Shown: positions 1 to 64,000 of the stretch, piece by piece | Layout: each line of letters starts with the position of its first letter | Position numbering within the stretch: the first letter of the stretch is position 1 | Virus record (IMG/VR): IMGVR_UViG_3300046804_001058 | Location: 1 to 64,000 of that record | Reading direction: 5' to 3' (one strand) | Source: a virus | Taxonomy: Duplodnaviria > Heunggongvirae > Uroviricota > Caudoviricetes | DNA: 64,000 bases | Position numbers and translations under genes: made by a program | Notes under the pieces: model-generated | Databases searched by the model: none | Told to the model about the DNA's origin: nothing | The model's input: the letters and a program-made list of their open reading frames with translations, nothing else

Positions 1-179
1 GATTTAGGGGGGGACCTAAGAATCACCACTTATCTAAACAGCTTATATAGTATGTACAAGTTTAGGGTTATAACTATATAGGTTATAAAAATAGTGCATA
101 ATATAGCATTCCTATTCTAGATAACTAAAATAGTTATTTGAGAATCAAAGGAATATACATACCTTTGCTTTAACTAATT

Positions 180-542
180 ATGGAACCAACAGAAAACAAG
201 AGGCTAATTGTTCAGAAGATGAAGAGACCAGTGGGGGATTCCTACGCTGTGGCTGAGAAGTACTATCATATACTGTCAGCTGTGAATGGTCTTGGATTGA
301 CAGAACGTGAGGTGCAGTTGATTGCTTTCACAGCCATCAAAGGTAACATCTCCTATGCCAACATTCGTGCTGAGTTCTGTGAGAAGTACAAAAGCTCGCC
401 CCCAACCATCAACAACATCATCTCCAAGCTAAAGAAGATTGGGGTGTTTGTCAAGGACGGTACCAAGGTGAAGGTCAACCCAGTCATCATACTAGACTTT
501 GAGAAGGACATCGTCTTACAAATAACGGTGAGCCATGGATAA
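180..542 (+). CDS. hypothetical protein (120 aa)
   Basis: Intact ORF after a 179-nt AT-rich leader; its end overlaps the next gene start by 8 nt. No motif recognised. Confidence 0.45.
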   Translation: MEPTENKRLIVQKMKRPVGDSYAVAEKYYHILSAVNGLGLTEREVQLIAFTAIKGNISYANIRAEFCEKYKSSPPTINNIISKLKKIGVFVKDGTKVKVNPVIILDFEKDIVLQITVSHG

Positions 543-888
543 GCCAATCTCAATGTCAGTGAAGGATTACCTAGTCAGGACACTAGCTGTTAAGATGATG
601 GTTTCTGAGAAAGTAATTGAGACGGTGGTAAATCATCAGTTCCAATCTGCCAATGAGGCAATGGACTTAAATAACAGCATAGAAATTTCTGGATTTGGAA
701 AGCTCTTCTTCAACCTAAAGAAGGCTGGAAAGAAAATAGATAAGCTACAAGCTAAGAAAGCTGCAATGGAACGTATTATAAATGATGTTAATACGTCTGA
801 ACAAAAGAGAAAGTCTTCTATTGTCACATTAGAAAAGACAATAGTGCAAATAAACCAACTTAAACCAAGAACTACATATGAAGATTAA
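535..888 (+). CDS. HU/IHF-like DNA-binding protein (Bacteroidetes HU family), Lys-rich C-terminal tail
   Basis: The segment '...SIEISGFGKLFFNLKKAGKK...' resembles the beta-arm region of HU/IHF ('LVGFGTF'); basic KK-rich tail; 117 aa. Tightly coupled to neighbouring genes. Confidence 0.4.
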   Translation: MDKPISMSVKDYLVRTLAVKMMVSEKVIETVVNHQFQSANEAMDLNNSIEISGFGKLFFNLKKAGKKIDKLQAKKAAMERIINDVNTSEQKRKSSIVTLEKTIVQINQLKPRTTYED

Positions 889-1177
889 CTTCTCACAAAT
901 CTATGAGGGTTGGAAAAACAACTTATTTCCAGCTGAGAACATGAGAGACTACATTAGACAAGTAGGTGAAGAGAGAATGGCTATATGTGAAGAATGTGAT
1001 CTCATATCAACAAAACACGAAACTGTCAGACCTGATGTTCATTGCAAAAACTGTGGATGTACATTAGCTGCTAAAACAAAATGTCTTTCATGTGCGTGTC
1101 CTCTTAACAAATGGGTGGCTGTTGTAGCTACACAGGAAGAAGAACAGGCACTTAAAAAAGAAGTTCATGGAAAATAA
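878..1177 (+). CDS. small Cys-rich zinc-ribbon protein
   Basis: CEEC...CKNCGC...CLSCAC gives four CxxC-type pairs in 99 aa. The start codon sits in a conserved AACTACATATG element. Confidence 0.45.
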   Translation: MKINFSQIYEGWKNNLFPAENMRDYIRQVGEERMAICEECDLISTKHETVRPDVHCKNCGCTLAAKTKCLSCACPLNKWVAVVATQEEEQALKKEVHGK

Positions 1178-1433
1178 TAACATCACTATAAGAAAAGTTC
1201 ACCTTGATACCTTCATAGAGATTCTAGTGGAGTTGTATAACAAAGGTGTAGACTATATTGATATTACAGGAGTGCAAGATGGTGCTGAAGATAAGATGGC
1301 TATCTCTTTCACCACTGATTATATGATGGATGGAGCTGAAGAAAACTTTAAAGATGTACCATTGGAAGGAATGGACATAAATGAGCTGTTAAACAAGAAA
1401 TTGTCTGACGAAGATTTGAACCAATTAATATGA
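1167..1433 (+). CDS. hypothetical acidic protein (88 aa)
   Basis: ORF whose start overlaps the upstream gene by 11 nt; acidic C-terminus. Confidence 0.4.
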   Translation: MENNNITIRKVHLDTFIEILVELYNKGVDYIDITGVQDGAEDKMAISFTTDYMMDGAEENFKDVPLEGMDINELLNKKLSDEDLNQLI

Positions 1434-1714
1434 GTAAGAAAAATCATTACGATAAAGCTCTTCATATACTACAAGAACTACATAAGAGTTTCCCTAATTA
1501 CAATTTAGGAAGACACCTATCTACAGCTCTTAGTGATTATGGAGACATTTGGGGGATGACAGATAAAGAGTTAGTATTTGCATTAGAGAAATACAGGACT
1601 GAAATAGAAATGGATGTCCCACATACAGATGAGTCTGAATTGGACAAGATCATTAAGGAAGGTATGGATCTTGATAACATTTTAAAAGAGGAAGAAGAAG
1701 ATGGCGACTATTAA
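1430..1714 (+). CDS. hypothetical protein (94 aa)
   Basis: ATGA stop-start overlap with the upstream ORF; acidic EEEEDGDY C-terminus. Confidence 0.4.
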   Translation: MSKKNHYDKALHILQELHKSFPNYNLGRHLSTALSDYGDIWGMTDKELVFALEKYRTEIEMDVPHTDESELDKIIKEGMDLDNILKEEEEDGDY

Positions 1715-2033
1715 AAAAACTACATATATAAATACAGAGCTTGAGTGGGCTGAGTCACAGCTTGTCTCATGGAAAGCTTATGTAGATGCAAACCCACTAC
1801 ATGAATTGAAAGATAGAATTGAGTGGAAACCTACAGCTAAAGGCGGAATGTTACCTATGGTAATAGCCAGTATTGAAGCTCAAGGTAAATTTGTACAGGA
1901 GACAATGAAAAACTACCTAGCTTTGGTAGAAGTGGTAGATAAGTTAAGAAGTGCAGAAGAGGCAAAGGTAGAAGTGAGAGGTAAAGGCGAGTTGTCTGGA
2001 GCAGCTGCTGAATTCTTAGCAAATAGAAAGTAA
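1701..2033 (+). CDS. hypothetical protein; terminase small subunit is possible from position only
   Basis: 110-aa ORF immediately upstream of, and translationally coupled (TAATG) to, the putative terminase large subunit. Confidence 0.3.
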   Translation: MATIKKTTYINTELEWAESQLVSWKAYVDANPLHELKDRIEWKPTAKGGMLPMVIASIEAQGKFVQETMKNYLALVEVVDKLRSAEEAKVEVRGKGELSGAAAEFLANRK

Positions 2034-4072
2034 TGCAACTACAGAATATAGATTATAAAGACTGGTTCATCAATCAGAAGAGACTTCCTGATAAGGACTC
2101 TGCTGAATGTAAACCTTTTTATGATTTTCATAGAGAGTTATGCTTGAACGGTGCTATGATGGGGGGTGTGTATATCAACCCCTTTTTGTATTGGCACCTA
2201 AACATCTGGCATACAGAGGTGGATGTTATTGATGATAGAGGAAGAATTGCACAAAAATATGCAAATCCGTTTTTGAGAGATAATGAGTGGCTGGTAACAA
2301 ACGAAATTGACAGGGCCCAACAGGAAAAAAAGGGCTTGGTTATTCTAGGTATTAGACGTTTTGCTAAGTCCGTTCTTGAAGCATCCTATATTGCATGGGG
2401 TGCAACATTTGATGAGAACTCCCAGAACATTATTGCTGGTTTGAATGCACCAGATATTAAACTTATTACGGATAAAATAGATAAAGGATTAAACTTTATC
2501 CCTGAGTATTGGAGATGGCAGAGGATTGAGGACAACTGGAAAAACCAGGTCACATTAGGTATTAAAACCAAGTCTGGTGAACGTATCCCATTCTCTTCCA
2601 TCCTAATACGTAACCTTGATGAAGGTAATAATGAAGAGGCAATTGCAGGTACAAAACCACGTAAACTAATTATAGATGAGATTGGTAAAGGTAATTTCCT
2701 TAGAGGCTTACAGGCAGCTATTCCTGGTTTCACTACACCCTATGGTTGGGGATGTTCTCCAATTCTTACAGGTACTGGTGGTGACATGAAGAAATTTCAG
2801 GATGCTAAGTCCTTGATGTTTGACGTAGATAACTTTAATTTCCTTACATATAATAATGCCAAAGATGATAAACGTGTACACGGATTGTTCATCCCAGCTA
2901 AATATAGAATGGAGGCAAAGGAGAAATCTACATTAGGTGCATTTTTAGATGAGCCTGTTGGATCTGATCTATACAACATTGAGATGTTGGTAGGAGATGA
3001 AGAGAGAGCTAGACAAATTACAGAAACTAATCTAGAAAGACTTAAGAAAGCTGGAGACAGAATAGCATATTTAAAGGAAAAGATGTACTATCCTATGGAA
3101 GTGGATGACATATTCCTTAACGAGGATACAAACATCTTTGATATTGAATCAGCTAAGAGACAGAAAACTAGATTGTTACAACAAGAAAGAACAGGAACTC
3201 CTGTTATATTGTTCTCTGGAGAGAGTGGTGTAGAACATGAGTTTACAGACAAGCTTCCTATCACTAACTTCCCTCTTAAGAATAGTGATACAAAGGATGC
3301 TCCTGTAGTTATATATGAATTCCCTGTAGAAAATCCACCTTATGGATTGTATGTAGCAGGAGTTGACCCCTACAGACAAGGTAAGTCTGCATATTCAAGT
3401 TCACTTGGGTCTGTATACATATATAAGAGGATGCATGAAATTAGTGGTGAGAAATATCAGGATATGTTCGTAGCTTCGTATTGTGCTAGACCTGATAAGA
3501 AAGAAACTTGGGAAGAACAAGCTAGATTGCTTATTAAGTATTATAATGCTAGAACACTGTGTGAGAATGATGATATATCATTCATAGAATATATGAAAGC
3601 CAAAGGGGATGCTCACTACTTAGAGAAGCAACCTGAATGGCTTAAAGAAATTGTTCCAAACACAACAGTTAAAAGAGATTATGGAATTCACCGTTCAAGT
3701 GACAAAATAATTGAGTATCTTCATACCTGCTTAAAGAAGTATATGGAGTCTGTAATATTCAAAGAAACTAATGAAGCTGGTGATACTATAAGAGAGGTGT
3801 TAGGTGTGAGTAAGATATTTGATCCTGTATTGCTTGAAGAGATTATCCAATACAATGATCAAGGTAACTTTGACCGTATCATTGCTGCTGAGCTAGCTAT
3901 TGCACAAGCTCTTAAGATGGACCCTATTATGGGTAAGATTGGTGGAACATCTGATGATAGAGTGAAGGCAATGTTCAGTAAGAAGAAAGGAAACATACTG
4001 TTTACAGAATCAAGAGGTGGGATGTTTGGAACCTCTAACAATAAATATAAAAGAAATAAATTGTTTACATAA
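2033..4072 (+). CDS. terL: terminase large subunit (ATPase plus nuclease)
   Basis: 679 aa. Deviant Walker A-like 'GIRRFAKS' and Walker B-like 'PRKLIIDEIG'. Sits immediately upstream of the portal-sized ORF, the usual terminase-then-portal order. Confidence 0.55.
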   Translation: MQLQNIDYKDWFINQKRLPDKDSAECKPFYDFHRELCLNGAMMGGVYINPFLYWHLNIWHTEVDVIDDRGRIAQKYANPFLRDNEWLVTNEIDRAQQEKKGLVILGIRRFAKSVLEASYIAWGATFDENSQNIIAGLNAPDIKLITDKIDKGLNFIPEYWRWQRIEDNWKNQVTLGIKTKSGERIPFSSILIRNLDEGNNEEAIAGTKPRKLIIDEIGKGNFLRGLQAAIPGFTTPYGWGCSPILTGTGGDMKKFQDAKSLMFDVDNFNFLTYNNAKDDKRVHGLFIPAKYRMEAKEKSTLGAFLDEPVGSDLYNIEMLVGDEERARQITETNLERLKKAGDRIAYLKEKMYYPMEVDDIFLNEDTNIFDIESAKRQKTRLLQQERTGTPVILFSGESGVEHEFTDKLPITNFPLKNSDTKDAPVVIYEFPVENPPYGLYVAGVDPYRQGKSAYSSSLGSVYIYKRMHEISGEKYQDMFVASYCARPDKKETWEEQARLLIKYYNARTLCENDDISFIEYMKAKGDAHYLEKQPEWLKEIVPNTTVKRDYGIHRSSDKIIEYLHTCLKKYMESVIFKETNEAGDTIREVLGVSKIFDPVLLEEIIQYNDQGNFDRIIAAELAIAQALKMDPIMGKIGGTSDDRVKAMFSKKKGNILFTESRGGMFGTSNNKYKRNKLFT

Positions 4073-6654
4073 TGGCAATTATAAGATATACAAAAGACGC
4101 AACAATCAGGTATGCCTACTTAAACATTTTCCCTGACCAGTTTAAAACTGAAAAGGAGAAGATGGATGAGAGTTGGATAAAGAATACTATGGACTACTTT
4201 GCAAACAAGGCTTATGCTGAGTATGTAAAGAACCGTGACACGTTTGTTAAGAACTATGATTTAGTAAAGGGTATCTTGAGACATGAGGATTTCTATCAAG
4301 AACCTGAGGTGAGAAGTTTTACAGATATGCTAACAGCTGACTTGCAGCTTCCTGCATATGTAAAACATTATTCTATTTTAACCACTCCTATCAATGAACT
4401 TGTAGGTGAGATTTCTAAAAGACCAGATGCTTTCCGTGTGAAAGCTTTTGATGATGATAGTAAGGCAGAAGAGTTAGAATTTAAAACTGGTATATTACAA
4501 GAATATGTAATCAGTCAAGCTAAGGCTAAAATACAACAACAAGCTGCTGAGAGAGGAGAAGAAATTGCTGATGAAGATTTACAGCAAATGACAATGGATC
4601 AAGTTCAAGATCAACTTGATAGCTATACATCTGTAGCTGAGAAGTGGGCTAACCACGTTCTTACAGCACAGAAGGCAGAATTTATTCTTAAAGAGAAATC
4701 TGAAGACGCATTCAGAGATTTATTAATTTCATCTAGAGAGTTCTATCATGTATATGAAGATAACTCTAAGGTGGGATTTAATGTAGAGGTGGCTAACCCT
4801 AAAAACACTTACTTCTTAACTACACCAGATAGAAAGTATATTTCAGATCCTACAGGTAGAGCACAAGGAGCATATGCTGCTGGTACTGTACAAGTTATGG
4901 AATTGTCAGAGATTATTGAATCTATCCCAGACTTAACCAAAGAAGAAATTGATCACTTACGTAGTTCATTACAGGATTATGGTTTGATCAACGTACGTGA
5001 ATCTAACCTTGGTAATCCTAATGCTATTCCAGGTCAAGACTCTGTACAATATGATACATATGACCCATTAGTTCTTCAGACTAGAATGGTTATTGAGTCT
5101 GAGATGAAAGAGAACAATGATGGCTTGAAAGACTTCTTAGGACTTACCTCTAATGTAAGCTCATTTGGATATAAGTATGTTGTTGTACGTACATACTGGA
5201 TTTCTAAGAAGAAGATTGGTAAGCTTATCTATACAGATGAGTTAGGTAATGAACAATCTATGCTTGTAGATGAGACTTATAAATCTGGTACTATTCCTAC
5301 AGAGATTTCATTAGAGTGGGGTTGGATTAACCAATGGTATCAGGGTATTAAGATTGGTCCAGACATCTATCACATTAAACCATTTAAGTTATTACCTTAT
5401 TGCCCTATCATTGGATTGGTTCATGAAATCAAAAATACAGAAGCTAAGAGCTTAGTAGACATGATGAAACCGTTCCAAGTTCTTTACAACGTTTGTATGA
5501 ATCAGTTATACAAGCTATTAGAGAAAGAAGTGGGTAAGGTGTATTTAACATCTATTAGACATATTCCTATTCCTAAAGATGGTGATGCTCAAGATGCATT
5601 GGATATTTGGGAAATGGAAGCACGTAACCGTGGTGTAATGTTTATTGATGACAGCCCTGAAAACTTGAAGAGCCCATCATCATTTAACCAGTTCCGTGAT
5701 ATTGACCTCACACGTACACAAGAGATTCAGTCAAGATATACTTTGGCACAACAATTGAAGAATGAGTGTTGGGAATTGATTGGTATGTCAAAGCAGCGTT
5801 TAGGATCTGTGTCAGCTAGTGAATCTGCTACAGGTACAAACACAGCTATTACACAATCATACTCTCAAACAGAACCCATCTTTGTTGCACATGAGTATGT
5901 ATTAGGTCAGTTGTACCAAGCAATCATTGATGCATCATTATATGTAGAATCTAAAAAGCCTGAGTCAACAATCTCTTACATTACTAATGAAGGAGAGTCT
6001 GCATTTGTACAGGTTAATGGTAATGATCTTAAGTTCCGTGACTTAAAAGTATATTTAACTAACAGACCTGAAGATCAGAAGATGTTCCAAGAAATTCGTG
6101 GATTGTCTCAAGCTGTTCTACAAAATGGTGGATCATTGCACGATATCATTGAGCTTTACAGCACTAACTCTATCCGTCAGATGAAGAAGGTGTTCAAGAC
6201 TCTTAAAGACCGTCAAGAGCAACTTCAGGATCAACAAATGCAACAACAACAGCAACAAATGGAGCAACAAAAACAAATTGCTGACCAACAAATTGCTGCC
6301 GCTCAACAACAACATGAACAAGAGCTTGCTCATCAGGATTACCAAAATGAGTTGGATAGAATTAATAAGAAAGAAATTGCAATCATTGCAGCTGAGGCTA
6401 AAGGTGGATTACCAGATGCAGATATGAATAACATTCCTGATGCATTAGAGATTGATAAGTTATCTCATGAACAATCAAAAGCTGCAAATGACTATCAATT
6501 AAAAATGGCTGATATTCAATCTAAAAGCTCATTAGCTGCTCAAAAGATAGCCGTAGAAAAAGAAAAATTAAAAGTGGCTAGAGAGAATCAAGTTAATGAT
6601 TTGAAGATTGCACAAATGAACGCTAAGAACAGAGCTAGTAAGAAAACCAAATAA
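4072..6654 (+). CDS. portal protein with Gln-rich coiled-coil C-terminal tail
   Basis: 860 aa, a size typical of crAss-like portals. Sits between terminase and the head-assembly genes. C-terminus has a poly-Q/coiled-coil stretch (QQMQQQQQQMEQQKQIADQQ...). Confidence 0.5.
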   Translation: MAIIRYTKDATIRYAYLNIFPDQFKTEKEKMDESWIKNTMDYFANKAYAEYVKNRDTFVKNYDLVKGILRHEDFYQEPEVRSFTDMLTADLQLPAYVKHYSILTTPINELVGEISKRPDAFRVKAFDDDSKAEELEFKTGILQEYVISQAKAKIQQQAAERGEEIADEDLQQMTMDQVQDQLDSYTSVAEKWANHVLTAQKAEFILKEKSEDAFRDLLISSREFYHVYEDNSKVGFNVEVANPKNTYFLTTPDRKYISDPTGRAQGAYAAGTVQVMELSEIIESIPDLTKEEIDHLRSSLQDYGLINVRESNLGNPNAIPGQDSVQYDTYDPLVLQTRMVIESEMKENNDGLKDFLGLTSNVSSFGYKYVVVRTYWISKKKIGKLIYTDELGNEQSMLVDETYKSGTIPTEISLEWGWINQWYQGIKIGPDIYHIKPFKLLPYCPIIGLVHEIKNTEAKSLVDMMKPFQVLYNVCMNQLYKLLEKEVGKVYLTSIRHIPIPKDGDAQDALDIWEMEARNRGVMFIDDSPENLKSPSSFNQFRDIDLTRTQEIQSRYTLAQQLKNECWELIGMSKQRLGSVSASESATGTNTAITQSYSQTEPIFVAHEYVLGQLYQAIIDASLYVESKKPESTISYITNEGESAFVQVNGNDLKFRDLKVYLTNRPEDQKMFQEIRGLSQAVLQNGGSLHDIIELYSTNSIRQMKKVFKTLKDRQEQLQDQQMQQQQQQMEQQKQIADQQIAAAQQQHEQELAHQDYQNELDRINKKEIAIIAAEAKGGLPDADMNNIPDALEIDKLSHEQSKAANDYQLKMADIQSKSSLAAQKIAVEKEKLKVARENQVNDLKIAQMNAKNRASKKTK

Positions 6655-6656
6655 CT

Positions 6657-7187
6657 ATGTTTGATAAACTGATTGATATAATAAGTCACTGGTGGTTACA
6701 AATAACCCCAGTGATTATTATCAGAGATTACGAAGAAGCTGTACTTTTAAGATTTGGAATATTTAACAAAGTGCTACTTGCAGGTATGCATTTTAAAATA
6801 CCTCTGATTGATGAAGTTATAGATCAACACGTAGTTGTTACAACATTAAGTTTAGATGCTCAATCTTTATATACTAAGGATAAGCAGAACATAGTTGTAA
6901 AAGGAGTGATCAAGTATAAGATATCAGATGTTAAGACATTCTTACTGGAAGTATATGATGCACAAGACGCTTTGTCAGATATGTCTCAAAGCATCATTAA
7001 GAATGTAATTATGTCTATGACGTTAGAAGAATGTACAGATTCAGAATTAGACAACACTCTTACTAAGAAAGTAAGGGTAGAAGCTAGGAAGTGGGGGGTT
7101 GAGGTTCAACAAGTTACGCTCACTGACCTTGCTCCAATTAGAAGCTTTAGATTTATAAACGACTCTTTTCTTAACAAATTAGATTAG
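6657..7187 (+). CDS. SPFH/band-7 (stomatin-prohibitin-like) domain protein, short form
   Basis: Hydrophobic N-terminus followed by '...LLRFGIFNKVLLAGMHFKIPLIDEV...' and a C-terminal 'WGVEVQQVTLTDLAP', matching the SPFH core ('RFG..V.EPGLHF.IPFID' ... 'WGIEV..V.I.DI'). Confidence 0.5.
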   Translation: MFDKLIDIISHWWLQITPVIIIRDYEEAVLLRFGIFNKVLLAGMHFKIPLIDEVIDQHVVVTTLSLDAQSLYTKDKQNIVVKGVIKYKISDVKTFLLEVYDAQDALSDMSQSIIKNVIMSMTLEECTDSELDNTLTKKVRVEARKWGVEVQQVTLTDLAPIRSFRFINDSFLNKLD

Positions 7188-7307
7188 AGTAAAAAATATT
7201 AATGCTATATTATCATAAATAATGATCCATATGGAGCACTATCTCTTTGATATTAATTTAGGATAATATACTTTTACATTACAAAACCAATTAAAACTCA
7301 ACTACAT

Positions 7308-8597
7308 ATGGCTGAAAATCTAGATAATCCAGGTTTTGGGAACTTTAGTATCCAAGATACAATGGAAATGGGAATGGGCAACGCTGAATTGTTAAACGAT
7401 TTAATGGGCCCTGATAGTGCTACATCTAATCCTGATGACATTCAGGATATTAATGACACTCCTCCAGCTCCTGCTCCTGAGAAAAAAACTACTTCTGTAC
7501 CTGCTAAGAAAGCAGATCCTGCAGCAAAATCTAGTGATGATACTTCAGATGATGCTCCTGATGAAAAGAAGTCTTTACAAGACTTTTTATTAGGTGGAGA
7601 TGATGATGAAGATAATGATGATGATTCAGATGATACTGATAATCAACAAGTTACAAAAACTAGTAAACAAGATAGTAAACAAGATGAAGCGGATGAAGAT
7701 GACGGAGATGAAGCTCCTGAATCAACATTCTCATCTTTATCCAAAGATCTTTTCAAACTTGGTGTATTCACTGAGGGTGATGAAGATGAAGAACCAATTA
7801 CAACTCCTGAACAATTCTTAGAGCGTTTTAATGCTGAAAAGAAGAAAGGAGCTATTGAAGTTGTTGACAACTTCTTAGGTCAATTTGGAGAAGATTACCG
7901 TAATGCGTTTGATGCCATATTTGTAAAAGGAGTAAATCCTAAAGATTACTTTGGTACATATAACCAAATTCAGTCATTTGCTGATATGGATCTTACACAA
8001 GAGTCAAATCAAGTATCTGTAATTAAACAAGCATTAGCAGATCAAGGTTTTGATGATGAAGATATTACTTCTGAAGTTGAAAGACTTAAGAATTATGGAG
8101 ATCTTGAGAATGTTGCTACAAAGCATCACAAGGTCTTAATAAAGAAAGAAGCTGCAAGGCTTCAACAAATGGAGCAAGAGAGAGAAGCACAATTGCAACA
8201 ACAAGCTCAATACAAACAGCAATATGCTAACAATGTAACTCAAGTGTTACAGGAGAAGCTAAAAGCTAAAGAGTTTGATGGTATTCCTCTTAATCCAAAA
8301 TTAGCTGGTGAACTACAAGATTTCTTAGTTACAGATAAGTATAAGACAAATTCTGGTGAAACATTAACAGACTTTGACCGTACTATTCTAGAACTTAAAC
8401 GTCCTGAGAATCATGAGAAAAAAGTAAAGGTGGCATTGCTACTTAAGATCTTAGAAAAAGATCCTACTTTATCTACGATTCAAAAGACTGGTGTCACCAA
8501 AAAGTCAAATGAATTGTTTGGTGAGGTAGCCAGACAAGTAAGTAAAAGTGCTGTGAAATCTAAACCATCTGCTAAACCTACCTCATGGTTTCAATAA
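7308..8597 (+). CDS. acidic coiled-coil protein, scaffolding-like
   Basis: 429 aa with a very D/E-rich N-terminal half (DDDEDNDDDSDDTD...) and a Q/E-rich coiled-coil segment; located between portal and capsid. Preceded by a 120-nt gap and the conserved start motif. Confidence 0.4.
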   Translation: MAENLDNPGFGNFSIQDTMEMGMGNAELLNDLMGPDSATSNPDDIQDINDTPPAPAPEKKTTSVPAKKADPAAKSSDDTSDDAPDEKKSLQDFLLGGDDDEDNDDDSDDTDNQQVTKTSKQDSKQDEADEDDGDEAPESTFSSLSKDLFKLGVFTEGDEDEEPITTPEQFLERFNAEKKKGAIEVVDNFLGQFGEDYRNAFDAIFVKGVNPKDYFGTYNQIQSFADMDLTQESNQVSVIKQALADQGFDDEDITSEVERLKNYGDLENVATKHHKVLIKKEAARLQQMEQEREAQLQQQAQYKQQYANNVTQVLQEKLKAKEFDGIPLNPKLAGELQDFLVTDKYKTNSGETLTDFDRTILELKRPENHEKKVKVALLLKILEKDPTLSTIQKTGVTKKSNELFGEVARQVSKSAVKSKPSAKPTSWFQ

Positions 8598-8633
8598 ACA
8601 ATTTCTATAACAAAAATTTAAAACAATAACAAA

Positions 8634-10187
8634 ATGGCAATTCAAACAATTCCAGGTTTAACTGGTTTTACCTATGCGAGAGTCGCTTCTATGGACAAGC
8701 GTGCTGTAGGTAAATTGACAGATGCAAACCACTTGGAAAGCTTTCACTCTACAGAGCCAGCAGATTATGATAAGAAAATCATAAGCTTGTACACACAGAG
8801 CTCTCTTTACAGTAATGACTTCTTGGACATGATTAACAAGAGCACTCCTTACTATATTGACAATAACAGTGATGCTTGGAAGTGGCAAGTACAAGTTCCT
8901 TACAAGTTCCCTAAGATCATTGACATCCCTACTTCAACTTTAGAGTTACAGAAGCCAGGTATTGATGGTCAAGAGTTCCAATTAGTAATTGACACAAATG
9001 AGTTCTCTAAGAACGCTATCGTTTCTGTAGGTACTCGTCAATATGGTCCTCGTTTCTATGTAATCAAAGATCCAGTACAATGGAACATGGGTTACTTATA
9101 CACTTTCACTTTAGTTACAGACAATCCAACTGTAGATTTCGTTAGTCCTAACTTCTTAAGAGTTGGTATTGAATTGGAATTAGTTGATGCTGCAATTGGT
9201 GAATTTGACCAAGACTTGTTAGGTCTTCCTCGTTTAGGTGAGCAAATCACAATGTTTGAATCATTAGGTTCTGCATATGGTTATGAGCACAAAATCACTG
9301 AGTGGGCTGATGACAAGATGATGCGTGATGCTTCTGGTAAGCCATTAGATATCTTAGTATATGCTCCTCAAAGACGTAACCAATTACCTTTAACTCGTAA
9401 TGATGTTAAGTGGGAACCATTTATTGAATTCTGGATGCGTAAGTCTATGTTAGAATTAAAAGTTAAGCGTATGATCTGGGCTAAGCCTGGTACCGTGAAG
9501 ACTAATGGTTCTAAGCAAGAATTAAAGCGTACATCTGCTGGTGTTTACCACAGAATGCGTAACAACGGTAACTTAGTTCAATACAACCGTGGTGAGTTCA
9601 CTGCAAACTTGATCCGTTCAGTGTTTGGTGACTTATTCTACAGACGTGTGGACGTTAAGGATCGTAGAGTTAAAATGTACACTAATGAAGCTGGTTTTGA
9701 CGTGTTCCAACAAGCTTTAAAAAATGATGCATTAAATTCTGGTTTAACTTTCATGGCTGATTCTGGTAATCGCTACATGCAAGGAGAAGGACAACACATC
9801 ACTTACAACTTTGCATTTGATGCAATGGTTACACGTGAGACTGGTCGTGTTGAATTAATCCACTTGAAAGAATTAGACCTTCCTCAAACTAACTTAGAAT
9901 TTGGTCAAAACAAGAAGAGCACTCCAGTATTTATGGTATTTGACGTGTCTCCAATGTCTGATGGTTCTATGGTTAACAACATCCGTGAAGTACGTATGAA
10001 GGGTGCACCTTCTATGACTTGGGGTTATATTGATGGTACTCGTCACCACTTAGGTTTTGCTAAGTCTCAAGGTATGAGTTCTGCAAACAAATTCCCAGGA
10101 TACGAAATCTGGATGAAGGATCGTTGTGATGTATTCATTGAAGATTTATCACGTACAGTTTTGATTGAAGAAATTCCTCAATACTAA
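8634..10187 (+). CDS. major capsid protein
   Basis: 517 aa, directly downstream of the scaffold-like gene. Followed by GC-rich hairpins (likely terminator or attenuator). No direct motif, so the call rests on position and size. Confidence 0.5.
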   Translation: MAIQTIPGLTGFTYARVASMDKRAVGKLTDANHLESFHSTEPADYDKKIISLYTQSSLYSNDFLDMINKSTPYYIDNNSDAWKWQVQVPYKFPKIIDIPTSTLELQKPGIDGQEFQLVIDTNEFSKNAIVSVGTRQYGPRFYVIKDPVQWNMGYLYTFTLVTDNPTVDFVSPNFLRVGIELELVDAAIGEFDQDLLGLPRLGEQITMFESLGSAYGYEHKITEWADDKMMRDASGKPLDILVYAPQRRNQLPLTRNDVKWEPFIEFWMRKSMLELKVKRMIWAKPGTVKTNGSKQELKRTSAGVYHRMRNNGNLVQYNRGEFTANLIRSVFGDLFYRRVDVKDRRVKMYTNEAGFDVFQQALKNDALNSGLTFMADSGNRYMQGEGQHITYNFAFDAMVTRETGRVELIHLKELDLPQTNLEFGQNKKSTPVFMVFDVSPMSDGSMVNNIREVRMKGAPSMTWGYIDGTRHHLGFAKSQGMSSANKFPGYEIWMKDRCDVFIEDLSRTVLIEEIPQY

Positions 10188-10234
10188 TAAAGGCTTTAAG
10201 GGTAAAATCCTTAAAACTACACAAAGAAGAATTA

Positions 10235-10260
10235 CCCCCCTCCTTCAACGAGGGGGAGTC
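10235..10260 (+). terminator. GC-rich hairpin (CCCCCTC/GAGGGGG) downstream of the capsid gene; weak U-tract
   Basis: Perfect 7-bp GC stem with a 7-8 nt loop, then TCTTCT. Preceded by a second hairpin (TTTAAGG/CCTTAAA) at about 10190-10217. Confidence 0.4.
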
Positions 10261-10350
10261 TTCTACACAGATGGATGGATTGGGGGATTCCCAATCGCAT
10301 TCCCTTCAATGGGAACCATCTGCAAATAAACCAAATAAAAACAACTACAT

Positions 10351-11319
10351 ATGGGTAAGATAGGAAAAATCTCTACGTTAAAAAAAGAGTATAACAATTC
10401 TCAATTGCAAACAATGCAAGCTGGTTTGGCACAAAAAGGTTTAACAAGAATTCCTGGTACAGGAGTATTCAAGTATCCTTATAAAGAACTTGATGGTCAG
10501 TACAGAACAGGATTAGATCCAAATGCTGCTTATATCAGACGTATTGCTGATAACTTAGAAAGAGAACTAGAAATAGAAAGAGTAACTGCATTACGTGCAA
10601 AACTTGAAGCTGCTTTAGGTGATATTGATTTAGGTCCTCGTTCTCAATTCTGGAACTATGGATTATCAACCAGCACAGATGATGTACTACATGTACAAGC
10701 TGTTAAGTTAATGGATGGTGATAACTTCTTTGATTTCAGTAATCCATCTCAAGAATTAGCCTTTGCATGGTTAAGAGTTCATCCAACAATTGCTTCTAGC
10801 TATCAAGCATGGGAGCGTGGTGAATATCCTGCAGATACACAATTCTATGTTGCAGATGATGAGATTGAAAACCAAGTTATCTTCAAGAAGAAACAATTGA
10901 TCAACAAGGCTATTGTTAAGTTTGATGCAATGACTCCTGAGAAGAAACGTAAGGTAGCAAGATTGTTAGGTTTACCAGTTAGTGAAGATTCTAAAGAAGA
11001 AGCTGTATACAACCAGGTAGACAACCTATTAAAACAAACTGAATTCAAAAATGGTAAACACGCTGGTTTAAATCCTGTAGAAGTGTTTAACAGATTTGCA
11101 GACATGAGTGAAAACTTACTCCATATTAAAGATTTAGTAAAACAAGCAATTTCACATTCTATTTATAGAGTGAAAGCAAATGATAAAGTATATGAAGGTG
11201 AGAATGCAATTGCAAAAGATGAAGATGATTTAATCAGATTCTTAGCAGATGAAGATAATCAAGATGCATTAATTACCTTAGAACAAAAATTAAAACTTAA
11301 AAAACTAGCTTCTGTATGA
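10351..11319 (+). CDS. virion structural protein (322 aa)
   Basis: First gene after the capsid terminator region; start sits in the conserved AACTACATATG element. Confidence 0.4.
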   Translation: MGKIGKISTLKKEYNNSQLQTMQAGLAQKGLTRIPGTGVFKYPYKELDGQYRTGLDPNAAYIRRIADNLERELEIERVTALRAKLEAALGDIDLGPRSQFWNYGLSTSTDDVLHVQAVKLMDGDNFFDFSNPSQELAFAWLRVHPTIASSYQAWERGEYPADTQFYVADDEIENQVIFKKKQLINKAIVKFDAMTPEKKRKVARLLGLPVSEDSKEEAVYNQVDNLLKQTEFKNGKHAGLNPVEVFNRFADMSENLLHIKDLVKQAISHSIYRVKANDKVYEGENAIAKDEDDLIRFLADEDNQDALITLEQKLKLKKLASV

Positions 11320-12047
11320 TCCCTGTAGATAGTTTATTATATAAGATTGATCAAAAACTAAATAAACTATCAACCAATGAGCATCAACAAATCAACCTAG
11401 AAGACAAAATCCTAGCTTTGAATGAAGCTCAGATTAAGCTGATAAAGCAAAAGGTTGATGGTACAAATACAGTTAATGGTTTAGGTTTAGACGCTTTTAA
11501 AAAGCGTTACGAAGATCTTCAAAGTTTAGTGGTAGCTTACAATGATGGTGAGCTACCCCTAGCTTTAAAGAACCCAGAGTTAAACCAATGGGCAGCAAAT
11601 GTGCATGCCTTAGTTCCAAAATACATGTTCTATATTGATAGTTATGTATTAGCAGACAAAGGTAGATGTAGAGATAGAAAAATATGGATTAATAGAGATT
11701 TGGCTAAGCATGGTGATTTACAATATTGCTTAAACAATACTCACTATAGACCATCATTTGAATATCAAGAAACGTTTAACTTTTTATCCTCTGATGAGAT
11801 AAGTATATTTACAGATGGTACTTTTACACCAACTAAAATATATATCTCCTACATGAGATATCCAGTGTATATTAATAAAGCAGGATATGTTATGTTAGAT
11901 GGTTTAGATTCATATGATCAAGATTGTGAATTAGAAACATATTTAGAAGATGAACTTTTAGATTTAACTGTTCAAGCTTTAGCGATGTACACTGAAAACA
12001 TGTCTGCAGTTCAAACAGCTCAGATGAGGATTCAAACAAACGAGTAA
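11316..12047 (+). CDS. virion structural protein (243 aa)
   Basis: ATGA overlap with the upstream gene. Confidence 0.4.
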   Translation: MIPVDSLLYKIDQKLNKLSTNEHQQINLEDKILALNEAQIKLIKQKVDGTNTVNGLGLDAFKKRYEDLQSLVVAYNDGELPLALKNPELNQWAANVHALVPKYMFYIDSYVLADKGRCRDRKIWINRDLAKHGDLQYCLNNTHYRPSFEYQETFNFLSSDEISIFTDGTFTPTKIYISYMRYPVYINKAGYVMLDGLDSYDQDCELETYLEDELLDLTVQALAMYTENMSAVQTAQMRIQTNE

Positions 12048-12073
12048 TTTTTCATAATTTAAAATAAAACAAA

Positions 12074-13213
12074 ATGGCGGATTTTTCATTAACCACCCTC
12101 TTTGTTGTACCAGTAGGCAATTCATTACCTAGCTCTGGATCAACACAAGACTTAACAGCTGGTCAATTTGGTATCTTTACCAATAACTATGTTGTTGCAA
12201 CTGCAGGTAACATTGCTGCTGCCCCTTATTTCTATTTGGCTCAAGGTAGAGTAAACACTTACTTACAAGGTTCTAAGCGTTCTGACAAGATCTCTGCGAG
12301 CAATGTAACAGAATGGTACAAAGTTACTGGTAACCCAGTTGCTGCGAACCAAGTAACTGAAGTTGGTAATTTCACTGTAAAACCAGGTGAAGTTGTAACT
12401 TTAACTTTACGTGCTTTCTCTAGCTACATTAACACATTGTATTTCAATGGTTTCACACGTTCAGTAACTGTAAACGCTCCATGTTTACAATGCGGTGAGA
12501 ATCCTTGTACTGATGTTGATGTACCTGCTTTAATTGATGATTTAATTTATCACTTAGAGTTAAGAGCTCCAGGTAACAACCCTGACAACATTAGCTTTAA
12601 CACATTCTATCAATTCCAAAGAGTTGGTGATGATCAAAATGCTAAGTTAGTTATCAGTGGTAAACCATTAACTCAATATGGTCAACCATGTGATGTGGCT
12701 GCATTCCCTTGGGAATACGATCGTATGTACTTCCGTACATTCATCTTCTCTGGTCCTGCTACAACTGCTGACTTCATTGTTGCAGATCCTTGTAACCAAG
12801 TAGCTGAAGCTGTAATTACTCAACGTAGTTCTTATGTTTCTGGTACTTCTGCAGAGATCCAACAATTAGAGAAAAACTTCTATAGCTACCAAGCTGGTTA
12901 TTTGAAGCATTTGTACAGAATGGTAGGTTACAACGAGAACTTTGAGTCTTGGGTAACTGACGGTACTACTTATGATACATTATACATCAAGTTTAATGAG
13001 TATGACAAGTCTGCTTATTCTTGGGGTGATTATATCAAAGAAGATAGCCAAGTAATCATTGCTTCTCCTCAAAACTTAACTCAAGACATCTTAGATGTAT
13101 TAGAGGCTGCTTTAGGTACAGTAACTGATGAAAGTGGTGATATTACTTCTACAACTAGTACAACAACTACTATTTGGCCTAGTACTTCAACAACAACTAC
13201 TTTGATCCCTTAA
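12074..13213 (+). CDS. structural protein with Thr-rich C-terminal tail
   Basis: 379 aa ending in ...TSTTSTTTTIWPSTSTTTTLIP; followed by a strong rho-independent terminator. Confidence 0.45.
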   Translation: MADFSLTTLFVVPVGNSLPSSGSTQDLTAGQFGIFTNNYVVATAGNIAAAPYFYLAQGRVNTYLQGSKRSDKISASNVTEWYKVTGNPVAANQVTEVGNFTVKPGEVVTLTLRAFSSYINTLYFNGFTRSVTVNAPCLQCGENPCTDVDVPALIDDLIYHLELRAPGNNPDNISFNTFYQFQRVGDDQNAKLVISGKPLTQYGQPCDVAAFPWEYDRMYFRTFIFSGPATTADFIVADPCNQVAEAVITQRSSYVSGTSAEIQQLEKNFYSYQAGYLKHLYRMVGYNENFESWVTDGTTYDTLYIKFNEYDKSAYSWGDYIKEDSQVIIASPQNLTQDILDVLEAALGTVTDESGDITSTTSTTTTIWPSTSTTTTLIP

Positions 13214-13241
13214 GATTTAAGGTAGTATCATATTAACCTAT

Positions 13242-13289
13242 GCCAGAGGGTGAGAGGATATTCTCAAATCCTCTGGCATTTTTATTTTA
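13242..13289 (+). terminator. rho-independent terminator (GCCAGAGG ... CCTCTGGC plus ATTTTTATTTT)
   Basis: Perfect 8-bp stem at 13242-13249 and 13270-13277, 20-nt loop, then a T-rich run at 13278-13289. Confidence 0.6.
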
Positions 13290-13294
13290 AAGAC

Positions 13295-13855
13295 ATGACT
13301 TTAGATTTTCTAGTAATAAATACTTTTAATACCAAAACATTGGGGGTAGCTGATATATCAATCTATGATACAAATCCTCCTGTTGTGGTTGCTCCTACTA
13401 TGGAGATTACTATTCCTGGATATACTACTCCTGTGTCTCTTCCATTTATTCCTCAAGATTTTAATGTATACAACTCTGTTACACTAGGTTTAAATCCTTT
13501 AGGTGGAGGTTTTCAACCACTTCCTGACGGTGTTTATTACATGAAGTACTCTGTTGCTCCTGCATATCAAAATTTTGTAGAAAAGAACATAATGCGTACT
13601 GAAAGAATCCAAGAGAAGTTTGATAATGCATTTATGAAACTTGATATGATGGAATGTGATAGTGCAATTAGAACTCAAGCAAAAGTAGATTTAAACAGTA
13701 TCTACTACATGATCCAAGGATCAATTGCTGCTGCAAATAATTGTGCTATAGATACAGCTAATAAGTTGTATGCCCAGGCTGATAGACAGTTGAATAATTT
13801 TATTAAGAACAATTGTGGTTGTTCTGGAAACAATTATATAAATAACTTCTATTGA
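13295..13855 (+). CDS. hypothetical protein (start revised to ATG 13295)
   Basis: The track's ORF begins with GTG at 13250 inside the terminator loop. The first in-frame ATG (MTLDF...) at 13295 lies just after the terminator T-run and is the more plausible start. Confidence 0.4.
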   Translation: MTLDFLVINTFNTKTLGVADISIYDTNPPVVVAPTMEITIPGYTTPVSLPFIPQDFNVYNSVTLGLNPLGGGFQPLPDGVYYMKYSVAPAYQNFVEKNIMRTERIQEKFDNAFMKLDMMECDSAIRTQAKVDLNSIYYMIQGSIAAANNCAIDTANKLYAQADRQLNNFIKNNCGCSGNNYINNFY

Positions 13856-13856
13856 T

Positions 13857-14000
13857 ATGGCAAACTGTAGAAACTGTGGCCTAAAGGTAGGTTGCGGATG
13901 TCAATTAATTAATGGTTTGTGTTCAGCATGTAACAACAAGTTGAAACAAATAAATCAACGAATAAAAAATGTTATCACCAAGATTAACGGACTGTATTGA
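13857..14000 (+). CDS. small Cys-rich peptide (47 aa), not in the ORF track
   Basis: MANCRNCGLKVGCGCQLINGLCSACNNKLKQINQRIKNVITKINGLY, seven Cys in 47 aa. Starts 1 nt after the upstream stop and overlaps the 13969 ORF in another frame. Confidence 0.3.
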   Translation: MANCRNCGLKVGCGCQLINGLCSACNNKLKQINQRIKNVITKINGLY

Positions 14001-14235
14001 GTGTGCTAGCATACCTGCACTATTAAATGATATTGATATTAAGCTAACTGCATTAGCTAATGATCAGTACAATAATATTGTGTACTCCTTGAATTATTAT
14101 ATTCCTGGACAGGTAATAGGTGACCTATTGCACTATAAACAAATATTAACTTACAAACTTTGTAATCCAGAATACTGTAAACCTTTTACGGTACCAATGA
14201 TTGCAAGTAGAGTAATTGTGTTAATTAATAAATAA
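13969..14235 (+). CDS. hypothetical protein (88 aa)
   Basis: ORF track entry; overlaps the small Cys-rich ORF, so one of the two may be spurious. Confidence 0.3.
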   Translation: MLSPRLTDCIECASIPALLNDIDIKLTALANDQYNNIVYSLNYYIPGQVIGDLLHYKQILTYKLCNPEYCKPFTVPMIASRVIVLINK

Positions 14236-14243
14236 TTATAAAA

Positions 14244-15347
14244 ATGTCTTGTACAAGTTGCTATAATGGATGTGTTGAGACTGTTTCTGACCAATGTGTT
14301 AGGTACACAGGTCCAACTATTCCTGCTCTAAATATTACTACAGGAGACACTTTACTTCATGTAGAAGAAATGATTACAACTCATCTTGTTCCATTATTAA
14401 CTGGTACAGGTGATGTTATAACTATTGCTCCTGGTGATAAGTGTGCTCTTATTAATAGTTTCCTAACAGGAATCACTTCTCCTAATTCTACTCAGTTATT
14501 TACAGCATTGATCAAATCTGTTTGTAGTTTACAAACTCAAGTGACTGCTGTTGCTGCTGATATTGCTACATTAAATGCAGACTATAACATTGGTTGTCTT
14601 ACAGGTGTAACAGCATCTTCTGATACCCATGCTATCTTGCAAGCAGTTATTACAAGACTATGTTCAGTGGTTGCAGATTTAGCTGCACTAGCTCTTGATG
14701 TAGATACAAACTATGTAAAACTTGCTGACCTAGATGCATTAATAGCTGCATACATAGCTGGTCAGTCTGGTAATGTTACTCAGAACTATTTAAAAATGGT
14801 TCCTTACACTGTAGTGGAATACTATGGTCCTCTAACTAACTTTGATGGTACAGGTGCTGGTATTGGTTCATTAGGATGGGATAAAATCTATCTGTGTAAT
14901 GGATCTAATGGTACTCCTGATAAAAGAGGTAGAGTTGGTGTAGGAGCTATATTAAATGTTCCTGGTGGACCGTTAGCTGCTGCAGTAGATCCTGTCTATG
15001 CAGGTAACCCTAATTACGATATTGAAGATGTTGCTGGTGCAAATACTATAACACTAAATGTTAACCAACTTCCTAGTCATACACACACTGCAACAGCATC
15101 TGCTACATCTAGTGTATCAGATCCTGGTCACAGTCACTATTCAGGATATACTCCTAAAGGTTGGAGTAGCTCAGGAACTATTGGTATAACAAATGAGCTT
15201 CCTAAAAATGTACAAACAACTGTTTCTACAACAGGTATCACAGTAGCTACAACTGTAAATGTTAGCAATAGTAATACTGGTAGCAATCAAGGTCATCCAA
15301 ATATTCAACCTGTTATTGCTGCATATTACATTATGTATATTCCTTAA
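14244..15347 (+). CDS. tail fibre protein with C-terminal phage tail-collar domain
   Basis: '...KIYLCNGSNGTPDKRGRVGVGAILNVPGG...GANTITLNVNQLPSHTHTA...' matches the tail-collar fibre signature (L.DLRGRF.VG ... E.H.L...E.PSHTH). Confidence 0.65.
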   Translation: MSCTSCYNGCVETVSDQCVRYTGPTIPALNITTGDTLLHVEEMITTHLVPLLTGTGDVITIAPGDKCALINSFLTGITSPNSTQLFTALIKSVCSLQTQVTAVAADIATLNADYNIGCLTGVTASSDTHAILQAVITRLCSVVADLAALALDVDTNYVKLADLDALIAAYIAGQSGNVTQNYLKMVPYTVVEYYGPLTNFDGTGAGIGSLGWDKIYLCNGSNGTPDKRGRVGVGAILNVPGGPLAAAVDPVYAGNPNYDIEDVAGANTITLNVNQLPSHTHTATASATSSVSDPGHSHYSGYTPKGWSSSGTIGITNELPKNVQTTVSTTGITVATTVNVSNSNTGSNQGHPNIQPVIAAYYIMYIP

Positions 15348-15367
15348 TATTATAAACCAAAATATAA

Positions 15368-17128
15368 ATGAACTGTTTACCTGGTACTCCTTGCTATGAT
15401 GCATACTATCATCCTGATGAAAATTGTGGATGCCAAGACTGTTGCACAACAAGTGACAACGTTACATACATAGGACCTAATCTTCCTAATTCAGGAGTAC
15501 AAAATTTAGATATATTAACAACAGCCTTAGAGAAATTAGATAATGCTATTGGTACAGGTGGTGGAGGTACAGGTACTTCTGGCACTTCTGGTACATCTGG
15601 ACATAACGGAACTTCTGGAGTTAATGGCACATCAGGAGTTAATGGTGCATCTGGATCTAGCGGAACTTCTGGACAAAATGGTACTTCAGGTGTCAATGGT
15701 ACTTCTGGAGTTAACGGTACTTCTGGAGTATCAGGTACAAGTGGTGTATCAGGTACAAGCGGAACTTCTGGTGGAAGAGGTGCTGATGGAACTAGTGGTA
15801 TTAATGGTACAAGTGGTATTAATGGTACAAGTGGGCTTACTGGAACATCTGGTAGTTCAGGAAGTTCTGGAACAGATGGTAGTTCTGGTGTAGATGGTAG
15901 TTCAGGAACGTCTGGAACCTCTGGTGTAGATGGAACCTCTGGTAGTTCAGGAACAACTGGTACTTCAGGTTCTTCTGGAACTACAGGTACGAGTGGTACT
16001 TCAGGTTATGAAGGAGGTCTTGCACTATGGAGATATAATTCTAGTACAAATACAAACGTTAATCCTGGTGCCACATATTTCACTTTAAATGATGCAAGTT
16101 GGTTAGCTTCTGCTTCTCAGATAGCAATCAGTGATTTATCATTTAATCCTAGTGCTGATTTCTCAGCATATCTAGATGCATTAAATCCTTACTCAGCACT
16201 TAAGTTAGTTAGTACTGTTGATTCTTCTAGATTTAAAATATTAGAAATTGTATCTGTATCTCCTTTTGAAGTTGGATATGAAAGATTCGTAGTTACACAA
16301 ACTGCAGCTCAGGGTACAAATCCTTCTAATGGTGAAACGTTTATGTTAGTTCCTGTAGGTGCTGCTGGTAGCTCAGGTACTTCTGGTACAGCTGGATCTT
16401 CAGGTACAACAGGTACGAGTGGAACCTCAGGTACTACTGGTACCTCTGGAACCAGCGGAACTACAGGAACTAGTGGAACAACTGGTACGTCTGGTACGTC
16501 TGGTACAACAGGTACTTCAGGCACCACAGGTACCTCTGGAACAACTGGTACTAGTGGAACATCAGGTACTTCTGGAAGTTCAGGGTCAAGTGGTACTTCA
16601 GGAAGCTCTGGTACAACTGGTACAAGTGGATCAAGCGGAGTTAGTACTGGTGGAACGTCTGGTTCTTCAGGAACAACTGGTACAAGTGGTACTTCAGGAA
16701 ACAGTGGAACTTCTGGAACTTCTGGAACTTCTGGTGCAGGATTTACTAGCATATCTCCAACTACTGCAGGGGCTGTACTTACAGCTAATGGTACAGCAAA
16801 CACTGCCACAGCTAATACAGGAGTTACTATTGCTGGATCTCAATTGAATGCTGGGTCATTCTATGAGACATCAGATATTAGATTTAAGAGTGTATTAGAA
16901 ACAAATCCTAACATAGACTTATCTGGAATAGATGTAATTAAATTTACACGTATAGATGAAGAGTCTGATCAAATTAGATATGGTTACTCAGCTCAGCAGG
17001 TACAATCAATATTACCAGATGCTGTAGCAGGAGAAGATAAATTGGTGGTAAACTATTCAGATGTGCATACATTAAAAATAGCACAATTAGAAAAACGTAT
17101 TGCTGAACTAGAAGCTAAATTAAAATAA
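15368..17128 (+). CDS. collagen-like (Gly-X-Y) tail fibre with C-terminal intramolecular chaperone, peptidase S74 type
   Basis: Two long (G-T/S-S/x)n triplet tracts (about aa 62-215 and 330-457) around a globular insert. C-terminus '...[10 protein letters not shown]...[13 protein letters not shown]' matches the auto-cleaving chaperone domain of endosialidase-type fibres (SDxR[LF]K). Confidence 0.7.
15551..16010 (+). repeat. GGTACTTCTGGA-type triplet-repeat DNA encoding a Gly-X-Y collagen-like tract
   Basis: Visible 9-18 nt periodic repeats (ggtacttctgga / ggaacttctggt...). Similar tracts at 16360-16740, 53565-54440, 54810-55260 and 55790-56225. Confidence 0.8.
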
Positions 17129-17991
17129 TGAAAGTTAACAACTATTTAGTAACAGGTGCAGACCTTGCTACAATGGGTTATGTAAAGAAACCTGGAGCAA
17201 CCCCTCCTTTAGATGGAAACATCATGAACAAAGGAGAGGCTGATGCTAACTATTACATAGATCAATCAGCTATTCCTTGGTCCACATATACTAACGATAG
17301 AGCTCCTAAATATCAAGACTACCCTTGTCCTTGTGTTGGAGAAGTTACTGTATATAATGATTTAGAAGGAGCAATTGATCAATATGTAACATATCAAGAT
17401 TGTTCAGGTAATGGTAAAACTCAATTTGTAGCAGCTGGTACTGCTGTTGTCATTGTTGGATGTACAACTCAAGATCCAGGTGGATATACAGGTTGTGGTA
17501 TTTTAAGAGGATCTATATATGGCAGTGGTTTACGTGAAATAACTTATGGAAACTGTTGTCCAGGATTTGGTCCTTGTACTACTACAACAACTACGACTGT
17601 TTATATACCTACATGTAATTATAATGGATTTAACATAGTTTGTAACAGTCCAACATCTGCAACTTTATCGTGGAGTTTTAATGAAGGTATTGGAGCAACT
17701 GGTGAAATGATTTTATATTTAAATGGTAATGTTATTGAAGATAGAAATAGTAGTTCAACTGGAACATGGCCAGTAAATGTTGGTGATACAATAAATGTTG
17801 AAATAAGTTCTACTGGTTGCAGTGGTAACAACGGTACTGCAAATGCGTGGACAGTAGGTATAATTGCAGATGCAGCTTGTGGATCAGGTTCAACAAACTT
17901 ATTTACAGGAGTATATACTGTAACAAGTGGAGATATTGGAAATACATTAACTTTAAACGCTTATGCAACTTGTGATAGTGGTTGTGTATAA
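17128..17991 (+). CDS. Cys-rich structural protein with poly-Thr linker
   Basis: 287 aa; CTTTTTTTVYIPTC linker; several Cys pairs; TAATG coupling to the upstream fibre gene. Confidence 0.4.
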   Translation: MKVNNYLVTGADLATMGYVKKPGATPPLDGNIMNKGEADANYYIDQSAIPWSTYTNDRAPKYQDYPCPCVGEVTVYNDLEGAIDQYVTYQDCSGNGKTQFVAAGTAVVIVGCTTQDPGGYTGCGILRGSIYGSGLREITYGNCCPGFGPCTTTTTTTVYIPTCNYNGFNIVCNSPTSATLSWSFNEGIGATGEMILYLNGNVIEDRNSSSTGTWPVNVGDTINVEISSTGCSGNNGTANAWTVGIIADAACGSGSTNLFTGVYTVTSGDIGNTLTLNAYATCDSGCV

Positions 17992-18003
17992 TTGATAAAA
18001 TAA

Positions 18004-19287
18004 ATGGCAAGAAGTATAACATTAATATTAGGAGGTGGTCTATCAAGTGACTTAGGTCCAAACTTTAATCTTACAGCAGACATAGGAAGTGTGACTCCAT
18101 CAACTGGTACTAAGACTGAGTTGTTGGCAGGAAAGATTGTAAGTGTAGATGATGCAGCAACTTTAGTTACTATTACATCTACAGGGCTTTGTACAAACTC
18201 AATAACACAAAGTATTCCGTGTGTATCTACAACCACTACAACAACTACAGCCTATCCTCCTACAAGTGGACAAAGCTATTACAAAGTTGCAGTGAGTAGA
18301 GATGATGTTAATACAAGCAATGATGGAAAGTATGTACTAATAGGAAAAACAGGAACAAATATTTTAAAAATATCAGATAATTACGGAACAGGTTTTAGAA
18401 ATGTCACTATGGCTTTTGCATCTGGTGGAAGTTGTGCAAGTGTAGGTGTTTCTGGAACAGGGCAATACATGTATGTAGTTGAAACTAATACTAGTGCTGG
18501 TAAATGGATATGGAGATCTCAAGATTACGGAGTTACTTGGTTTAAAGTTCCTACATTTACCAGTCCACGTGCGTGGTCTTCAATAAGTGTTTCTAGAACA
18601 GGACAATACGTAATGGCTACAGCAACTAATGTAGATGAAGTTTATCCTGGAAACGATTCAGCTTATTGGTTTCAAACTTCACAGTATTGGTTATCAACAA
18701 CTTATGGTGCAACTTTTACCAGAACAAATAATGCACCTGATGGCAGTAAATATTTTATTTATGGATCTGCAATTAGTTCAAATGGACAAACTCAATTATT
18801 AGTTTCTCCAAACAGTAGCACTGACTTTGATGGAGCAGCATATGTTTCAACAAATAGTGGAGCAACCTTTACTACAAAACTAGTAGATGGTAGTGTTAAC
18901 AATTTTGATTGTGCAATGTCTTCAAACGGAGCAGTTCAAGTTATTGCAAGATCTTATGGATATTTTGATGCACCTGCTTTATTGAATAACACATTATTAG
19001 TAAAAAGTTCTGATAGTGGAGCTACATGGACTACGTTTGGTGTAACTCAAAAGAAATGGACAAATGTTGCTATGGATGGTACAGGAAACAATTTAATTGT
19101 TACAACTTATGATCCTGGTTACATCTACAGATCAACTAATCTTGGAACCGTAACAGCAGTTACTGGGCCAGGAAGTAGAGCTTGGGGTGATGTAGCAATG
19201 TCTTACACAGGATATGCTTATGCAACAGAGCAAACAGGAATTTGGAGATCTATAGACAGTGGAGCTAGCTGGACAAAACTAACTTAA
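18004..19287 (+). CDS. BNR/Asp-box repeat (sialidase-like beta-propeller) protein with shared N-terminal anchor domain
   Basis: At least five S-x-D/N/Y-x-G-x-T-W/F Asp-box motifs: SQDYGVTW, STTYGATF, STNSGATF, SDSGATWT, SIDSGASWT. The N-terminal about 70 aa are homologous to the N-termini of ORFs 19299 and 28071. TTTTTTT linker. Confidence 0.55.
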   Translation: MARSITLILGGGLSSDLGPNFNLTADIGSVTPSTGTKTELLAGKIVSVDDAATLVTITSTGLCTNSITQSIPCVSTTTTTTTAYPPTSGQSYYKVAVSRDDVNTSNDGKYVLIGKTGTNILKISDNYGTGFRNVTMAFASGGSCASVGVSGTGQYMYVVETNTSAGKWIWRSQDYGVTWFKVPTFTSPRAWSSISVSRTGQYVMATATNVDEVYPGNDSAYWFQTSQYWLSTTYGATFTRTNNAPDGSKYFIYGSAISSNGQTQLLVSPNSSTDFDGAAYVSTNSGATFTTKLVDGSVNNFDCAMSSNGAVQVIARSYGYFDAPALLNNTLLVKSSDSGATWTTFGVTQKKWTNVAMDGTGNNLIVTTYDPGYIYRSTNLGTVTAVTGPGSRAWGDVAMSYTGYAYATEQTGIWRSIDSGASWTKLT

Positions 19288-19298
19288 AATAAACCAAT

Positions 19299-19937
19299 AT
19301 GATAGTATTAATAACATTAACAACAGCTGGTTCTGATACAGGACCTTTTAACTTATATTCTAATGTAGATGGGTTTACAAACGTTATTACATCAGGAATT
19401 AGCAAAGCTGCATTATTAAGTGGATATACTGCAACTGTTCCTGATGGAACTACATATGTGCTTTTAAAATCTACAGGTGCATGTAAGAGAGATTTATATC
19501 TAGATGTATCTGGAGCTCCTACCCCTATTACTACAACAACTACTAGTACAACAACAATTATACCTCCACCTCCAACTTCTACGTTAACTTTTGAAAACTA
19601 TGAAGGTGGGTACTTTATATTCACATTAACTAATGCGTTAAGTGTACCTGTAACAATTACTACTGCTAATGTAGATGGTTCACATGTAAACAATTGTGGA
19701 CCATATGAAGAATCTGATGACATAGCTGGCAATCCAATCACTATACCAGCAGGTATGAATTATGGTTCTGGACCAGGTAATTCACCTATGACTTGCTCTG
19801 TTAATAGTTGGAAACGAAGATCTCCAATTGTTGTTTCTGGAGTGGGAGTTCTGACAAATGGTCAAACGGTAAATATAGGTGGTACAATTGTCACAGTTAT
19901 TATAAATGGAGCATGTGAGAACAATTATGCGTGCTAA
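19299..19937 (+). CDS. fibre or adhesin-like protein with shared N-terminal anchor domain
   Basis: N-terminus 'MIVLITLTTAGSDTGPFNLYSNVDGF...GYTATVPDGTTYVLLKSTGACK' parallels ORFs 18004 and 28071. Poly-Thr/Pro linker, then a Cys-containing C-terminal domain. Confidence 0.4.
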   Translation: MIVLITLTTAGSDTGPFNLYSNVDGFTNVITSGISKAALLSGYTATVPDGTTYVLLKSTGACKRDLYLDVSGAPTPITTTTTSTTTIIPPPPTSTLTFENYEGGYFIFTLTNALSVPVTITTANVDGSHVNNCGPYEESDDIAGNPITIPAGMNYGSGPGNSPMTCSVNSWKRRSPIVVSGVGVLTNGQTVNIGGTIVTVIINGACENNYAC

Positions 19938-19947
19938 AAGATAAAAA

Positions 19948-20004
19948 ACTCTGTTTGTTGGTTTACAGAGTATCCCCTGGCCTTTCTAGGCTGGGGGTTT
20001 TTTA
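19948..20004 (+). terminator. tandem-hairpin rho-independent terminator
   Basis: ACTCTGT/ACAGAGT (7-bp perfect stem, 19948-19971), then CCCCTGGCC/GGCTGGGGG (9-bp stem with two G-T wobbles, 19974-19997), then TTTTTTATTT. Confidence 0.6.
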
Positions 20005-20118
20005 TTTGAACTCTAATCAAGTTAGTTAAACTATATAATTAAATTAGTTAATAAAATTTGGTAAATATGAAAAAAGTTTCCTATCTTTACATCAATTTTA
20101 ACCAAACTCAAAACCCAT

Positions 20119-21360
20119 ATGTCTGGAAATCAACCCCTTTTAGAGCAACTTCAGCAAATGTTACATTGGAAAAAATCAAAGAAATATTACGCTGAGAAGC
20201 TAGGAGTGACAGAATTAGAGATTGACGAATTGTTAACAGATATTAGAAAGAGGCATGATGAAGCGGTGGTTGGTAACTATATAGCTGACTTAGAAGACAC
20301 AATAGTCAAGTTTACAGAAGACTTAGTTAAAGGAACTGGAGAGATTGTAGCTAACGTTACAGAAGAAATTAAAAGCTTAGAAGATCTTATTGAGAAGTGT
20401 AAGATTGACACAGATAAATGGGAAATAACTAAATACGTACAAAACTACTGGGGAAATGGAGAAAACCCTCATTGGCAGGTAAAAGCCTGGTTGGGGAAAA
20501 AGTCTACAGAGCAAGTTTTTCAAGATAGCTTTGTAGACTTTTTAGCTTCATATGAGCCTGTAAGTCAAGAAGTTATGAGTCCTAAGTGGGAGGGAAATAA
20601 GTTCCCTGCCATGTTAGTTATTAACAAACAAGACTCTCACTTGAATAAGTTTGATATTGATGGTAACAACAACATAGGACAAAGGTTGGCAGAGCTTGTA
20701 TACAAGTTAGAGTTAATTGCTAACCAAGCAACAATTTCAAATAACTTAGAGCAAATTACATACATCATTGGTTCTGATGAATTCAATAGTGAATTTACAG
20801 GAACCACAACAAAAGGTACTCCTCAAACTAATACTCACACATACCATGATTCTTTCAAGTTTATCTGTGACCATGAGATATTAGTGATTACAATGTTATT
20901 ACAATATGCTACAAATGTAAATGTAGTATATGTAGCTGGTAACCATGATGAGTACGCTGGGTGGCATATGATTACTTGGTTAGAAGCTTTCTTTAGAAAT
21001 ACAGAAAGAGTTAGCTTTGACTGCTCTCCTAAGTATAGAAAGTATGTAAGTTATGGAAATTCAGCATTAATGTTTAACCACGGAGATGCAATAAAGCCTG
21101 CTAAATTAGCAGCATTATTTCCAATGGAATTTAAAAATGGTTGGTCTTTTCACAATAATTTTTATATATTCACAGGAGATAAACACCATGAAGTAAGTCA
21201 AGACTTCAATGGTATCAAGTTTTACCAAATCCCAGCATTTTCAAATGCTAAGAGTCTTTGGGATGATAAGAACGGTCACACAATGTCTAAAGCTGAAGTG
21301 ACAGGATTCTTAATAGAAGAAGCCTCAGGAATGACAAATATATTTAAACAGTATTTATAA
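20119..21360 (+). CDS. calcineurin-like metallophosphoesterase domain protein
   Basis: C-terminal half carries phosphoesterase motifs: QDSH (DxH), GSDEF (GDxxD-like), VYVAGNHDEY (GNHD/E), FNHGD, FTGDKHHEV (GHxH-like). The 413-aa N-terminal region is unknown. Confidence 0.55.
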   Translation: MSGNQPLLEQLQQMLHWKKSKKYYAEKLGVTELEIDELLTDIRKRHDEAVVGNYIADLEDTIVKFTEDLVKGTGEIVANVTEEIKSLEDLIEKCKIDTDKWEITKYVQNYWGNGENPHWQVKAWLGKKSTEQVFQDSFVDFLASYEPVSQEVMSPKWEGNKFPAMLVINKQDSHLNKFDIDGNNNIGQRLAELVYKLELIANQATISNNLEQITYIIGSDEFNSEFTGTTTKGTPQTNTHTYHDSFKFICDHEILVITMLLQYATNVNVVYVAGNHDEYAGWHMITWLEAFFRNTERVSFDCSPKYRKYVSYGNSALMFNHGDAIKPAKLAALFPMEFKNGWSFHNNFYIFTGDKHHEVSQDFNGIKFYQIPAFSNAKSLWDDKNGHTMSKAEVTGFLIEEASGMTNIFKQYL

Positions 21361-22094
21361 TGGCAACATTACGTAAGTTAGTTTCAGATGTGCGTGGAAT
21401 GCATAAGCTTATATCCACGGATAACCTTATTACAGATAGGGTTATTGCATCAGAGATTAGAAACAACACACAGTTATTAGTTAAACGTGAGACAAATCTC
21501 AGAAAGCTTTGGGCTACTGATACTGTCTTTGATACCATCCAATGTTTGGAAATGGTTGAAGTTCCTATTTCTGAATGTTGCAACTACGTAGATCCATGTA
21601 CTGTTTCTAGAAGCAAATACAAACTTCCTAGAATCACAGAAGGAAATTACCAATATTTAATTCAAGGTGTCTACTCCATAAATGCTATGGGTGGACAAGG
21701 AACTAAATTTAAAGAAATTACAATCAATAGATATTTAAATCTATTGAAACTTCCTATTATAAAAAATCAAACTTACTATTGGATAGCAAATGGAGGTTAC
21801 TTATATTTGAGTAATCCAAATTTAAAATCAGTTAGGATATCAGCATTCTTTGAAGAAGATATACCTAATGAGATTGCATATCCAGAGTGTGGTTGTGGTT
21901 CTAGCCCTGAAGTAACCAATGAGGAATATTGTAAGAATCCTTTGGACAAAGAATATGCTTGTCCAGGATACCTTGAAAAACAAGTGTTAGAGCTTACATC
22001 CCAAAAATTATTATCTACATATTTCAATATCAAAACGGATATGACAGATAACGGTGTTGATGGACAAGCTCCTAATGCACAACCAACGCAGTAA
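21360..22094 (+). CDS. hypothetical protein (244 aa)
   Basis: ORF coupled by TAATGG to the upstream gene. Confidence 0.4.
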   Translation: MATLRKLVSDVRGMHKLISTDNLITDRVIASEIRNNTQLLVKRETNLRKLWATDTVFDTIQCLEMVEVPISECCNYVDPCTVSRSKYKLPRITEGNYQYLIQGVYSINAMGGQGTKFKEITINRYLNLLKLPIIKNQTYYWIANGGYLYLSNPNLKSVRISAFFEEDIPNEIAYPECGCGSSPEVTNEEYCKNPLDKEYACPGYLEKQVLELTSQKLLSTYFNIKTDMTDNGVDGQAPNAQPTQ

Positions 22095-22570
22095 TGAGGA
22101 CAAAGATTGATTGGAGAAGCTCCAGTAAAGAAAACTACAATAACTTTTGCAAGAAACATCCCACAATTAAAATTACATTTGATGAGTGGAGAAACATTAT
22201 ATATCAGTATAATGAGAACTTTAAAAGTTACATATTAGAAACTGGTGAGAAAGCTAAGCTCCCTTTTGGGTTTGGTGAGTTCTCTATCAATAAGAAGAAA
22301 AGAAAGAAGGTAAAAGATATCAATGGTAAGGAATACGTTAACTTACCAGTAGACTGGAAGAAGTCTAAAGAAAGAGGGAAAATTATATACAATTTTAATT
22401 ACCACACAGAAGGTTATTTTTTTGGTTGGATATGGTTCAAAGAAACTGCCAGGCTAAGAAATGTAGACTTGTGGTATTTCAAACCTTCTAGAGTTACATC
22501 AAGATTACTCTCACATTATATAAAAACAAACGATACGTATCAACATATCTATCGTGAGTGGAAAAAATAA
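22094..22570 (+). CDS. hypothetical basic protein (158 aa)
   Basis: K/R-rich; TAATG coupling. Confidence 0.4.
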   Translation: MRTKIDWRSSSKENYNNFCKKHPTIKITFDEWRNIIYQYNENFKSYILETGEKAKLPFGFGEFSINKKKRKKVKDINGKEYVNLPVDWKKSKERGKIIYNFNYHTEGYFFGWIWFKETARLRNVDLWYFKPSRVTSRLLSHYIKTNDTYQHIYREWKK

Positions 22571-22573
22571 ATT

Positions 22574-23542
22574 ATGTCATACTATTACAAATACAGATTT
22601 GTATCTCCTGAGCCAGTTTACTCAACTGTCAAAGAGGAGTTAAAAAGCTATTTTGACACAGGAGCTGTGGATGATTTGCTTTTCCCTACTTACTTAGACA
22701 AGTGTCTTAGAAAGTTAGGTAGGACCACTTTGGTTATTAGTGAAGAGATTCTGGAGATTCAAGACTTTGAATGCAGACTTCCTGATAACTTCTATGCTGC
22801 AAGAGAAGCTTGGATGTGTACTGAGGTTCCTGGATATCCATACCAATCAGCTAACTCATTCTATTCTCAAGCTGCATCACAAACAACAATACAAGTAGCC
22901 CCTGTTACAAGTGGTGGTTTACCTTGTACTAATCCTCAATGTACAACAGGATGCCCTAGTTGTATGCCTGAGATTATACAAGCTGTATACAAAACCAATC
23001 AGCAGGTAGCTAGATCTTATAGACATGAATACTTATTAAGACCAGGTAACATTTCTGCTAGACAGAACTGTGAGGTTGAATATAGTAATGCTTGGGAGTT
23101 TTATTCTCCACCTCCAACAGTACATGAATTTACTCCTGGTTCAGCTAGCTATGATAGCTTTGATATCAGAGACAATAAGTTTGTTACTAACTTTAGAAAT
23201 GGTATTGTGCACTTGCTATTTTATGCTACAGAGTATGATGCTATTGGTAATCAGTTAATCCCTGATAACTACCGTGTTAGAGAATTTATAGAAGCGTTTA
23301 TCAAGTACAAAGTATTTGAAACACTATCTAACCAAATCAATGATGAAACTTTCCAGCAGATACAACAGAAACTTGCTTACTACAAGCAGTTAGCTGATGA
23401 AGCATTTATCATGGCAGATATTGAAATCAAAAAACAAACTCCTTGGGAAAAGCAGAGAAGGATTAAGAATGACCTTAACAGGTTCAATATGTACGAATTA
23501 CCAAACAGAAGTTATAGATACGGCTGGAGAAGAAATAATTAA
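22574..23542 (+). CDS. hypothetical Cys-rich protein (322 aa)
   Basis: Contains CTNPQCTTGCPSCMPE; no other motif recognised. Confidence 0.4.
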   Translation: MSYYYKYRFVSPEPVYSTVKEELKSYFDTGAVDDLLFPTYLDKCLRKLGRTTLVISEEILEIQDFECRLPDNFYAAREAWMCTEVPGYPYQSANSFYSQAASQTTIQVAPVTSGGLPCTNPQCTTGCPSCMPEIIQAVYKTNQQVARSYRHEYLLRPGNISARQNCEVEYSNAWEFYSPPPTVHEFTPGSASYDSFDIRDNKFVTNFRNGIVHLLFYATEYDAIGNQLIPDNYRVREFIEAFIKYKVFETLSNQINDETFQQIQQKLAYYKQLADEAFIMADIEIKKQTPWEKQRRIKNDLNRFNMYELPNRSYRYGWRRNN

Positions 23543-23547
23543 TAATC

Positions 23548-26500
23548 ATGGCAGATCAAGAACAAGGAAATATCAGACAGGAGTTTAATCTAGGTAGAAC
23601 TGGATTAAATATGGATTCATCTGTAAACCAGGTTGAGAAAGGTAAGCTTACTTATGCTTTAAATGCTTCTATTGAGAACTTTGATGCTACTGCTGTAAAC
23701 TACCAGAATGAACCAGGTAATGAATTATGTCTAAACTTTCCTGAGAACTTTCATCTTATTGGAACTCATTTCATCCAAGAAAAGAATCAACATATATTCT
23801 TTTTGACAAATCCTGAAACAGGAGCTTCTCAGATTGGATACATGAATAATAATGATTGTGTCTATCACACTTATGTAGAAGGAGCATGTTTAAATTTTAA
23901 CATTAATAACCCTATCCAAAAAGTAGTACATAAGATTTCAAACTGTACTACAGAGATATATTGGACAGATGGTCTTAATCCTAGAAGATATTTAGACCTT
24001 GAAAACATTCCTTATATTACAACTTTTACAGATGATGTTATCTGTGATCCTGTAGTTATACCAGTACTTGACTGTAATAAATTAAAGATACAGCCTAACT
24101 TCAGCATTCCAAACTTAACTATTAATAGTATTATTAATGGTGGAGAATTAAAAGCTGGTACGTATCAGTTTGCTATTCAATACTGTAGTGCTCAAGGAGA
24201 TGCTTACACATCTTATTACTCTGTAACAAATCCCACTCCTATTGCTAATCCTCAACTTACCACAACTAATTTTGATTATGTTGTAGGTAAGTCTATTGTA
24301 ATTGATATAAGCAATATTGATCTAACAGGATACTTTGAGTATTATAACTTAGCTGTTATTAAGACTATCAATGATATTACATCTGTACAATTAGTTGGTA
24401 CATATTTTATTGACAGTGCTACAAAACAAATAACTTACACAGGACAAAATCAAACAGCAATTAGTTTATCAACTGCTGATATATTTGAGAAGTTTCCATA
24501 CTACGATATTGCACAAGACTTAACTGCTGTACAAGATGTTCTTGTATGGGACCAGCTTACATCTATTGATAAGATTAACTATCAGCAAATTGCTAATAAG
24601 ATTGATCTTCAATGGCAAACATATAAGATTCCTGCTGGAGAGAACTATGCAGATGAGTTGAATGCTACAAACTTAAGAGGATACCTTAGAGATGAGGTGT
24701 ATGCCTTTGAGATTGTATTCTTATTAAAGAACGGTAAACAGACAGATGGTTTCCACATTCCTGGTAGAGAAGCTACAGCTGATGACTTAGTTACAGTAAA
24801 TAAGTCCAGCAATGATGACTACATTGGTGAAGGTACATCTGCTCCTTATTGGAAAATATACAACACAGCATCTGTAATAGGAACTGCTGTAGGACCTAAT
24901 ATTGGAAACGCTACACCTTATCAATATGGTGAGTTTGCGTATTGGGAATCTGGAGAAGAATATCCTTGTAACACACTTGTTTGGGGAAGTCTTGCTGGTA
25001 CACCTATTAGACATCACAAGTTTCCAGATGTATTAGTTAGCCCTATATTTGAATCACAAACTCCAAACTATTCTAATCCAGAGTTACAAACAGCTAATGC
25101 TTTATATCCTATTGGTGTTAAAATAAGTACACAACAGGTAGCATCGTTGATTAATAATTCTAATTTAACAGCTGAACAAAAAGCTGATATAGTTGCATAT
25201 AAGATTGTTAGAGGTGATAGATCTACTAATAAGTCTATTGTAGCAAAAGGTATGTTAAGAAACGTTGGTACATACAATAGAGAAGGTACTGACTACTATT
25301 ATCCTAACTACCCTTATAATGACATTAAGACTGACCCATTCTTACTTGCACAGAACAATGCATATAACTCTCAGTGTCAAACATTTAAGGTAGTTGTTAC
25401 CACTGCTGGTACATTACAATATACTGACTGTTATTCAGGTGAGGTGGTTGCTATTGATATGCCTTTGAGCATGACTACTATATGTTCTGTTACAGTTCCT
25501 CTTGTAATCAAAGGAGCTGCTACATTTACAAATGTCACTGCAATTGCTTATACATTAACTGCATATGGTTCATCTACAGCATTTACATACACTGATCCAG
25601 TTTCATTAGTAAGTGTTAATACAACTGTTACACCAAATACACCCCTTACAGTAAGCTCTACAACCGTACCTGCGTACGTGAGTGGATCTAATAAATATAC
25701 AATACTAGAGGCAACTAATAATAAAAATACAAATTGCTATCCAGTTAACTTAAATGGATTTGGTGACAGTTCTAAATATAGAATGGTTTTTAACTCACCA
25801 GAAACTTCCTTTGGACAACCTTATCTAGGTAATATTCTTAAACTAGAAAGTGCTGTATTTGGAGGAGGTAAAGCACACTTTGTACAAGTTAAAAAGCACG
25901 CATTATACAAACTTGTTAGTAAGCAAGCTCAAGTAGATGCTCTTAACTCTAGTTATAATATTGCTAAGATTACAGGTACACTAGATGCAACAGCAATGTT
26001 TACTGCATACCAAGCATATCTACAAATATACATTAATGGTATCAGTAAGAGAAACTTTGCTTATTCATTTAACTCTGTTGCTCAATATGATTATAATGCA
26101 AATATTGATAATGGATTAGGTGTTAAACAAAGAGAACTTTCTTTGTATCAATACCTTATCCCTGGTGTACAATCAGTAGGAGATATTCATAATGTAAATA
26201 ACTATCAAAGAGAATCTTCTGTTTATTTAAAAACACCAGATACTATAAGTGCATTACCGTTTGCTGAAAAAACTCCATCATTAGTAGTTGCTGGAAACAG
26301 TTTAATTACTGATGATTCAAGATTCACAATCTCACAAAAGAATAACTGCGGTGCTCCAGAAATGCAAGAACCAATTAAAGTGGTTTCTTACTATGGATCT
26401 ATAAAAAATATAAACATCAACCAATGGGGACAGATGTATTCTTACAATACAATTGATACAGGTTTCCAGAAAAAGCTGACAGATGTAGCAGGAGTTGAAA

Positions 26501-28041
26501 CTGTATTTGGTGGAGATACATTCATTGGTAGATTTGCATATAAGACTAAGCTTCCATTCTTTATTGATAATAGAGTGGGTGCTCCTGATGATAGTGATAT
26601 ATTCTATGATGAATTAGGTAATGTGGCATACCCACAATACTGGTATTCTTCTAGATCAATATTAAGCAATTACATGGCTGGTCCAACTTTGATGAAAAAC
26701 ATTATATCAGTTAAAGCTCACTACTTTGATTGTCCTAATGATTACACAGCTCTTCAAAATACAACTACCACTACATCTACTACACCTGCTCCAGGAAGTA
26801 CAACAATGAGTGATTCAACTTACTCATATGATGGTAAGATGTATTTATTTGCTTATGGTATTCCTTATTACTATGTGGAGAGTTCTATAAATGTGGACTT
26901 ACGTCAGGCATTTAATAACTTAGAAGGTGACTTCTACCCACACGTGAGCTCAGGTATCCCTGATAACTGGTTACAACAATCTGTTGTTCCTATTCAGTTT
27001 GATAACACTTACACTTATAATGTAACTTACTCAAAGCAAAACAAAGAGAATTACTTCTCACATCTACCTGTAGATTGGGATGATAATCAATGTTATACCA
27101 ACTTCCCATTCAGAGCAATCTATTCTGAGGCACAAGCTGATAATCCAAGTGTTAGAGTAAATAGCTGGTTAAACTATGCTCCTATATCATATTTTGATTT
27201 CCCTCAAAACTATGGTAACTTAGTATCTCTTGATGGTATTCAGAACAAAGCTATCCTTGCTCGCTTTGAGAATAAGTCATTGTTATACAATACATTGTTA
27301 ACAATGAACACAAGTAATCCTCAAGCTGCTTATTTAGGCAATCCTTCATTATTTAGATCTGCTCCTCCAATTGACTTTGCAGAAACAGATCTTGGATATG
27401 TAGGAAGTCAGAATAAGTTCTTATTAAAGATTCCTAACGGTCAAATAACAATTGATGCTAAGAGAGGACAAGTGTTTCTTATTGGTGGAATAGGTGGTCA
27501 AATACAAGATTTATCTGCATTTGGTTCAGGACTTAACAAGTTTTTTACAGACCATTTAGCATTTGAAATCTTACGTTACTATCCTAATGCTGATACAGAT
27601 AATCACTTCAATGCTTGTGGTTTACATGGTGTATATGATAGTAAGTATGATAGAATTATTATTTCTAAACTTGACTATATTCCTCAACCACAATATGTTG
27701 GTGTTATTCAATATGATGCTACAACTGGTGAGTATTATATAAACAAAGCTTATGGTCAGCTTACATTAAGAAAGGTTGTTGATTTAACAGATAGAGAATA
27801 TTTCTGCAATAAGTCTTGGACTTTATCATATAGTGTAAACACTCAAAGCTGGGTGAGTTTCCATAGCTACATTCCTAACTTCTACATAGCTGAGAATAAC
27901 TTCTTCTATAGTGGATTGAATGAAGGATGTGACTTACATGCAATAGCTATTCAAGAAATTCCTACTCCAACTACAAGTAGTACTACTACAGCAGTTCCTT
28001 TGGATTGTACATTGGATGGTACAGCAGTTTATGTTTCTTAA
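23548..28041 (+). CDS. large virion/tail structural protein (1497 aa)
   Basis: First of a run of six very large ORFs. Thr-rich linkers (TTTTTSTTPAPGSTT; PTPTTSSTTTAVP). Position after the fibre genes. Confidence 0.45.
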   Translation: MADQEQGNIRQEFNLGRTGLNMDSSVNQVEKGKLTYALNASIENFDATAVNYQNEPGNELCLNFPENFHLIGTHFIQEKNQHIFFLTNPETGASQIGYMNNNDCVYHTYVEGACLNFNINNPIQKVVHKISNCTTEIYWTDGLNPRRYLDLENIPYITTFTDDVICDPVVIPVLDCNKLKIQPNFSIPNLTINSIINGGELKAGTYQFAIQYCSAQGDAYTSYYSVTNPTPIANPQLTTTNFDYVVGKSIVIDISNIDLTGYFEYYNLAVIKTINDITSVQLVGTYFIDSATKQITYTGQNQTAISLSTADIFEKFPYYDIAQDLTAVQDVLVWDQLTSIDKINYQQIANKIDLQWQTYKIPAGENYADELNATNLRGYLRDEVYAFEIVFLLKNGKQTDGFHIPGREATADDLVTVNKSSNDDYIGEGTSAPYWKIYNTASVIGTAVGPNIGNATPYQYGEFAYWESGEEYPCNTLVWGSLAGTPIRHHKFPDVLVSPIFESQTPNYSNPELQTANALYPIGVKISTQQVASLINNSNLTAEQKADIVAYKIVRGDRSTNKSIVAKGMLRNVGTYNREGTDYYYPNYPYNDIKTDPFLLAQNNAYNSQCQTFKVVVTTAGTLQYTDCYSGEVVAIDMPLSMTTICSVTVPLVIKGAATFTNVTAIAYTLTAYGSSTAFTYTDPVSLVSVNTTVTPNTPLTVSSTTVPAYVSGSNKYTILEATNNKNTNCYPVNLNGFGDSSKYRMVFNSPETSFGQPYLGNILKLESAVFGGGKAHFVQVKKHALYKLVSKQAQVDALNSSYNIAKITGTLDATAMFTAYQAYLQIYINGISKRNFAYSFNSVAQYDYNANIDNGLGVKQRELSLYQYLIPGVQSVGDIHNVNNYQRESSVYLKTPDTISALPFAEKTPSLVVAGNSLITDDSRFTISQKNNCGAPEMQEPIKVVSYYGSIKNININQWGQMYSYNTIDTGFQKKLTDVAGVETVFGGDTFIGRFAYKTKLPFFIDNRVGAPDDSDIFYDELGNVAYPQYWYSSRSILSNYMAGPTLMKNIISVKAHYFDCPNDYTALQNTTTTTSTTPAPGSTTMSDSTYSYDGKMYLFAYGIPYYYVESSINVDLRQAFNNLEGDFYPHVSSGIPDNWLQQSVVPIQFDNTYTYNVTYSKQNKENYFSHLPVDWDDNQCYTNFPFRAIYSEAQADNPSVRVNSWLNYAPISYFDFPQNYGNLVSLDGIQNKAILARFENKSLLYNTLLTMNTSNPQAAYLGNPSLFRSAPPIDFAETDLGYVGSQNKFLLKIPNGQITIDAKRGQVFLIGGIGGQIQDLSAFGSGLNKFFTDHLAFEILRYYPNADTDNHFNACGLHGVYDSKYDRIIISKLDYIPQPQYVGVIQYDATTGEYYINKAYGQLTLRKVVDLTDREYFCNKSWTLSYSVNTQSWVSFHSYIPNFYIAENNFFYSGLNEGCDLHAIAIQEIPTPTTSSTTTAVPLDCTLDGTAVYVS

Positions 28042-28070
28042 TACAATAGAATATTATAAATTTAATATAG

Positions 28071-28937
28071 ATGTCTAAAACGGTAATTATAAAATTAACA
28101 GGAGCTGGAAACAGAACAGGACCTTTCAATGTCTACGATGACTTGGGAACAGTCTTAGGTACAAACATATCTAAGAGTAATCTCATTGATGGATATTCAG
28201 TGACTGTTTCTGATTCTGTAGAAATGATTGTTTTAGAATCTACAGGTAAATGTCACACTGTAATAGAGATGGCTATTACACAAATGACTATTGAAGAAAT
28301 AGCAGCTGTGACATACACTCCAATTAACACTGCATCATTGTGGAGACATCTTACTAATACAATGATCTATAATTTCTATTATGGTAATATAGAACCTTAT
28401 ATTATTGAGTATCCTTTCTCATATCAGTCATATGATGAAATCCTTCAGAATGTAAAAGATTACACTAAGGCATATAAGTATTTACCTATTCCAGATGGTG
28501 TGTTTAATGATAACGCTCAGATTGAAACAGACAATCATTGGTTTAATAAAGCCGTGTTGTACAATGGTCAACAATCTACAGGTATATTAGAATTGGTACC
28601 AAAACCAATCAATAACCTAAAAGCATATTTACAATATCCTATCTATGGTACTGAGAGTAAAACTATCATGTACACTAAGTCAGATAATTTCTATCAGTAT
28701 AATACTTTCTGGAGTTTGGTTAGAAATAAATCCGTACCTTTGTTTGAGGTGAGCTGTGAGTCATTATCAATAGATAAAGTGGTAAATCAAGCTAATATGG
28801 ATTATGGAAAAAGATCATATAAGAAAGAGCCACTAAGAGCAAAAGAGTTGAAGGTTAGACATATTCTTGATAACACATCAGAAGCTCATTTGGTATCTCA
28901 ATTCATCATTACACCATCTCAAATCTCTTACAAATAA
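28071..28937 (+). CDS. structural protein with shared N-terminal anchor domain (288 aa)
   Basis: N-terminus 'MSKTVIIKLTGAGNRTGPFNVYDDLGTVLGTNISKSNLIDGYSVTVSDSVEMIVLESTGKCH' is homologous to the N-termini of ORFs 18004 and 19299. Confidence 0.45.
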   Translation: MSKTVIIKLTGAGNRTGPFNVYDDLGTVLGTNISKSNLIDGYSVTVSDSVEMIVLESTGKCHTVIEMAITQMTIEEIAAVTYTPINTASLWRHLTNTMIYNFYYGNIEPYIIEYPFSYQSYDEILQNVKDYTKAYKYLPIPDGVFNDNAQIETDNHWFNKAVLYNGQQSTGILELVPKPINNLKAYLQYPIYGTESKTIMYTKSDNFYQYNTFWSLVRNKSVPLFEVSCESLSIDKVVNQANMDYGKRSYKKEPLRAKELKVRHILDNTSEAHLVSQFIITPSQISYK

Positions 28938-31636
28938 TGGCTAAGTGGTTAGACAAATACGAACAAGGGGGTTTGGTTTTAAAGAAAAAGACCAAAGATA
29001 ACTATGACTTAAAAGCTAATGTCAATGATGTACAAGCATCAGTGGGCCCTGGTTTTGTAGGAGCTGGTTATGATACAACAGGTAGAAACTATTCTCCTGC
29101 ATGGGGTGGACAGTTTCAAGATGGTGGTAGTTTGTGGAATACAGATAGAACAGCTTGGGTAGATAGTATTCATAATGCTAGAAAAGGTGACTTAAACTTT
29201 GTACAAAGATATTTTGATCAGAGTGCAGGTTCTATACAAATACCTGGACAACGTGGTACATCTACTCATTTTATGGAATCAGGAGATGGTAAAGCTTATC
29301 CTACAGTAGTACAAATGCCTAACGGAAAGCTCCAGTATTTGAATCAGAATGATAAAAATGCTGCTTGGAACTATGCTAATAAAACAGGACAATTTATAAA
29401 GTTTCCTACTGATGAACAAGCTGCATGGTATGCAGATAATGGATATAAGAAAGGAACAGGTGTTCTTAAGAAAAAACAAATGGGTGGAAGTATGCCAGGT
29501 GCTGTAGGCTTCATGTACGCACGTACAGCTGGATCTGCTCCTGCTAATGGTAAGTATACTAAGAAGACTAAAGCTAGTGCACAGAATGGTCATGAGATGG
29601 AATTCTATCAAAATGGATTAGACTTCAAACCTAAAACTATAAGCAAGAATGGTTCTGTAATTAAAGATGACATGGGTCAATGGGCTCATCCAGGTGAGAT
29701 AACAGAAATAGGTTCTAACCAAATTACAATGAAAGGTGTAGACTATCCTGTACTTGGTATATCTGATACAGGAGATACTAAACTAATGCAACCTGGTAAG
29801 GATTATAAATTTGAAGGAACTAAGGTAACAGAATATCCAAAAGGTGGTTGGGCAGATAAATATCAAAAAGGAGGAGGATTACCTGCTGCTACATTAACTG
29901 AGAGTAATCCTAAAACAAGTATTACTACAGGAGTTAAATCTGGTACTACTAAATCAACTTCTAAGAATTTAAGTCAGAAAGAAGTTGCACAAATTGAAGA
30001 ACAAGATAGACTTAATAAGTATTTGGCTAATAGAGGAGAGATTAGTGCTGCTGAAGCACCTAGATCTTTTATGTCTAAAGCTATGGCAGTTCTTAGTAAT
30101 CCTGTAACAGCAGCTCAATATGCTATTGCTGGAAGAGGATTACCTGAGCATTTTGATAGGGGTGCGTTAAACCCTCTTGAACATGCTGTGAATATAGTTA
30201 ACCCAATGAGTTATATAAATGCAGTGGGGGATGTTCCTAGTGCAGGATATGAATTTATAAAAGATCCTTCGTTAGCAACAGGAGTAAGACTTGGTGGAGA
30301 TTTGTTACAAGCTGTTCCTTTTGTACATGGAGTAGCTGGAGGTGCTACAGCAATTGGTGAAGAACTTTCTCCATTGGTTAAACAAGGAGTGAAAACATTT
30401 AATGCTACATCAGATATTCCATCTTTAGGTAAGAGATTAAGAAATGCAATATATTCAGGTACAACTGCTAAAGAACTACCTGGAGACATGATGCATCATG
30501 CATATTTTAAAATGACTCCTGAAGAAGTTGCTGCTAAAATTGCAGCAGAGAAAGCAAATGCTCCAGCAGGAGCAATGTTGGGAGATTTAAACATGAGTAT
30601 AAACTCTACTCCTTTGTATTTTACAAATGCAACAAGAGAAGCAAAAACTTTAACTCCTGTAAGAACTGGAGAAATGCAACCTACTAACTTCTTTGGTTGG
30701 AGAGGTAAACGTGTTGAAGATGCTATTCCTGCTGAGATAAAACAAAAATATAGTAATGAGCTATTAGAGTTTAAGAACAATCAATTAGATTGGGAGAATA
30801 GGATTAAAAATGCTGCTCCTGAAGAAAGAAATAGACTAGTTAGAGAAAAGCTTGCATACGAGGAAGATAACAATCCTGTCATGAAAATGTTAAGATATGC
30901 TAGACAGGAAGAACCAGATAGCTATGATCAGTTTGTTAAAAACTATAAACCTGAGATGGATAGACCTATTGAAAGATTAAATAGTGCTACAGGTTTAAAT
31001 TTCCCAATGTCTAATGTTACAGGTGATAGATTTTTTCCAGGATTCTATGAAACTCCTACAGCTATATCTATTAAGAATCCAAATGCTAGGGTGACAGGAA
31101 TGTTAAAAGAGGCTGGTAAAAAAGGTTTAAAGGCATTCAATGAAGAGAGTGGATTAGAAGCACTTTCTAAATTTAATCCTAGTGATATAAAAGCTGCTAA
31201 CAAATTAAAGAAAGAAAGAATAAATAGTATACATGCTGACTATGAACGTAATTTAAATAATTTAGATCAAGAGTTAGAAGGAGAAGATAGACTGTTTGAA
31301 GAAAATTATCTTAGAGATATAAGAGATAACGAAATCCAATCAGTAGAACGTACAAATAGTAAACAGTTATTAGAAAGACATAGAGAACAGGAGGCACGTA
31401 GAGCTAATCAAGATAGAACTGATATGGCTTATATCATTCGTAATCAAGTTCAAGATCATGGAATTATTCCTGATAGAGATGTTATGGAAACAATTACAGG
31501 GCATAGAGATAGAATTCGTTTAAATGAACTTAACAGAGATCAATTAAGAGACATTCTAGAACATCTTTCTGAAAGAAGAGCTGCTGGTCACATTAGACAA
31601 CAAGAAAACGGTGGCTGGTTAAATAAATATAAATAA
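28937..31636 (+). CDS. large virion protein (899 aa) with a thrice-repeated GGW-x-(D/N)KY motif
   Basis: KWLDKYEQGG at the N-terminus, GGWADKYQKGGG mid-protein, GGWLNKYK at the extreme C-terminus. Confidence 0.45.
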   Translation: MAKWLDKYEQGGLVLKKKTKDNYDLKANVNDVQASVGPGFVGAGYDTTGRNYSPAWGGQFQDGGSLWNTDRTAWVDSIHNARKGDLNFVQRYFDQSAGSIQIPGQRGTSTHFMESGDGKAYPTVVQMPNGKLQYLNQNDKNAAWNYANKTGQFIKFPTDEQAAWYADNGYKKGTGVLKKKQMGGSMPGAVGFMYARTAGSAPANGKYTKKTKASAQNGHEMEFYQNGLDFKPKTISKNGSVIKDDMGQWAHPGEITEIGSNQITMKGVDYPVLGISDTGDTKLMQPGKDYKFEGTKVTEYPKGGWADKYQKGGGLPAATLTESNPKTSITTGVKSGTTKSTSKNLSQKEVAQIEEQDRLNKYLANRGEISAAEAPRSFMSKAMAVLSNPVTAAQYAIAGRGLPEHFDRGALNPLEHAVNIVNPMSYINAVGDVPSAGYEFIKDPSLATGVRLGGDLLQAVPFVHGVAGGATAIGEELSPLVKQGVKTFNATSDIPSLGKRLRNAIYSGTTAKELPGDMMHHAYFKMTPEEVAAKIAAEKANAPAGAMLGDLNMSINSTPLYFTNATREAKTLTPVRTGEMQPTNFFGWRGKRVEDAIPAEIKQKYSNELLEFKNNQLDWENRIKNAAPEERNRLVREKLAYEEDNNPVMKMLRYARQEEPDSYDQFVKNYKPEMDRPIERLNSATGLNFPMSNVTGDRFFPGFYETPTAISIKNPNARVTGMLKEAGKKGLKAFNEESGLEALSKFNPSDIKAANKLKKERINSIHADYERNLNNLDQELEGEDRLFEENYLRDIRDNEIQSVERTNSKQLLERHREQEARRANQDRTDMAYIIRNQVQDHGIIPDRDVMETITGHRDRIRLNELNRDQLRDILEHLSERRAAGHIRQQENGGWLNKYK

Positions 31637-31654
31637 ATCATACAATAGATTAAT

Positions 31655-34600
31655 ATGAAAGATCAACTCTTAAAGATCGCTAAAGTTAAATCTGAAAAGG
31701 AATTCTACAAGAAGTATCCTACAGAAGAAGCATTTATGAAGGCTCATGGTAAAGCATTCAAGAAAGCTGCTATGGGAAAAGCTATGGTGGCTGAACAATT
31801 AGATCAGTTAACTGATTTTAGTGGCGAACCAAAAGCACAAGTAGGTACAATGATTGGAGGTGGTAGTTCAGCTCCTAATGCTAAACCTATGGCATTCAAT
31901 GATCTAATGGCAGGTGCTTCTGCTAACAACATGGGTATTACTAAAGAACAGTATCAGAAACAACAAGACACACAAGCTCTTGCTGCTAATGCTGCTCCTG
32001 CTAAACAAGATGATGGTGGTTTTGGAAATATGTTATCTGAAGTTGCTACTCATTTTACTGAAGGTGATACAGGTGAATATGGTTATAGTTTACCAATGGC
32101 TCAGAATGGTTTTGATTTTACAAAACTAGGTAATGTTATTGGAACAGGTTTTCAAAAACAAGGTGGTCTTGGTAGTGGACTTGCTGACATGTTTGGTGGA
32201 AAAGGTACGTCTAAAGGTATCATGGATGCTAGTCAAAATATGTTTAAAGGTAAGGGTCTTGTTGGAGGATTAAAAACTTTAGGTACATCTGAAGGATTAG
32301 GTGCTGCTGGCAAAGCTGCAGGTTTAGGAGTTTTAAATGCTGCTCCTCAAATCTTACAAGGTATTGGTCAAATCAAAGAACAAAAAGCAGCTATTAAGAA
32401 AGCAGATCAATCTGCTCAGATATCAGGACTTACTGCACAGGCTGCTGAGTCACAACCTCAATTACAAAAAAATAGATACGTAAGACCAGAAGATACGTTG
32501 GTACAACCAGGACAGTTAGGTAATCCTCAAGGTGGAGGTACAAACTACCTTGCTCAGAATGGTACAACTGTTGGAGGTAATAAAACAGAAATTCAGAATT
32601 CATATAATAGCCCTTTAGATATATATTCAAACCTTGGATATACACCATTAAGCAATGGTGATGTTAAACAATATGCTTACGGTGGTAACTTACCTACAGC
32701 TGAGTTTGGTGATTACTTTCAAGATTCAGGTCAAGCATCTATTGGTAAAGGTGTAGGTTCTGCAATTGGTAGTGCATTTGGTCCATTAGGTAGTACTATT
32801 GGTGGATTCTTAGGTGGTGTTGCTGGTAACCTATTAGGTGGTGCTGATGATGCTAATAAGCTTGCAGGTTTCCAAGATACAACAAAGAAGAATACAGAAA
32901 GAGCTGCTTGGGCACAAGGTGCTCAGAATATACATTCTACATATTCTAGCAATATGGAAGATGGTGGATGGGTAAGTAATGATTGGCAGCCACAGGTGAT
33001 TGCTACATTTGGTGAACATAAGTTAAAAGACTTATTGCAGCCTCCTCATGATGCAGATATGTTACGTGCTGGTGGTCATTTAAAAGAATACACTCCTCCT
33101 AGTGCAGAGGCTATGTACACAGGAAGAGAACAATTTGCTATGGGTGGTGATTTAAAAGTTCACCGTGGCAAAGCTGAAACAATGTCTTATAATCCATACT
33201 TACCAGAAGGTGGTGAAACTGTAATGTTCAGAGGTCCTTCTCATGACAATGGTGGTATGCCAATTAGCTATGGTGAGAATGGTGTAGAGGTAGAAGGTGG
33301 TGAACCAGCTGTTAAATTAGCAGATGGTGGTTCTCCAGATGGAAACTTGGTAGTATTTGGTAACATGATGATTCCTGACTATGGTGTTAAAGAGATTGGT
33401 GATGACAAAGCTAAAGGTAAGAAGTTTAAACACTACATTGCAGATCTTAGCAAGGTGGAGGCTAAACAAAATAGAATTATAGACAAATCAATTAAAACGG
33501 TTAATAGCATTGATAGTGACAATCCATTTGATCAATTAGCAATGAATGCTAGCCGTGCTAACCTATTAGGAGCTAATATGAAATTAAAAGATATTGCTGG
33601 TAAGAAGCAAGCAGCTGCAATGGTACAGAATGCAATCCTTGATACAGCCAATGAGTTTGGTGTAGAGAGTGATGGTTTATCCAAAGGACAAATCAAGCCT
33701 ATCAAAGACCCATTAATTGGTAGAGATGGTAAGAAGTTGTCAAAAGCTCAGAGTGGATCTATTGTAGATTTACTAGCAAAGAATAACCAAAAGACAGATA
33801 AGTCATCAAGAGCTGCTCTTGCAGAAAGTTTAGGAATCGTTAAGAAAGCTAAAGACTATGTAGGAAGTGCTAAACAAAATAGTGCTCTATATAATGCATA
33901 TTCTAATTTTAGTAAGGGTGGAGTTAACAATAATGTTACTATCCCTTATGCCCCTGCACCTGCTTCTGGAGTATTAGACTTCCTTAAAAAAGCTCCTTTC
34001 TTAAATCCAAATAATGCTACTAACAATAACATTGTTCCATATAGCCCAGGTTATACAGGTAACTCATTACCAGATGTTACAGTTTCTGCAAAGAGAAAAA
34101 CTGTTGATCATCCTCCTAGCATTGAAGATATGCCAGGTGATATCAAAGGACCTAAAGGTAAAAAAGGTAAAGGTAAGTTTGATTGGAATACAGCTGCTTT
34201 AACATTGGCTTCTGGATTAGGTGATTATTTCAGACCTCACACTAAGTCTACATTAGATCCAAATCAACTTATGGGTGAGATGTATGCATTAGGTAGTAAC
34301 CAACAAGAGCCTGTATATGCTCAAACATATCAGCCAATGTTGGATAATCCTTATGACATTTCATTACAAGATCAAGTAAATGCTATTGACTCTCAATCTA
34401 GAGCTGCTATTAGAGCTGCTGGTAATGACCCTGCTTCTCAAGCTTACATTATGAGTCAAGCTGCTGATCTTAAGAACAAAGTGTTGGGTGAGCAAATGAG
34501 AATCAACCAAGCTAATAAAGCTCAAGTTTATCAAGCTAATAGAGCGGCAATTAATGATGCTGTATTAAAGAACATAGGAATCCTTGATACTCAACAAGTT

Positions 34601-34933
34601 AGACAAGCAACAGCTAAGTCTAAGACTAAAGAACAAGCTATTGAAGCTCTTGGTTCTATTGCTAGCAAGATTGCACAGAACAAGCTTGAGAACAGAAACT
34701 TGAATGTTATGGAGAACTTATATGGATACAGATTCAATGAGGCAGGTACTGTTTACAATGCAAACAATCCTTACTTCTTTAACAATCCTACGGTAGGTGC
34801 CAACTCATTAGGTAACATGTCTGAATATGAAAAAGCAAAGGCAATTACTAATGCTTATGAAAAGAAGTTTAAGAATGAAGGAAAGGAAGAAAAAAGAAAC
34901 GGTGCTATTGTAAAAGCTCTTAAAAACATCTAA
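31655..34933 (+). CDS. large Gly-rich virion protein (1092 aa); possible ejected or internal protein
   Basis: Long Gly/Ala/Gln-rich low-complexity tracts plus a globular middle region; no catalytic motif assigned with confidence. Confidence 0.4.
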   Translation: MKDQLLKIAKVKSEKEFYKKYPTEEAFMKAHGKAFKKAAMGKAMVAEQLDQLTDFSGEPKAQVGTMIGGGSSAPNAKPMAFNDLMAGASANNMGITKEQYQKQQDTQALAANAAPAKQDDGGFGNMLSEVATHFTEGDTGEYGYSLPMAQNGFDFTKLGNVIGTGFQKQGGLGSGLADMFGGKGTSKGIMDASQNMFKGKGLVGGLKTLGTSEGLGAAGKAAGLGVLNAAPQILQGIGQIKEQKAAIKKADQSAQISGLTAQAAESQPQLQKNRYVRPEDTLVQPGQLGNPQGGGTNYLAQNGTTVGGNKTEIQNSYNSPLDIYSNLGYTPLSNGDVKQYAYGGNLPTAEFGDYFQDSGQASIGKGVGSAIGSAFGPLGSTIGGFLGGVAGNLLGGADDANKLAGFQDTTKKNTERAAWAQGAQNIHSTYSSNMEDGGWVSNDWQPQVIATFGEHKLKDLLQPPHDADMLRAGGHLKEYTPPSAEAMYTGREQFAMGGDLKVHRGKAETMSYNPYLPEGGETVMFRGPSHDNGGMPISYGENGVEVEGGEPAVKLADGGSPDGNLVVFGNMMIPDYGVKEIGDDKAKGKKFKHYIADLSKVEAKQNRIIDKSIKTVNSIDSDNPFDQLAMNASRANLLGANMKLKDIAGKKQAAAMVQNAILDTANEFGVESDGLSKGQIKPIKDPLIGRDGKKLSKAQSGSIVDLLAKNNQKTDKSSRAALAESLGIVKKAKDYVGSAKQNSALYNAYSNFSKGGVNNNVTIPYAPAPASGVLDFLKKAPFLNPNNATNNNIVPYSPGYTGNSLPDVTVSAKRKTVDHPPSIEDMPGDIKGPKGKKGKGKFDWNTAALTLASGLGDYFRPHTKSTLDPNQLMGEMYALGSNQQEPVYAQTYQPMLDNPYDISLQDQVNAIDSQSRAAIRAAGNDPASQAYIMSQAADLKNKVLGEQMRINQANKAQVYQANRAAINDAVLKNIGILDTQQVRQATAKSKTKEQAIEALGSIASKIAQNKLENRNLNVMENLYGYRFNEAGTVYNANNPYFFNNPTVGANSLGNMSEYEKAKAITNAYEKKFKNEGKEEKRNGAIVKALKNI

Positions 34934-34944
34934 TCAATTCAGTT

Positions 34945-34992
34945 ATACCAAGTTAATCAAAACAGTTAAAACTCTTGGTATTTATAATAATT
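34945..34992 (+). terminator. hairpin (ATACCAAG/CTTGGTAT, 8-bp perfect stem) plus T/A-rich tail
   Basis: Stem at 34945-34952 and 34974-34981, 21-nt loop, then TTTATAATAATTT. Confidence 0.4.
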
Positions 34993-35019
34993 TAAATTAC
35001 ATTTGCTAATTCTTATATC

Positions 35020-37590
35020 ATGGCTTCATTTACAGACCAAATATCAAAATTTAATCCTTATATAGCACAATTGCCTACAGACGCAATGGTGAAAGTGGGC
35101 ATGTACAAACAGGCTCAGTATGACGCTGGTGTGCAAAAGATCCAGTCCTATATGGATAACATAGCTGGAATGGATGTATACAATGAAGGAGATAAAGCAT
35201 ACTTACAGTCTAAGCTTGATGGTCTAGGAGATAATCTTAAAATGGTTGCTGCTGGAGATTTCTCTAATCAGCAATTAGTTAACTCTGTAGGGGGTATGGC
35301 AACTCAAATTGTTAAAGACCCTAATGTCCAAAACGCTCTTGCTCAAACAGCACAGTTTAGAAAGATTCTATCTAGAATTGAAAAAGACCAAACTGATGGT
35401 AAAGCAGGTGCAAACAATATAGAAGATTTCTATGCACAAGCTAAACCTTGGATAGAGAGTAAAACACCTGGAGCAAAGCTACAAGCTAGCTATTCTCAAT
35501 ATAGAGATGTTAGTAAAGAAGCTTTGGAGATTATAAAGAACTTGCATCCTGAACTAAGATCTATTGATATTCCATTTTTAATACAAGATGGTAAGATTAA
35601 TAGTAAAGCTATTGGGGATGCAATGAAACGTAATAAAATTGAAGGTGTTACAGAAGGTCAGATTGAAACAGCCTTGAGAGCTGGGTTATCTGCAGAAGCT
35701 TATAACCAATTAGCTATTGATGGTAGATCTAAGTTTAGAGATGTGTCTGAAGATAAATTAAATTTTATCATCAACACTGACTTAGCTGAAACTAAAAAGA
35801 ATGATGCAATTGAGCTTGCCAACTTAAAAGAGCAATTAACCACTCAAGTACAAGATCCAGTGTTAACTTCACAACTTGAGAAGAGAATTAAGTATTACGA
35901 AACTAGATTAGGTGTTGATGGTCAACCTGGCACATTAGATGCACAAGCTAAAGCTAACTTAGAGATGGTTAGAACCAACCCAAATAAGGTGAAGGAAGCA
36001 TTGTATACACAAGGTTTCTTCCAACAGTTTGGTAATGGTTTCAAGTGGAGAAATGAAGACTATAGCTACCAAACAAATCCATTCAAGACTCAGGAAAACT
36101 GGATTAAAGAAATGGATCTTAAGTGGGCATCTGAAAATAGACAAAGAATTCAAGGAGAAAAAAGTCTTGCTTTACAAGAAAGAAAGGTGATAGTTGATGA
36201 AAAACAATTAGAACTTGATATGCAAGCTGCTTTTGGTACTCCAGGTATTCCTGTAGAAGAAGGTAATGCAACTGATAATACATTAAAGTCTCCTGAGAGA
36301 TTAGATGGTCACATGTCTAATGTTGCAAAGACTATCATAGGAGATAAGCAATCTTTGATGAACCAAGGTTTTACAGATGCTCAAGTTAATGGTATGGTTG
36401 CTGACTATGCTAAGAATGGTAATAAAGCTAATGTTCCTGCTACAGCAATTGGAACTATCCAAGACATCTTAAAGCAACAACAATATTTCAATGATTTAAA
36501 GAACTTAAAAGAGTCTACAAGAGCTGAAGCAACTGCTGAGGTTTTAAAAGATCATGGTCTTGCTGCTAAGAGAGCACAAGGAGAAGCTTATATACAAGCT
36601 AACTTTGATCCACGTAAGAGAGTATCCTCTAGAACATACGATGGTTTACCAATAGCTTTAGATGAGAAATCATTTATGGATGGTGTTAGAAATGGTACTA
36701 TTACATACAGTATTGATAAAGCTCCTCTTGGTGAATATAGATTAAATATTAATGGACGTCAAGTAGAATTTAAAAAGTCAGGATATGGATCAAATCCTGA
36801 GTTTGCAAAGTTGATTGAAAAAGCACATAGTTATTATACTAAGTATGGTAGTGTGGAAAAAGATATTGCAAAGAAAACAGATGATCTATTCAGACAAAAG
36901 CTAGGTTCTAGAGTTGCTGAATTAGTTCCAACAATTACAGGTATAGGTTTTGGTAAGGACCATATGGTACCAACAAACATTGCTAATAACTTAGTTGCAT
37001 TTATTGGAGCTGCTGATGCTAAAGAAATTGCTGCTGATGAGAACTACAGTACTGAAACAGCTGCAAAGAGACTTACAGGTGACAACTTAAAGAATACTAA
37101 AGTGTTACTTCGTCAAACTGCTGATGGATATCAAGCAATCATTAGAGACCTTACTGATATGAAAAATGATCAAGTGTTAAACATGACTCAAGATCAAGCT
37201 ATCAAAACATTTGGAGCTCAATATGTAAATACTAATAAACAAGATGCATTAAGAATTAGAGCTGGTAGAGGTAGTAATAATGTTAATGGAAAACCTCAAT
37301 CTGCACCTATGCAGACTCAGTTTGGTGACTTCCCTAATATCCATAGCTTCCAAGTAACAGCTCAGTTAGATGAAGATGCTAAGTACAAAGGACAATTTGT
37401 ACCAAAGATTCACTTAATGAAGAACGATGGTTCATATCAAACATTTGAAATCTCTGGAAAAAACAGATCTCAAAGACTTGGATATGATCAAGGTAAACAA
37501 CAATTAAGTAATTTAACAGATGACACACTATTAAAACTGTTAAAAGAGTCTTATCCTAAATATGATTTTTCTCAAATCTACAGAAAATAA
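35020..37590 (+). CDS. large virion protein (856 aa)
   Basis: ORF; no motif recognised. Confidence 0.4.
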   Translation: MASFTDQISKFNPYIAQLPTDAMVKVGMYKQAQYDAGVQKIQSYMDNIAGMDVYNEGDKAYLQSKLDGLGDNLKMVAAGDFSNQQLVNSVGGMATQIVKDPNVQNALAQTAQFRKILSRIEKDQTDGKAGANNIEDFYAQAKPWIESKTPGAKLQASYSQYRDVSKEALEIIKNLHPELRSIDIPFLIQDGKINSKAIGDAMKRNKIEGVTEGQIETALRAGLSAEAYNQLAIDGRSKFRDVSEDKLNFIINTDLAETKKNDAIELANLKEQLTTQVQDPVLTSQLEKRIKYYETRLGVDGQPGTLDAQAKANLEMVRTNPNKVKEALYTQGFFQQFGNGFKWRNEDYSYQTNPFKTQENWIKEMDLKWASENRQRIQGEKSLALQERKVIVDEKQLELDMQAAFGTPGIPVEEGNATDNTLKSPERLDGHMSNVAKTIIGDKQSLMNQGFTDAQVNGMVADYAKNGNKANVPATAIGTIQDILKQQQYFNDLKNLKESTRAEATAEVLKDHGLAAKRAQGEAYIQANFDPRKRVSSRTYDGLPIALDEKSFMDGVRNGTITYSIDKAPLGEYRLNINGRQVEFKKSGYGSNPEFAKLIEKAHSYYTKYGSVEKDIAKKTDDLFRQKLGSRVAELVPTITGIGFGKDHMVPTNIANNLVAFIGAADAKEIAADENYSTETAAKRLTGDNLKNTKVLLRQTADGYQAIIRDLTDMKNDQVLNMTQDQAIKTFGAQYVNTNKQDALRIRAGRGSNNVNGKPQSAPMQTQFGDFPNIHSFQVTAQLDEDAKYKGQFVPKIHLMKNDGSYQTFEISGKNRSQRLGYDQGKQQLSNLTDDTLLKLLKESYPKYDFSQIYRK

Positions 37591-37592
37591 CT

Positions 37593-40500
37593 ATGCCAGA
37601 TTTTGATCAAAACCTCAAACCTATTCTAAAGAACGAAAGTTCAACGCTTCCTAATTTGGATAACCCAGCTTCTACTGGAAGATTTGGGTATCAGCAAAGT
37701 TTGGGTAGTGGCCAAAGTGCTGTAGATAGTTTCTTTGGTAAAGGTCCTATTGTAAATGATATGGCTCCTACAGTTACTAGTCAGGAACTATATGACAATA
37801 GACGTTATGCTATATTCAGTCCTGACATTACAGATATTGAGAATCAAAAAGCTAATGCTCAATCTTGGGGAACTCAAGCTGCCAATGGTATCTTGAAAGG
37901 ATTAAACTTAGCTGCCACTACAACTATTGGTGGCTTTGGTATGTTAGAAGGTGCATTAGAAGCAACCTTCTCTGGAAGACTTGCTGACATTTGGGATAAC
38001 AGTATTTTAAGAGGATTAGATGATTGGAACAATAAAGTAGACCAAGAGTATCTACCTAACTATTATAGTACAAAAGAAACAACAGCTAACTGGTATTCTA
38101 CAGACAACTGGTTCAGACCAAACTTCTTATTTGATAAGTTGGTAAAGAACAGTGGGTATGCTGTAGGTGCAATGATTAGTGGTAATATTGCTAATGCTGG
38201 TATTTTAAAAGCAGGACGTGCTCTTGGTGCATTAGCTGATGCATATGCTGTAGGAGCTGAAGCTTCTCAGTCATTTAAAACTTTCACTCCTTTATTAAAG
38301 AATATGTCAAGAGCTTTCAGTGTTGGTAAAAACATTGAGGCTGCTGCTGTATTGGAGAAAGGTATTGCATCTGTTGCAGATATTGCTGCTCAGTCTTCTG
38401 AGTTAGCTGAGATTGCATCTCAAACAAATACATTATTTAAGATTAATGACATTGGTAGAAGAACAGCTATTGCTGCATATTCTTCTGCAGGTGAAGCATC
38501 TTTTGAAGCATTACAAACAAGTAGAGAATATAGAAAGAATGCAATTGCTCAGTATGTAGAAGCTAATGGTGTTGAGCCTACTGGTGAAGACTTAGATCAA
38601 ATTAACAAAGAAGCTGAGACTGTAGGTAAAACTTCATTCTTTGGTAACATGGCTATCTTGAGTGCTACAGAATATGTACAACTTCCTAAGATATTAGGAT
38701 CTTCTTATTCTGCTAGTAAGCAGGCTGCTAATAGCTTAATGGGACAAATTGATAATGTTGTATTAAGAGATGGTAAATATGTAGCTGAAGAAGCTGCAAC
38801 TAAGTTTGCTAAAATTTATGACAAAGCTAAAGGTGTAGCTAGATATGCATTTGATCCTAAAGAGGCATTGCAAGAAGGTTTACAAACTGGCTTACAAGTT
38901 GGTGTTCAGAACTACTATAACAAAGCATTCCAAACAAACAATGCTAATGTTTGGGTAGATGGATTCTTATATGGTTTAAATGGTACCAACAAAGAAGGTA
39001 AAGGTGTAGGTGTCTTGAATTCTAAAGAAGGTATGGAAAGCCTTTTACTTGGTGGTATCACTGGAGGAATGATGCAGATTCGTGGTAACATTGCTCAAAA
39101 CAGAGCTGTTGCTGAAAATACCCAAGCATTTGTTAATACACTTAATAGCACACCATCATTTAAACAAGCCTTCCAAGATAGAATGGATGGCATTAATAGA
39201 GGTGTAATGTTGCAACAGCAACAACAAGCCGCTATTCTTCAAGGTGATAGATTAGAAGCTAAAGATCTTGAAGCAGATTTATTACATAACTACTTAGCCC
39301 CACGTATCAAGTATGGTAGATTTGATATGATTTCTGATGACATCAAAGAGTTGAAAAGAGATGGCATGACAGAAGGTGGATTAAGTCAACTTAAAGAACA
39401 AGGACTTGCTAACATTAACGATACTGTTGAAACCTACTTACAAAGACTTAATAACTTTGAGAAGGTAGCTGGACAAGTAGAAGAGTTATACAAGTCTCTT
39501 GATTTAAGATACTCTGGTGAGATTGATGATAAAGGTAACAGAAAGTATTCCACTCAAGTACTTGATAAGATGGTATACGCTGGTGCTAAAATCATGAACT
39601 ATGATACACGTATCCCTCAAGTGAATGCTCCATTAGCAGAAGCTGGTATTGATACCACTACTATATTAACAGATATTATTACAAACAAGAAACCTAACAA
39701 AGAAGCAACAGAAGCTGCTATTGAGCAAATCAATAACATGGATGTAACTTCTGAAGTGAAGGATGACCTTAAGTTAGCATTAACTGATACTATTGAACTT
39801 TCTTTACGTAGAAAGTTATTCATTGATCAATATGATGATATTAAAGCTAACCCTGAAAAGTATCAGGTTAGAACACAATTGGCTGATGAAGAAGAAGCTC
39901 CAGTTGAAGTACAACAAGTTGAAGATGGTAAGACTAAGAAGAAAGAATTGACCGTAGGTCAAGAGTATTCTTTAGACCAATCTTATATCAGAGATGGTAA
40001 TGGTTTAGTATTAGCCCCTAAGATAACAGTTCAAGCACAAACTCTTGGTGGAGAGTATGAGGTGAAACTTCCTAACGGAAGAACTAGCTTCTTGACTCCT
40101 GAGCAATTTAAAGCTTATAAAGTTAGTGACGTAGATAATACATCTGATGAATTGGCTAACTTATTGGATAATGTAATTACTAGAGTTGTTAGTCAACCTA
40201 AGTATAAAGATGTAGCTGATACAATGCCTGCTGGAGAAGATGCTGAAAAAACATTATTACAACATATCAATGAGCAGGATAATCCTGAATTGATTGATGA
40301 AATTGAGGCAGCGTTTAAAACTGAGTCTGAAGCATTCATGAAGCAAGCTGAAAAGATTGCTAAAGACAATAAACTTGCTAAAGAGTTAAATGATACTTTA
40401 GATATAGGTAGTGAAGTGGGAGGTACAGAACAAGCTACTGCTCCTAGTGCAACTAAACCAACAGATGTTCTTCCTAGAGCAACTGTTGCATCTCAACAAA

Positions 40501-43500
40501 TCCCTGGATACAGAAACTCTAACTTCTTTGGAGTTAAGTTAAACAGCTTCCCTAACAGAAAGAACATCCGTGGTGTATATGTTACACAAGCTAATGAGGC
40601 TCAATTAGGTTTATCTGGATTAATGGTTTATTTAAAAGGTGACAGTGATGTAGATCCTGCTAAGACTATTGCATTTGTAATGGTGGAACAAATAGGGGAT
40701 AAACTAACTGTTATTGGTAAAGACGGTAAACCACTTGCTAAACCTACAGTAGAAGATGCTGTGTATCAAGTGATGCCTGATCCTAAGTTCAAGGTGAGTG
40801 AGAAGTATGGTGGAAAGAGTATGTTCAGAGAAGGTACTCCAGAAGAGGTAAAAGAAGATATTATTGCTAAGTATACAGCATGGGTTAACGAAACTCTATC
40901 TGAGACTAGCTTAATTCCTCATACGATAGAAGCTTCTTTTGGTAAAGCTGAAACTGTAGCTAACAGCAAAACTGCTGTAACAAGTGCTGATTTAATTAAG
41001 CCTTCTGATTTAAATACAAAGGCTGTATTATATGTTCCTACAACTGATGGTGCAATTACAAGAGGTTCTACTTCTTATACAAATCCATTAGGTAAGATAT
41101 TCTTAAAAGCTGCTAACGGTTATGTTATGTTACAGAACAACAAACATAGCGAGAAGCAGGCTGCTGTAATTTACGATGCAGTATTAGAACTTGCAAAGAT
41201 TGCAAACAGTGAATTTAATTTACAATCAGACAATGCTAAGAGATTAGTTAACTGGTTGAGAAGTACTGTATATTGGGGTAAACCTTACAATGCTCCTGGT
41301 GTAAATAGTGTGTGGTTTGAGAAAGGTAAGTTACACATGGGTAATGAAGGTAAAACATACACATTCACACAAGCTGGTATAGAAGCTGCTAGGACAGAAA
41401 TCATTGCTAACCTACAGAACATGTATCATAATGTTAGATCAGCATCTGTATCTAGTGAATTAAAAACTAACAGTGTTGAAAACTGGACATTGCCTTACGA
41501 ACAAATCCTTGGTGTAAAAGATGGTAAGATAGAATCTAAACAATGGAAGAACTATCAATCATACTTGTTATCTTCTGAAGGAAGAAACAGTGAAGATATT
41601 CCTTTGACTACTAACATCAAAGCTGTATCTAATGAAGATGAAGTTAACAGACAAGGTGTATACTTTGTAGCTACAGATATGGCTGACAGATATGCTACTC
41701 CTCTTCCAAAGGTAAAAGCTCCTAAAACATTAACTCCAGGTTCTCCTAAAGCTGATGTTGCTAATGCTATTGAAGATGGTAAGTTAACTACAATCAGTAA
41801 TCCTACTTTTGGTACAGTTCACTTTATCCCTAACTTCAATAATTTAGATGAGATTGAATTTGTTACAACTGACCCAACTAATCCAGAGTCTATTAAGATG
41901 GCTGCAGATAACGCTGCTGCTTTTGCTAAAGTGGAAGCTGGTAAGATTGCTGCATCTATTGCTCAGAAGATTAGAAACGAGCAAGCTGCAGTTAAAGAGG
42001 AGGCTAAGGCTGTAGCTCCTATTATTGAAGAGAACAAGATCTCTGAGAGTGATGAGGAGTTGATGAGAAGACAAATGAATGAAACTGAGGACGATGCTCC
42101 TTTCCGTACTAAATTACAAAATCAAGAAGAATCATTTGAAAAAGAGAACTGGCCTAAAGTAGAGAAGTTCTTAAAAGATAAATTCCCTAATCTTCCTGTA
42201 TATAGAGTTAAGAACATCATTAGAAATGCTGCTGGACAAGAGATGTTTGGTATGTTCAAAGATGGTGCTATCTATGTATATGAAGGTGCAGAAACTGGTA
42301 CGGTATATCATGAGGTGTTCCATGGTGTTTACAGAATGTTTACAAGCCCAGAGGAACGCAATAGCATCAGAGATGAATTTAGATCTAGAGCAGGAAGCTT
42401 TACAGATAGAGCTACTGGTCAGGAGCTTAAATACTCTGATGCTACAGATATACAAATAGAGGAACAATTAGCTGAAGAGTTAATTGACTACATTCAAAAT
42501 GGTAAGCTACCAGCTAAACCAAAAGATGGTAGACCGTTTATTGTTAAGATGTTTGCTGACTTTGTAAACTTTGTTAAGTCATTGTTCACAGGTAAGAAGG
42601 CTGCATTAACTACAAATGAATTATTCAAGCAAATTAAGAAAGGAGATTTCAAACAATACTCTCCTATTACATCTAGTTTGTCTTATGCTAGCAAAGGTAT
42701 TATAGATATTGACTCAGCTATTGCTGGGCCAGGTGCTGTTGCACGTCTAAAAATGTCTGGACAAACTGTTCATGACATTATGCAACAAATGACTTATATC
42801 ACATTGGGTGATATAGTTAAGAGTGATGAAGGTTTATTCAATATTGAGAAGATTAAGAAATCAGCTCTATATGAAAAACTTAAAGACAACTTGCAAAAGA
42901 CAGCTCTTAAATCTAGAAAGAGTGCTGAGCAATTAGTTAGAGATGGTAAGTTCACACAAGAACAAGCTAATCCTATCATTGAGAAGTCTGTTGCTTTGTG
43001 GAAAGATATCACTGAAAACTGGGATGATATTGTAGCAAAACATGAGGAATACCTTAAGGCTTACTCTATTCAGTTTGATGAGAATGAAGAAACAGCATTT
43101 GCTGATCAAGACAGATCAAAAGGTTCTGACTATATAGATAGTAGCAAGATTGATAGCTTTAAGAAAGCTGCTGCTGCTACTAAGATTTTATTATCCACTA
43201 TACCTATTGTAAGAGATGGTAAGTTGGATTACTCATCTATTAACGGTGTAAGATTATTACCTGTTAGTGAGGTGTACATGACTTTGTTAAACAAAACTCA
43301 CAATGCACGTAATGTTGATGAGATGATTAGCAGAATCTATGACATAGCTAAGAATGACGAAAACTATCGTACGTTGTATGAGCGTATCACTAAGAGTAAG
43401 TTTGCTGATAACAACTTTGACTTCTCTACTATTAAGAATACACATGAGGAAAGATTAATCTCTGCATTGTGGAAATTACTTAAGAAACAGAATCCAGAAG

Positions 43501-46500
43501 TTAAGAACTTGTTTATATTAGAGAATGGCGAGGCTCAAGTTGGAGACTCTAACTTTGGTACAGCAACTAGACAATTAAGTGCAACGTATACAAGTGCCAT
43601 TATTAATAGCATCAAAACAACTCCTAAGTACTTTACATTTGATAAGAAAGAGAATGCTTTTGTTCCTGTAAGAGATGTTAATGGTGTAGCTGCTATTGAA
43701 GATGTAGATATCAACACTCCAGAAACTCAAAGAAGATTCTTAGGTTCATTAGGTATTAGCTTCACTAAAGATGATTACGAGAACTTAGATGGAGATGATA
43801 AAACAAGATTCCAAGATGCTGTTAAAGGTATTAAGAAGAGTTTTGTAGATGCTAAACGAATCACTACCTTCTCTGGTAAGACATTGTCTATCAAAGGTAG
43901 ATTGATGACACTAGCTGAGTTGAAAGTTAAACTTGCAAACCCAGAGTTTGATAGTACATTCTACAATGTGAATGGTGAGATGACTCAAACGTTCCTTGGT
44001 ACAAATGCTGCTAGTAACTTATTTGATACACTTTCTCAGGTTTCTAATAAGAAAGAGTTAGCAAACACTCCGTATGCATACTTGCTTACAGACTCCTTTG
44101 CTCAGAACTCTACTATATTAAACATGATGTTTGATGTAGAAACTGGTGATAGAATTCAAGGCTCTGAGGAGTTAATGAAAACATCATGGGCTGATGGTAC
44201 ACAAAATGCTACAAATGGTAAGAAGAAATCTTCTGCTAAATTAACATATAAAGAGCGTTTGATCCAAGAGATCAATATGAACTTAGCTGGTTATTATTAT
44301 ACATTAGTTCCAGGTGATGCTTCATTAGAATGGCAAACTTATATGAAGAATGCTATTACTGCTGATCAATTACTTTCTGGGAACGATGCTATATTTGATA
44401 TCTTTAAAGGTTATTTCACATCTGAAATGAACCTAGCTAGAGAGAATCGTCCTACAAAGAATAGCAAAGATTTACGTTTCTTCAAACCTATCTTAGGAGA
44501 CAGCTTACACAATAAGTTGATTGAATTAGAAGGAGCTCCTGAAGTTATCTATGAAAATAATAAAGAGGTTATTGATAAGGCTGTATTAGCATTTATCAAT
44601 AAGAAGACTGAAGGATTCAAAACTAACCTTGAAAAGTATGGTGTAATCACTCCTGGAATGGGACGTCAGACCTGGGAAGTAACAAACTTACAGTTTGCTC
44701 AAGGAGGAACTATATCAGAACAAAACTTAAATAGAGAGTTAACAGCATTGTCAGTTAACTTTATGGTTAACAACATTGAGTTACATAAGTTATTGTTCTC
44801 TGATCCATATCAATATTCTGATGAGTTAAAGCGTATCAAGAACTTCTTATCTCCACGTCAGGCTATTATTTCTAACTCAGCTAATATGAATGATGTATTA
44901 GATAGAGTTTGGAACGCAGGTTATGAAAGAGGAGATATTGGTTACACTGATATGAATCAAGACTTCTTCAGAACTATCACTATGTCTGACGTACTTAGCA
45001 CAAACAAACTTGCTGATTACAGTACTGAGCCTTATGAAGAATCAGATGGTTCTGGTATCATCATGTTTAAATCATACCGTAACTTCAGAATCCGTGCTAA
45101 TGATTGGACAGATGAGAATGAAGAGCAGTACAAATATGATATAGCTTGGGAGAAGAGATTCAAAGGATTGCCTATGTCTGAAGCAGAGAAGACAATCTTG
45201 AAAGGACTTAACCCTAATGTAAAGAGTACATATACATCTATCAAGCCTATTGTTTCTGGTAATAAAGGAAATGGTCAGTCTTACAATGATGTTGTACTAG
45301 ATAAATTTGCATTGTATCCATTATCATTCCGTATTCTACAAGAGATTAATCAGGCTGGTAATAGAGATAACTCTAATGCTGTAGAGCATTATAATAAGAT
45401 GCAAGCTGAGAATATTGACTACAGTGTATTTAAGTCTGGTAGAAAGGTTGGTGCACAAACTCAACATAAGTTGTACAATGAGGATGGATCATTTAATGAT
45501 GCTTCTTATGATGCAACAGGTATAGTTAATATTCCATTTGGCATCATATCTGTACAATCAGAAGTTCCATCTAAAGATGTAGAACTTGTAACTAGAGGTT
45601 CTCAAATCACTAAGTTAGCTACTATGGACTTTATGGAAGCTGGTGTACCTATTGACTTTGAGAAAGGTGGTAATATTAATACTAGATATGAAAAGTGGTT
45701 TAAGTTAACAGAAGATCAAAAGTTAGCTAAATCTAAATTATATAAAGAGATTAAAAATAACCAAGCATTGCTAGGAGCAATGATGGAAGAAGGTTATCAA
45801 AATCTACTTAAACAAATGGGTATTGTTGAAAATGCTGATAATACATTTAGCATTGACAATACAGCTAAGGTGGGAGAAATCTTACGTAAGGAGATTCTTA
45901 AGAGAGAAGTTAATGACAACATTGCTGACGCATTAGCTGGATTCTTGGAAGGTCACACTACTATAGAAGCTACTCCTGCGTATCAGCAAATCAGAAGCAT
46001 TCTTTACTCTATTGCTGATAGAGAGGTTATTAGCCCTAAGATTTCTGGTGGTATGAAGGTACAAATCCCTTCTACATTATTAGAAGAAGTTAGAGGTAAA
46101 GCAACTGATGTTAACGGTAAACAAGCTTACGAGTCTGATGTATTAGATTTTTATACAGATAAGGACGGTAAGCGTGTGTGTGAAATCATGTTAGGTAGAT
46201 GGTTCTATAGTCCAATGAGTGACAAGGACCTACTTGACTACTTGAATAATACAGAAGAAGGTCAAAAGATCTTATCTGGTGTTGGTTTCCGTATCCCTAC
46301 TCAAAAGCAAAACTCTATTGATAGCTTTGTAATCAAACAATTCTTACCTGAAGAGTTTGGAGATAACGTGGTTATTCCTTCAGCATTAGTTAAGAAGGCA
46401 GGTTCTGACTTTGATATTGATAAGTTGTCTGTATACTTAAAGAACGTATATGAAGATGCTGATGGTAATGTGAGACTTGTTCCTTACGTAGGTATGGGAG

Positions 46501-49025
46501 AAGAAGGTAAAGCTAAGTTTAATGAGCAACTAAACCTTAAAGGTGGATATAAAATGTCTCTTGAGAATGCTTATATCCAATCTCTACAAAACTTAATATC
46601 TAGTTCTGAGAACTTTAAAGCGTTAGTTAAGCCTAACTCTGCAGATCAATTAAAAGGATTAGCTAAAGAGATTACTAAGAAATTAGGAATGCAGTCACTT
46701 GACTCTTCTTCTTTAGACAACATGTTGGATAGAGAGTACATGTCTAGATTAAGACAAGCGTTTGTATCTGGTAAGTACGCAATTGGTATTGCTGCTAGAA
46801 ACCAAACAAACCACTCATTAAACCAACGTCAACTTGTATATGTTGACCCAGCTAAAATCACAAAAGAAGATGAAGTTTGGTTAAAAGATGGGGCTATTAC
46901 ATTTGAAGAATACAATAAAATTAATGTAGGTGGCAGAGATTATGCTACTATCTCCATGGTTAATAATGCTGAAAGAAGTGAAGAGTTCCCAGAAGGACAA
47001 GCTATATCTGATATCAACGCTCAGTTTATTGATGGTTATGTTGATATCTCTAAGGGTCCATGGATCATGGAATTAGGTGCTACACCAAATGTAACTTCTA
47101 CATGGATGTTCTTATCAAGCATTGGTGTACCTATTGATACAGTTGCCTACTTTATGAACCAACCAATCATTCGTGATTACTTGGCTAAGGTTGAGAACTC
47201 AGGATACAGTTGGTTATTCATTGATGACTTTGTGAAAGAAATAAAAGCTCTTAATAAATATAGCGTAGGAAGAAACTATGATTTCTCTAAAATCAAAACT
47301 ATTCCTAGCAAAACACAATTACGTAAAACTGTAGGAGCTATTGGTAGAGATTTAAACAGAGACCAGAAAGCAGAGCAACAATTCATGTTAGATGAATTCT
47401 TGAAGTATGCTAAGATGGCTAGTCAAATGTTTACATTCTCTCAAGGTACAAACTTTGATACAGCTACATTCAATGATCCATACTTAGTGTTCAAGAAGAT
47501 GGAGCAATTGAAGAAAGCTCAGAATACAATCTTCTCATCTTTGGACGAAGAAGGTAAAGTTATCTCTGGTGTAGATAGCGTATTGAAGAACTCTTTCTTA
47601 GGTAAATTAGCTGAGAAGATTGGTAATATTAGAAATGCTTATGCAAAAGTTCTTAAGTCTGATGCTCCTAATGTAAGAAATGTAATTGAGAACGTATTAA
47701 GAGATTACGTAGATATGCCTGATTCTGATTTCATCAGAGTGAGTCAAAAGGCTGTGTCTGATTTATTTGACTGGGCTGTACAGATTGATAAGAAATATAA
47801 CAATCAAATCACCAACTTATTATTGTCTAAAGACAATGCTGCAGGTGAATTATCTAAGTTTATCACAGAAGTTAAGAACACACCTAATCATCCTTTACGT
47901 AACAATCAGATAATCAAGTTGTTAGATCCAATTATTAATGGTGCTGAAAAAGGTGTTAACAATGCTAAGATCAACAATAAGAGCAACAAGGTATTTGATC
48001 AGAATCAAATCATCTATGGGTTTAATGAATTGAAACGATACTTAGAAGACAATGGTAGTACATTATATGATAAGCTTGTAAGACTTGCTGTGTTACAATC
48101 TGGATTGTCTAACTCTCCAATATCATTTACTTCGTTATTGCCATATGAAGATTTCAAAGAAATCTACAACAAGACTTTGTCTAATTTAGAAAATATGCCT
48201 AACTTAGCGGACTTCAATACATTGAAGGTATTCCAAAGAAATAACTGGAATGATTCAGATATTGTCCCATCAAGAAAGGCTAAAAGGATTACTACAGCAA
48301 GTGGAGATGTATATTACCAAAACAATGCAAACTTCACTGGTAATAAAGCTGCTACAGAAGCTATTGCTGCTGGAGAGATTCCAAGATTGCTTAAGATGTC
48401 CTCTTTATCTAGAGAAGCTCAAGCTGATGTTGTGGTTTATTCTTGGGAACAAGTACCTCAGGGTAAGAAGAAATATGACATGATTAAGGAAGGTGACTTC
48501 TCATATATCAAGAAAGGTTTATTCCAAAAGGTATATGACGGTACAACTCCTCTATCATTCTTAAATAAATATGGCACTCCAACATATGTCTATAAAATGA
48601 TTAATGCTTGGGGAGATTCTAGAAGAGTTGGTGAAAATTATTTCAGTGCAAATGAATTTTATGCGTTTGCTCAGAAGTCAGTAATTGACAATGGTTTCTT
48701 AGAAGCAAATGAAGTGGAGGATGATGCAATCACACAATACTTCTCAGCTGAACCGTCTGCAATTGTTAGCACATCACCAAAGATTCAAGATGAATTGATT
48801 GATGAAGATGCTACGTTAATTGAAGATGATGCAGAACAATTAGGTCAGGCATTAGAAGAGACAATCAAGGAAAGTGCTAATATGGAAATTCCTTCTGGAA
48901 AGGTTAAATTGAAAGATGGTAACTATCATGAATTGACTGCTATAGATGGTAAGTATCTTAGCGAACTAGGATACTCACAAAGAGATATAAATAAAATTTT
49001 ACAAACAATCTGTAAACTAGGATAA
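37593..49025 (+). CDS. giant protein (3810 aa); candidate virion-packaged multidomain protein with zincin-like HEXXH and DxDxD motifs (possible virion RNA polymerase)
   Basis: Uninterrupted 11.4-kb ORF. 'VYHEVFHGVYRMF...PEE' at aa 1573-1577 (nt 42309-42323) and 'GSDFDIDKLSVY' at aa 2939-2943 (nt 46407-46421). Confidence 0.5.
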   Translation: MPDFDQNLKPILKNESSTLPNLDNPASTGRFGYQQSLGSGQSAVDSFFGKGPIVNDMAPTVTSQELYDNRRYAIFSPDITDIENQKANAQSWGTQAANGILKGLNLAATTTIGGFGMLEGALEATFSGRLADIWDNSILRGLDDWNNKVDQEYLPNYYSTKETTANWYSTDNWFRPNFLFDKLVKNSGYAVGAMISGNIANAGILKAGRALGALADAYAVGAEASQSFKTFTPLLKNMSRAFSVGKNIEAAAVLEKGIASVADIAAQSSELAEIASQTNTLFKINDIGRRTAIAAYSSAGEASFEALQTSREYRKNAIAQYVEANGVEPTGEDLDQINKEAETVGKTSFFGNMAILSATEYVQLPKILGSSYSASKQAANSLMGQIDNVVLRDGKYVAEEAATKFAKIYDKAKGVARYAFDPKEALQEGLQTGLQVGVQNYYNKAFQTNNANVWVDGFLYGLNGTNKEGKGVGVLNSKEGMESLLLGGITGGMMQIRGNIAQNRAVAENTQAFVNTLNSTPSFKQAFQDRMDGINRGVMLQQQQQAAILQGDRLEAKDLEADLLHNYLAPRIKYGRFDMISDDIKELKRDGMTEGGLSQLKEQGLANINDTVETYLQRLNNFEKVAGQVEELYKSLDLRYSGEIDDKGNRKYSTQVLDKMVYAGAKIMNYDTRIPQVNAPLAEAGIDTTTILTDIITNKKPNKEATEAAIEQINNMDVTSEVKDDLKLALTDTIELSLRRKLFIDQYDDIKANPEKYQVRTQLADEEEAPVEVQQVEDGKTKKKELTVGQEYSLDQSYIRDGNGLVLAPKITVQAQTLGGEYEVKLPNGRTSFLTPEQFKAYKVSDVDNTSDELANLLDNVITRVVSQPKYKDVADTMPAGEDAEKTLLQHINEQDNPELIDEIEAAFKTESEAFMKQAEKIAKDNKLAKELNDTLDIGSEVGGTEQATAPSATKPTDVLPRATVASQQIPGYRNSNFFGVKLNSFPNRKNIRGVYVTQANEAQLGLSGLMVYLKGDSDVDPAKTIAFVMVEQIGDKLTVIGKDGKPLAKPTVEDAVYQVMPDPKFKVSEKYGGKSMFREGTPEEVKEDIIAKYTAWVNETLSETSLIPHTIEASFGKAETVANSKTAVTSADLIKPSDLNTKAVLYVPTTDGAITRGSTSYTNPLGKIFLKAANGYVMLQNNKHSEKQAAVIYDAVLELAKIANSEFNLQSDNAKRLVNWLRSTVYWGKPYNAPGVNSVWFEKGKLHMGNEGKTYTFTQAGIEAARTEIIANLQNMYHNVRSASVSSELKTNSVENWTLPYEQILGVKDGKIESKQWKNYQSYLLSSEGRNSEDIPLTTNIKAVSNEDEVNRQGVYFVATDMADRYATPLPKVKAPKTLTPGSPKADVANAIEDGKLTTISNPTFGTVHFIPNFNNLDEIEFVTTDPTNPESIKMAADNAAAFAKVEAGKIAASIAQKIRNEQAAVKEEAKAVAPIIEENKISESDEELMRRQMNETEDDAPFRTKLQNQEESFEKENWPKVEKFLKDKFPNLPVYRVKNIIRNAAGQEMFGMFKDGAIYVYEGAETGTVYHEVFHGVYRMFTSPEERNSIRDEFRSRAGSFTDRATGQELKYSDATDIQIEEQLAEELIDYIQNGKLPAKPKDGRPFIVKMFADFVNFVKSLFTGKKAALTTNELFKQIKKGDFKQYSPITSSLSYASKGIIDIDSAIAGPGAVARLKMSGQTVHDIMQQMTYITLGDIVKSDEGLFNIEKIKKSALYEKLKDNLQKTALKSRKSAEQLVRDGKFTQEQANPIIEKSVALWKDITENWDDIVAKHEEYLKAYSIQFDENEETAFADQDRSKGSDYIDSSKIDSFKKAAAATKILLSTIPIVRDGKLDYSSINGVRLLPVSEVYMTLLNKTHNARNVDEMISRIYDIAKNDENYRTLYERITKSKFADNNFDFSTIKNTHEERLISALWKLLKKQNPEVKNLFILENGEAQVGDSNFGTATRQLSATYTSAIINSIKTTPKYFTFDKKENAFVPVRDVNGVAAIEDVDINTPETQRRFLGSLGISFTKDDYENLDGDDKTRFQDAVKGIKKSFVDAKRITTFSGKTLSIKGRLMTLAELKVKLANPEFDSTFYNVNGEMTQTFLGTNAASNLFDTLSQVSNKKELANTPYAYLLTDSFAQNSTILNMMFDVETGDRIQGSEELMKTSWADGTQNATNGKKKSSAKLTYKERLIQEINMNLAGYYYTLVPGDASLEWQTYMKNAITADQLLSGNDAIFDIFKGYFTSEMNLARENRPTKNSKDLRFFKPILGDSLHNKLIELEGAPEVIYENNKEVIDKAVLAFINKKTEGFKTNLEKYGVITPGMGRQTWEVTNLQFAQGGTISEQNLNRELTALSVNFMVNNIELHKLLFSDPYQYSDELKRIKNFLSPRQAIISNSANMNDVLDRVWNAGYERGDIGYTDMNQDFFRTITMSDVLSTNKLADYSTEPYEESDGSGIIMFKSYRNFRIRANDWTDENEEQYKYDIAWEKRFKGLPMSEAEKTILKGLNPNVKSTYTSIKPIVSGNKGNGQSYNDVVLDKFALYPLSFRILQEINQAGNRDNSNAVEHYNKMQAENIDYSVFKSGRKVGAQTQHKLYNEDGSFNDASYDATGIVNIPFGIISVQSEVPSKDVELVTRGSQITKLATMDFMEAGVPIDFEKGGNINTRYEKWFKLTEDQKLAKSKLYKEIKNNQALLGAMMEEGYQNLLKQMGIVENADNTFSIDNTAKVGEILRKEILKREVNDNIADALAGFLEGHTTIEATPAYQQIRSILYSIADREVISPKISGGMKVQIPSTLLEEVRGKATDVNGKQAYESDVLDFYTDKDGKRVCEIMLGRWFYSPMSDKDLLDYLNNTEEGQKILSGVGFRIPTQKQNSIDSFVIKQFLPEEFGDNVVIPSALVKKAGSDFDIDKLSVYLKNVYEDADGNVRLVPYVGMGEEGKAKFNEQLNLKGGYKMSLENAYIQSLQNLISSSENFKALVKPNSADQLKGLAKEITKKLGMQSLDSSSLDNMLDREYMSRLRQAFVSGKYAIGIAARNQTNHSLNQRQLVYVDPAKITKEDEVWLKDGAITFEEYNKINVGGRDYATISMVNNAERSEEFPEGQAISDINAQFIDGYVDISKGPWIMELGATPNVTSTWMFLSSIGVPIDTVAYFMNQPIIRDYLAKVENSGYSWLFIDDFVKEIKALNKYSVGRNYDFSKIKTIPSKTQLRKTVGAIGRDLNRDQKAEQQFMLDEFLKYAKMASQMFTFSQGTNFDTATFNDPYLVFKKMEQLKKAQNTIFSSLDEEGKVISGVDSVLKNSFLGKLAEKIGNIRNAYAKVLKSDAPNVRNVIENVLRDYVDMPDSDFIRVSQKAVSDLFDWAVQIDKKYNNQITNLLLSKDNAAGELSKFITEVKNTPNHPLRNNQIIKLLDPIINGAEKGVNNAKINNKSNKVFDQNQIIYGFNELKRYLEDNGSTLYDKLVRLAVLQSGLSNSPISFTSLLPYEDFKEIYNKTLSNLENMPNLADFNTLKVFQRNNWNDSDIVPSRKAKRITTASGDVYYQNNANFTGNKAATEAIAAGEIPRLLKMSSLSREAQADVVVYSWEQVPQGKKKYDMIKEGDFSYIKKGLFQKVYDGTTPLSFLNKYGTPTYVYKMINAWGDSRRVGENYFSANEFYAFAQKSVIDNGFLEANEVEDDAITQYFSAEPSAIVSTSPKIQDELIDEDATLIEDDAEQLGQALEETIKESANMEIPSGKVKLKDGNYHELTAIDGKYLSELGYSQRDINKILQTICKLG

Positions 49026-49026
49026 T

Positions 49027-52000
49027 ATGGCAAGTTGCCCAAATACAAGTCTTGATTCTTGGAAGAAATTAGTAGAAGATAAAGGAGAGGATGCAGCATA
49101 CTACCTTTGGGATAAGTATGATGGAAACATTCCTGTAGACGCTACTGAAGAGCAATTGGCTGTAAAAGACAAATTGTTTCAAACTAAGAATGAGGTTAAG
49201 AAGGTTACTCTTGATAGTAAGGAAACAGATCCATTGTTGTTAGACTCTGAAGAAGCTAATAATGGATATCAAGTTCAAGATGAAACTGGTAAATGGACAC
49301 CTGTTCTTAAGAGGGTTACTAACAGAGTAAAAGCTTGGTATAAAGAAAAGTTTGGTACAAAGGTATTCAGTCCTCAAGAGCAAGCTTTTAATAATCTAAA
49401 GAGAGACTATGGTATTGCTGGTCATAATGATTTCCAAGAAATCCATGAAAGATATTACTATCCAGATGGAACTAAGAGAGATGTGCCTTTAGCTAGACCT
49501 ACAGAAATCAACTTGCCTTCAATGGATATGTATGACAAGTTGGAGAAGTATTATGTTGATCTTATCAATTCATTCCCAGAAGGAACTAACATCTATTCTG
49601 AGGTGGTGATTTATGATAAGAAAAATAAAGAGGCTGGTACAATTGACTTCTTGGCTGTTGAGCCTTCTGGTAAGGCAAACATCCTAGACTGGAAGTTTAT
49701 GTACATCAACGGTAATGATGTTGCTTGGTTTAAGCAAGGAGCTTTTAATATTCAGATTGGTACATACAAAGAGATGTTACGTACTAACTATGGTATCAAA
49801 GAGTTTGGAATGTTACGTGCTATCCCTATTGCTATGGACTTCCAACTTAAGAACAAACAAGATCCTAAGTTAGGCTATGACCTAAAAGGTATTGCAATTG
49901 GTTCTGTAGATAAAAGCCAGATTGATCCTGTTACAGACTTAAAACTTATCCCTGTATCTGAAGAAACAGAGTCCACTGGATTTGCTGCTTTAGATAAGGT
50001 GTTAAATAATCTGAATGCGTTATACCGTCAGTATAGTAAAGAACAAGTTACTAATGAGGAAGAGCGTCAATTCAAGATAGAAAGACTTAATCAGTTGAAG
50101 AAAGCTGTACGTATTGTACAGGGAACCAACAACTTACAACCTTTAATTGATGTAATTGAGGTTATGAGAAAGGATGGTGATAGAATCATGAATGACTATG
50201 AAGCTATCTACAAAGATAGACCTGCGTCTTCTGATGATTCTACTGATGCTGACTTATCTGACTTTGCTGCAGATATGAACAACTACATCAGATTCTCTGA
50301 GGTGTTCTCTACAATTAGTGATGATATTGGTGACCTAATCTGGAATGCAGAGATGGAATCTGCTGCTACATCTGAAGCAGAGAAAGAGAACATCAAAGCT
50401 AGAAAGGAAATCTTATTTAACTTAGAGAATGAATCTAAGTTAATTAGAAAATCAATTAAGAGTATTACAGAAGCTTCTGAGAAGTTTGCTGATAAACATA
50501 TTGGTGAAAGAAATTTGGTTACAGGTTTGACTAAAGCAGAGGCAGTCGTTAAAGGGCTTGCCTCTAACTTTAGAGGTATTTCTGAATTACCGTTACGTGC
50601 CCTACAAGTGTTATACAAGCTAACTAGAAATGCACAAGGTAAAGCATCTCAAGAATCTCTATCTGAGGTGGAAGAACTTATGGCTATTAGAAAGAAGTTA
50701 GCTGATAGAGGTGGTGATTTAAGAAAGCTTGTGCAGAAGATTTACCAAAAGGATGACTCAGGTAAGTTAGTTAACAAGCTTGTAAAAAAATTCAACTCAG
50801 ACTTCTATGAGCAAGTTGATGAGAAAGCTGCAGCTGGTGGAGATAGAGCTTGGTTAAATGAAAACATTGATGTAGAAGCTTACAAGAAAGAAGCTGAAGC
50901 AATATTAGAAAGACAACTTAGAAACATTGAAAGAAACTCATACGCTGGTAGTGATGAAGAAGTTGAGGATCAAAAACGTAGATATTCTGAAGAAGCTAAA
51001 CGTCTATGGGATATTGATCATAAAGATTTCAATGGTTGGAATAACTACGTAATCAAAAGACATCCATTAGATAAATGGTATTCTAAAGAATATGAGGAGA
51101 TTCAAGCTGATCCAGAATTACTTGAGCTTTATAACTACATTGGTAAAGTGAATGAGAAGGCTAAAGACTTAGGATACATCAACAACATGGTATCTAAGAA
51201 CTTCTTACCATTCATTAGAAAGAGTATGGCTGAGCAGTTAGTTTGGGATAACAAGCTATCTGTAATGAGCAACTTCTACAATAGCTTACAGATTAGAACT
51301 GATGATGCAGGTTATGGTCAGATCAATGAAGTGACTGGTGAATTAGAGAATAGCATTCCTAAATACTACACTACAGACTTTACTAAACAAGAAGATGGTA
51401 CAAATGACTACTCTGATGTGAGTGAAGACTTATTTAAGAACATGATCTTATACGTTCAGCAAGTGAACAAGTATAAGTACATGTCTGAGATTGAAGAGCA
51501 ACTTAAGTTAGTTAAGACTATTGAATCATTTAAGAAACATCTTAACACTAACCGTGTAGGTAATGTTGTTAGAAAAGGTGGTAAGGTAGAAGAACTTCCT
51601 GGTAATGAGGAGAATACAAAGATGTATGATCAGTTCTTACGTGCATTATTATATGAACAAAAGTATGTAATCAACGACTCTGATGTACCTTTGAATATTG
51701 ATAAGGTGTTAAACTTTGTTAAGAAAGGAATTAATAGAGTTGCTGGTAAAGAAGTGTATAAAGAAACTGACTCTACTACTGCTACATCTTTAGTTAAAAC
51801 TATAGACGCTGCTAATAGAGCATTTCAACTAAAAGCTCTTGGATTTGAATTCATCTCTGGTGCTGCCAACATGTTTGGTGGTAATATTCAGATTGCTACA
51901 CAGGCTGGAAACTATTTCAAGGCTAGAGAGTTTTTGAAAAATGAAACAAAACTAATTGGACAGAAGTTTGAAAGCAATGAGGAAAAGGAAATGTTTGTAC

Positions 52001-53277
52001 AATTAGTTAATACATTCATGCCTTTGAAAGATGATCCTACTTATGAGGAGTATAAGAAAGCTGGTATGTCTGCTTTGACAAGACAAAGTTTAGGAGACAC
52101 ATTGATGGTGTTCATGAGAAAACCAGAACATCTTCTTGAGAAAGCAGTGTTTACTACTCTATTAGAAAACGTAATGGTGGAGAATGGTAAGATTGTAAGT
52201 ATCAGAGAATTTGTTAAAGATAAGTATAAGAATAGATATGACTCAGCTTCTGATTTCAAAGACGCTAAAAGCAAAATGGAATCTGAGATTGAAGAACTTA
52301 AGAAGACTAGAGCCATTGCTGTAACTAAAAAATTAGAAGATGGTAAGTTAGTTATTCCTGGTCTTGACTTAACTAATAGAGCTGAGCTTCAAAGACTTAC
52401 AAACTTAACTAGACGTATTTCTAGAAATGCTACTGGAGGTTTGTCTGATGGTGATATCAACAGAATGTCTATGTCTATTTGGACTAAGTCTATGATGTTG
52501 TTCAAGAACTGGATTCCAAAACTAACAGATACTCGTTTCTCTGAGTTTAGAAAGGTGAGTGATGACTTCTCTGTACGTATTAATGAAGATGGTGTAGCTG
52601 AGGGAGAGAAATATGATGTGGGTAGAATTCGTTTACTAGCTTCTGTAATGGCTTCATCATTCCAAGATAAAGCTAATAACTTAATGAACATCATGAAAAT
52701 GAATGATGCTGGTATTGAGAAGTTAAATAAGATGTATGAAGAATACAGAGAGCAATATGAAAATGAGACAGGAGAAGTATTGAATATGACTAGAGAAGAT
52801 TTCATTGACATGATTAGAACTAACCTTCACAATCAGATCAAAGAACTTGCAATGTTAGGAGCTCTTATAGCATCTATGTTTGCTCTAGGATATATGGCTC
52901 CTGATGATGATGAAGATAAAGCTGCAAAGAACTTCCACCGTTTTACATTGAAGACAATGGACAAGTTTGTAAGTGAACTTTCATTCTTCTACAATCCTGT
53001 AAACTACGAGCAATTGTTAAGTGGATCTATGTTCCCAGCTTTAGGTATTGTAGGTGACTATTCTAGATTTATGTCTCACACATTTAGAGAAGTTACAGGG
53101 TTTGACTTTGATCCAAATACATCTGCTGAAGACGTAAGAAAGAAGGCTTATCCATTAAAATATGGTATGAAAGCGTTCCCTGTTTCAAAGTCTATTGTTA
53201 CTTATGCATCTATTCTTAATGCAGAATTTGCTAAAGATAATGATGTAACAATTCAAGCCCAAAGTAACATAAGATAA
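49027..53277 (+). CDS. very large virion protein (1416 aa); weak PD-(D/E)xK-like motif near aa 195-232
   Basis: ORF coupled (TAATATGG) to the giant ORF. 'GTIDFLAVEPSGKANILDWKF' resembles a D...(D/E)xK nuclease core. Confidence 0.4.
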   Translation: MASCPNTSLDSWKKLVEDKGEDAAYYLWDKYDGNIPVDATEEQLAVKDKLFQTKNEVKKVTLDSKETDPLLLDSEEANNGYQVQDETGKWTPVLKRVTNRVKAWYKEKFGTKVFSPQEQAFNNLKRDYGIAGHNDFQEIHERYYYPDGTKRDVPLARPTEINLPSMDMYDKLEKYYVDLINSFPEGTNIYSEVVIYDKKNKEAGTIDFLAVEPSGKANILDWKFMYINGNDVAWFKQGAFNIQIGTYKEMLRTNYGIKEFGMLRAIPIAMDFQLKNKQDPKLGYDLKGIAIGSVDKSQIDPVTDLKLIPVSEETESTGFAALDKVLNNLNALYRQYSKEQVTNEEERQFKIERLNQLKKAVRIVQGTNNLQPLIDVIEVMRKDGDRIMNDYEAIYKDRPASSDDSTDADLSDFAADMNNYIRFSEVFSTISDDIGDLIWNAEMESAATSEAEKENIKARKEILFNLENESKLIRKSIKSITEASEKFADKHIGERNLVTGLTKAEAVVKGLASNFRGISELPLRALQVLYKLTRNAQGKASQESLSEVEELMAIRKKLADRGGDLRKLVQKIYQKDDSGKLVNKLVKKFNSDFYEQVDEKAAAGGDRAWLNENIDVEAYKKEAEAILERQLRNIERNSYAGSDEEVEDQKRRYSEEAKRLWDIDHKDFNGWNNYVIKRHPLDKWYSKEYEEIQADPELLELYNYIGKVNEKAKDLGYINNMVSKNFLPFIRKSMAEQLVWDNKLSVMSNFYNSLQIRTDDAGYGQINEVTGELENSIPKYYTTDFTKQEDGTNDYSDVSEDLFKNMILYVQQVNKYKYMSEIEEQLKLVKTIESFKKHLNTNRVGNVVRKGGKVEELPGNEENTKMYDQFLRALLYEQKYVINDSDVPLNIDKVLNFVKKGINRVAGKEVYKETDSTTATSLVKTIDAANRAFQLKALGFEFISGAANMFGGNIQIATQAGNYFKAREFLKNETKLIGQKFESNEEKEMFVQLVNTFMPLKDDPTYEEYKKAGMSALTRQSLGDTLMVFMRKPEHLLEKAVFTTLLENVMVENGKIVSIREFVKDKYKNRYDSASDFKDAKSKMESEIEELKKTRAIAVTKKLEDGKLVIPGLDLTNRAELQRLTNLTRRISRNATGGLSDGDINRMSMSIWTKSMMLFKNWIPKLTDTRFSEFRKVSDDFSVRINEDGVAEGEKYDVGRIRLLASVMASSFQDKANNLMNIMKMNDAGIEKLNKMYEEYREQYENETGEVLNMTREDFIDMIRTNLHNQIKELAMLGALIASMFALGYMAPDDDEDKAAKNFHRFTLKTMDKFVSELSFFYNPVNYEQLLSGSMFPALGIVGDYSRFMSHTFREVTGFDFDPNTSAEDVRKKAYPLKYGMKAFPVSKSIVTYASILNAEFAKDNDVTIQAQSNIR

Positions 53278-53347
53278 ATGCTATATTATGTAGCATACTT
53301 TTATACAACTCATTGGAATTAAATAATTTTAACTATTTTTGTAACTA

Positions 53348-53379
53348 TAGGCACAAGCTATTTCAAAGCTATGTGCCTA
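53348..53379 (+). promoter_or_regulatory. perfect 8-bp inverted repeat TAGGCACA(N16)TGTGCCTA with an inner AGCT...AGCT palindrome, in the 140-nt gap upstream of the fibre operon
   Basis: Seen directly; followed by TTTGTATAT. A TAnnTTTG-like Bacteroidetes -7 box (TATTTTTG) lies at 53334-53341. Confidence 0.4.
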
Positions 53380-53417
53380 TTTGTATATCAATAGATTACA
53401 CATAATACAATTTTATC

Positions 53418-55562
53418 ATGAACGTTACTTGTTCTGCAACACCTTCTTGCCCTGTCATACTAGATAGCACCTGCGTATTTTACGAAGGTGCCAATCTTAT
53501 TTATACTGGTATTAACACTAATGACTCTCTACAAACAGCTTTACAAAAAATTGATGAAGCTATTGGTAGTGGAGGCGGCGGTGGTACTGGTGGCACGTCT
53601 GGTACTTCTGGTACTAGTGGTGTAGACGGTTCTTCTGGTATTGCAGGAACGTCAGGAACTAGCGGTGTATCTGGAACTTCAGGTACACGTGGAACGTCTG
53701 GAACAAGTGGTCTGACTGGTACTTCTGGAACTTCTGGAGTTAGTGGAACGTCTGGTACACGTGGTACATCAGGGACTAGTGGAACTTCAGGCACACGTGG
53801 AACATCTGGAACATCAGGTTCTAGTGGATCTTCAGGTTTAAATGGAAGTTCTGGCACTAGTGGTAATTCTGGTACTTCAGGAACAGCAGGTACAAGTGGT
53901 TCAAGTGGTTCTAACGGTTCTAATGGTTCTTCAGGAACAAGTGGATCTTCTGCAACTTCAGGTAGTTCTGGAACTTCAGGTTCAACTGGTACCTCTGGTA
54001 CATCAGGAGTAAATGGTACTAATGGTACAAGTGGCACTTCTGGAATTGATGGAAGTAGTGGTACATCAGGAACTTCTGGTTCAAGTGGAGTGAGTGGTTC
54101 AAGTGGTACGTCAGGAAGCTCAGGAAGCTCAGGAACTAGTGGTATAGATGGAACTTCAGGCTCAAGCGGAACAACAGGAACATCAGGATCGTCTGGTACA
54201 GGTGGTACATCTGGAACTTCAGGAACATCAGGCTTAGATGGCACAAGTGGTACGTCTGGCACTACAGGAACTAGTGGATCTAGTGGAACATCTGGTAGTA
54301 GTGGAACTAGCGGTACTACAGGAACCTCTGGTACTTCTGCAACAAGTGGAACATCAGGCACCACTGGTACATCTGGTTCTTCAGGCACTAGTGGTACATC
54401 AGGAATATCTGGTACATCTGGTACATCTGGTGTAAACGGTGTATCAAATAACTTATTTTTATACCAAGCAGAAACATCTATTCAATCAGGTTATCCTGGT
54501 AATGGTCATGTTCTTTGGAATAATACCACACAAATAAATGCAACACAAATTAATATTAGTCACATTACTAATGGTGGTGTTGACATTGATATATTTTTAG
54601 CATTATTGCAAGAGACTCAACAGATTACTATTCAGGATCAAAGCAATTCAGCCAACTATCAAATTTGGGATATTTCAGGAACTCCAACACAAATTACTAC
54701 TCCTAGTAATTATTGGACAGTTCCAGTTACATTGATATCATCATCTGGTACAGGGTCAACAAACTTCCCTAATAATCAAGATATATTCTTAGCTGTTGTA
54801 TCTCAATCAGGTACATCAGGTACGTCTGGTAATAGTGGTTCTTCTGGTACATCTGGTACTAGTGGCACATCAGGCACATCTGGTACTACAGGAACTAGTG
54901 GTACTTCAGGTTCTAGTGGAACATCTGGTACAACTGGGACATCTGGTTCTAGTGGAACAAGTGGTTCTAGTGGAACAAGTGGAACAACAGGTACAAGTGG
55001 TACATCTGGAATTGATGGCACATCAGGTACTAGTGGAACATCAGGAACTTCAGCTACATCAGGTACTAGTGGAATAGACGGTACGAGTGGAACTTCAGGA
55101 ACAAGTGGTACAACTGGAACTAGTGGTACATCTGGCATTGATGGTACAAGTGGATCATCAGGTACTAGTGGAACGACAGGTACATCTGGTAGTTCAGGTT
55201 CTGATGGTTCTTCAGGTACTTCAGGAAGCTCAGGAACATCAGGCACAAGTGGTAGCTCTACATTATTATATGGTACAAGTGGATCTAGCATACCTATGCC
55301 TACAAGTACTACAACTACCACTACAACAATTGCTTATGATATATATGAAGCTGATGAGTATGATTGTAGCTTATGTACAGTGAGTGCATCTAATGTGCTA
55401 GTAGCATTACCAGCAGGAACAACTCCTAACTATGGTAAGTTCTATGTACCGTCTGCAATTACAGGATTTACATATTTATTACTTGGACCTTCAGCTCCTG
55501 GTGGACCTACAGTAATCTTGACGACAACAAATTATACAACTTGTGGAGCTGCTTGTATATAA
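53418..55562 (+). CDS. collagen-like (Gly-X-Y) tail fibre, second paralogue
   Basis: N-terminal domain similar to ORF 15368 (...[17 protein letters not shown]). Two long GTS/GSS triplet tracts around a globular insert. Poly-Thr linker and a Cys-containing C-terminal domain; no S74 chaperone. Confidence 0.65.
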
Positions 55563-55587
55563 GTTTAAAATATAAAATATAATATAA

Positions 55588-58254
55588 ATGCCTTATTCTA
55601 ATATCACCTTAACAACACAAACTGGGTTATCATTTGTAACTGGAGAATTTATCCAGCTTATACATGATAGTAATAACTACATGTTTGGTCAATTGGTTTC
55701 TTATAATTCTGGTACAGGAAGTTTAACTTTCACTCCAACAAAAGTTGTTGGTAGTGGTACTTATGATACATGGGAAGTAATTGCCTCTGGTTCTGCTGGT
55801 GAAGATGGAACATCTGGTACAAGCGGAACTTCAGGAACTAGTGGTACCTCAGGAACAACTGGTACCTCAGGTACTAGTGCAACTTCTGGTACATCTGGTA
55901 GTACTGGAACTTCTGGAACTTCAGGCACTACTGGTACAAGTGGATCAAGTGGAACTTCTGGTACTACAGGAACTTCTGGTTCTTCTGGTACATCTGCTAC
56001 TTCAGGTACAAATGGTACTGGAGGTACGAGCGGAACTTCAGGTACTTCTGCAACTAGTGGTACAGCTGGTACTTCAGGTACAAGTGCTACAAGTGGAACT
56101 TCAGGTACCAGTGGTACAACTGGCACATCAGGTTCTTCTGGTACTTCTGGAACAAGAGGAACATCTGGTACTTCTGGAACAACAGGAGCAAATGGTACAT
56201 CAGGAACTTCAGGTACGTCTGGTATGACAGTAGGTAGTCCTGCTGTTATTATTGATGGCACAGGTACATGTTCTTCTGTTAGATGTGGTGTAAGTAATAC
56301 AGCATCAGGGTCATTTGCTGCTGCTTTAGGTGGGCAATCAAATCAAGCTCAAGGACTTAACTCATTTACTGGTGGAGGTAACTGCAACAATGTTTGCAAC
56401 TCTACTTCAGGATGTTTAGCATATGGTGCAGTTGTTGTAGGTGGTGTTGGTAACAACACTACTGGTGGTACGTGGTCACTTGCTTCTTGTGCTTTCACTG
56501 TAGCACCAACAGTATGTAATGCTGGCTCAATGTCATTTGTAGGAAGCGGTTTTCAAAATAGAGTATCTGGAGCTTGTTCATCTGTAGTAGGTGGTGCATG
56601 TAATACTGTATCAGGTATTTATTCATTTATAGGTGGGGGGCAATATAATTTAGCTAGTTGTAATTATTCTCTTATTTTAGGAGGTAATTCCAATACAGCA
56701 AGTGGTTTAGTTTCTTCTGTTATAGGAGGAGCTAATAATACTGCAAGTGGACGTCAATCTATTATTGGTGGAGGATACAATAATACTGCTAGTGCATATA
56801 ACTCATTTGTAGGAGGAGGTTATTTAAATTGTGCTACTTCATCCTATTCATTTGTAGGAGGAGGGAGTATTAATTCTAGCAGTGGTATGTATTCCTCTGT
56901 TGTAGGTGGATATAACAATAAAACTACAGGCAGTTATAATATTGTTGGAGGAGGAGTATTCAATAATATTTGTTCTACCTCCGGTTCATTTATTGGAGCA
57001 GGTGCTTGTAATGTTATTTGGCAACCTTATTCATCTATTGGAGGTGGATGTTGTAATTATGTGTCAGGTACAGTTTCATCTATTGGAGGTGGCTTTCTAA
57101 ATAAAATATGTGAGACAACTATATATAATTTTAATATTCCTTGTGGAGCCACAATTAGCGGAGGACAGGAAAGTACAGTTTTGTCATGCTATGGTACAAT
57201 TGGTGGAGGTTATTTTAATTGTGTTGGTTGCACTATATCTGCTAGTTATGCAGGATTAAATTGTCAATATACAGGAGGAAACAATGCTACTATTGGTGGA
57301 GGACAAAGTAACTTAGCTATTACTAATTATTCAGGGATTGGCAGTGGACAAGGTAATAGAATAGGCTGTTTATCTTATAGTGCCTATAGTGGTTGGTACG
57401 GACCTACAATACTTTTTAATTCATTTGGAGATTGTGCATTTATAGGTGGTGGATATAATAATATAATTTGTAGTAACGGCTCATTTATAGGTGGTGGATA
57501 TAATAATATTGCTGCTTTTGGGGGTCATGCTACTATAGGTGGTGGTCAATTTAACATAGCTTGTGGTATTAACTCTTTTGTTGGAGGAGGATTTACTAAC
57601 AAAGCTAGTGGGATTAAATCTAGTGTAGTTGGTGGTGCTTGTAATACTGCTAGTGCATATTATGCTTCTATTGTAGGTGGGTTTTTAAATGTTGCTTCTA
57701 CTAATTATACATTTATTGGAGGTGGTCGTAACAATACAGCTAGTGCTGCTGCTTCAGCAATACTTGGGGGCAACTTTAATACTGTATCAGGACAATATTC
57801 AGGTGCATTTGGATTTGGTGTTGTTAACAGTATTGCTTGTTCTTTTGCATCAAATCAATTATGGGCTTGCAATTTAGTTGGAACAAGTGTTGCGGTTTGC
57901 GTTGGTACAAATGGATTACTTGTTCGTGGAGCATCAGATTGTAGATTAAAGACAAATATATGTGACATTTCTTATGGGTTATGTGATGTCAATAAACTTA
58001 GACCTGTATCTTTTGATTGGAATGAACAAGAAAGAGATAGAAGAGGATGTAATAGACAAGTTGGATTTATTGCTCAGGAAGTTGAACCAATTATACCTGA
58101 AGCTGTAGGACAACAAGCTGATAACGGAGAATATTCATTAAGTCCTGATAAACTTATTCCAATATTAACAAAAGGGTTGCAAGAATTAAGTCAAGAAAAC
58201 GTATCACTTAAAGCAAGGTTGGAAGCCATTGAACAACATCTAAATTTAAAATAA
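55588..58254 (+). CDS. tail fibre: collagen-like tract plus about 14-residue beta-roll (YadA-head-like) repeats plus C-terminal S74 chaperone
   Basis: GTSGTSG tract (about aa 70-212). Then at least 25 degenerate repeats of form S-x-[IV]-[GV]-G-G-x-x-N-x-A-S-G-x (for example SFIGGGQYNLASCN, SVIGGANNTASGRQ). C-terminus '...GASDCRLKTNICD...LQELSQENVSLKARLEAIEQHLNLK' is the chaperone domain. Confidence 0.7.
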   Translation: MPYSNITLTTQTGLSFVTGEFIQLIHDSNNYMFGQLVSYNSGTGSLTFTPTKVVGSGTYDTWEVIASGSAGEDGTSGTSGTSGTSGTSGTTGTSGTSATSGTSGSTGTSGTSGTTGTSGSSGTSGTTGTSGSSGTSATSGTNGTGGTSGTSGTSATSGTAGTSGTSATSGTSGTSGTTGTSGSSGTSGTRGTSGTSGTTGANGTSGTSGTSGMTVGSPAVIIDGTGTCSSVRCGVSNTASGSFAAALGGQSNQAQGLNSFTGGGNCNNVCNSTSGCLAYGAVVVGGVGNNTTGGTWSLASCAFTVAPTVCNAGSMSFVGSGFQNRVSGACSSVVGGACNTVSGIYSFIGGGQYNLASCNYSLILGGNSNTASGLVSSVIGGANNTASGRQSIIGGGYNNTASAYNSFVGGGYLNCATSSYSFVGGGSINSSSGMYSSVVGGYNNKTTGSYNIVGGGVFNNICSTSGSFIGAGACNVIWQPYSSIGGGCCNYVSGTVSSIGGGFLNKICETTIYNFNIPCGATISGGQESTVLSCYGTIGGGYFNCVGCTISASYAGLNCQYTGGNNATIGGGQSNLAITNYSGIGSGQGNRIGCLSYSAYSGWYGPTILFNSFGDCAFIGGGYNNIICSNGSFIGGGYNNIAAFGGHATIGGGQFNIACGINSFVGGGFTNKASGIKSSVVGGACNTASAYYASIVGGFLNVASTNYTFIGGGRNNTASAAASAILGGNFNTVSGQYSGAFGFGVVNSIACSFASNQLWACNLVGTSVAVCVGTNGLLVRGASDCRLKTNICDISYGLCDVNKLRPVSFDWNEQERDRRGCNRQVGFIAQEVEPIIPEAVGQQADNGEYSLSPDKLIPILTKGLQELSQENVSLKARLEAIEQHLNLK

Positions 58255-58258
58255 CATT

Positions 58259-59494
58259 ATGAAAAATATAACAATTGTTGGTGGAGGATTGTCAGGATGG
58301 TTGACAGCATTATATGTAAAAAAGATTCAATTTTCACAAGAAGTTGTAGTTATTGAAAGTTCTGAAATAGGTATATTAGGAGCAGGAGAAGGTTCTGTTC
58401 CTTACTTAAGAAGTATGTTAATTGATTTGTTGGAAATTGACGAATCTATTTTTATTGAAAAAACAAAAAGTACCAAGAAGGCAGCTATAAACTTTGAAAA
58501 TTGGTCAGGTAATGGTACGAAATTTGACCATGATTTTATTGGTAAGAATCGTAAATACAATTCTGATGGCACTCCTGATTATAGTAAATCATATGCCTAT
58601 CATTTTGACGCAAGATTAATTGCTGATTTCTTAAAGAGCATTGCTATTGAGAGAGGTGTTAAAGTTATTGAAGGAGAGGTTGTTGATTTCAATTTAGACA
58701 TAGATAAAAACATTACAAGTATAGTTTTAAAGGACAATGCTGTTGTAGATACAAACTTTGTTTTTGATTGTAGTGGATTTAAGAGATTAATAATAGGAGG
58801 ATTATATAACTCATCTTGGACATCTTATGAAGATCAATTAAAAGTAAATACTGCTGTTCCATTTTTCCTTCCAAGAACTGACAATGAAGAATTTGTAAAG
58901 ACAGATGCAATTGCAATGGGATATGGTTGGATGTGGAAGATTCCTTTACAAGATAGATGGGGTTGTGGATATGTATTTGATAATAATTATATTACAGAAG
59001 CTGAAGCTAAAGATGAAGTCAAGTCTTACTTAGGAATTGATGTATCATTTAATAACACTTTAAGATTTAACTCAGGATGTTTCCAAGAAACTTGGGTAAA
59101 TAATTGTGTTGCAATAGGTTTGAGTTCAGGATTTATGGAGCCATTAGAGGCAACATCTATAATGATTTCAATTTTGCAATTATTTGCATTTCATGAAGAA
59201 GTTTTAAAGGTAGGAATTGATAGATACTCAGAGGTTAGAGATACTTATAATGAATTTATTAGAAGCCTTAATCAAGAATGTATGTTATTTGTTAGGCATC
59301 ATTATGTTTGCGATAAGGAAGATACTGACTTTTGGATTGATTATAAGAATCTACCATTGCCTGAAAAACTTGAAAAATATAAAAGAAACAACTTTGATGA
59401 TATAACTATGTTGCATTATTCAGACAAGAATATTAAACTATTTAATAATTGGAGTTACAAACTTGTAAATAATGGTAACTTTGATTTACAATAA
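58259..59494 (+). CDS. flavin-dependent halogenase (tryptophan halogenase family)
   Basis: N-terminal FAD fold 'ITIVGGGLSGWLTALYV' (compare RebH/PrnA 'IVGGGTAGW'). 'GAGEGSVPYL' matches GxGEATIP. 'KKAAINFENW' aligns with the catalytic-Lys region 'FKAAIKFVNW'. 'GWMWKIPL' is the WxWxIP signature. Starts 4 nt after the fibre stop. Confidence 0.7.
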   Translation: MKNITIVGGGLSGWLTALYVKKIQFSQEVVVIESSEIGILGAGEGSVPYLRSMLIDLLEIDESIFIEKTKSTKKAAINFENWSGNGTKFDHDFIGKNRKYNSDGTPDYSKSYAYHFDARLIADFLKSIAIERGVKVIEGEVVDFNLDIDKNITSIVLKDNAVVDTNFVFDCSGFKRLIIGGLYNSSWTSYEDQLKVNTAVPFFLPRTDNEEFVKTDAIAMGYGWMWKIPLQDRWGCGYVFDNNYITEAEAKDEVKSYLGIDVSFNNTLRFNSGCFQETWVNNCVAIGLSSGFMEPLEATSIMISILQLFAFHEEVLKVGIDRYSEVRDTYNEFIRSLNQECMLFVRHHYVCDKEDTDFWIDYKNLPLPEKLEKYKRNNFDDITMLHYSDKNIKLFNNWSYKLVNNGNFDLQ

Positions 59495-59501
59495 AAATAA
59501 A

Positions 59502-59738
59502 ATGAAGATAGTCAAATTAGAGTTGCTAGAATTTATTGGAGTAGCAATGAGAATCTTTTCATTTAGCATACTAGCAATAATGAGTAAAGATACACCACTT
59601 TTTACAATGTGGGTTATAAATACATTAGATGCAATTCTTTTAACGTATTGTGCGTGGAAGAGGAACAATCGTGCATATGTAGTACTAAATGTATTTTGGC
59701 TTATAGTAGGTATTGTTGGAATGATAAATTCTTTTTAA
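59502..59738 (+). CDS. small hydrophobic membrane protein (2-3 predicted TM helices)
   Basis: The track calls 59472..59738, but ATG 59502 (MKIVKLELLEF...) begins after the halogenase stop. Hydrophobic segments: FIGVAMRIFSFSILAIM and VVLNVFWLIVGIVGMI. Confidence 0.4.
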   Translation: MKIVKLELLEFIGVAMRIFSFSILAIMSKDTPLFTMWVINTLDAILLTYCAWKRNNRAYVVLNVFWLIVGIVGMINSF

Positions 59739-59777
59739 TTTTAAATAATTTTTTAACAAAATATAATACCAAACATC

Positions 59778-59999
59778 ATGGCAGATTTAACAGCCTTAGA
59801 GGCAGAATTAAGAGCAACTCAATTAGAAATTGAATTAGCAAGAAAAGCTAAAATGGAAGCATTTATTGCACAAAGAAAAGCTGAGGAAGAAGCAGCAGCA
59901 GCAGCTGAGGCAGCAAAAACTCCTGAGCAAAAAGCAGCAGAATTGCAAGCTAAAATTGATGAGCATAAAGCTCGTTTAGCTGAATTAAAAGCTGAATAA
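59778..59999 (+). CDS. small Ala/Glu/Lys-rich coiled-coil protein (73 aa)
   Basis: Starts ATGGCAG like many genes here; heptad-like ...LEAELRATQLEIELARKAKMEAF...AAELQAKIDEHKARLAELKAE. Confidence 0.45.
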   Translation: MADLTALEAELRATQLEIELARKAKMEAFIAQRKAEEEAAAAAEAAKTPEQKAAELQAKIDEHKARLAELKAE

Positions 60000-60017
60000 A
60001 AATTTTGTTATTCAAAA

Positions 60018-60051
60018 TAGTTGATTTACCTTTGGGGGATAAAATCAACTA
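60018..60051 (+). promoter_or_regulatory. perfect 10-bp inverted repeat TAGTTGATTT(N14)AAATCAACTA ending 3 nt before the ATG of the GT9 gene
   Basis: Seen directly; no U-tract follows. It would occlude the translation-initiation region if formed in RNA, or could act as an operator. Confidence 0.4.
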
Positions 60052-60054
60052 TAC

Positions 60055-60921
60055 ATGAATATAATATTCCAAATTAATGGCGGTATTGGCAAGGTGATTG
60101 CTGGTACCGCCATTTGTGCTTCTATCAAGGCTAAGTATCCTGATAGTAAACTTATTGTTGTCTCTGGTTATCCAGATGTATTCTTAGGTAATAAGAATGT
60201 TGACAGAGCATACGCTTTTGGACAACAGGCTTATTTCTATAAGGAATACATTGAGAATCAAGAGATTATGGTATTTGCACACGATCCATACTTGGAAGCA
60301 AAGCACATTAAACAAGATGAACACCTTATTGAAACATGGTGTAATTTGTACGGTTTACCAGTGACAAAGACTGTTGGAGAGCTATTTCTTACACAAAGAG
60401 AAATAGATTTCTTTAGCAAAAAATTTGTTTCTGATAAGCCTATTTTTTTGATGCAAACTAATGGTGGTGCTGAGACAGAACAGAAATACTCTTGGGCTAG
60501 AGATATTCCTAGTTATGTGGTAGAAAATGTTATATATGAGTTCAAAGAACGATATAACATTGTTCATATAAAAAGAGAAGATCAAATAGGTTATGATGGG
60601 ACATTTGCTGTATCTGATACATTCAGAGCATTGATTGTTCTTATAAGCCTTAGTGAAAAGAGATTGTTAATGGATAGCTTTGGACAACATGCAGCAGCTG
60701 CTCTTGATAAACCATCCACTGTATTATGGATAGCTAATAGCCCTAAGGTATTTGGTTATGATTTACATACAAACATTGTAGCTAATCCAGAAACGACATC
60801 ACCTGAATTACGTAATGCGTATTTGAGTAAGTATAATATTGGAGGTGACCCTATTGAGTTTCCTTACAATAAAGAGTCTGAAATATTTAATGTAGATGCT
60901 GTAATTAACTCCTTAAAATAA
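60055..60921 (+). CDS. glycosyltransferase family 9-like (heptosyltransferase-fold) protein
   Basis: N-terminus 'MNIIFQINGGIGKVIAGTAICASIKAKYPDSKLIVV' parallels GT9 'KILVIRLSSLGDVILATP..RALK.AYPDAEI'. C-terminal 'LISLSEKRLLMDSFGQHAAAALDKPSTVLW' parallels '[30 protein letters not shown]'. Confidence 0.5.
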   Translation: MNIIFQINGGIGKVIAGTAICASIKAKYPDSKLIVVSGYPDVFLGNKNVDRAYAFGQQAYFYKEYIENQEIMVFAHDPYLEAKHIKQDEHLIETWCNLYGLPVTKTVGELFLTQREIDFFSKKFVSDKPIFLMQTNGGAETEQKYSWARDIPSYVVENVIYEFKERYNIVHIKREDQIGYDGTFAVSDTFRALIVLISLSEKRLLMDSFGQHAAAALDKPSTVLWIANSPKVFGYDLHTNIVANPETTSPELRNAYLSKYNIGGDPIEFPYNKESEIFNVDAVINSLK

Positions 60922-60927
60922 ACCAAC

Positions 60928-61749
60928 ATGGAAAAGATATTCTATCAAAGCTCATTACCTAGAGCAGGAAGTACGTTGTTGCAAAATATACTAGCTCAAA
61001 ATCCTGATATATATGCTACACCTACAAGTGGTGTATTAGAACTTATATTTGGTGCACGTGTTAATTATACAAACTCAGCAGAGTTTAAAGCTCAAGATCC
61101 TGAGTTAATGAAAATAGGATGGCAAGCTTTTGCTAAATCTGGAATGGATGCATTCTACAATGCTATTACAGATAAAAAATATGTGATAGATAAGTCTCGT
61201 GGATGGGGTATTCACTATGATTTCTTACAGTTTGTACAAGGTGGTGAACCTAAAATCATTTGCATGATAAGAGACCTACGTGACATCTTTGCTTCTATGG
61301 AGGGTAATTTTAGAAAGCATCCTGAGAAGCAATCAGACATTTTGGATTGGTCTAAAGGTCAGGGAACAACAGTCCCTAAACGTATAGATATATGGGCATC
61401 ACAGCCACCTGTAGGATTAGCATTAGAAAGATTAAGTGAAATTTTTAGAACTGGCATAGCTGATAAAATATTGTTTGTTAAGTTTGAAGACTTATGTTTA
61501 TATCCTGACACTACAATGATTAAGATATATGACTACTTAGGCATACCACATTTTCAACATGACTTTGATAACATTGAACAAGTTACTAAAGAAGATGATG
61601 AGATATATGGTGCATTTGGAGACCATGTTATTAGAACTAAACTTGAACCTGTAAGAAGCAAGGCGAAAGAGTTATTAGGCAAAGATGTATGTGATTGGAT
61701 ATGGACAAATTATGAATGGTTCTTTAAACAATTTAGATATACAAAATGA
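60928..61749 (+). CDS. sulfotransferase (PAPS-dependent, Sulfotransfer_3-like)
   Basis: 5'-PSB-like 'SLPRAGSTLLQNIL' (compare 'PRSGTTLLEQIL') and 3'-PB-like 'MIRDLRDIFAS' (compare 'RDPRD..VS'). Confidence 0.6.
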   Translation: MEKIFYQSSLPRAGSTLLQNILAQNPDIYATPTSGVLELIFGARVNYTNSAEFKAQDPELMKIGWQAFAKSGMDAFYNAITDKKYVIDKSRGWGIHYDFLQFVQGGEPKIICMIRDLRDIFASMEGNFRKHPEKQSDILDWSKGQGTTVPKRIDIWASQPPVGLALERLSEIFRTGIADKILFVKFEDLCLYPDTTMIKIYDYLGIPHFQHDFDNIEQVTKEDDEIYGAFGDHVIRTKLEPVRSKAKELLGKDVCDWIWTNYEWFFKQFRYTK

Positions 61750-61979
61750 TAGTAGATATCAGGTTTAATACAAATTACCCTGAGAAGAGTAAGTTTGAAT
61801 GGAGGGTGTTGGTAGATGGGAAAGAAAACTTAGTAAATACTATAAGATGTGAAGTTCCTACATATAGCAGCACTACATTTATTGAAGGTCACGGAATGAA
61901 ATGGCACATGAGTGCCATAGCAAATCAAGTGATTATTCAAGAACATATTAATAACGTAATCCACGCACAAATTATATGA
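61746..61979 (+). CDS. hypothetical protein (77 aa)
   Basis: ATGA-coupled ORF between the sulfotransferase and the kinase. Confidence 0.35.
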   Translation: MIVDIRFNTNYPEKSKFEWRVLVDGKENLVNTIRCEVPTYSSTTFIEGHGMKWHMSAIANQVIIQEHINNVIHAQII

Positions 61980-62413
61980 TAGTAGTATTATTTGGTCAGC
62001 CAGCTTCTGGCAAAACCACCTTAGCTAAGAAACTCATAGACAATAACTTTCATCACATAGATGGAGATAGTTTAAGAGATGTATTTAAAAACAAAGACTA
62101 TAGTAGAGAAGGACGTATCAAAAACTTGAATAGAGCTAGTGACATTGCTCACTACTTAGAGTTTATGGAAGGTCGTGATATAGTGTTGTCTTTGGTATAT
62201 CCTTATGAAGAAGCTAGAGAGTATCTTAGAAACTTAAACAAAAAAGCTAGATGGATCTACCTAATATATCAAGAAGATAGAGGTAGAGAACATTACAAAG
62301 TTGAAGACTTTGAAATCCCTCATGTGGACAATGTGGATTTAATTATTAACACTTCACACACTTCAGTAGAAGATAGTGTGGATCAAATCAAGCGTGTATG
62401 CAGAATATTTTAG
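61976..62413 (+). CDS. APS (adenylyl-sulfate) kinase-like P-loop kinase
   Basis: 'VVLFGQPASGKTTLAKKL' P-loop. 'HHIDGDSLRDVF...REGRIKNLNRASDIAHYLEFMEGRDIVLSLVYPYEEAREYLR' parallels CysC 'LDGDNVRHGL...DReENIRRigEVAkLF..aG.iv..afISPy...R...R'. Confidence 0.55.
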   Translation: MIVVLFGQPASGKTTLAKKLIDNNFHHIDGDSLRDVFKNKDYSREGRIKNLNRASDIAHYLEFMEGRDIVLSLVYPYEEAREYLRNLNKKARWIYLIYQEDRGREHYKVEDFEIPHVDNVDLIINTSHTSVEDSVDQIKRVCRIF

Positions 62414-62784
62414 CTAAAGGAAATCGCAAGACAGATGGTTATGCAATGTTCATAGGAAGATGGCAACCCTGGCATGCTGGTCACCAATGGTTAATTGATC
62501 AACAACTAAATCAAGGAAAGAAAGTGCTATTATGTGTAAGAGATGTACACAAGGATGATAAAAATCCTTGGTCTGCTTATGAAATTATGATGAATCTTGC
62601 TAACGAGTTAGAAGATTTAATTGAAGATGGTAAGGTGAGAATAATGATTATACCAGACATTGAGTCTGTAAACTTTGGTAGAGGAGTTGGATATGATATT
62701 ATTGAACACGTACCACCACAAGAAATAAATGATATCTCAGCCACAAATATTAGAGAACAATTAAAGGCTGAAGGGAAGTTATAA
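62398..62784 (+). CDS. cytidylyltransferase-family nucleotidyltransferase, TagD/HldE-domain-II-like (128 aa)
   Basis: 'AMFIGRWQPWHAGHQWLI' is an HxGH motif (compare TagD 'GTFDLLHWGHIKLL'). C-terminal 'ISATNIREQL' matches the conserved 'ISTTKI(K/R)E' motif. Length matches TagD (129 aa). Confidence 0.6.
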   Translation: MQNILAKGNRKTDGYAMFIGRWQPWHAGHQWLIDQQLNQGKKVLLCVRDVHKDDKNPWSAYEIMMNLANELEDLIEDGKVRIMIIPDIESVNFGRGVGYDIIEHVPPQEINDISATNIREQLKAEGKL

Positions 62785-63997
62785 CTTTCTCCGCTGTGAT
62801 ACCCCTATGACATTCAAAATGCTTAGGGGTATTTTTATTTATAGGACACCAGTCCCAGTCCCCTTTATCAAATTTAAAGTTAGGATTGTTCCAACAACCA
62901 TGACATAAAGTTGTATCTGTAACTCTTATACAGTTAGATTGAAACTCATGATCTGCCTCTGTGAAGTTACTAATCATCACTACAGGAGTACCAATAGCCC
63001 ATGCTAACCAGCTAAGTCCACTAGATAATCCTATAAAGAACTTAGCACTTGCTATTACAGACATTGTATTCTCCATAGATGTATCACTAATCTTAATGCA
63101 ATTCTTAAGTGGATTGTCTTCTTTAGATACATTTATCACTGAGTATCCTGAATCATTTAAAAAGTTAATAACTTCCTGCCAACCTTCTCTAGTCCAGAAT
63201 TTACATCCAGCTGTGCTATTGGTAGCAATTGCTACATAAGGAAAGTCCATAGAAGTTATTGGTCTATTAACATAGTTTATTTTAGGTTTTATCTCTTTCC
63301 ATTCTAATCCTAGTATATTACTAGCTGCCTTTTGTAAAGGAATTGTATTACATAACTCTGGTTCTTTATCTGGACTATATCTCCAACCAATAATATATTG
63401 ACCGTGTATATTATTTACTGTAGTTCCTGGAAGAACAAATTCAATTTCTGGATACGCTTCTTTAAACAAGAAGTTCTTATGTGTGCTTAATATAACATGA
63501 CATTTATGTTTCTTTCTAAACTCCTCACAGTATGGTACCCAAGCAATTGTATCTCCTAATGATGCACTATCAATAGAGATGTATACACGCTTACCTTCAT
63601 AGTTTAATGTCTCTTCATAGATGAGCTCACCGTCTTCCCACACTTTGGCTGTCCATTTAGTAAACCACTGTCTATTTAACTTCACCCAACTATTGCTACT
63701 GATTGTATTTTCATAATGACATACACCTGCCTCATCAAAGAACTTAACTAAGAACTTACTATCACTGTTACCTGTAATTTCTAGTCTAGGATTTTCTACA
63801 AACAATAGAGATATATCCACCTTTGTTTTTCTTTTCTTCTTAGGTTTGATAGGAATGAACATTATATTGTTATATAACTCATCATGCTCTTCTGCAAATC
63901 TATTGTCTGGTATATCATAGTGCACTATACCATGTATAAACTTTGATCTAACTTCATCTAGATCAGTATCTACAGGTAGAAGATAGTTAGTAAACAT
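62750..63997 (-). CDS. glycosyltransferase family 9-like protein, convergent; its 3' end overlaps the + strand operon by 35 nt
   Basis: Only minus-strand gene. C-terminal region '...AKFFIGLSSGLSWLAWAIGTPVVMISNFT' parallels the GT9 '[24 protein letters not shown]' motif. The N-terminal about 200 aa are a distinct domain. Confidence 0.5.
   Translation of the reverse strand: MFTNYLLPVDTDLDEVRSKFIHGIVHYDIPDNRFAEEHDELYNNIMFIPIKPKKKRKTKVDISLLFVENPRLEITGNSDSKFLVKFFDEAGVCHYENTISSNSWVKLNRQWFTKWTAKVWEDGELIYEETLNYEGKRVYISIDSASLGDTIAWVPYCEEFRKKHKCHVILSTHKNFLFKEAYPEIEFVLPGTTVNNIHGQYIIGWRYSPDKEPELCNTIPLQKAASNILGLEWKEIKPKINYVNRPITSMDFPYVAIATNSTAGCKFWTREGWQEVINFLNDSGYSVINVSKEDNPLKNCIKISDTSMENTMSVIASAKFFIGLSSGLSWLAWAIGTPVVMISNFTEADHEFQSNCIRVTDTTLCHGCWNNPNFKFDKGDWDWCPINKNTPKHFECHRGITAEKVITSLQPLIVL
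62799..62845 (+). terminator. rho-independent terminator closing the + strand operon (ATACCCCTA ... TAGGGGTAT plus TTTTTATTTAT)
   Basis: Perfect 9-bp stem at 62801-62809 and 62824-62832, 14-nt loop, then a T-run. It lies inside the 3' coding end of the convergent minus-strand gene. Confidence 0.55.
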
Positions 63998-64000
63998 ATC

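Follow-up and report, generated by a model that had tools for sequence, protein, structure and literature searches.

A giant open reading frame in a crAss-type structural module

We analysed a 64,000-nucleotide stretch of viral DNA (the window; positions 1 to 64,000 of IMG/VR record IMGVR_UViG_3300046804_001058). The window comes from a divergent crAss-like phage and constitutes its structural module: a P22-like portal, Crass_capsid, CrAss_Ring_1 and crAss_MUZ are encoded upstream of the open reading frame (ORF) described here. The relevant genes are as follows.

23548..28041, + strand: homologue of the Crassvirus muzzle protein (PF25731); it ties the block to a tail and cargo module of crAss type
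28937..37590, + strand: three large ORFs that follow the muzzle gene and precede the giant ORF (899, 1092 and 856 aa)
37593..49025, + strand: the whole 3810-aa ORF, a fusion of a gp47-like cargo protein and a gp50/gp66-like virion RNA polymerase (RNAP)
49027..53277, + strand: 1416-aa ORF downstream, in the position of phi14:2 gp65 (1421 aa) and PhiCrAss001 gp49

In the ORF listing of the window the giant ORF begins with ATG, 2 nt past where the 856-aa ORF stops, and its own stop is followed after 1 nt by the start of the 1416-aa ORF. No other ORF of at least 150 aa overlaps it on either strand. At the base composition of the window a run of 3810 codons without a stop would arise by chance with a probability of about 8e-134. 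Residues ~100–3700 are conserved colinearly across 116 homologous giant proteins, which marks the ORF as a genuine gene rather than an artefact of assembly or reading. Used as a single-sequence query, the whole ORF had no match in Pfam, PHROGs or the PDB (phmmer), and megablast against phages returned nothing useful.

A first-pass annotation of the raw sequence had picked out this ORF, its HEVFH motif (aa 1573–1577, nt 42309–42323), its DFDID motif (aa 2939–2943, nt 46407–46421) and the neighbouring ORFs of 899, 1092, 856 and 1416 aa, all of which are present as described. It had also called an uninterrupted 11.4-kb ORF exceptional, which is not so: such ORFs are a hallmark of this phage group. 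The sole further DxDxD sequence in the giant ORF, DSDVD at aa 1017, was considered as a second metal motif and rejected as it is not conserved among homologues.

Gene order around the giant ORF parallels that of phi14:2. The 1416-aa ORF has only weak, C-terminal similarity to phi14:2 gp65 (E 1e-4) and no significant similarity to PhiCrAss001 gp49 (E 0.76), and contains no HExxH. By their position the 899-, 1092- and 856-aa ORFs are candidate cargo or ejection proteins. The earlier suggestion that these genes form a block of proteins injected with the DNA is consistent with their synteny downstream of the muzzle gene and, by analogy, with published virion proteomics: phi14:2 gp66 and both neighbouring proteins are present in the virion, and PhiCrAss001 gp47, gp49 and gp50 were detected in virions by mass spectrometry. 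We found no tRNA genes in the window.

The C-terminal part is a two-barrel RNA polymerase

Sequence comparison and structure prediction identify the C-terminal ~2,000 aa as a single-chain two-barrel RNA polymerase of the phi14:2 gp66/PhiCrAss001 gp50 family, with the following features.

42990..48692, + strand: RNA polymerase part, aa ~1800–3700, conserved in all giant homologues
45444..45452, + strand: KVG of the first barrel, aa 2618–2620, with K2618 invariant (114/114); the gp66 counterpart is DGVKVGA
45540..46058, + strand: connector between the barrels, aa 2650–2822, equivalent to gp66 residues 1095–1238
46290..46304, + strand: RIPTQ of the second barrel, aa 2900–2904, with R and P invariant; gp66 has YRIPNQ
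46407..46421, + strand: DFDID, aa 2939–2943, the predicted catalytic Mg-binding Asp triad, equivalent to gp66 1361-DFDID-1365
46728..46853, + strand: bridge-helix equivalent, aa ~3046–3087, mapped from gp66 residues 1529–1559
47001..47117, + strand: trigger-loop equivalent, aa 3137–3175, mapped from gp66 residues 1598–1636

BLASTP against phi14:2 gp66 pairs aa 2374–2951 with gp66 residues 851–1373 (E 9e-15), and the sequence GSDFDIDK is identical in the two proteins, although overall identity is only about 21–23%. The profile comparison with crAss gp66-like polymerases that had been proposed as a check gave a match: a profile of 41 family members finds PDB 6vr4_A with E 8.6e-40 over gp66 residues 560–1672. 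Residues 2201–3198 map onto gp66 residues 616–1659 through 889 residue pairs, and for aa ~1800–2200 and the last ~500 residues no gp66 counterpart was demonstrated by sequence.

The catalytic-site residues form the most conserved block of the giant protein across more than 110 relatives. D2939, D2941, D2943, K2944, R2900, P2902 and K2618 are invariant in the 41 profile members and in 113–114 homologues. Within DFDID, the D, F, D and D together with the lysine that follows are retained in 41/41 and 113/113 homologues, and the Asp triad is invariant in about 150. In gp66, which performs Mg-dependent DNA-templated RNA synthesis, 1361-DFDID-1365 serves as the catalytic motif, and substituting alanine there abolishes activity.

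An AlphaFold2 model of aa 2401–3560 has a pLDDT of 85.7 and a pTM of 0.85. Foldseek searches with this model return 6vr4_A as the top match (E 2.6e-30, TMq 0.65), followed by QDE-1 (2e-5) and then by RDR2 and β′ subunits. A two-barrel (double-psi β-barrel, DPBB) fold around DFDID, whose absence had been named beforehand as refuting the polymerase reading, is thus predicted, with 6VR4 as its best match and QDE-1 next. The other refuting observation named beforehand, Asp residues that vary among homologues, was not made either, the triad being invariant. Neurospora QDE-1 and plant RDR2, the second and third fold matches, are likewise single-chain two-barrel polymerases with a connector, and a QDE-1-type fold likeness has been published for gp66; however, they have no detectable sequence similarity to our protein, serve another biological role and lack cargo modules.

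phi14:2 gp66 (PDB 6VR4; GenBank tag gp077, 2,180 aa) is the best match both by profile and by fold. Like our protein it combines RIP(T/N)Q, KVG, connector, bridge helix and trigger loop in a single chain, and its gene also sits within a block of giant virion-protein genes. The first-pass annotation had likened the DxDxD motif to that of virion polymerases from both crAss-like and N4-like phages. Only the crAss comparison holds, because N4-like virion RNAPs are T7-type single-subunit enzymes without the two-barrel DxDxD.

The N-terminal part corresponds to PhiCrAss001 gp47

Our chain has ~1,790 extra N-terminal residues that are absent from phi14:2 gp66. They comprise three modules (A, B and the HExxH module) and two linkers.

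37740..40142, + strand: module A, aa ~50–850, conserved, with Gly/Ala-rich amphipathic segments
40143..40442, + strand: poorly conserved linker, aa 851–950, coinciding with a gene boundary in the relative L004
40440..41642, + strand: module B, aa ~950–1350, conserved among environmental giant homologues only
41643..42092, + strand: acidic, poorly conserved linker, aa 1351–1500
42129..42905, + strand: HExx[H/E] metal-site module, aa ~1513–1771, homologous to the C-terminal part of PhiCrAss001 gp47
42309..42323, + strand: HEVFH, aa 1573–1577, with H1573 and E1574 invariant
42459..42479, + strand: EEQLAEE, aa 1623–1629, a conserved acidic helix and candidate third metal ligand

As judged by profile matches, this region corresponds to PhiCrAss001 gp47, an 'RNAP-associated' cargo protein, the HExxH module included. 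A hidden Markov model (HMM) of module A matches gp47 with E 8.7e-61, in agreement with tblastn, and the HMM of the HExxH module (module C) matches it with E 1.5e-20. gp47 carries our module A at its N terminus and our HExxH module near its C terminus (GTTYHEAFH...EENMAE), but the two are separated by about 1,250 aa there, against about 650 aa in our chain. PhiCrAss001 gp50 has the RNAP core, with DFDVD. In that phage gp47 and gp50 are two genes on opposite strands, whereas here a gp47-like part is followed by a gp50-like part in one ORF.

Module A is common to the gp47 N terminus, to structural proteins encoded by phi4:1 and phi17:2 (both Cellulophaga phages) and to a 1552-aa protein of Leptolyngbya phage Lbo-JY46; it recurs in non-crAss phages. 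Module B has no known relative outside the environmental giant homologues.

We also considered the ORF as a fusion of the 1,797-aa and 2,180-aa proteins of phi14:2. This was rejected: N-terminal similarity to the 1,797-aa protein is weak (E 0.013–0.037), and none of the module HMMs matched it. The fusion is consequently better described as PhiCrAss001 gp47-like plus gp50-like.

Fused giants predominate among the relatives

Among the 150 best metagenomic relatives, 116 are 3,500–5,544 aa long, a range in which our protein is one of the shorter giants, and 103 of those 116 carry both motifs, ~1,360–1,390 aa apart. Both motifs also occur together in giant ORFs of annotated Crassvirales genomes, namely those of the Suoliviridae cr118_1 (4,946 aa) and cr56_1 (4,461 aa). 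These two share with more than 100 metagenomic giants the same module order in one ORF; across the fused giants the HExxH-type motif lies about 1,360–1,530 aa upstream of DFDID. Fusions into one polyprotein have already been described in some phages. Our survey shows that the single-chain fusion of a gp47-like part with an RNAP is the predominant architecture in this large clade, which amounts to hundreds of clusters at 50% identity.

Variations on this plan occur. The cr56_1 ORF depends on stop-codon recoding, with 38 in-frame stops, whereas ours has none. Some relatives have add-on domains (NADAR, His_Phos_1) or a chain that is split just after DFDID. L004 splits the same modules into separate genes at positions equivalent to our aa ~847/900, 1244/1247 and 2978/2990, and a gene adjoining its split RNAP genes encodes an ART-PolyVal domain. 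The gene described here is real but an ordinary hallmark of crAss-like phages, and it reveals nothing new about the enzyme itself. Two results were less expected, and both concern the HExxH module: its second His is mostly Glu in relatives, and it resembles the C1 domain of the N4 polymerase.

The HExx[H/E] module and its likeness to N4 C1

At position 1577, the second His of HEVFH, 37 of the 148 domain instances (146 informative) have His and 109 have Glu, so that ~75% of them read HExxE. The best-conserved acidic residues downstream are at +51 (E1624, present in 142/144) and +55/+56 (positions 1628 and 1629, each E or D); E1588 (+15) and E1595 (+22) are less strictly kept. Each of these acidic positions is a candidate for the third ligand. 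In the alignment with the gp47 C-terminal module the residues that do not vary are G, Y, H, E, H and then E, E, A, E. The HExxH module had no peptidase match in Pfam, PHROG or PDB profile searches, and no zincin fold match was obtained for it. The earlier reading of the site as a gluzincin peptidase is accordingly borne out for the presence of HExxH in this ORF, but not for a peptidase assignment, given the missing profile match and the HExxE form in most relatives. The module is most likely a metal-dependent accessory domain.

phi14:2 has its HExxH (HEIMH) in the downstream 1,421-aa protein gp65. We rejected an equivalence between that 'zincin' and our module: BLASTP shows no similarity, the HMM has no match and hhalign gives 1.5%.

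Coliphage N4 gp50 (Schitoviridae) is also a giant polymerase (~3,500 aa) with an HExxH accessory domain (C1, residues 2124–2375), but its core is a T7-type single-subunit polymerase rather than a two-barrel one and lacks DFDxD, and its HExxH domain is C-terminal to the polymerase whereas ours is N-terminal. Our ORF has no Pfam match and no PDB match to the N4 mini-vRNAP (virion RNAP). hhalign comparison of 148 crAss-type modules with 10 N4-like C1 domains gives a probability of 88.2% (P 3.3e-7, score 38.5), against scores of 6.4 for a reversed control and at most 6.0 for 60 column shuffles; a block-shuffle control gave no information, as the motifs in common survive inside the blocks. Both families are matched (88.5% and 78.5%) by a bridging sequence, the second of the HExxH modules in a 2748-aa protein of Lbo-JY46. 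HMMs of modules A, B and D had no match among N4 ORFs. These comparisons suggest that the HExxH module is probably a remote homologue of the HExxH-bearing C1 domain of the N4 virion polymerase.

Several roles may be envisaged for such a module: polyprotein processing, activation of the polymerase, or a part in packaging and ejection. One tentative possibility, which we would not yet put at even odds, is that it is not a protease but a conserved domain of giant ejected proteins, homologous to N4 vRNAP C1, that binds metal, acts as a carrier or docking unit and holds or regulates the polymerase and/or serves encapsidation and ejection. The profile alignment and the Lbo-JY46 bridge point this way, as does the packing of the N4 C-terminal domain (CTD), which contains the C1 subdomain, against the RNAP; interchange of H and E at one ligand position would fit a structural metal site. 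Against this, the similarity is remote, with a pairwise BLASTP E of only 0.029, and opposite the conserved E1624 and E1628 the N4 domains have no acidic residues.

It is unlikely that the ORF is a true polyprotein whose HExxH module is an active zincin-type metalloprotease. Such an enzyme would cut the poorly conserved linkers, releasing a gp47-like protein and a gp66-like polymerase and/or removing an inhibitory segment, during maturation or after ejection. The literature proposes self-processing of fused proteins and a role for the zincin in RNAP activation, and the same modules are separate genes in L004 and in PhiCrAss001 (gp47, gp50). The invariance of H1573 and E1574, the conserved acidic residues downstream and the low-conservation linkers at aa 851–950 and 1351–1500 would also suit a protease. 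However, Glu in place of the second zinc-ligand His in 109 of the 146 informative instances is not a zincin signature, no cleavage-site motif was identified, and protease activity is unreported for the N4 C1 domain with which the module aligns.

A probable virion-packaged polymerase in one chain

Taken with its genomic setting, the ORF is very probably the gene for a DNA-dependent RNA polymerase that a divergent crAss-like phage from the environment makes as one chain of 3,810 residues and packages into its virion. That it might instead be a polymerase that is not packaged, or a tail or internal protein of structural kind with a decayed polymerase relic, is highly improbable: its place within a late structural operon could suggest as much, but a packaged enzyme requires precisely such late expression alongside structural genes, the catalytic-site residues are all invariant, and the phi14:2 and PhiCrAss001 orthologues are virion components, gp66 being active.

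For the packaged polymerase, we infer a course of events from experiments on phi14:2 and PhiCrAss001. The giant protein would be expressed late and stored in the cargo zone of the capsid. At infection it would be forced out in a partly unfolded state by way of the portal, tail barrel and muzzle, to refold in the cytoplasm and transcribe early phage genes independently of the host polymerase. N4 gp50, which is packaged in the capsid, ejected and transcribes early genes, offers an analogy for the same role. Carrying over biology from crassviruses of Bacteroidota means extrapolating, since the capsid protein here has diverged so far that a cyanophage relative is all that BLAST recovers.

The signature enzyme of crAss-like phages was thus recognized correctly from raw sequence, and the window is flagged as a deep-branching environmental crAss-like lineage. 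For the so-called zincin domain the analysis yields two testable points, namely that the second His is usually Glu and that the domain has an apparent kinship to the N4 HExxH domain. A broader and still speculative proposal is that the [YF]HExx[H/E]...ExxA[E/D] module is a metal-binding 'carrier' domain, ancient and mobile, that giant ejected proteins of unrelated podovirus lineages have in common, and in which the packaging and ejection scaffold would be conserved and the polymerase or other effector would be an exchangeable payload. Its carriers may include crAss-type two-barrel vRNAPs, N4-type T7-like vRNAPs (as C1) and, in cyanophage Lbo-JY46, the GNAT-containing protein of 2,748 aa. The kinship with N4, if true, would bear on how giant polymerases are packed and ejected.

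Genomic setting of the giant ORF

The window covers the late, structural half of the genome of a crAss-like phage. Its large genes all lie on one strand, at ~35% GC, and past the muzzle gene ORFs of 288, 899, 1,092 and 856 aa precede the giant ORF, which a 1,416-aa ORF follows. This order parallels that of Cellulophaga phage phi14:2 (593, 420, 593, 1797, 2180 and 1421 aa), where the whole block is annotated as virion proteins from proteomics. The giant ORF sits among the late structural and cargo genes of this crAss-type genome.

Giant ORF and landmark genes of the window
4072-6654, P22-like portal (Pfam)
8634-10187, Crassvirus major capsid protein (Pfam, Crass_capsid)
15368-17128, collagen-repeat fibre protein (S74 match weak, under the Pfam cut-off, E 8e-4)
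22574-23542, tail ring protein 1 (Pfam)
23548-28041, Crassvirus muzzle protein (Pfam)
37593-49025 (+), giant ORF
53418-55562, collagen-repeat fibre protein (no S74 match)
55588-58254, collagen-repeat fibre protein (clear S74 intramolecular chaperone domain, E 5.2e-14)

The ORF listing bears out the existence and position of the giant ORF (3,810 aa, ATG start) and reveals no ORF of at least 150 aa overlapping it on either strand. At a per-codon stop probability of 0.077 for the window composition, 3,810 open codons would occur by chance with a probability of ~8e-134. The ORF is tightly coupled to both neighbours, starting 2 nt past the stop of the 856-aa ORF and ending 1 nt before the start of the 1,416-aa ORF. 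Its two motifs are HEVFH (aa 1573-1577) and DFDID (aa 2939-2943); a further DxDxD (DSDVD, aa 1017), the only one besides DFDID, lacks conservation among homologues.

Several neighbouring genes merit mention in their own right. The sole tblastn match of the major capsid protein among 50,697 phage records is the Leptolyngbya cyanophage Lbo-JY46 (25.9% identity, E 4e-31), and the phage therefore belongs to a deeply branching lineage that falls outside the Crassvirales families classified so far. Immediately past the tail-fibre genes lies a 411-aa tryptophan halogenase homologue (58259-59494; PF04820, E 5.6e-95; phrog_2928), an unusual enzyme to meet in the structural region of a phage. Residues 696-748 of the 1,092-aa ORF (31655-34933) weakly match a PHROG L-alanyl-D-glutamate peptidase (E 6e-4), possibly a domain with which an ejected protein cuts the cell wall. 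A 427-aa ORF (18004-19287) has a sub-threshold match to Sortilin-Vps10, a BNR-type propeller (E 2e-7), and could encode a tail protein that binds a receptor or glycan.

The C-terminal part is a two-barrel RNA polymerase

Searched as a single sequence, the giant ORF has no match in Pfam, PHROGs or the PDB. By tblastn against phage genomes it matches ~135 crAss-like records, several annotated 'putative RNA polymerase', and in BLASTP aa 2374-2951 align to residues 851-1373 of a 2,180-aa phi14:2 protein (E 9e-15), with 'GSDFDIDK' identical and 'GFRIPTQ' opposite 'GYRIPNQ'. That protein is gp66, a virion RNA polymerase with known biochemistry and structure, in which the catalytic motif is 1361-DFDID-1365 and Ala at any of the three Asp abolishes activity (bioRxiv 10.1101/2020.03.07.982082).

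In a family alignment of aa 2401-3560 with 40 metagenomic homologues, G2937, D2939, F2940, D2941, I2942, D2943 and K2944 are invariant, as are R2900-I-P-T2903 and K2618-V-G, and this invariance holds in 113-114 giant homologues. All three Asp of the presumed metal-chelating signature are thus conserved throughout. The profile built from this alignment matches PDB 6vr4_A over gp66 residues 560-1672 (E 8.6e-40), and the family HMM places three polymerase elements on the giant ORF.

Polymerase elements mapped via the family HMM
aa 2650-2822, connector
~aa 3046-3087, bridge helix
aa 3137-3175, trigger loop

AlphaFold2 models aa 2401-3560 with confidence (pLDDT 85.7, pTM 0.85). Foldseek against the PDB ranks gp66 (6VR4) first (E 2.6e-30, TMq 0.65), followed by QDE-1 (E 2e-5), Arabidopsis RDR2 and the beta' subunits of cellular polymerases, the same fold-match pattern as published for gp66 itself (bioRxiv 10.1101/2020.03.07.982082). 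Sequence, predicted fold and invariant catalytic residues together assign the C-terminal part to the gp66 family of two-barrel DNA-dependent RNA polymerases. The two conditions set for refuting the earlier reading, no DPBB fold predicted around DFDID and Asp residues that vary among homologues, were both checked, and neither refuted it; the reading of the gene as a candidate virion RNA polymerase was correct.

The N-terminal part resembles a cargo protein

With aa 1-1300 as query, tblastn matches the N terminus of gp47, a PhiCrAss001-type 'RNA-polymerase subunit', as well as structural proteins of the non-crAss Cellulophaga phages phi4:1 and phi17:2 and of a Leptolyngbya phage; aa 1548-1606, which include HEVFH, match the C-terminal part of gp47. 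HMMs built from giant homologues also match gp47, both for the conserved N-terminal module A (aa 1-880, E 8.7e-61) and for the HExxH module (aa 1500-1800, E 1.5e-20); neither matches any phi14:2 or N4 ORF. By homology, the N-terminal part (1,790 residues) is identified as a gp47-type cargo protein, which makes the giant ORF a fusion between a gp47-like protein and a gp50/gp66-like polymerase. In PhiCrAss001, gp47, gp49 and gp50 were detected in virions by mass spectrometry and placed in the capsid cargo zone, and partial unfolding has been proposed as a requirement for their ejection (PMC10172136).

The fused architecture is widespread

Fusion of a gp47-like protein to the polymerase is not unusual. 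Drobysheva et al. described the polymerase and two neighbours fused in one huge polyprotein in some phages (bioRxiv 10.1101/2020.03.07.982082), and a review names giant RNAP genes, reaching ~6,000 aa, as a hallmark of the crAss-like group (PMC10136315). The 11.4-kb ORF had been called exceptional but is not so in this phage group, given the ORFs in the annotated genomes cr118_1 (4,946 aa; HEAFH 1734, DFDID 3209) and cr56_1 (L007 3127-16512; 4,461 aa; HEAWH 1987, DFDID 3517) and many metagenomic giants. The cr56_1 ORF contains 38 in-frame stops under code 11, which indicates recoding.

Queried with aa 1-900, an exhaustive HMMER search recovered 859 cluster representatives, of which 264 reach E <=1e-30. 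The best 150 of the 859 have a median length of 4,139 aa, and 116 of these 150 span 3,500-5,544 aa; YHExx[HE] and SDFDxD are both present, ~1,360-1,390 aa apart, in 103 of these 116 giants. A BLASTP conservation scan of the 116 shows colinear coverage over aa ~100-3700, with a peak at aa 2901-2950, weakly conserved linkers at aa 851-950 and 1351-1500, and a variable C-terminal tail.

In two close relatives the homologue is broken into ORFs that overlap or abut. In one (L003) it spans two ORFs, and the frame switches seamlessly at our aa ~1971-1976 (L003 9899-9914); in the other (L004) it spans four, with breaks at our aa ~847/900, 1244/1247 and 2978/2990 (L004 8328-8395, 10001 and 15304-15598). 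Programmed frameshifting, true fission of the gene and errors of assembly could each account for the breaks. The segment at aa 2978-2990, just C-terminal of DFDID, is a recurrent split and insertion hot spot in relatives. Separately, both annotated RNAP CDSs of cr108_1 (2,967 and 798 aa) lack DFDxD, and a 291-nt unannotated gap (L006 13533-13824) lies between them, where the motif is expected.

Additional domains accompany some of the polymerases. NADAR/DUF1768 (PF08719) occurs inside homologues P0011, P0017, P0048, P0074, P0076 and P0086, a histidine-phosphatase domain (PF00300) inside P0045, and an ART-PolyVal ADP-ribosyltransferase domain (PF18760) in the gene adjoining the split RNAP genes of L004 (18675-20216). 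Such domains may have been added as effectors that travel with the polymerase.

The HExx[H/E] module

Across eight diverse sequences of the HExx[H/E] module, G1553, Y1572, H1573, E1574, H1577, E1623, E1624, A1627 and E1628 are invariant. In 148 instances, drawn from this ORF and homologues P0108-P0111 and P0120-P0269, H1573 and E1574 remain so, E1624 is present in 142/144 and position 1628 is E or D. Position 1577 (motif at window 42309-42323) is Glu in 109 and His in 37 of the 146 informative instances, with no other residue. Such an HExxE majority is not typical of zincins and suggests that the ligand set differs or that the metal site is not that of a protease. Downstream Glu residues had been taken to resemble a gluzincin site: within the 12-20 aa proposed, E1588 is kept in 120/148, and E1595 (+22) is largely kept (131 E, 10 D).

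A literature-assigned 'zincin-like domain' is borne by phi14:2 gp65, a 1,421-aa protein with HEIMH at aa 245. As a counterpart of our module it was rejected, relatedness being undetectable by BLASTP, HMM or hhalign. Given the HExxE majority and no detectable relation to the gp65 domain, the module is not proven to belong to the zincins, and a protease role counts as one of several hypotheses.

A remote link to the N4 virion polymerase

A 2026 structure paper points out a conserved HExxH in the C1 subdomain (residues 2124-2375) of the virion polymerase of coliphage N4 (PMC13434306). The N4 sequence reads 'GWTNFDDKTIYLVSPSMETLIHELVHA ... ALNEFMAWGL ... LVQMVKDVYQAIKKLIWGRK', and the giant ORF counterpart reads 'GMFKDGAIYVYEGAETGTVYHEVFHG ... 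LAEELIDYIQ ... IVKMFADFVNFVKSLFTGKK'. Pairwise BLASTP between the two is marginal (E 0.029). Comparing the 148-sequence alignment with ten N4-like C1 sequences, hhalign returns a probability of 88.2% (P 3.3e-7, score 38.5, 295 columns), against scores of 6.4 for the reversed control and <=6.0 for 60 column shuffles. The crAss-type module (42129-42905) is a probable, though not proven, remote homologue of N4 C1; the acidic residues conserved in our family have no acidic residues opposite them in N4.

In Lbo-JY46 (PP438436, 15833-28739), a 1,552-aa protein carries module A (E 1.8e-49), and the product of the next gene, 2,748 aa long, combines two HExxH modules with a GNAT acetyltransferase domain. 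In this 2,748-aa protein DFDxD is absent, and the RNAP profile does not match it. The second of its HExxH modules aligns both with our family (88.5%) and with N4 C1 (78.5%), forming a bridge between them. It looks as though the same carrier modules here bear another payload.

Proposed role

By analogy with phi14:2 and PhiCrAss001, the giant protein would be synthesized late and stored inside the capsid, would leave partly unfolded via the portal, barrel and muzzle, and would then refold and transcribe early genes independently of the host. The giant ORF adds a divergent new member to the family of crAss-type virion RNA polymerases, a kind of gene already known, and has the fused architecture that is common there.

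Follow-up and report, generated by a model that had tools for sequence, protein, structure and literature searches.

Tryptophan-halogenase homologs have been annotated in phages since 2005 (Sullivan et al. [quoted passage not shown] The halogenase described here is encoded in a 64-kb stretch of viral DNA (hereafter the window) from a tailed phage with kinship to crAss-like and Cellulophaga phi4:1-like phages, whereas VirX1 comes from a T4-like cyanomyovirus. The two virus-encoded enzymes belong to the same Pfam family, possess the catalytic Lys and Glu and are without the Trp4 motif discussed below, and the active site of VirX1 is accessible. VirX1 has 531 aa, compared with 411 aa for the window halogenase, which has neither the lid insertion nor the C-terminal extension and is closer to PrnA (phmmer, E=1e-63) than to VirX1 (E=2e-43).

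The closest annotated phage homolog is gp079 of Pelagibacter phage HTVC008M (39% identity, tblastn), and the top structural match in BFVD, a 464-residue entry with 36% identity, is taken to be the same protein, going by its length and identity. The gp079 protein is longer (464 aa), and its gene, with a 2OG oxygenase next to it, falls between the genes of the terminase subunits; in contrast, the window halogenase occurs in another phage lineage and adjoins fibre and sulfotransferase genes. It also matches the profile of phrog_2928 (E=5e-89), the 'tryptophan halogenase' of marine myoviruses.

Regarding bacterial enzymes, the window halogenase has in common with PrnA, RebH, PyrH and Thal the fold, the GxGxxG, GxGE, WxWxIP and HxF motifs and the equivalents of K79 and E346, but it lacks Trp4, Trp3, a lid segment of ~55 aa and ~70 C-terminal residues, and lies outside any antibiotic gene cluster. 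The group C non-Trp FDHs (BrvH, Xcc4156 and MHal1-4), which are active on indole and other arenes but not on tryptophan (PMC8269204), resemble it in having Trp1- and Trp2-like motifs and no Trp4. Unlike the window protein, they are bacterial, ~500-520 aa long and equipped with both the insertion and the C-terminal extension; bacterial FDHs of this type are 29-36% identical to it among the matches listed. The Variant B FDHs (CndH, PltA and ChlB4), which act on carrier-tethered substrates, offer a functional analogy, in that a lid-free site would admit a substrate borne on a macromolecule. Their similarity to the window halogenase is marginal (5buk, E=8e-7; ChlB4, E=3e-4), and the latter, unlike them, keeps the Glu and the motifs of the Trp-halogenase type and has no carrier protein among its neighbours. 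Membership in Variant B was accordingly rejected.

Halogenases have further been described within islands of tailoring enzymes, in the dioxygenase-halogenase-carbamoyltransferase clusters of cyanophages (Iyer et al. 2010; Iyer et al. 2021). Such 2OG oxygenase and carbamoyltransferase islands were read as pathways for small molecules or secondary metabolites, or for the decoration of polysaccharides or capsules, and collagen-like and tail-collar proteins were proposed to be the targets on which dioxygenases and sulfotransferases encoded alongside them act (Iyer et al.). These typical companions occur in many of the viral loci collected here, but HMM searches found no 2OG oxygenase, carbamoyltransferase or other such companion in the 64-kb window, where the island instead holds fibre genes, a sulfotransferase, an APS-kinase-like gene, a nucleotidyltransferase and a TibC-like glycosyltransferase.

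Gene, fold and catalytic residues

The halogenase gene, which represents the Trp_halogenase family in a 'short' viral form, is an ATG-to-stop ORF of 411 aa at 58259-59494 on the + strand. Its product matches Pfam PF04820 (Trp_halogenase) with E=5.6e-95 and 319 bits, the cutoff being 21 bits. A search of NCBIfam returned only sub-threshold matches to unrelated flavoenzymes, the equivalog being absent, and a near-identity search of the DNA of 55000-62000 against public phage records gave no match. The gene is under purifying selection, with dN/dS of 0.13 relative to a 97%-identical relative and a second value of 0.21.

The AF2 model is confident and compact (pLDDT 92.8, pTM 0.92). When it was compared with the PDB by Foldseek, the top 50 matches all belonged to the Trp-halogenase family of halogenases, and tryptophan halogenases accounted for almost every one (E~1e-37, TMq 0.83-0.88), and the model superposes on PrnA, RebH, Thal and PyrH with TMq of 0.85-0.88. 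By sequence as well as by fold, the protein thus groups with halogenases and not with FAD monooxygenases, the two outcomes between which the first-pass annotation had sought a decision.

That annotation had named the ORF a tryptophan-type halogenase on the strength of four short strings, all of which are present in it: IVGGGLSGW (residues 6-14), GAGEGSVPYL (41-50), KKAAINFENW (73-82) and GWMWKIPL (223-230). The features within and around them, all on the + strand, were located by sequence reading and alignment, and their conservation was assessed in 68 homologs. The GxGxxG FAD-binding motif, G8-G-G-L-S-G13 (58280-58297; sequence reading and regex check), has nearly invariant G8, G9, G10 and G13, and in the second FAD motif or 'Trp1' region, G41-A-G-E-G-S-V-P48 (58379-58402), which aligns with GVGEATIP of PrnA, G41, A42, G43 and E44 are invariant. 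The catalytic lysine, K74 (codon 58478-58480), corresponds to PrnA K79 in the phmmer alignment and is likewise invariant. H91-D-F93 (58529-58537) is the equivalent of the indole-stacking HxF or 'Trp2' motif defined in PMC8269204 (PrnA 101-105, with H101 and F103), and pairs with FYH-P/L-F in the profile-to-PDB alignment. In the homologs, F93 shows no variation and H91 almost none.

The WxWxIP motif, to which reviews ascribe a role in preventing monooxygenation, is found as W224-M-W-K-I-P229 (58928-58945) by sequence, PrnA alignment and regex check; W224 is invariant and W226 and P229 are nearly so, and the strict motif occurs in just 8 of the 22 short forms from IMG/VR. The tunnel or halide region, F292-M-E-P-L-E297-A-T-S300 (59132-59158; PrnA alignment and motif check), carries the catalytic glutamate, E297, which corresponds to PrnA E346 in the phmmer alignment and is invariant, as is E294. 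FMEPLE fits the tunnel motif FX[DE]PX[EFL], while FMEPLEATS departs from the published Fx.Px.Sx.G at two positions, with A298 for S and S300 for G. The viral radiation typically has this variant, which was also seen in 18 of the 79 bacterial relatives among the matches listed.

The alignment and structure prediction that had been proposed as checks have thus borne out the assignment, with the Lys/Glu pair in place and a fold matching that of Trp halogenases. Because of the PF04820 match, the conserved K74 and E297, the motifs, the AF2 fold and the purifying selection, the 411-aa protein is very probably a genuine flavin-dependent halogenase.

The short clade and its missing substrate elements

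Compared with its long relatives, the window halogenase is without a lid insertion of 40-53 aa after residue ~101, just downstream of HxF (~55 residues relative to AbeH and Th-Hal), and without a C-terminal extension of 45-58 aa, its C-terminus corresponding to PrnA residue ~461-470. The earlier observation that, at 411 aa, the protein is without the C-terminal module is therefore right, and can be refined by the second deletion at the lid. Taken together, the missing segments suggest that the active site is probably open.

The Trp4 motif, YYxxF[ED][AY]EF[RK]NFW... or [YH]YHG[LF][PE]PYS, binds the amino-acid moiety, and experiments including mutagenesis show that it decides between reactivity with tryptophan and with indole (PMC8269204). 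Neither its group A nor its group B form, even with relaxed patterns, was matched in the window halogenase, in which M385 and L386 occupy the positions of PrnA Y443 and Y444 and the equivalent of E450 is not conserved. Nor was it matched, relaxed patterns included, in any complete homolog tested from the viral loci; it was matched in 2 of 79 bacterial homologs among the matches listed. The Trp3 motif (QxxQ), which belongs to the lid insertion of group B, is also absent from the halogenase. Since the Trp4 motif needed for binding free tryptophan is absent, free tryptophan is, judging from the sequence, unlikely to be the substrate. The suspicion voiced in the first-pass annotation that the substrate may be something else is strengthened both by this absence and by the deletion of lid and C-terminus.

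At least 579 IMG/VR contigs encode relatives of the halogenase. In a neighbour-joining (NJ) tree, the window protein falls in a 27-leaf clade, every leaf of which is short and viral or metagenomic, and this clade is nested inside a virus-only radiation with the bacterial sequences outside. The short clade is large and diverse, and in it the lid insertion has been lost along with the C-terminal extension. Short forms make up 22 of the 76 IMG/VR loci compared with none of the 79 bacterial loci among the matches listed, where the bacterial relatives are ~500-aa proteobacterial proteins of the group C non-Trp FDH kind. The ~400-aa clade thus appears to be restricted to viruses among these matches.

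Fibre genes and the downstream island

Two fibre genes precede the halogenase on the + strand. The first (53418-55562) encodes a collagen-like fibre protein of 714 aa with matches to Pfam Collagen (E=1.5e-56) and to tail-fibre PHROGs, and the second (55588-58254) a fibre protein of 888 aa that combines collagen repeats, UspA1/YadA-like adhesin head repeats (UspA1-like, E=1e-20) and a C-terminal Peptidase_S74 chaperone. Only 4 nt separate the end of the second gene at 58254 from the start of the halogenase on the same strand. Of the transcriptional fusion of halogenase and fibre gene that had been suggested earlier, the tight, co-directional spacing is therefore borne out, and co-transcription may or may not follow from it: the promoter-like and terminator-like sites around the halogenase did not exceed those of shuffled sequence in frequency. 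The arrangement had also been called unusual. This does not apply to the halogenase as such, as phage halogenases have long been known, but it does apply to its position: among 80 viral loci, collagen-like ORFs adjoin the halogenase only in the window lineage and at a single further locus. The latter, L042, belongs to a second, unrelated phage in which collagen fibres are followed by the halogenase and then by a GT2-TPR glycosyltransferase. In most other viral loci, the halogenase lies away from fibres, among 2OG-Fe(II) oxygenases, carbamoyltransferases and uncharacterised proteins.

Downstream, also on the + strand, follow a small CBU_0592-like membrane protein (59503-59738; 78 aa from the ATG at 59503), a 288-aa protein that is conserved in the 98% relatives (60055-60921) and a sulfotransferase of 273 aa (60928-61749; Pfam Sulfotransfer_3/_1). 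The mechanical ORF of the small membrane protein starts at 59472 and overlaps the 3' end of the halogenase gene. The linkage of sulfotransferase and halogenase recurs in the 98% relatives, in a 63% relative (L006) and in an unrelated locus (L048), the sulfotransferase lying immediately upstream of the halogenase in the last two. Two recurrent neighbours of 253 and 174 aa from myophage-type islands were compared with sulfotransferases by hhalign and aligned over a 17-20-residue N-terminal loop only (28-44% probability).

The island continues on the + strand with an APS-kinase-like P-loop kinase of 145 aa (61976-62413; Pfam APS_kinase, E=4e-10; APS kinases in the PDB, E=3e-7), homologs of which occur near the halogenase in 25 loci, and an HxGH nucleotidyltransferase of 128 aa (62398-62784), closest to NMN adenylyltransferases of the archaeal type. 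The two genes travel together, as a pair in ~33 of 94 halogenase loci. A minimal PAPS synthase, with the nucleotidyltransferase as ATP sulfurylase, was considered but found no support in a profile search, whose matches were all NMN adenylyltransferases (E~1e-7), without a sulfurylase among them. Convergent with the island, on the - strand at 62750-63997, lies a gene for a 415-aa homolog of the protein O-heptosyltransferase TibC (BAHT family; Pfam Glyco_transf_9), which matches TibC (4rap_A) over residues 102-405 with a phmmer E-value of 1.3e-48. The gene order around the halogenase is identical in seven contigs of close relatives, and the contigs that encode the identical halogenase measure no more than 9 kb.

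Proposed function and alternatives

The conserved residues and the predicted fold suggest a two-component enzyme, in which host-supplied FADH2, O2 and halide would yield hypohalous acid at the flavin. The hypohalous species would reach K74 and E297 by way of a tunnel whose lining is F292-S300, and under the direction of these two residues an electron-rich aromatic ring, held by stacking on H91 and F93, would undergo electrophilic halogenation. The halogenase may be one of a group of tailoring enzymes set directly after the fibre genes, together with the sulfotransferase, the APS-kinase-like protein, the nucleotidyltransferase and the TibC-like protein. It would act on an aromatic group carried by a surface target, bulky or macromolecular, that is made during infection, and not on a free amino acid, candidates being the fibre of the phage itself or a glycoconjugate or peptide of the host envelope.

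The gene context, with the fibre adjacency and the sulfotransferase, APS-kinase-like and TibC-like genes, suggests such tailoring of a surface macromolecule. This reading is based on the 4-nt gap to the fibre gene, the order kept in seven contigs, the sulfotransferase linkage, the TibC homolog, the adhesin repeats, the arrangement in L042 and the proposal of Iyer et al. That the halogenase tailors a macromolecule or surface is put forward tentatively, at somewhat below even probability, and it is unlikely that the fibre itself is the substrate. A more specific version, in which halogenase, TibC-like heptosyltransferase and sulfotransferase together decorate the phage's own collagen- and adhesin-like fibre during virion maturation, with exposed Trp or Tyr residues being halogenated, is more unlikely still. 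We know of no flavin-dependent halogenase that modifies a folded structural protein. Moreover, the end of the tail-fibre module is a common insertion place for accessory genes, and the fibre adjacency may merely reflect such an insertion.

The gene could instead be an auxiliary metabolic gene whose open-site product halogenates (Br/I/Cl) small indole-like or phenolic host metabolites, perhaps with subsequent sulfation. What results, a secondary metabolite, toxin or signal, would be of use to the infected cell or the phage, and the position beside the fibre would be incidental. This is a serious possibility, if on balance a doubtful one. Trp4-less relatives accept small free arenes in vitro, including indole (PMC8269204) and, for VirX1, the sole characterised viral FDH, many others (reviews), although such promiscuity does not reveal the natural substrate. 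The location of the halogenase among 2OG oxygenases and carbamoyltransferases in most viral loci also speaks for a small molecule, and the sulfotransferase and APS-kinase-like gene could equally serve small-molecule sulfation. On the other hand, scaffold-building enzymes are absent across the 64 kb, where neither NRPS and PKS genes nor a 2OG oxygenase were found, and the island includes a homolog of a dedicated protein glycosyltransferase (TibC). A conventional enzyme of the PrnA/RebH type that supplies halotryptophan is the least probable of the alternatives: the protein is most similar, in sequence and in structure, to Trp 5-, 6- and 7-halogenases and the HxF stacking motif is kept, but the Trp4 residues are replaced as described above, the lid segment is deleted and Trp3 is missing.

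The deletions bear on two further explanations as well. The protein might be a non-working halogenase, either a flavin monooxygenase that arose from the halogenase fold or the product of a decaying passenger gene, in line with its large deletions relative to the characterised enzymes, its tunnel motif variant and the judgement that the prnA-like gene of P-SSM2 is probably non-functional (Sullivan et al. 2005). Given the conservation of the catalytic Lys, Glu and WxWxIP, the low dN/dS of 0.13-0.21, the confident and compact model and the size and diversity of the short clade, this is very unlikely. Alternatively, a lid-free enzyme missing the elements that cover the substrate might let HOCl, HOBr or HOI escape, or halogenate without selectivity, and thereby serve as an oxidative weapon or modify targets in bulk instead of performing site-specific chemistry; FDHs leak hypohalous acid, a behaviour studied for Thal (PMC7948982). 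This too is highly improbable, slightly more so than loss of function, as nothing points to secretion or to protection against self-damage, and the retention of the stacking residues H91 and F93 and of the catalytic Glu favours the binding of an aromatic substrate.

The window halogenase is thus encoded by a genuine gene, and in structure it departs modestly from a known enzyme class. Phage halogenases are already known and common, given the PHROGs family, the large number of IMG/VR contigs and the characterised VirX1, and phage 'tryptophan halogenase' genes are abundant in aquatic viromes. The window copy extends them beyond T4-like cyanophages and pelagiphages to a crAss/phi4:1-like phage, and helps to define a compact ~400-aa clade without both substrate-covering elements. 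The short enzyme, with its probably open active site, is also a small candidate biocatalyst. Its context offers a concrete hypothesis, in which halogenation contributes to the tailoring of surface macromolecules; should this be wrong, the gene would be one more accessory phage gene of a known class. If the fibre is indeed decorated during virion maturation, it would mark the first description of enzymatic protein halogenation in a virus, and the widespread phage 'tryptophan halogenase' genes would gain a physiological role.

The halogenase gene and its phage

From sequence motifs, the first-pass annotation had recognised a flavin-dependent halogenase (FDH) in the ORF at 58259-59494 (+), which encodes 411 aa from ATG to TAA. 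The position was exact, and the four quoted motif strings were all found in the protein. The Trp_halogenase Pfam profile matched it with E=5.6e-95 (319 bits, cutoff 21 bits), the PHROG family phrog_2928 'tryptophan halogenase' with E=5e-89 and PrnA with E=1e-63 (phmmer), and E values below 1e-33 were obtained for 30 solved sequences of the Trp-halogenase family; an NCBIfam search of the protein returned sub-threshold noise only. The catalytic lysine and glutamate, on which the earlier reading had been made to depend, are present: in the phmmer alignment K74 and E297 correspond to K79 and E346 of PrnA, and GWMWKIPL to GWTWKIPM. Across 68 homologs (42-97% identity), K74, E294, E297, G41-A-G-E44 and W224 are invariant.

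An AlphaFold2 model built from an alignment of 68 homologs (pLDDT 92.8, pTM 0.92) was compared with the PDB by Foldseek, and the best 50 matches were all halogenases of the Trp-halogenase family (E~1e-37, TMq 0.83-0.88), nearly all of them tryptophan halogenases (LooH, PrnA, Thal, RebH, PyrH, AbeH and others). The top viral structural match was a 464-residue BFVD entry with 36% identity, which we take, from its equal length and similar identity, for the protein of Pelagibacter phage HTVC008M. The dN/dS ratio was 0.13 against a 97%-identical relative and 0.21 against a 64%-identical one, for which dS is close to saturation. Profile matches, catalytic residues, fold and low dN/dS together demonstrate that the gene is real, intact and under purifying selection. 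Sequence and fold group its product with halogenases and not with non-halogenating FAD monooxygenases, so that the core of the original interpretation stands, and we infer that the enzyme is active with FADH2 from the host.

The window derives from a tailed phage: its + strand carries the genes for a large terminase, a portal, a major head protein and many fibres. Its large terminase (2033-4072, +) is closest to that of Leptolyngbya phage Lbo-JY46 (41% identity), followed by Cellulophaga phages phi4:1 and phi17:2 (33%) and crAss-like phages (26-29%), and a DNA search of a phage collection gave nothing near-identical; the lineage is sparsely sampled. A phage halogenase is in itself not new, and the novelty given to it in the first-pass annotation was overstated. 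Annotated homologs occur in 83 phage records, most of them from T4-like cyanophages (best HTVC008M, 39%), and relatives are encoded on at least 579 IMG/VR contigs. A halogenase-like gene of P-SSM2 was recorded in 2005 and then thought non-functional, and in a later review 20 of 153 cyanophages have a tryptophan halogenase annotation. VirX1 of cyanophage Syn10 has been characterised, and reviews describe it as an FDH of broad scope that iodinates its substrates and has an accessible site; these reviews name no natural substrate for it.

A short form among viral halogenases

In a large protein database, the closest relatives were one 98%-identical cluster and one at 63%, followed by many proteins of 399-420 aa at 44-52%. 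A neighbour-joining tree of 160 sequences placed the window protein within a clade of 27 leaves, every one a short form from an IMG/VR or metagenomic contig; this clade is nested inside a virus-only radiation of 69-81 leaves comprising long and short forms, with the bacterial sequences outside. Of 76 complete IMG/VR genes 22 are short forms, against none of 79 bacterial genes among the matches listed; the best bacterial relatives listed are all from Proteobacteria, with 29-36% identity. The short form is thus likely restricted to viruses, and limited literature searches found no published description of it.

The alignment of the 68 sequences splits the family cleanly, with a few intermediates: forms of 492-518 aa carry an insertion of 40-53 aa after residue ~101 and are extended by 45-58 aa at the C-terminus, and forms of 399-420 aa have neither element. 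A family-profile search of PDB sequences aligned the Y-x-H-x-F of the family with F-Y-H-P-F of AbeH and Th-Hal, which makes H91 and F93 the counterparts of the indole-stacking H101 and F103 of PrnA; this assignment follows the profile alignment, the single-sequence phmmer alignment being shifted by a few residues there. Right after the H91-x-F93 motif, ~55 residues of the solved enzymes are absent.

Four tryptophan-contact regions have been defined in FDHs, and mutagenesis showed that Trp4 (PrnA 443-461) sets acceptance of tryptophan versus indole only; group C enzymes, namely BrvH, VirX1, Xcc enzymes and MHal1-4, have no Trp4 (Jeon et al., PMC8269204). The window protein contains a Trp1-like segment, GSVPYL, and a Trp2-like segment, HDFIG. 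Trp4 patterns, relaxed ones included, gave no match in it, and M385/L386 sit at the position of PrnA Y443/Y444. Trp4 is absent from every viral homolog collected and present in 2 of 79 bacterial sequences among the matches listed. The tunnel segment FMEPLEATS fits FX[DE]PX[EFL] and deviates from Fx.Px.Sx.G at two positions, a variant typical of the viral radiation. Together, these features suggest that the chemistry and the aromatic stacking platform have been kept, while the amino-acid grip and the cover of the site appear lost. Given that loss, free L-tryptophan would be an unlikely substrate and the active site would probably be open. The halogenase is a short, lidless structural variant, apparently restricted to viruses, of a known type of phage accessory gene.

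The strict W.W.[IV]P motif, which the window protein has, is found in just 8 of 22 short-form viral homologs from the IMG/VR loci. Part of the clade therefore carries a relaxed version of this motif, thought to guard against monooxygenation.

Fibre genes and putative tailoring enzymes around the halogenase

The halogenase starts 4 nt after the end of a mosaic fibre gene (55588-58254, +). In the product of this gene, an N-terminal domain is followed by a collagen triple helix (residues ~66-235), by repeats that match the head of UspA1, a trimeric autotransporter adhesin (residues 317-469, E=1e-20, and 647-737), and by a Peptidase_S74 intramolecular chaperone at the C-terminus. No evident Shine-Dalgarno sequence precedes the halogenase start, and promoter and terminator scans around the gene gave matches no commoner than in shuffled sequence. 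The ORFs at 53501-54388 (-), 54803-55321 (-) and 55761-56261 (-), and overlapping ORFs in + frames, were rejected as genes; the GXY-repeat codon periodicity of the collagen regions generates long antisense and off-frame ORFs in fibre genes. Just 5' of the fibre genes lie two giant ORFs, of 3810 aa (37593-49025, +; no PHROG match) and 1416 aa (49027-53277, +; no PHROG or significant Pfam match), which by analogy with crAss-like phages may encode virion-packaged proteins.

Directly 3' of the halogenase, a small membrane protein weakly resembling CBU_0592 is encoded; its mechanical ORF (59472-59738, +) overlaps the halogenase end by 23 nt, and its start is likely the ATG at 59503. Homologs of this protein are encoded ~3 kb 5' of a 52%-identical halogenase in two other viral loci (L007, L008). 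Genes for a 73-aa Ala/Glu/Lys-rich protein, a 288-aa protein, a sulfotransferase and a 77-aa ORF follow in that order, and then an APS-kinase-like P-loop kinase (61976-62413, +) and a 128-aa HxGH nucleotidyltransferase (62398-62784, +). One PHROG family, phrog_10255 (230 positions), matches both members of this pair, one per half. A profile search with the nucleotidyltransferase found NMN adenylyltransferases (E~1e-7), and ATP sulfurylases were not among the matches. The last gene (62750-63997, -) encodes a 415-aa homolog of TibC, the BAHT-family protein O-heptosyltransferase of an E. coli autotransporter, with a match (E=1.3e-48, residues 102-405) that takes in the C-terminal Cys-rich segment. 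A phage homolog of a protein heptosyltransferase adjoining fibre genes suggests glycosylation of the virion fibres, and the adhesin-like repeats of the neighbouring fibre are a plausible acceptor. Limited literature searching turned up no publication on TibC homologs of phages.

From the fibre through the halogenase and beyond, gene order is conserved in seven contigs of close relatives. In the longest, the 98%-related L002 (13383-19867, compared with 61976-63997 in the window), further genes separate the APS-kinase-like gene from the glycosyltransferase. They comprise two small ORFs and genes for a CTP_transf_like protein, a PfkB kinase and an epimerase; the last three look like an ADP-heptose pathway. 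The window lacks these genes, and its 415-aa glycosyltransferase contrasts with a 996-aa GT9+GT1 fusion in L002; the island is thus changing fast between close relatives. In a 63% relative (L006), the sulfotransferase lies directly 5' of the halogenase and a fibre C-terminus further 5'.

Among 94 halogenase loci, the commonest neighbours are two 2OG-Fe(II) oxygenase families (43 and 29 loci), with the kinase/nucleotidyltransferase pair (its ~125-aa nucleotidyltransferase bearing 'GRWQPWHxGH ... ISxTxIR') at about 33 and DUF2061 at 28. Contigs of 125-153 kb resemble pelagimyophage genomes, and the pair occurs in unrelated phage lineages. Since 2OG oxygenases and other myophage-type companions are absent from the window, the pair is the sole companion common to its lineage and the myophage-type islands. 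A 42%-identical halogenase (L048) is preceded by a carbamoyltransferase, three 2OG oxygenases and two sulfotransferases and followed by a GT1 glycosyltransferase. Collagen-like ORFs near halogenases are rare, being found in the window lineage and 1 of 80 IMG/VR loci. In L042 (3604-10904), genes for two collagen-like fibres and a carbohydrate-binding CBM_4_9 protein run directly into a long-form halogenase, with a GT2-TPR glycosyltransferase next; this phage, unrelated to that of the window, is probably an actinophage since it encodes WhiB, and provides a second, independent instance of a halogenase ending a collagen-like fibre cassette.

Possible targets of the halogenase

We tentatively favour a role in tailoring a bulky surface target, either a fibre protein or an envelope glycoconjugate, because the island also encodes a homolog of a glycosyltransferase dedicated to proteins, with the adjacent adhesin-like fibre as its plausible acceptor, because an unrelated phage has the same succession of fibre, halogenase and glycosyltransferase, and because collagen-like or tail-collar proteins have been proposed earlier as substrates of co-encoded tailoring enzymes (Iyer et al.). 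The main rival, action on a small free arene, is a real possibility short of an even chance: VirX1 acts on such arenes in vitro, the same has been proposed for cyanophage clusters, and the adjacent fibre would then mark merely a permissive insertion site. A true tryptophan halogenase, as nearly all of the best structural matches are, is unlikely with the amino-acid grip apparently lost, and generation of hypohalous acid is also unlikely. So are a decayed gene, in view of the purifying selection, and a monooxygenase function, in view of the conserved catalytic residues.

The gene context is uncommon and suggestive. That the phage halogenates its own fibre enzymatically is improbable; if true, it would be of high interest.

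Follow-up and report, generated by a model that had tools for sequence, protein, structure and literature searches.

The question raised by this locus is whether a phage that encodes a sulfotransferase also encodes the means of making its sulfate donor, PAPS. An earlier note on the window (the whole stretch of DNA analysed here, 64,000 nucleotides in length) had placed a sulfotransferase two genes upstream of a CysC-like P-loop kinase, and had proposed that the two would make PAPS from host APS and sulfate a target, with the sulfated glycans of a flavobacterial host as the fitting context. The carrier is a large marine phage, distant kin of crAss-like and Cellulophaga phi4:1-like phages.

Layout of the operon and its surroundings

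Five genes on the plus strand form one co-directional operon (60055-62784), comprising a 288-aa protein (60055..60921), a sulfotransferase of 273 aa, predicted to be PAPS-dependent (60928..61749), the 77-aa orf77, whose function is unassigned (61746..61979), a P-loop kinase of the APS-kinase family, 145 aa in length and with a short lid (61976..62413), and NT128, a 128-aa nucleotidyltransferase with HxGH and ISxTxxR motifs (62398..62784). Coordinates and order of the sulfotransferase and kinase are thus those given earlier. Only 6 nt separate the stop of the 288-aa gene from the sulfotransferase start, and from there onward every gene overlaps its neighbour: orf77 shares 4 nt with the sulfotransferase on one side and with the kinase on the other (ATGA at both junctions), and the kinase ends at 62413, past the start of NT128 at 62398. 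Pfam and PHROG searches with orf77 gave no match and no homologue was found in the related loci L001-L018; in L016, which lacks it, the sulfotransferase directly abuts the kinase, and these two genes abut in L017 as well. Because both enzymes belong to large homologue families in public data (more than 1,000 cluster representatives for the kinase and more than 3,000 for the sulfotransferase in public genomes and metagenomes, namely 1,193 and 3,451, with about 8,000 for the NT family of NT128), both are real genes, not open reading frames that arose by chance.

The surroundings of the operon are a virion-fibre and protein-glycosylation island. The gene for a TibC/Aah-type protein O-heptosyltransferase of 415 aa, on the minus strand (62750..63997), points towards the operon, with 35 nt of it lying within the 3' end of NT128; its product passes the NCBIfam equivalog cut-off for TIGR04414 (262.8 bits, cut-off 200), matches Pfam Glyco_transf_9 with 43.8 bits and aligns with the TibC structure 4rap over residues 102-405 (E=1.3e-48), and homologues occur in the islands of L001, L005, L006, L008 and L014-L017. 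Immediately upstream of the island lies a run of fibre genes, among them that for a repeat-rich 888-aa fibre protein (55588..58254, plus strand) with an N-terminal G-T-S collagen-like tract and, between about residues 230 and 760, about 24 copies of a repeat of some 15 aa (h-GG-xx-N..SG..S); similar repeat proteins are found ahead of the island in L016 and L017. The 288-aa protein is a conserved upstream partner of the sulfotransferase, being encoded directly upstream of it, at 64-65% identity, in L014-L018; its family matches are weak (RfaQ, E=0.025; phrog_8954, of unknown function), a PDB sequence search gave no match, and it is possibly a distant GT9-like glycosyltransferase.

Since the repeat-rich fibre protein and the TibC-type heptosyltransferase are neighbours of the operon, this arrangement suggests a virion protein, or the glycan on it, as the sulfated target, a proposal to which we give somewhat less than an even chance; by its position, the 888-aa fibre protein is a candidate acceptor of both glycosylation and sulfation. 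Nothing at the locus shows that host glycans are the target, the surroundings being instead those described above, and nothing shows a flavobacterial host: the terminase shares no more than 33-41% identity with its counterparts in Cellulophaga and Leptolyngbya phages. In a nucleotide search of phage genomes, the sole match was a 260-bp stretch of a Trp-halogenase gene in Pelagibacter phage HTVC008M, which is uninformative on host or function.

The sulfotransferase and the short-lid kinase

The product of 60928-61749 passes the Pfam gathering thresholds of Sulfotransfer_3 (58.3 bits, cut-off 27) and Sulfotransfer_1 (38.6 bits, cut-off 22) and matches phrog_27463 (E=4e-41). Both halves of the PAPS-binding apparatus can be aligned to human TPST1, as the earlier note had anticipated: the 5'-PSB motif P11-R12-A13-G14-S15-T16 to PRSGTT, with Arg in place of Lys as in TPSTs and CurM ST, and the 3'-PB segment R115...S123 (MIRDLRDIFAS) to MVRDGRASVHS. 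Among 25-26 homologues P11, R12 and G14-T16 are invariant, as are R115 and S123, while position 13 varies; the residues on whose conservation the assignment had been made to depend (R12, S15, R115, S123) are therefore present. The AF2 model (pLDDT 87.9) has sulfotransferases as all of its top 50 Foldseek matches in the PDB, the best being TPST2 (2e-8), CurM ST (1.5e-7) and 3-OST (4e-5), and in the alignment the position of the TPST catalytic Glu falls on the invariant segment T31-P-T-S-G35. Family scores, motifs and modelled fold together make it very probable that the predicted activity, that of a PAPS sulfotransferase, is correct.

As for divergent sulfotransferases in distant phage loci, family A9 (PRxGST...LLxR...ES...YEDIF) was tried and found weak support (Pfam E=1.4e-3 to 0.13; CurM ST E=0.022; hhalign 51%), though it is probably a mini-sulfotransferase; for family A10 ('LPRCASTS'), also from distant phage loci, sulfotransferase identity received no support.

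Profile searches of the kinase against CysC gave a divided result. Pfam APS_kinase (PF01583) was matched with 40.2 bits against a cut-off of 21.1, in an alignment confined to positions 4-106 of the 152 in the profile, the second-best family reaching 23 bits, and APS kinases account for 12 of the 13 matches below E=0.01 in a PDB sequence search (best 2yvu, E=3e-7), so that the kinase groups with APS kinases and not with the gluconate or shikimate kinases named as a risk in the earlier note. The curated NCBIfam cut-offs were all missed (PRK05541, 45.9 vs 127; TIGR00455, 39.6 vs 138.7; PRK00889, 29.7 vs 244).

Alignment with the canonical CysC domains fused to the NT family shows which parts are kept. 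These include the Walker A motif (G7-Q-P-A-S-G12-K13-T-T15) and the second motif I28-D29-G30-D31-S-L-R34, that is, IDGDSLR at residues 28-34 in register with LDGDxxR, which bears out the CysC-type motif described earlier. Invariant across short and canonical forms are G7, G12, K13, T15, D29, G30 and R34, and D31 is invariant among the phage kinases, with Glu at that position in one fusion. Residues Y42-S43-R-E-G46-R47-I-K-N50 occupy the GFSxEDRxEN columns of canonical domains and S72-L-V-Y-P76 the SFISP columns; the GFSxEDRxEN-type and SP-strand residues we take, from published structures, to be APS contacts. R81 and E113-x-P115 are also kept. The lid falls 18 residues short of its length in canonical CysC: two deletions, of 4 and 14 aa, remove 'PLEV' and 'VRKGEIKNFTGIDS' and leave E-D-R-G-R-E-H-Y alone, the segment KNFTGID being among the residues lost, and the full mobile lid RDxKGLYKKARxGEIxxFTGID is not kept. 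In the structures of the P. chrysogenum enzyme and human PAPSS1, the canonical lid segment helps to hold APS. Judged by its sequence, with the shortened lid and the failed equivalog cut-offs, the kinase is not a standard CysC; that it supplies PAPS is nevertheless predicted, and we consider this likely.

NT128 and its partners in phages and cells

The gene that overlaps the kinase, NT128 (62398-62784), was missing from the earlier account. Its product combines the nucleotidyltransferase motifs HxxH and ISxTxxR with a Rossmann-like fold, and its nearest relatives, by sequence as well as by fold, are archaeal NMNAT/NadM enzymes, whose signature it bears as GRWQPWHAGH. It gave no match to Pfam PF01747 (ATP sulfurylase, Sat), which three fused homologues reach only below threshold (21.6, 17.0 and 15.8 bits vs 24.3); the Sat motifs QxRN and GRDHAG are not in its sequence, G-R-W-Q-P preceding HxGH instead. 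An invariant segment, G94-R95-G-V-G-Y99, coincides with the part of the structure model where pLDDT falls below 50, exactly at the GRGVG loop.

Linkage of this family to APS kinases recurs widely. Among 20 phage loci with the NT128 homologue as a separate protein, 18 have its gene adjacent to or overlapping that of the kinase (L001-L006, L008-L013 and L019-L022 being listed, with contigs of 213 and 340 kb included); in the other two, L016 and L017, it lies 2.5 kb from the kinase, with an ADP-heptose-like cassette inserted between them. The sulfotransferase and kinase are some 9 kb apart within one island in L001 and L005, and beside the sulfotransferase of L014/L015 (84% identical) neither kinase nor NT was found in the surrounding stretch (±10 kb in L014). 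Both domains are joined in a single protein in phrog_10255, represented by gp32 of Xylella phage Salvo, and 9 of 10 long NT128 homologues sampled contain Pfam APS_kinase, in both domain orders. Some of these partners are full-length, canonical CysC domains (230.7, 188.7, 178.9 and 172.5 bits), and on phage contig L024 the NT is likewise fused to a full-length APS-kinase domain of canonical type.

Of 79 cellular loci, 55 have the NT and an APS-kinase domain either in one fusion or side by side, and beyond phages this association extends to CPR bacteria, DPANN archaea, Planctomycetota and Omnitrophota, among others. No Pfam family outnumbers the sulfotransferases in the vicinity of 44 cellular NT(-kinase) loci: in a first batch (±4 kb, 149 ORFs) they rank first, with 10 matches to Sulfotransfer_3, 7 to Sulfotransfer_1 and 3 to Sulfotransfer_5, and in a second (122 ORFs) Sulfotransfer_3 is tied for first with 4. 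The closest cellular homologues of the phage kinase and NT128 pair, from Marinimicrobia single-cell genomes and a Flavobacteriales MAG, are located in polysaccharide clusters with a Sulfotransfer_5 gene. These many cellular neighbours, together with the single operon of the phage and the abutting genes of L016, uphold the functional link between sulfotransferase and APS-kinase-type kinase that had been claimed. Sulfotransferases were not found in the stretch examined around Salvo-like phage genes and many alphaproteobacterial fusions, and standalone NT genes of Dadabacteria and Thermodesulfobacteriota lie in housekeeping synteny, with neither kinase nor sulfotransferase in the fetched ±10 kb. 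The Dadabacteria context consists of housekeeping genes only and says nothing about substrate. A sulfotransferase is nearby in 22 of 55 module loci vs 1 of 24 standalone NT loci (Fisher p=0.001), a value that rises to 0.24 once the 18 Dadabacteria-type loci are counted as a single lineage; for this reason the test is not relied on and the neighbourhood Pfam counts are used instead.

Because the gene overlapping the kinase belongs to a family fused or adjacent to APS kinases, the proposal that PAPS is made from host APS is probably incomplete: the APS-type kinase it invoked stands, and the NT128 family would fit the preceding activation of sulfate. NT128 is the best candidate for this 'missing' step, and we infer, with the balance tilted only slightly in favour, that it performs the sulfurylase reaction.

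The readings that compete with a sulfurylase can be weighed against the same data. Host-made APS might be turned into PAPS by the kinase, with NT128 tied to the pathway in some other way (regulation or other adenylyl transfer). The family assignments of sulfotransferase and kinase would hold equally in that case; NT128 is NMNAT-like and outside the Sat family, and in L023 (Acidobacteriota) an NT-CysC fusion stands beside CysD and CysN, so that a sulfurylase is already present there, which counts against NT128 in that role. Left unexplained by a host supply of APS, however, is the fusion or adjacency of NT to APS kinase in both orders and in many lineages, and we know of no alternative reaction that joins a nucleotidyltransferase to APS kinase. 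Moreover, of the 105 loci fetched, 103 have no canonical sulfurylase gene: the Sat signature motif was found in none, and CysD/CysN at one genomic place only, fetched twice (L023 and L043). We therefore regard this explanation as unlikely.

Another reading is NadR-like NAD salvage, in which the kinase would phosphorylate nicotinamide riboside (NR), NT128 would adenylylate NMN to NAD+ and the sulfotransferase would be unrelated; countering an NAD-depleting defence is one purpose that such a pair might serve. Pfam scores and fusion partners make this improbable: the kinase scores 40 bits with APS_kinase against 22 with NadR-type AAA_28 (below its cut-off of 27), and the NT is fused to canonical CysC of up to 230 bits. 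NMNAT models match only about residues 15-90 of NT128, roughly its first 75 residues, at scores far from their cut-offs (PRK01153, 36.3 vs 127; TIGR01527, 32.7 vs 181), and its DIE-to-ISxT spacing is about 24 residues shorter than that of the M. jannaschii enzyme (23 vs 46-47). No NAD metabolism genes (Nudix, NadV, RNK) were seen among the neighbours of NT loci, which are instead APS-kinase domains, sulfotransferases and glycan genes. A supply of ADP-heptose or another NDP-sugar for the GT9/TibC heptosyltransferases is more improbable still; it is rejected because L016 and L017 carry a separate cassette for this (an HldC-like NTase with GAFDILHIGH/ISTTKI, a PfkB kinase, a HAD-like phosphatase, a cupin and an epimerase) in addition to the kinase and NT128 homologue, and the kinase belongs with APS kinases and not with ribokinases or GHMP kinases, while fusions to canonical CysC would make no sense for heptose activation. 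Least credible of all is a PPAT/DPCK-like pair making some other 3'-phospho-adenylylated compound, as in CoA synthesis, with the sulfotransferase-like protein using that compound or host PAPS: with Pfam CoaE the kinase reaches a negligible 14.8 bits (vs 40.2 with APS_kinase), the PAPS-binding motifs of the sulfotransferase are canonical and, again, the fusion partners are canonical CysC.

A proposed sulfation pathway and known systems

Given a sulfotransferase in one operon with an APS-kinase-type kinase and NT128, the phage probably makes its own PAPS. In the proposed pathway NT128, as a minimal HxGH nucleotidyltransferase from the archaeal NMNAT/NadM lineage, would move AMP from ATP onto sulfate, yielding APS and PPi; the kinase, an APS kinase by family, would then phosphorylate the 3'-OH of APS (APS + ATP to PAPS); and the TPST/CurM-like sulfotransferase, with its PAPS-binding apparatus, would place the sulfate of PAPS on an acceptor. 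This acceptor would most plausibly be a phage structural protein or glycan, for instance the repeat-rich fibre heptosylated by the TibC-type enzyme, and the module would then be independent of host APS or PAPS. That the three genes form such a self-contained PAPS-synthesis and sulfation module within the virion glycosylation island is, on balance, the reading that we favour. The wider proposal, that NT128 represents an unrecognised NMNAT-derived class of ATP sulfurylase (about 115-130 residues), which together with APS kinase would constitute a minimal PAPS synthase in phages and cells and allow this phage to sulfate its own heptosylated fibres, we rate as just short of an even chance.

The minimal pair of NT and APS kinase occurs in marine phages and in genomes labelled CPR, DPANN, Planctomycetota, Omnitrophota, Marinimicrobia and others. 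If NT128 does activate sulfate, it would provide a third, miniature route for the first activation step beside Sat and CysDN, and the NT module is present in fetched loci from genomes labelled CPR and DPANN, groups that, to our knowledge, are usually assumed to be without sulfate activation. Metagenome annotation would then understate the capacity for sulfation, since such genes now go by the names 'NMN adenylyltransferase', 'phosphopantetheine adenylyltransferase' or 'kinase'. Abundant marine phages would hold a whole pathway for sulfating a target, probably their own fibre glycoproteins, in what would be the first virion sulfation system; fibre sulfation would bear on host recognition, on adhesion to a marine matrix rich in sulfated polysaccharides and on evasion of receptor-blocking.

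Our literature searches found no paper on a phage operon joining a sulfotransferase to an APS kinase or PAPS-synthesis pair, and none on NT-CysC fusions or the function of DUF2061. Virus-encoded sulfur genes such as cysC, cysH and cysD/N are known as auxiliary metabolic genes. Synechococcus phages S-SKS1, S-SRM01 and S-SCSM1 have annotated sulfotransferases 26-29% identical to the enzyme described here, and were not among the matches when the kinase and NT128 were compared with the phage collection by tblastn. Salvo gp32 (phrog_10255) and its relatives in Xanthomonas and Stenotrophomonas phages combine short APS-kinase-like and NT128-like domains, 38-39% identical to the kinase and NT128, in one 248-aa protein, fused where ours are split; the gp32 gene, annotated just 'kinase', is found among early genes together with MazG and a 'cysteine dioxygenase', and the searches detected no homologue of the present sulfotransferase in Salvo-type phages.

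Among enzymes that share motifs with NT128, NMNAT, NadM and NadR (PDB 1f9a, 2qjo, 1hyb) have GRxQPxHxGH, NP(F/W)(S/T)A, DIE and (I/Y)SxTxIR in common with it, but they are 40-50 residues longer, and NMNATs show GSA and SGNP in place of its invariant R48-D49 and G94-R95-G-V-G-Y99; NT128 also stays far from the NMNAT cut-offs and has APS kinase, not NAD genes, as its genomic partner. The fused PAPS synthases, metazoan PAPSS1/2 and the Aquifex Sat-CysC protein (PDB 1xjq, 2gks), contain a far larger Sat domain (1r6x, 386 residues), which has a PUA-like N-domain and the motifs QxRNPxHxxH and GRDHAG, whereas NT128, with 128 aa and no PF01747 match, has GRWQPWHAGH and GRGVGY.

The closest parallels in organisation are the rhizobial NodP/NodQ/NodH and Xanthomonas RaxP/RaxQ/RaxST systems, in which genes for sulfate activation accompany a dedicated sulfotransferase acting on one particular molecule, either secreted or at the surface. 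RaxST, which sulfates tyrosine, is TPST-like, and the TPST fold class is the closest to the phage enzyme; the same logic of activation plus sulfotransferase is seen in cellular loci such as L023 and L045-L057, among others. The Nod and Rax systems rely on a GTPase-coupled CysD/CysN sulfurylase and a full-length CysC, whereas the present genes are carried by a phage, the lid of the kinase is short and the role of sulfurylase is proposed for an NMNAT-like protein of 128 aa, homologous to neither PF01747 nor CysD.

A sulfotransferase and a lid-shortened kinase downstream of the fibre genes

The window is phage DNA: besides a long series of fibre genes it codes for a large terminase, a portal and a major head protein. 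The terminase shares 41% identity with its counterpart in Leptolyngbya phage Lbo-JY46 and 33% with the terminases of Cellulophaga phages phi4:1 and phi17:2, crAss-like phages coming next at 26-29%. Ahead of the fibre genes lie two giant ORFs, 37593-49025 (+, 3,810 aa) and 49027-53277 (+, 1,416 aa). The related phages L014, L016 and L017 encode proteins of 2,700-4,300 aa at the equivalent position, and those of L016 and L017 have repeats resembling those of the window's 888-aa fibre (55588-58254, +). Downstream of the fibre genes, a string of genes runs from an FAD Trp-halogenase-like protein (58259-59494, +) through two small ORFs (59472-59738 and 59778-59999, both +), a 288-aa protein with no assigned function (60055-60921, +), the sulfotransferase (60928-61749, +), the 77-aa orf77 (61746-61979, +), the kinase (61976-62413, +) and NT128, a 128-aa nucleotidyltransferase (NT; 62398-62784, +), to a 415-aa glycosyltransferase on the other strand (62750-63997, -). 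The genes from 60055 to 62784 are all co-directional, with a 6-nt gap at the first junction followed by overlaps of 4, 4 and 16 nt, an operon-like arrangement. The halogenase-like protein belongs to the FAD-dependent tryptophan-halogenase family (Pfam, 319 bits), a 260-nt stretch of its gene shares 70% DNA identity with Pelagibacter phage HTVC008M, and homologues also occur near the kinase-NT pair in phage loci L009 and L010.

The sulfotransferase scores above the gathering thresholds of both Sulfotransfer_3 and Sulfotransfer_1 in Pfam. When a profile of the protein and 25 homologues was aligned with human TPST1, residues 11-16 (PRAGST) corresponded to the 5'-phosphosulfate loop PRSGTT, and R115 and S123 (MIRDLRDIFAS) to the 3'-phosphate motif MVRDGRASVHS, so that the 5'-PSB and 3'-PB residues expected from the earlier note's reading of PAPS-binding motifs are both present; these residues are invariant among the homologues except at position 13. 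Its AlphaFold model (pLDDT 87.9) matched sulfotransferases only, in the order tyrosylprotein sulfotransferases (E=2e-8), CurM/olefin-synthase ST domains and heparan 3-O-sulfotransferases.

The proposed relationship of the kinase to CysC was borne out by Pfam, NCBIfam and PDB comparisons, all of which favour APS kinase over gluconate or shikimate kinases. APS_kinase is its best Pfam family (40.2 bits, cut-off 21.1; next family 23 bits), its best four NCBIfam matches are all adenylyl-sulfate kinase models (gluconokinase, 17 bits), and, of 13 sequences matched in the PDB at E<0.01, 12 come from APS kinases or APS-kinase domains. The protein is nevertheless atypical, covering two thirds of the Pfam APS_kinase profile and missing the NCBIfam cut-offs by a wide margin. 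Alignment with canonical CysC domains taken from NT-family fusions shows that the P-loop, D29-G-D31, R34, Y42-S43, R47, N50, S72..P76, R81 and E113-x-P115 are kept, while the lid is shortened by deletions of 4 and 14 residues that include the KNFTGID segment. An APS-kinase family member with a shortened lid is the most fitting description of the protein, its substrate being inferred.

NT128 and its association with APS kinases

The earlier note had combined these two enzymes into a self-supplied sulfation module; both were found, but the gene overlapping that of the kinase, NT128, had been missed. NT128 carries both motifs of HxGH nucleotidyltransferases (G-R-W-Q-P-W-H-A-G-H and I-S-A-T-N-I-R) and lies barely above the Pfam CTP_transf_like cut-off. 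Among characterised proteins, archaeal NMNAT and NadM are its nearest relatives; it scores 36 bits against their NCBIfam models, far under the cut-off of 127, and it matches NMNAT-type sequences in the PDB over its N-terminal portion only (E=1e-4). In contrast with NMNATs, NT128 is about 24 residues shorter in the interval from the conserved DIE motif to the conserved ISxT motif, and where NMNATs have GSA and SGNP its family has the invariant R48-D49 and G94-R95-G-V-G-Y99. We infer that these changes would remove part of the NMN pocket and add anion ligands; model confidence is lowest at the GRGVG loop. Members of the family are at present annotated as NMNAT, PPAT or 'kinase'.

The genomic behaviour of NT128 ties it to the kinase. 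Twenty fetched phage loci, reached via the kinase, the sulfotransferase or the NT, encode a separate NT128 homologue, which overlaps or abuts a kinase homologue in 18 (L001-L006, L008-L013, L019-L022); in the other two, L016 and L017, an inserted cassette leaves them 2.5 kb apart. The two domains are also found fused: phrog_10255 ('kinase') matches the window kinase in its N-terminal half and NT128 in its C-terminal half, and one of its members, the 248-aa gp32 of Xylella phage Salvo, unites the two. An exhaustive HMMER search with NT128 against 1.84 billion cluster representatives returned 1,094 relatives, of which many have 250-380 aa, and nine of ten long relatives scanned with Pfam contained an APS_kinase domain, three in the order kinase-NT and six in the order NT-kinase. 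Several of the fused kinases are canonical full-length CysC (230.7, 188.7, 178.9, 172.5 and 169.7 bits) with the textbook motifs LDGDNIR, GFSxEDRxENIRR, SFISP and KGLYKK..NFTGID, and in phage contig L024 the NT is likewise fused to a full-length APS-kinase domain of canonical type.

As regards sulfotransferases, the partner in the more distant phage loci is only a weakly supported family of 173-217 aa marked by a PRxGST loop at the N-terminus, the motif LLxR..ES and, at the C-terminus, YEDIF, which accompanies the kinase-NT pair in all of them (L010:10799-11422, L010:13383-13904, L009:13022-13675, L011:15517-16080, L019:14277-14897, L021:13671-14237). Its matches (Pfam, E=1.4e-3 to 0.13; CurM ST, E=0.022) hint that these are probably miniature sulfotransferases. 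In Salvo-like phages the stretch examined showed no sulfotransferase, and in the close relative L014/L015 the region fetched around its sulfotransferase (84% identical) contained neither kinase nor NT.

Other genes recur in these neighbourhoods. In each of the other phage loci (L001-L006, L008-L013, L016-L017, L019-L022, L024-L025; e.g., L021:10347-10562, L024:11034-11261), a DUF2061 gene for a predicted membrane protein of 71-75 aa (RKRHIAK...HERxWY) is no more than about 0.6 kb from the pair or fusion, whereas all frames of the whole 64 kb window yielded no homologue; a part for this protein in sulfate entry would be pure speculation. 2OG-Fe(II) oxygenases are densely represented in the islands of L001, L005, L009-L011 and L019-L022, several of which also have radical-SAM/SPASM or B12-radical-SAM enzymes, carbamoyltransferases, Asp/Arg hydroxylases and DUF6071 proteins, which suggests extensive enzymatic tailoring of protein or glycan.

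The association extends to cellular genomes. An NT alignment searched against one genome per species gave 80 loci, 79 of them distinct, and in 55 of these an APS-kinase domain is either part of the same protein as the NT or encoded within 300 bp of it; by record title the 55 come from Planctomycetota, Omnitrophota, Marinimicrobia, Flavobacteriales, Acidobacteriota, Chlamydiae, Alphaproteobacteria, several CPR phyla and archaea. Every ORF within 4 kb of the NT gene was compared with Pfam in two batches of 22 such loci. Sulfotransferases were the top family among the 149 ORFs of the first (Sulfotransfer_3, 10; Sulfotransfer_1, 7; Sulfotransfer_5, 3) and joint top with GT2 and ABC transporter among the 122 ORFs of the second (Sulfotransfer_3, 4; Sulfotransfer_1, 3), other neighbours belonging to glycan biosynthesis; at many alphaproteobacterial fusion loci no sulfotransferase was seen in the stretch examined. 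The closest cellular homologues of the window pair (NT 55-63% identical, short-type kinase 40-43%) are from Marinimicrobia single-cell genomes and a Flavobacteriales MAG, where they belong to polysaccharide clusters that include a Sulfotransfer_5 gene (163 bits). A His_Phos_1 gene, whose product could clear the by-product PAP, is found some 0.9 kb away from the module in one Marinimicrobia genome (L050:11242-11985) and immediately follows it in a CPR genome (L067:5773-6420).

Possible reaction of NT128

The simplest mechanism would be that NT128 adenylylates sulfate, which would be NMNAT chemistry with sulfate replacing the phosphate of NMN. The shortened DIE-ISxT interval and the invariant R48-D49 and G94-R95-G-V-G-Y99 would accord with such a reaction. 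The main surviving rival is the version in the earlier note, by which host APS is used, NT128 then having some other role. NT128 fell outside the Sat family in every test run, which favours host APS, as does an Acidobacteriota locus whose NT-CysC fusion adjoins CysD and CysN, a sulfurylase thus being present there already; this is the single genomic place with CysD/CysN among the 105 fetched loci (fetched twice, as L023 and L043), and no ORF in any of the 105 has Sat signature motifs. Against that version stands the recurrence of the linkage, in 18/20 phage loci, in fusions of both orders and in 55/79 cellular loci.

Two further readings fare worse than sulfate adenylylation. A NadR-like pair for NAD salvage conflicts with the canonical CysC fusion partners and with the neighbourhood, and a role in ADP-heptose synthesis is excluded in practice by L016 and L017, where the insert between kinase and NT128 homologue is a dedicated five-gene ADP-heptose-like cassette (L016:11237-13832) of a cupin, a HAD-like DxDxT protein, an HldC-like NTase, a PfkB kinase and an SDR epimerase. 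The key control for the sulfurylase reading comes from eighteen Dadabacteria/Thermodesulfobacteriota genomes in which an NT128 homologue stands alone in a housekeeping context, the stretch fetched containing neither a kinase nor a sulfotransferase; an essential NMNAT fits this as well as an assimilatory sulfurylase does. These homologues (about 152 aa; L026-L044, including related MAGs; e.g., L028:9947-10405) share a conserved block with genes for Leu/Phe-tRNA protein transferase, GATase, UbiA/UbiD/UbiX, MsrA and ALAD.

Possible target and comparison with known systems

The glycosyltransferase at 62750-63997 is a TibC/Aah-type protein O-heptosyltransferase, passing the cut-off of the NCBIfam equivalog TIGR04414 (263 vs 200 bits) and matching the solved TibC structure (E=1.3e-48). 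The fibre gene upstream of the island encodes about 24 copies of a GG-xx-N..SG..S repeat of about 15 residues, reminiscent of adhesin repeats, and the two genes together suggest that the phage may heptosylate its own fibre. The window lacks the ADP-heptose-like cassette, so host ADP-heptose would supply the heptosyltransferases of this phage. The nearest folds of the sulfotransferase are protein-tyrosine sulfotransferases, and a reasonable picture would be a heptosylated fibre that is sulfated as well, on sugar or on Tyr/Ser.

To our knowledge, heptosylation by a phage of its own fibre has not been described, and the NT128 family as partner of APS kinase, and candidate miniature sulfurylase, also appears to be undescribed in the literature searched. 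The phage sulfation module itself is of a known sort, since sulfotransferases are annotated in a few cyanophages and cysC-type genes of viruses count among the known auxiliary metabolic genes.
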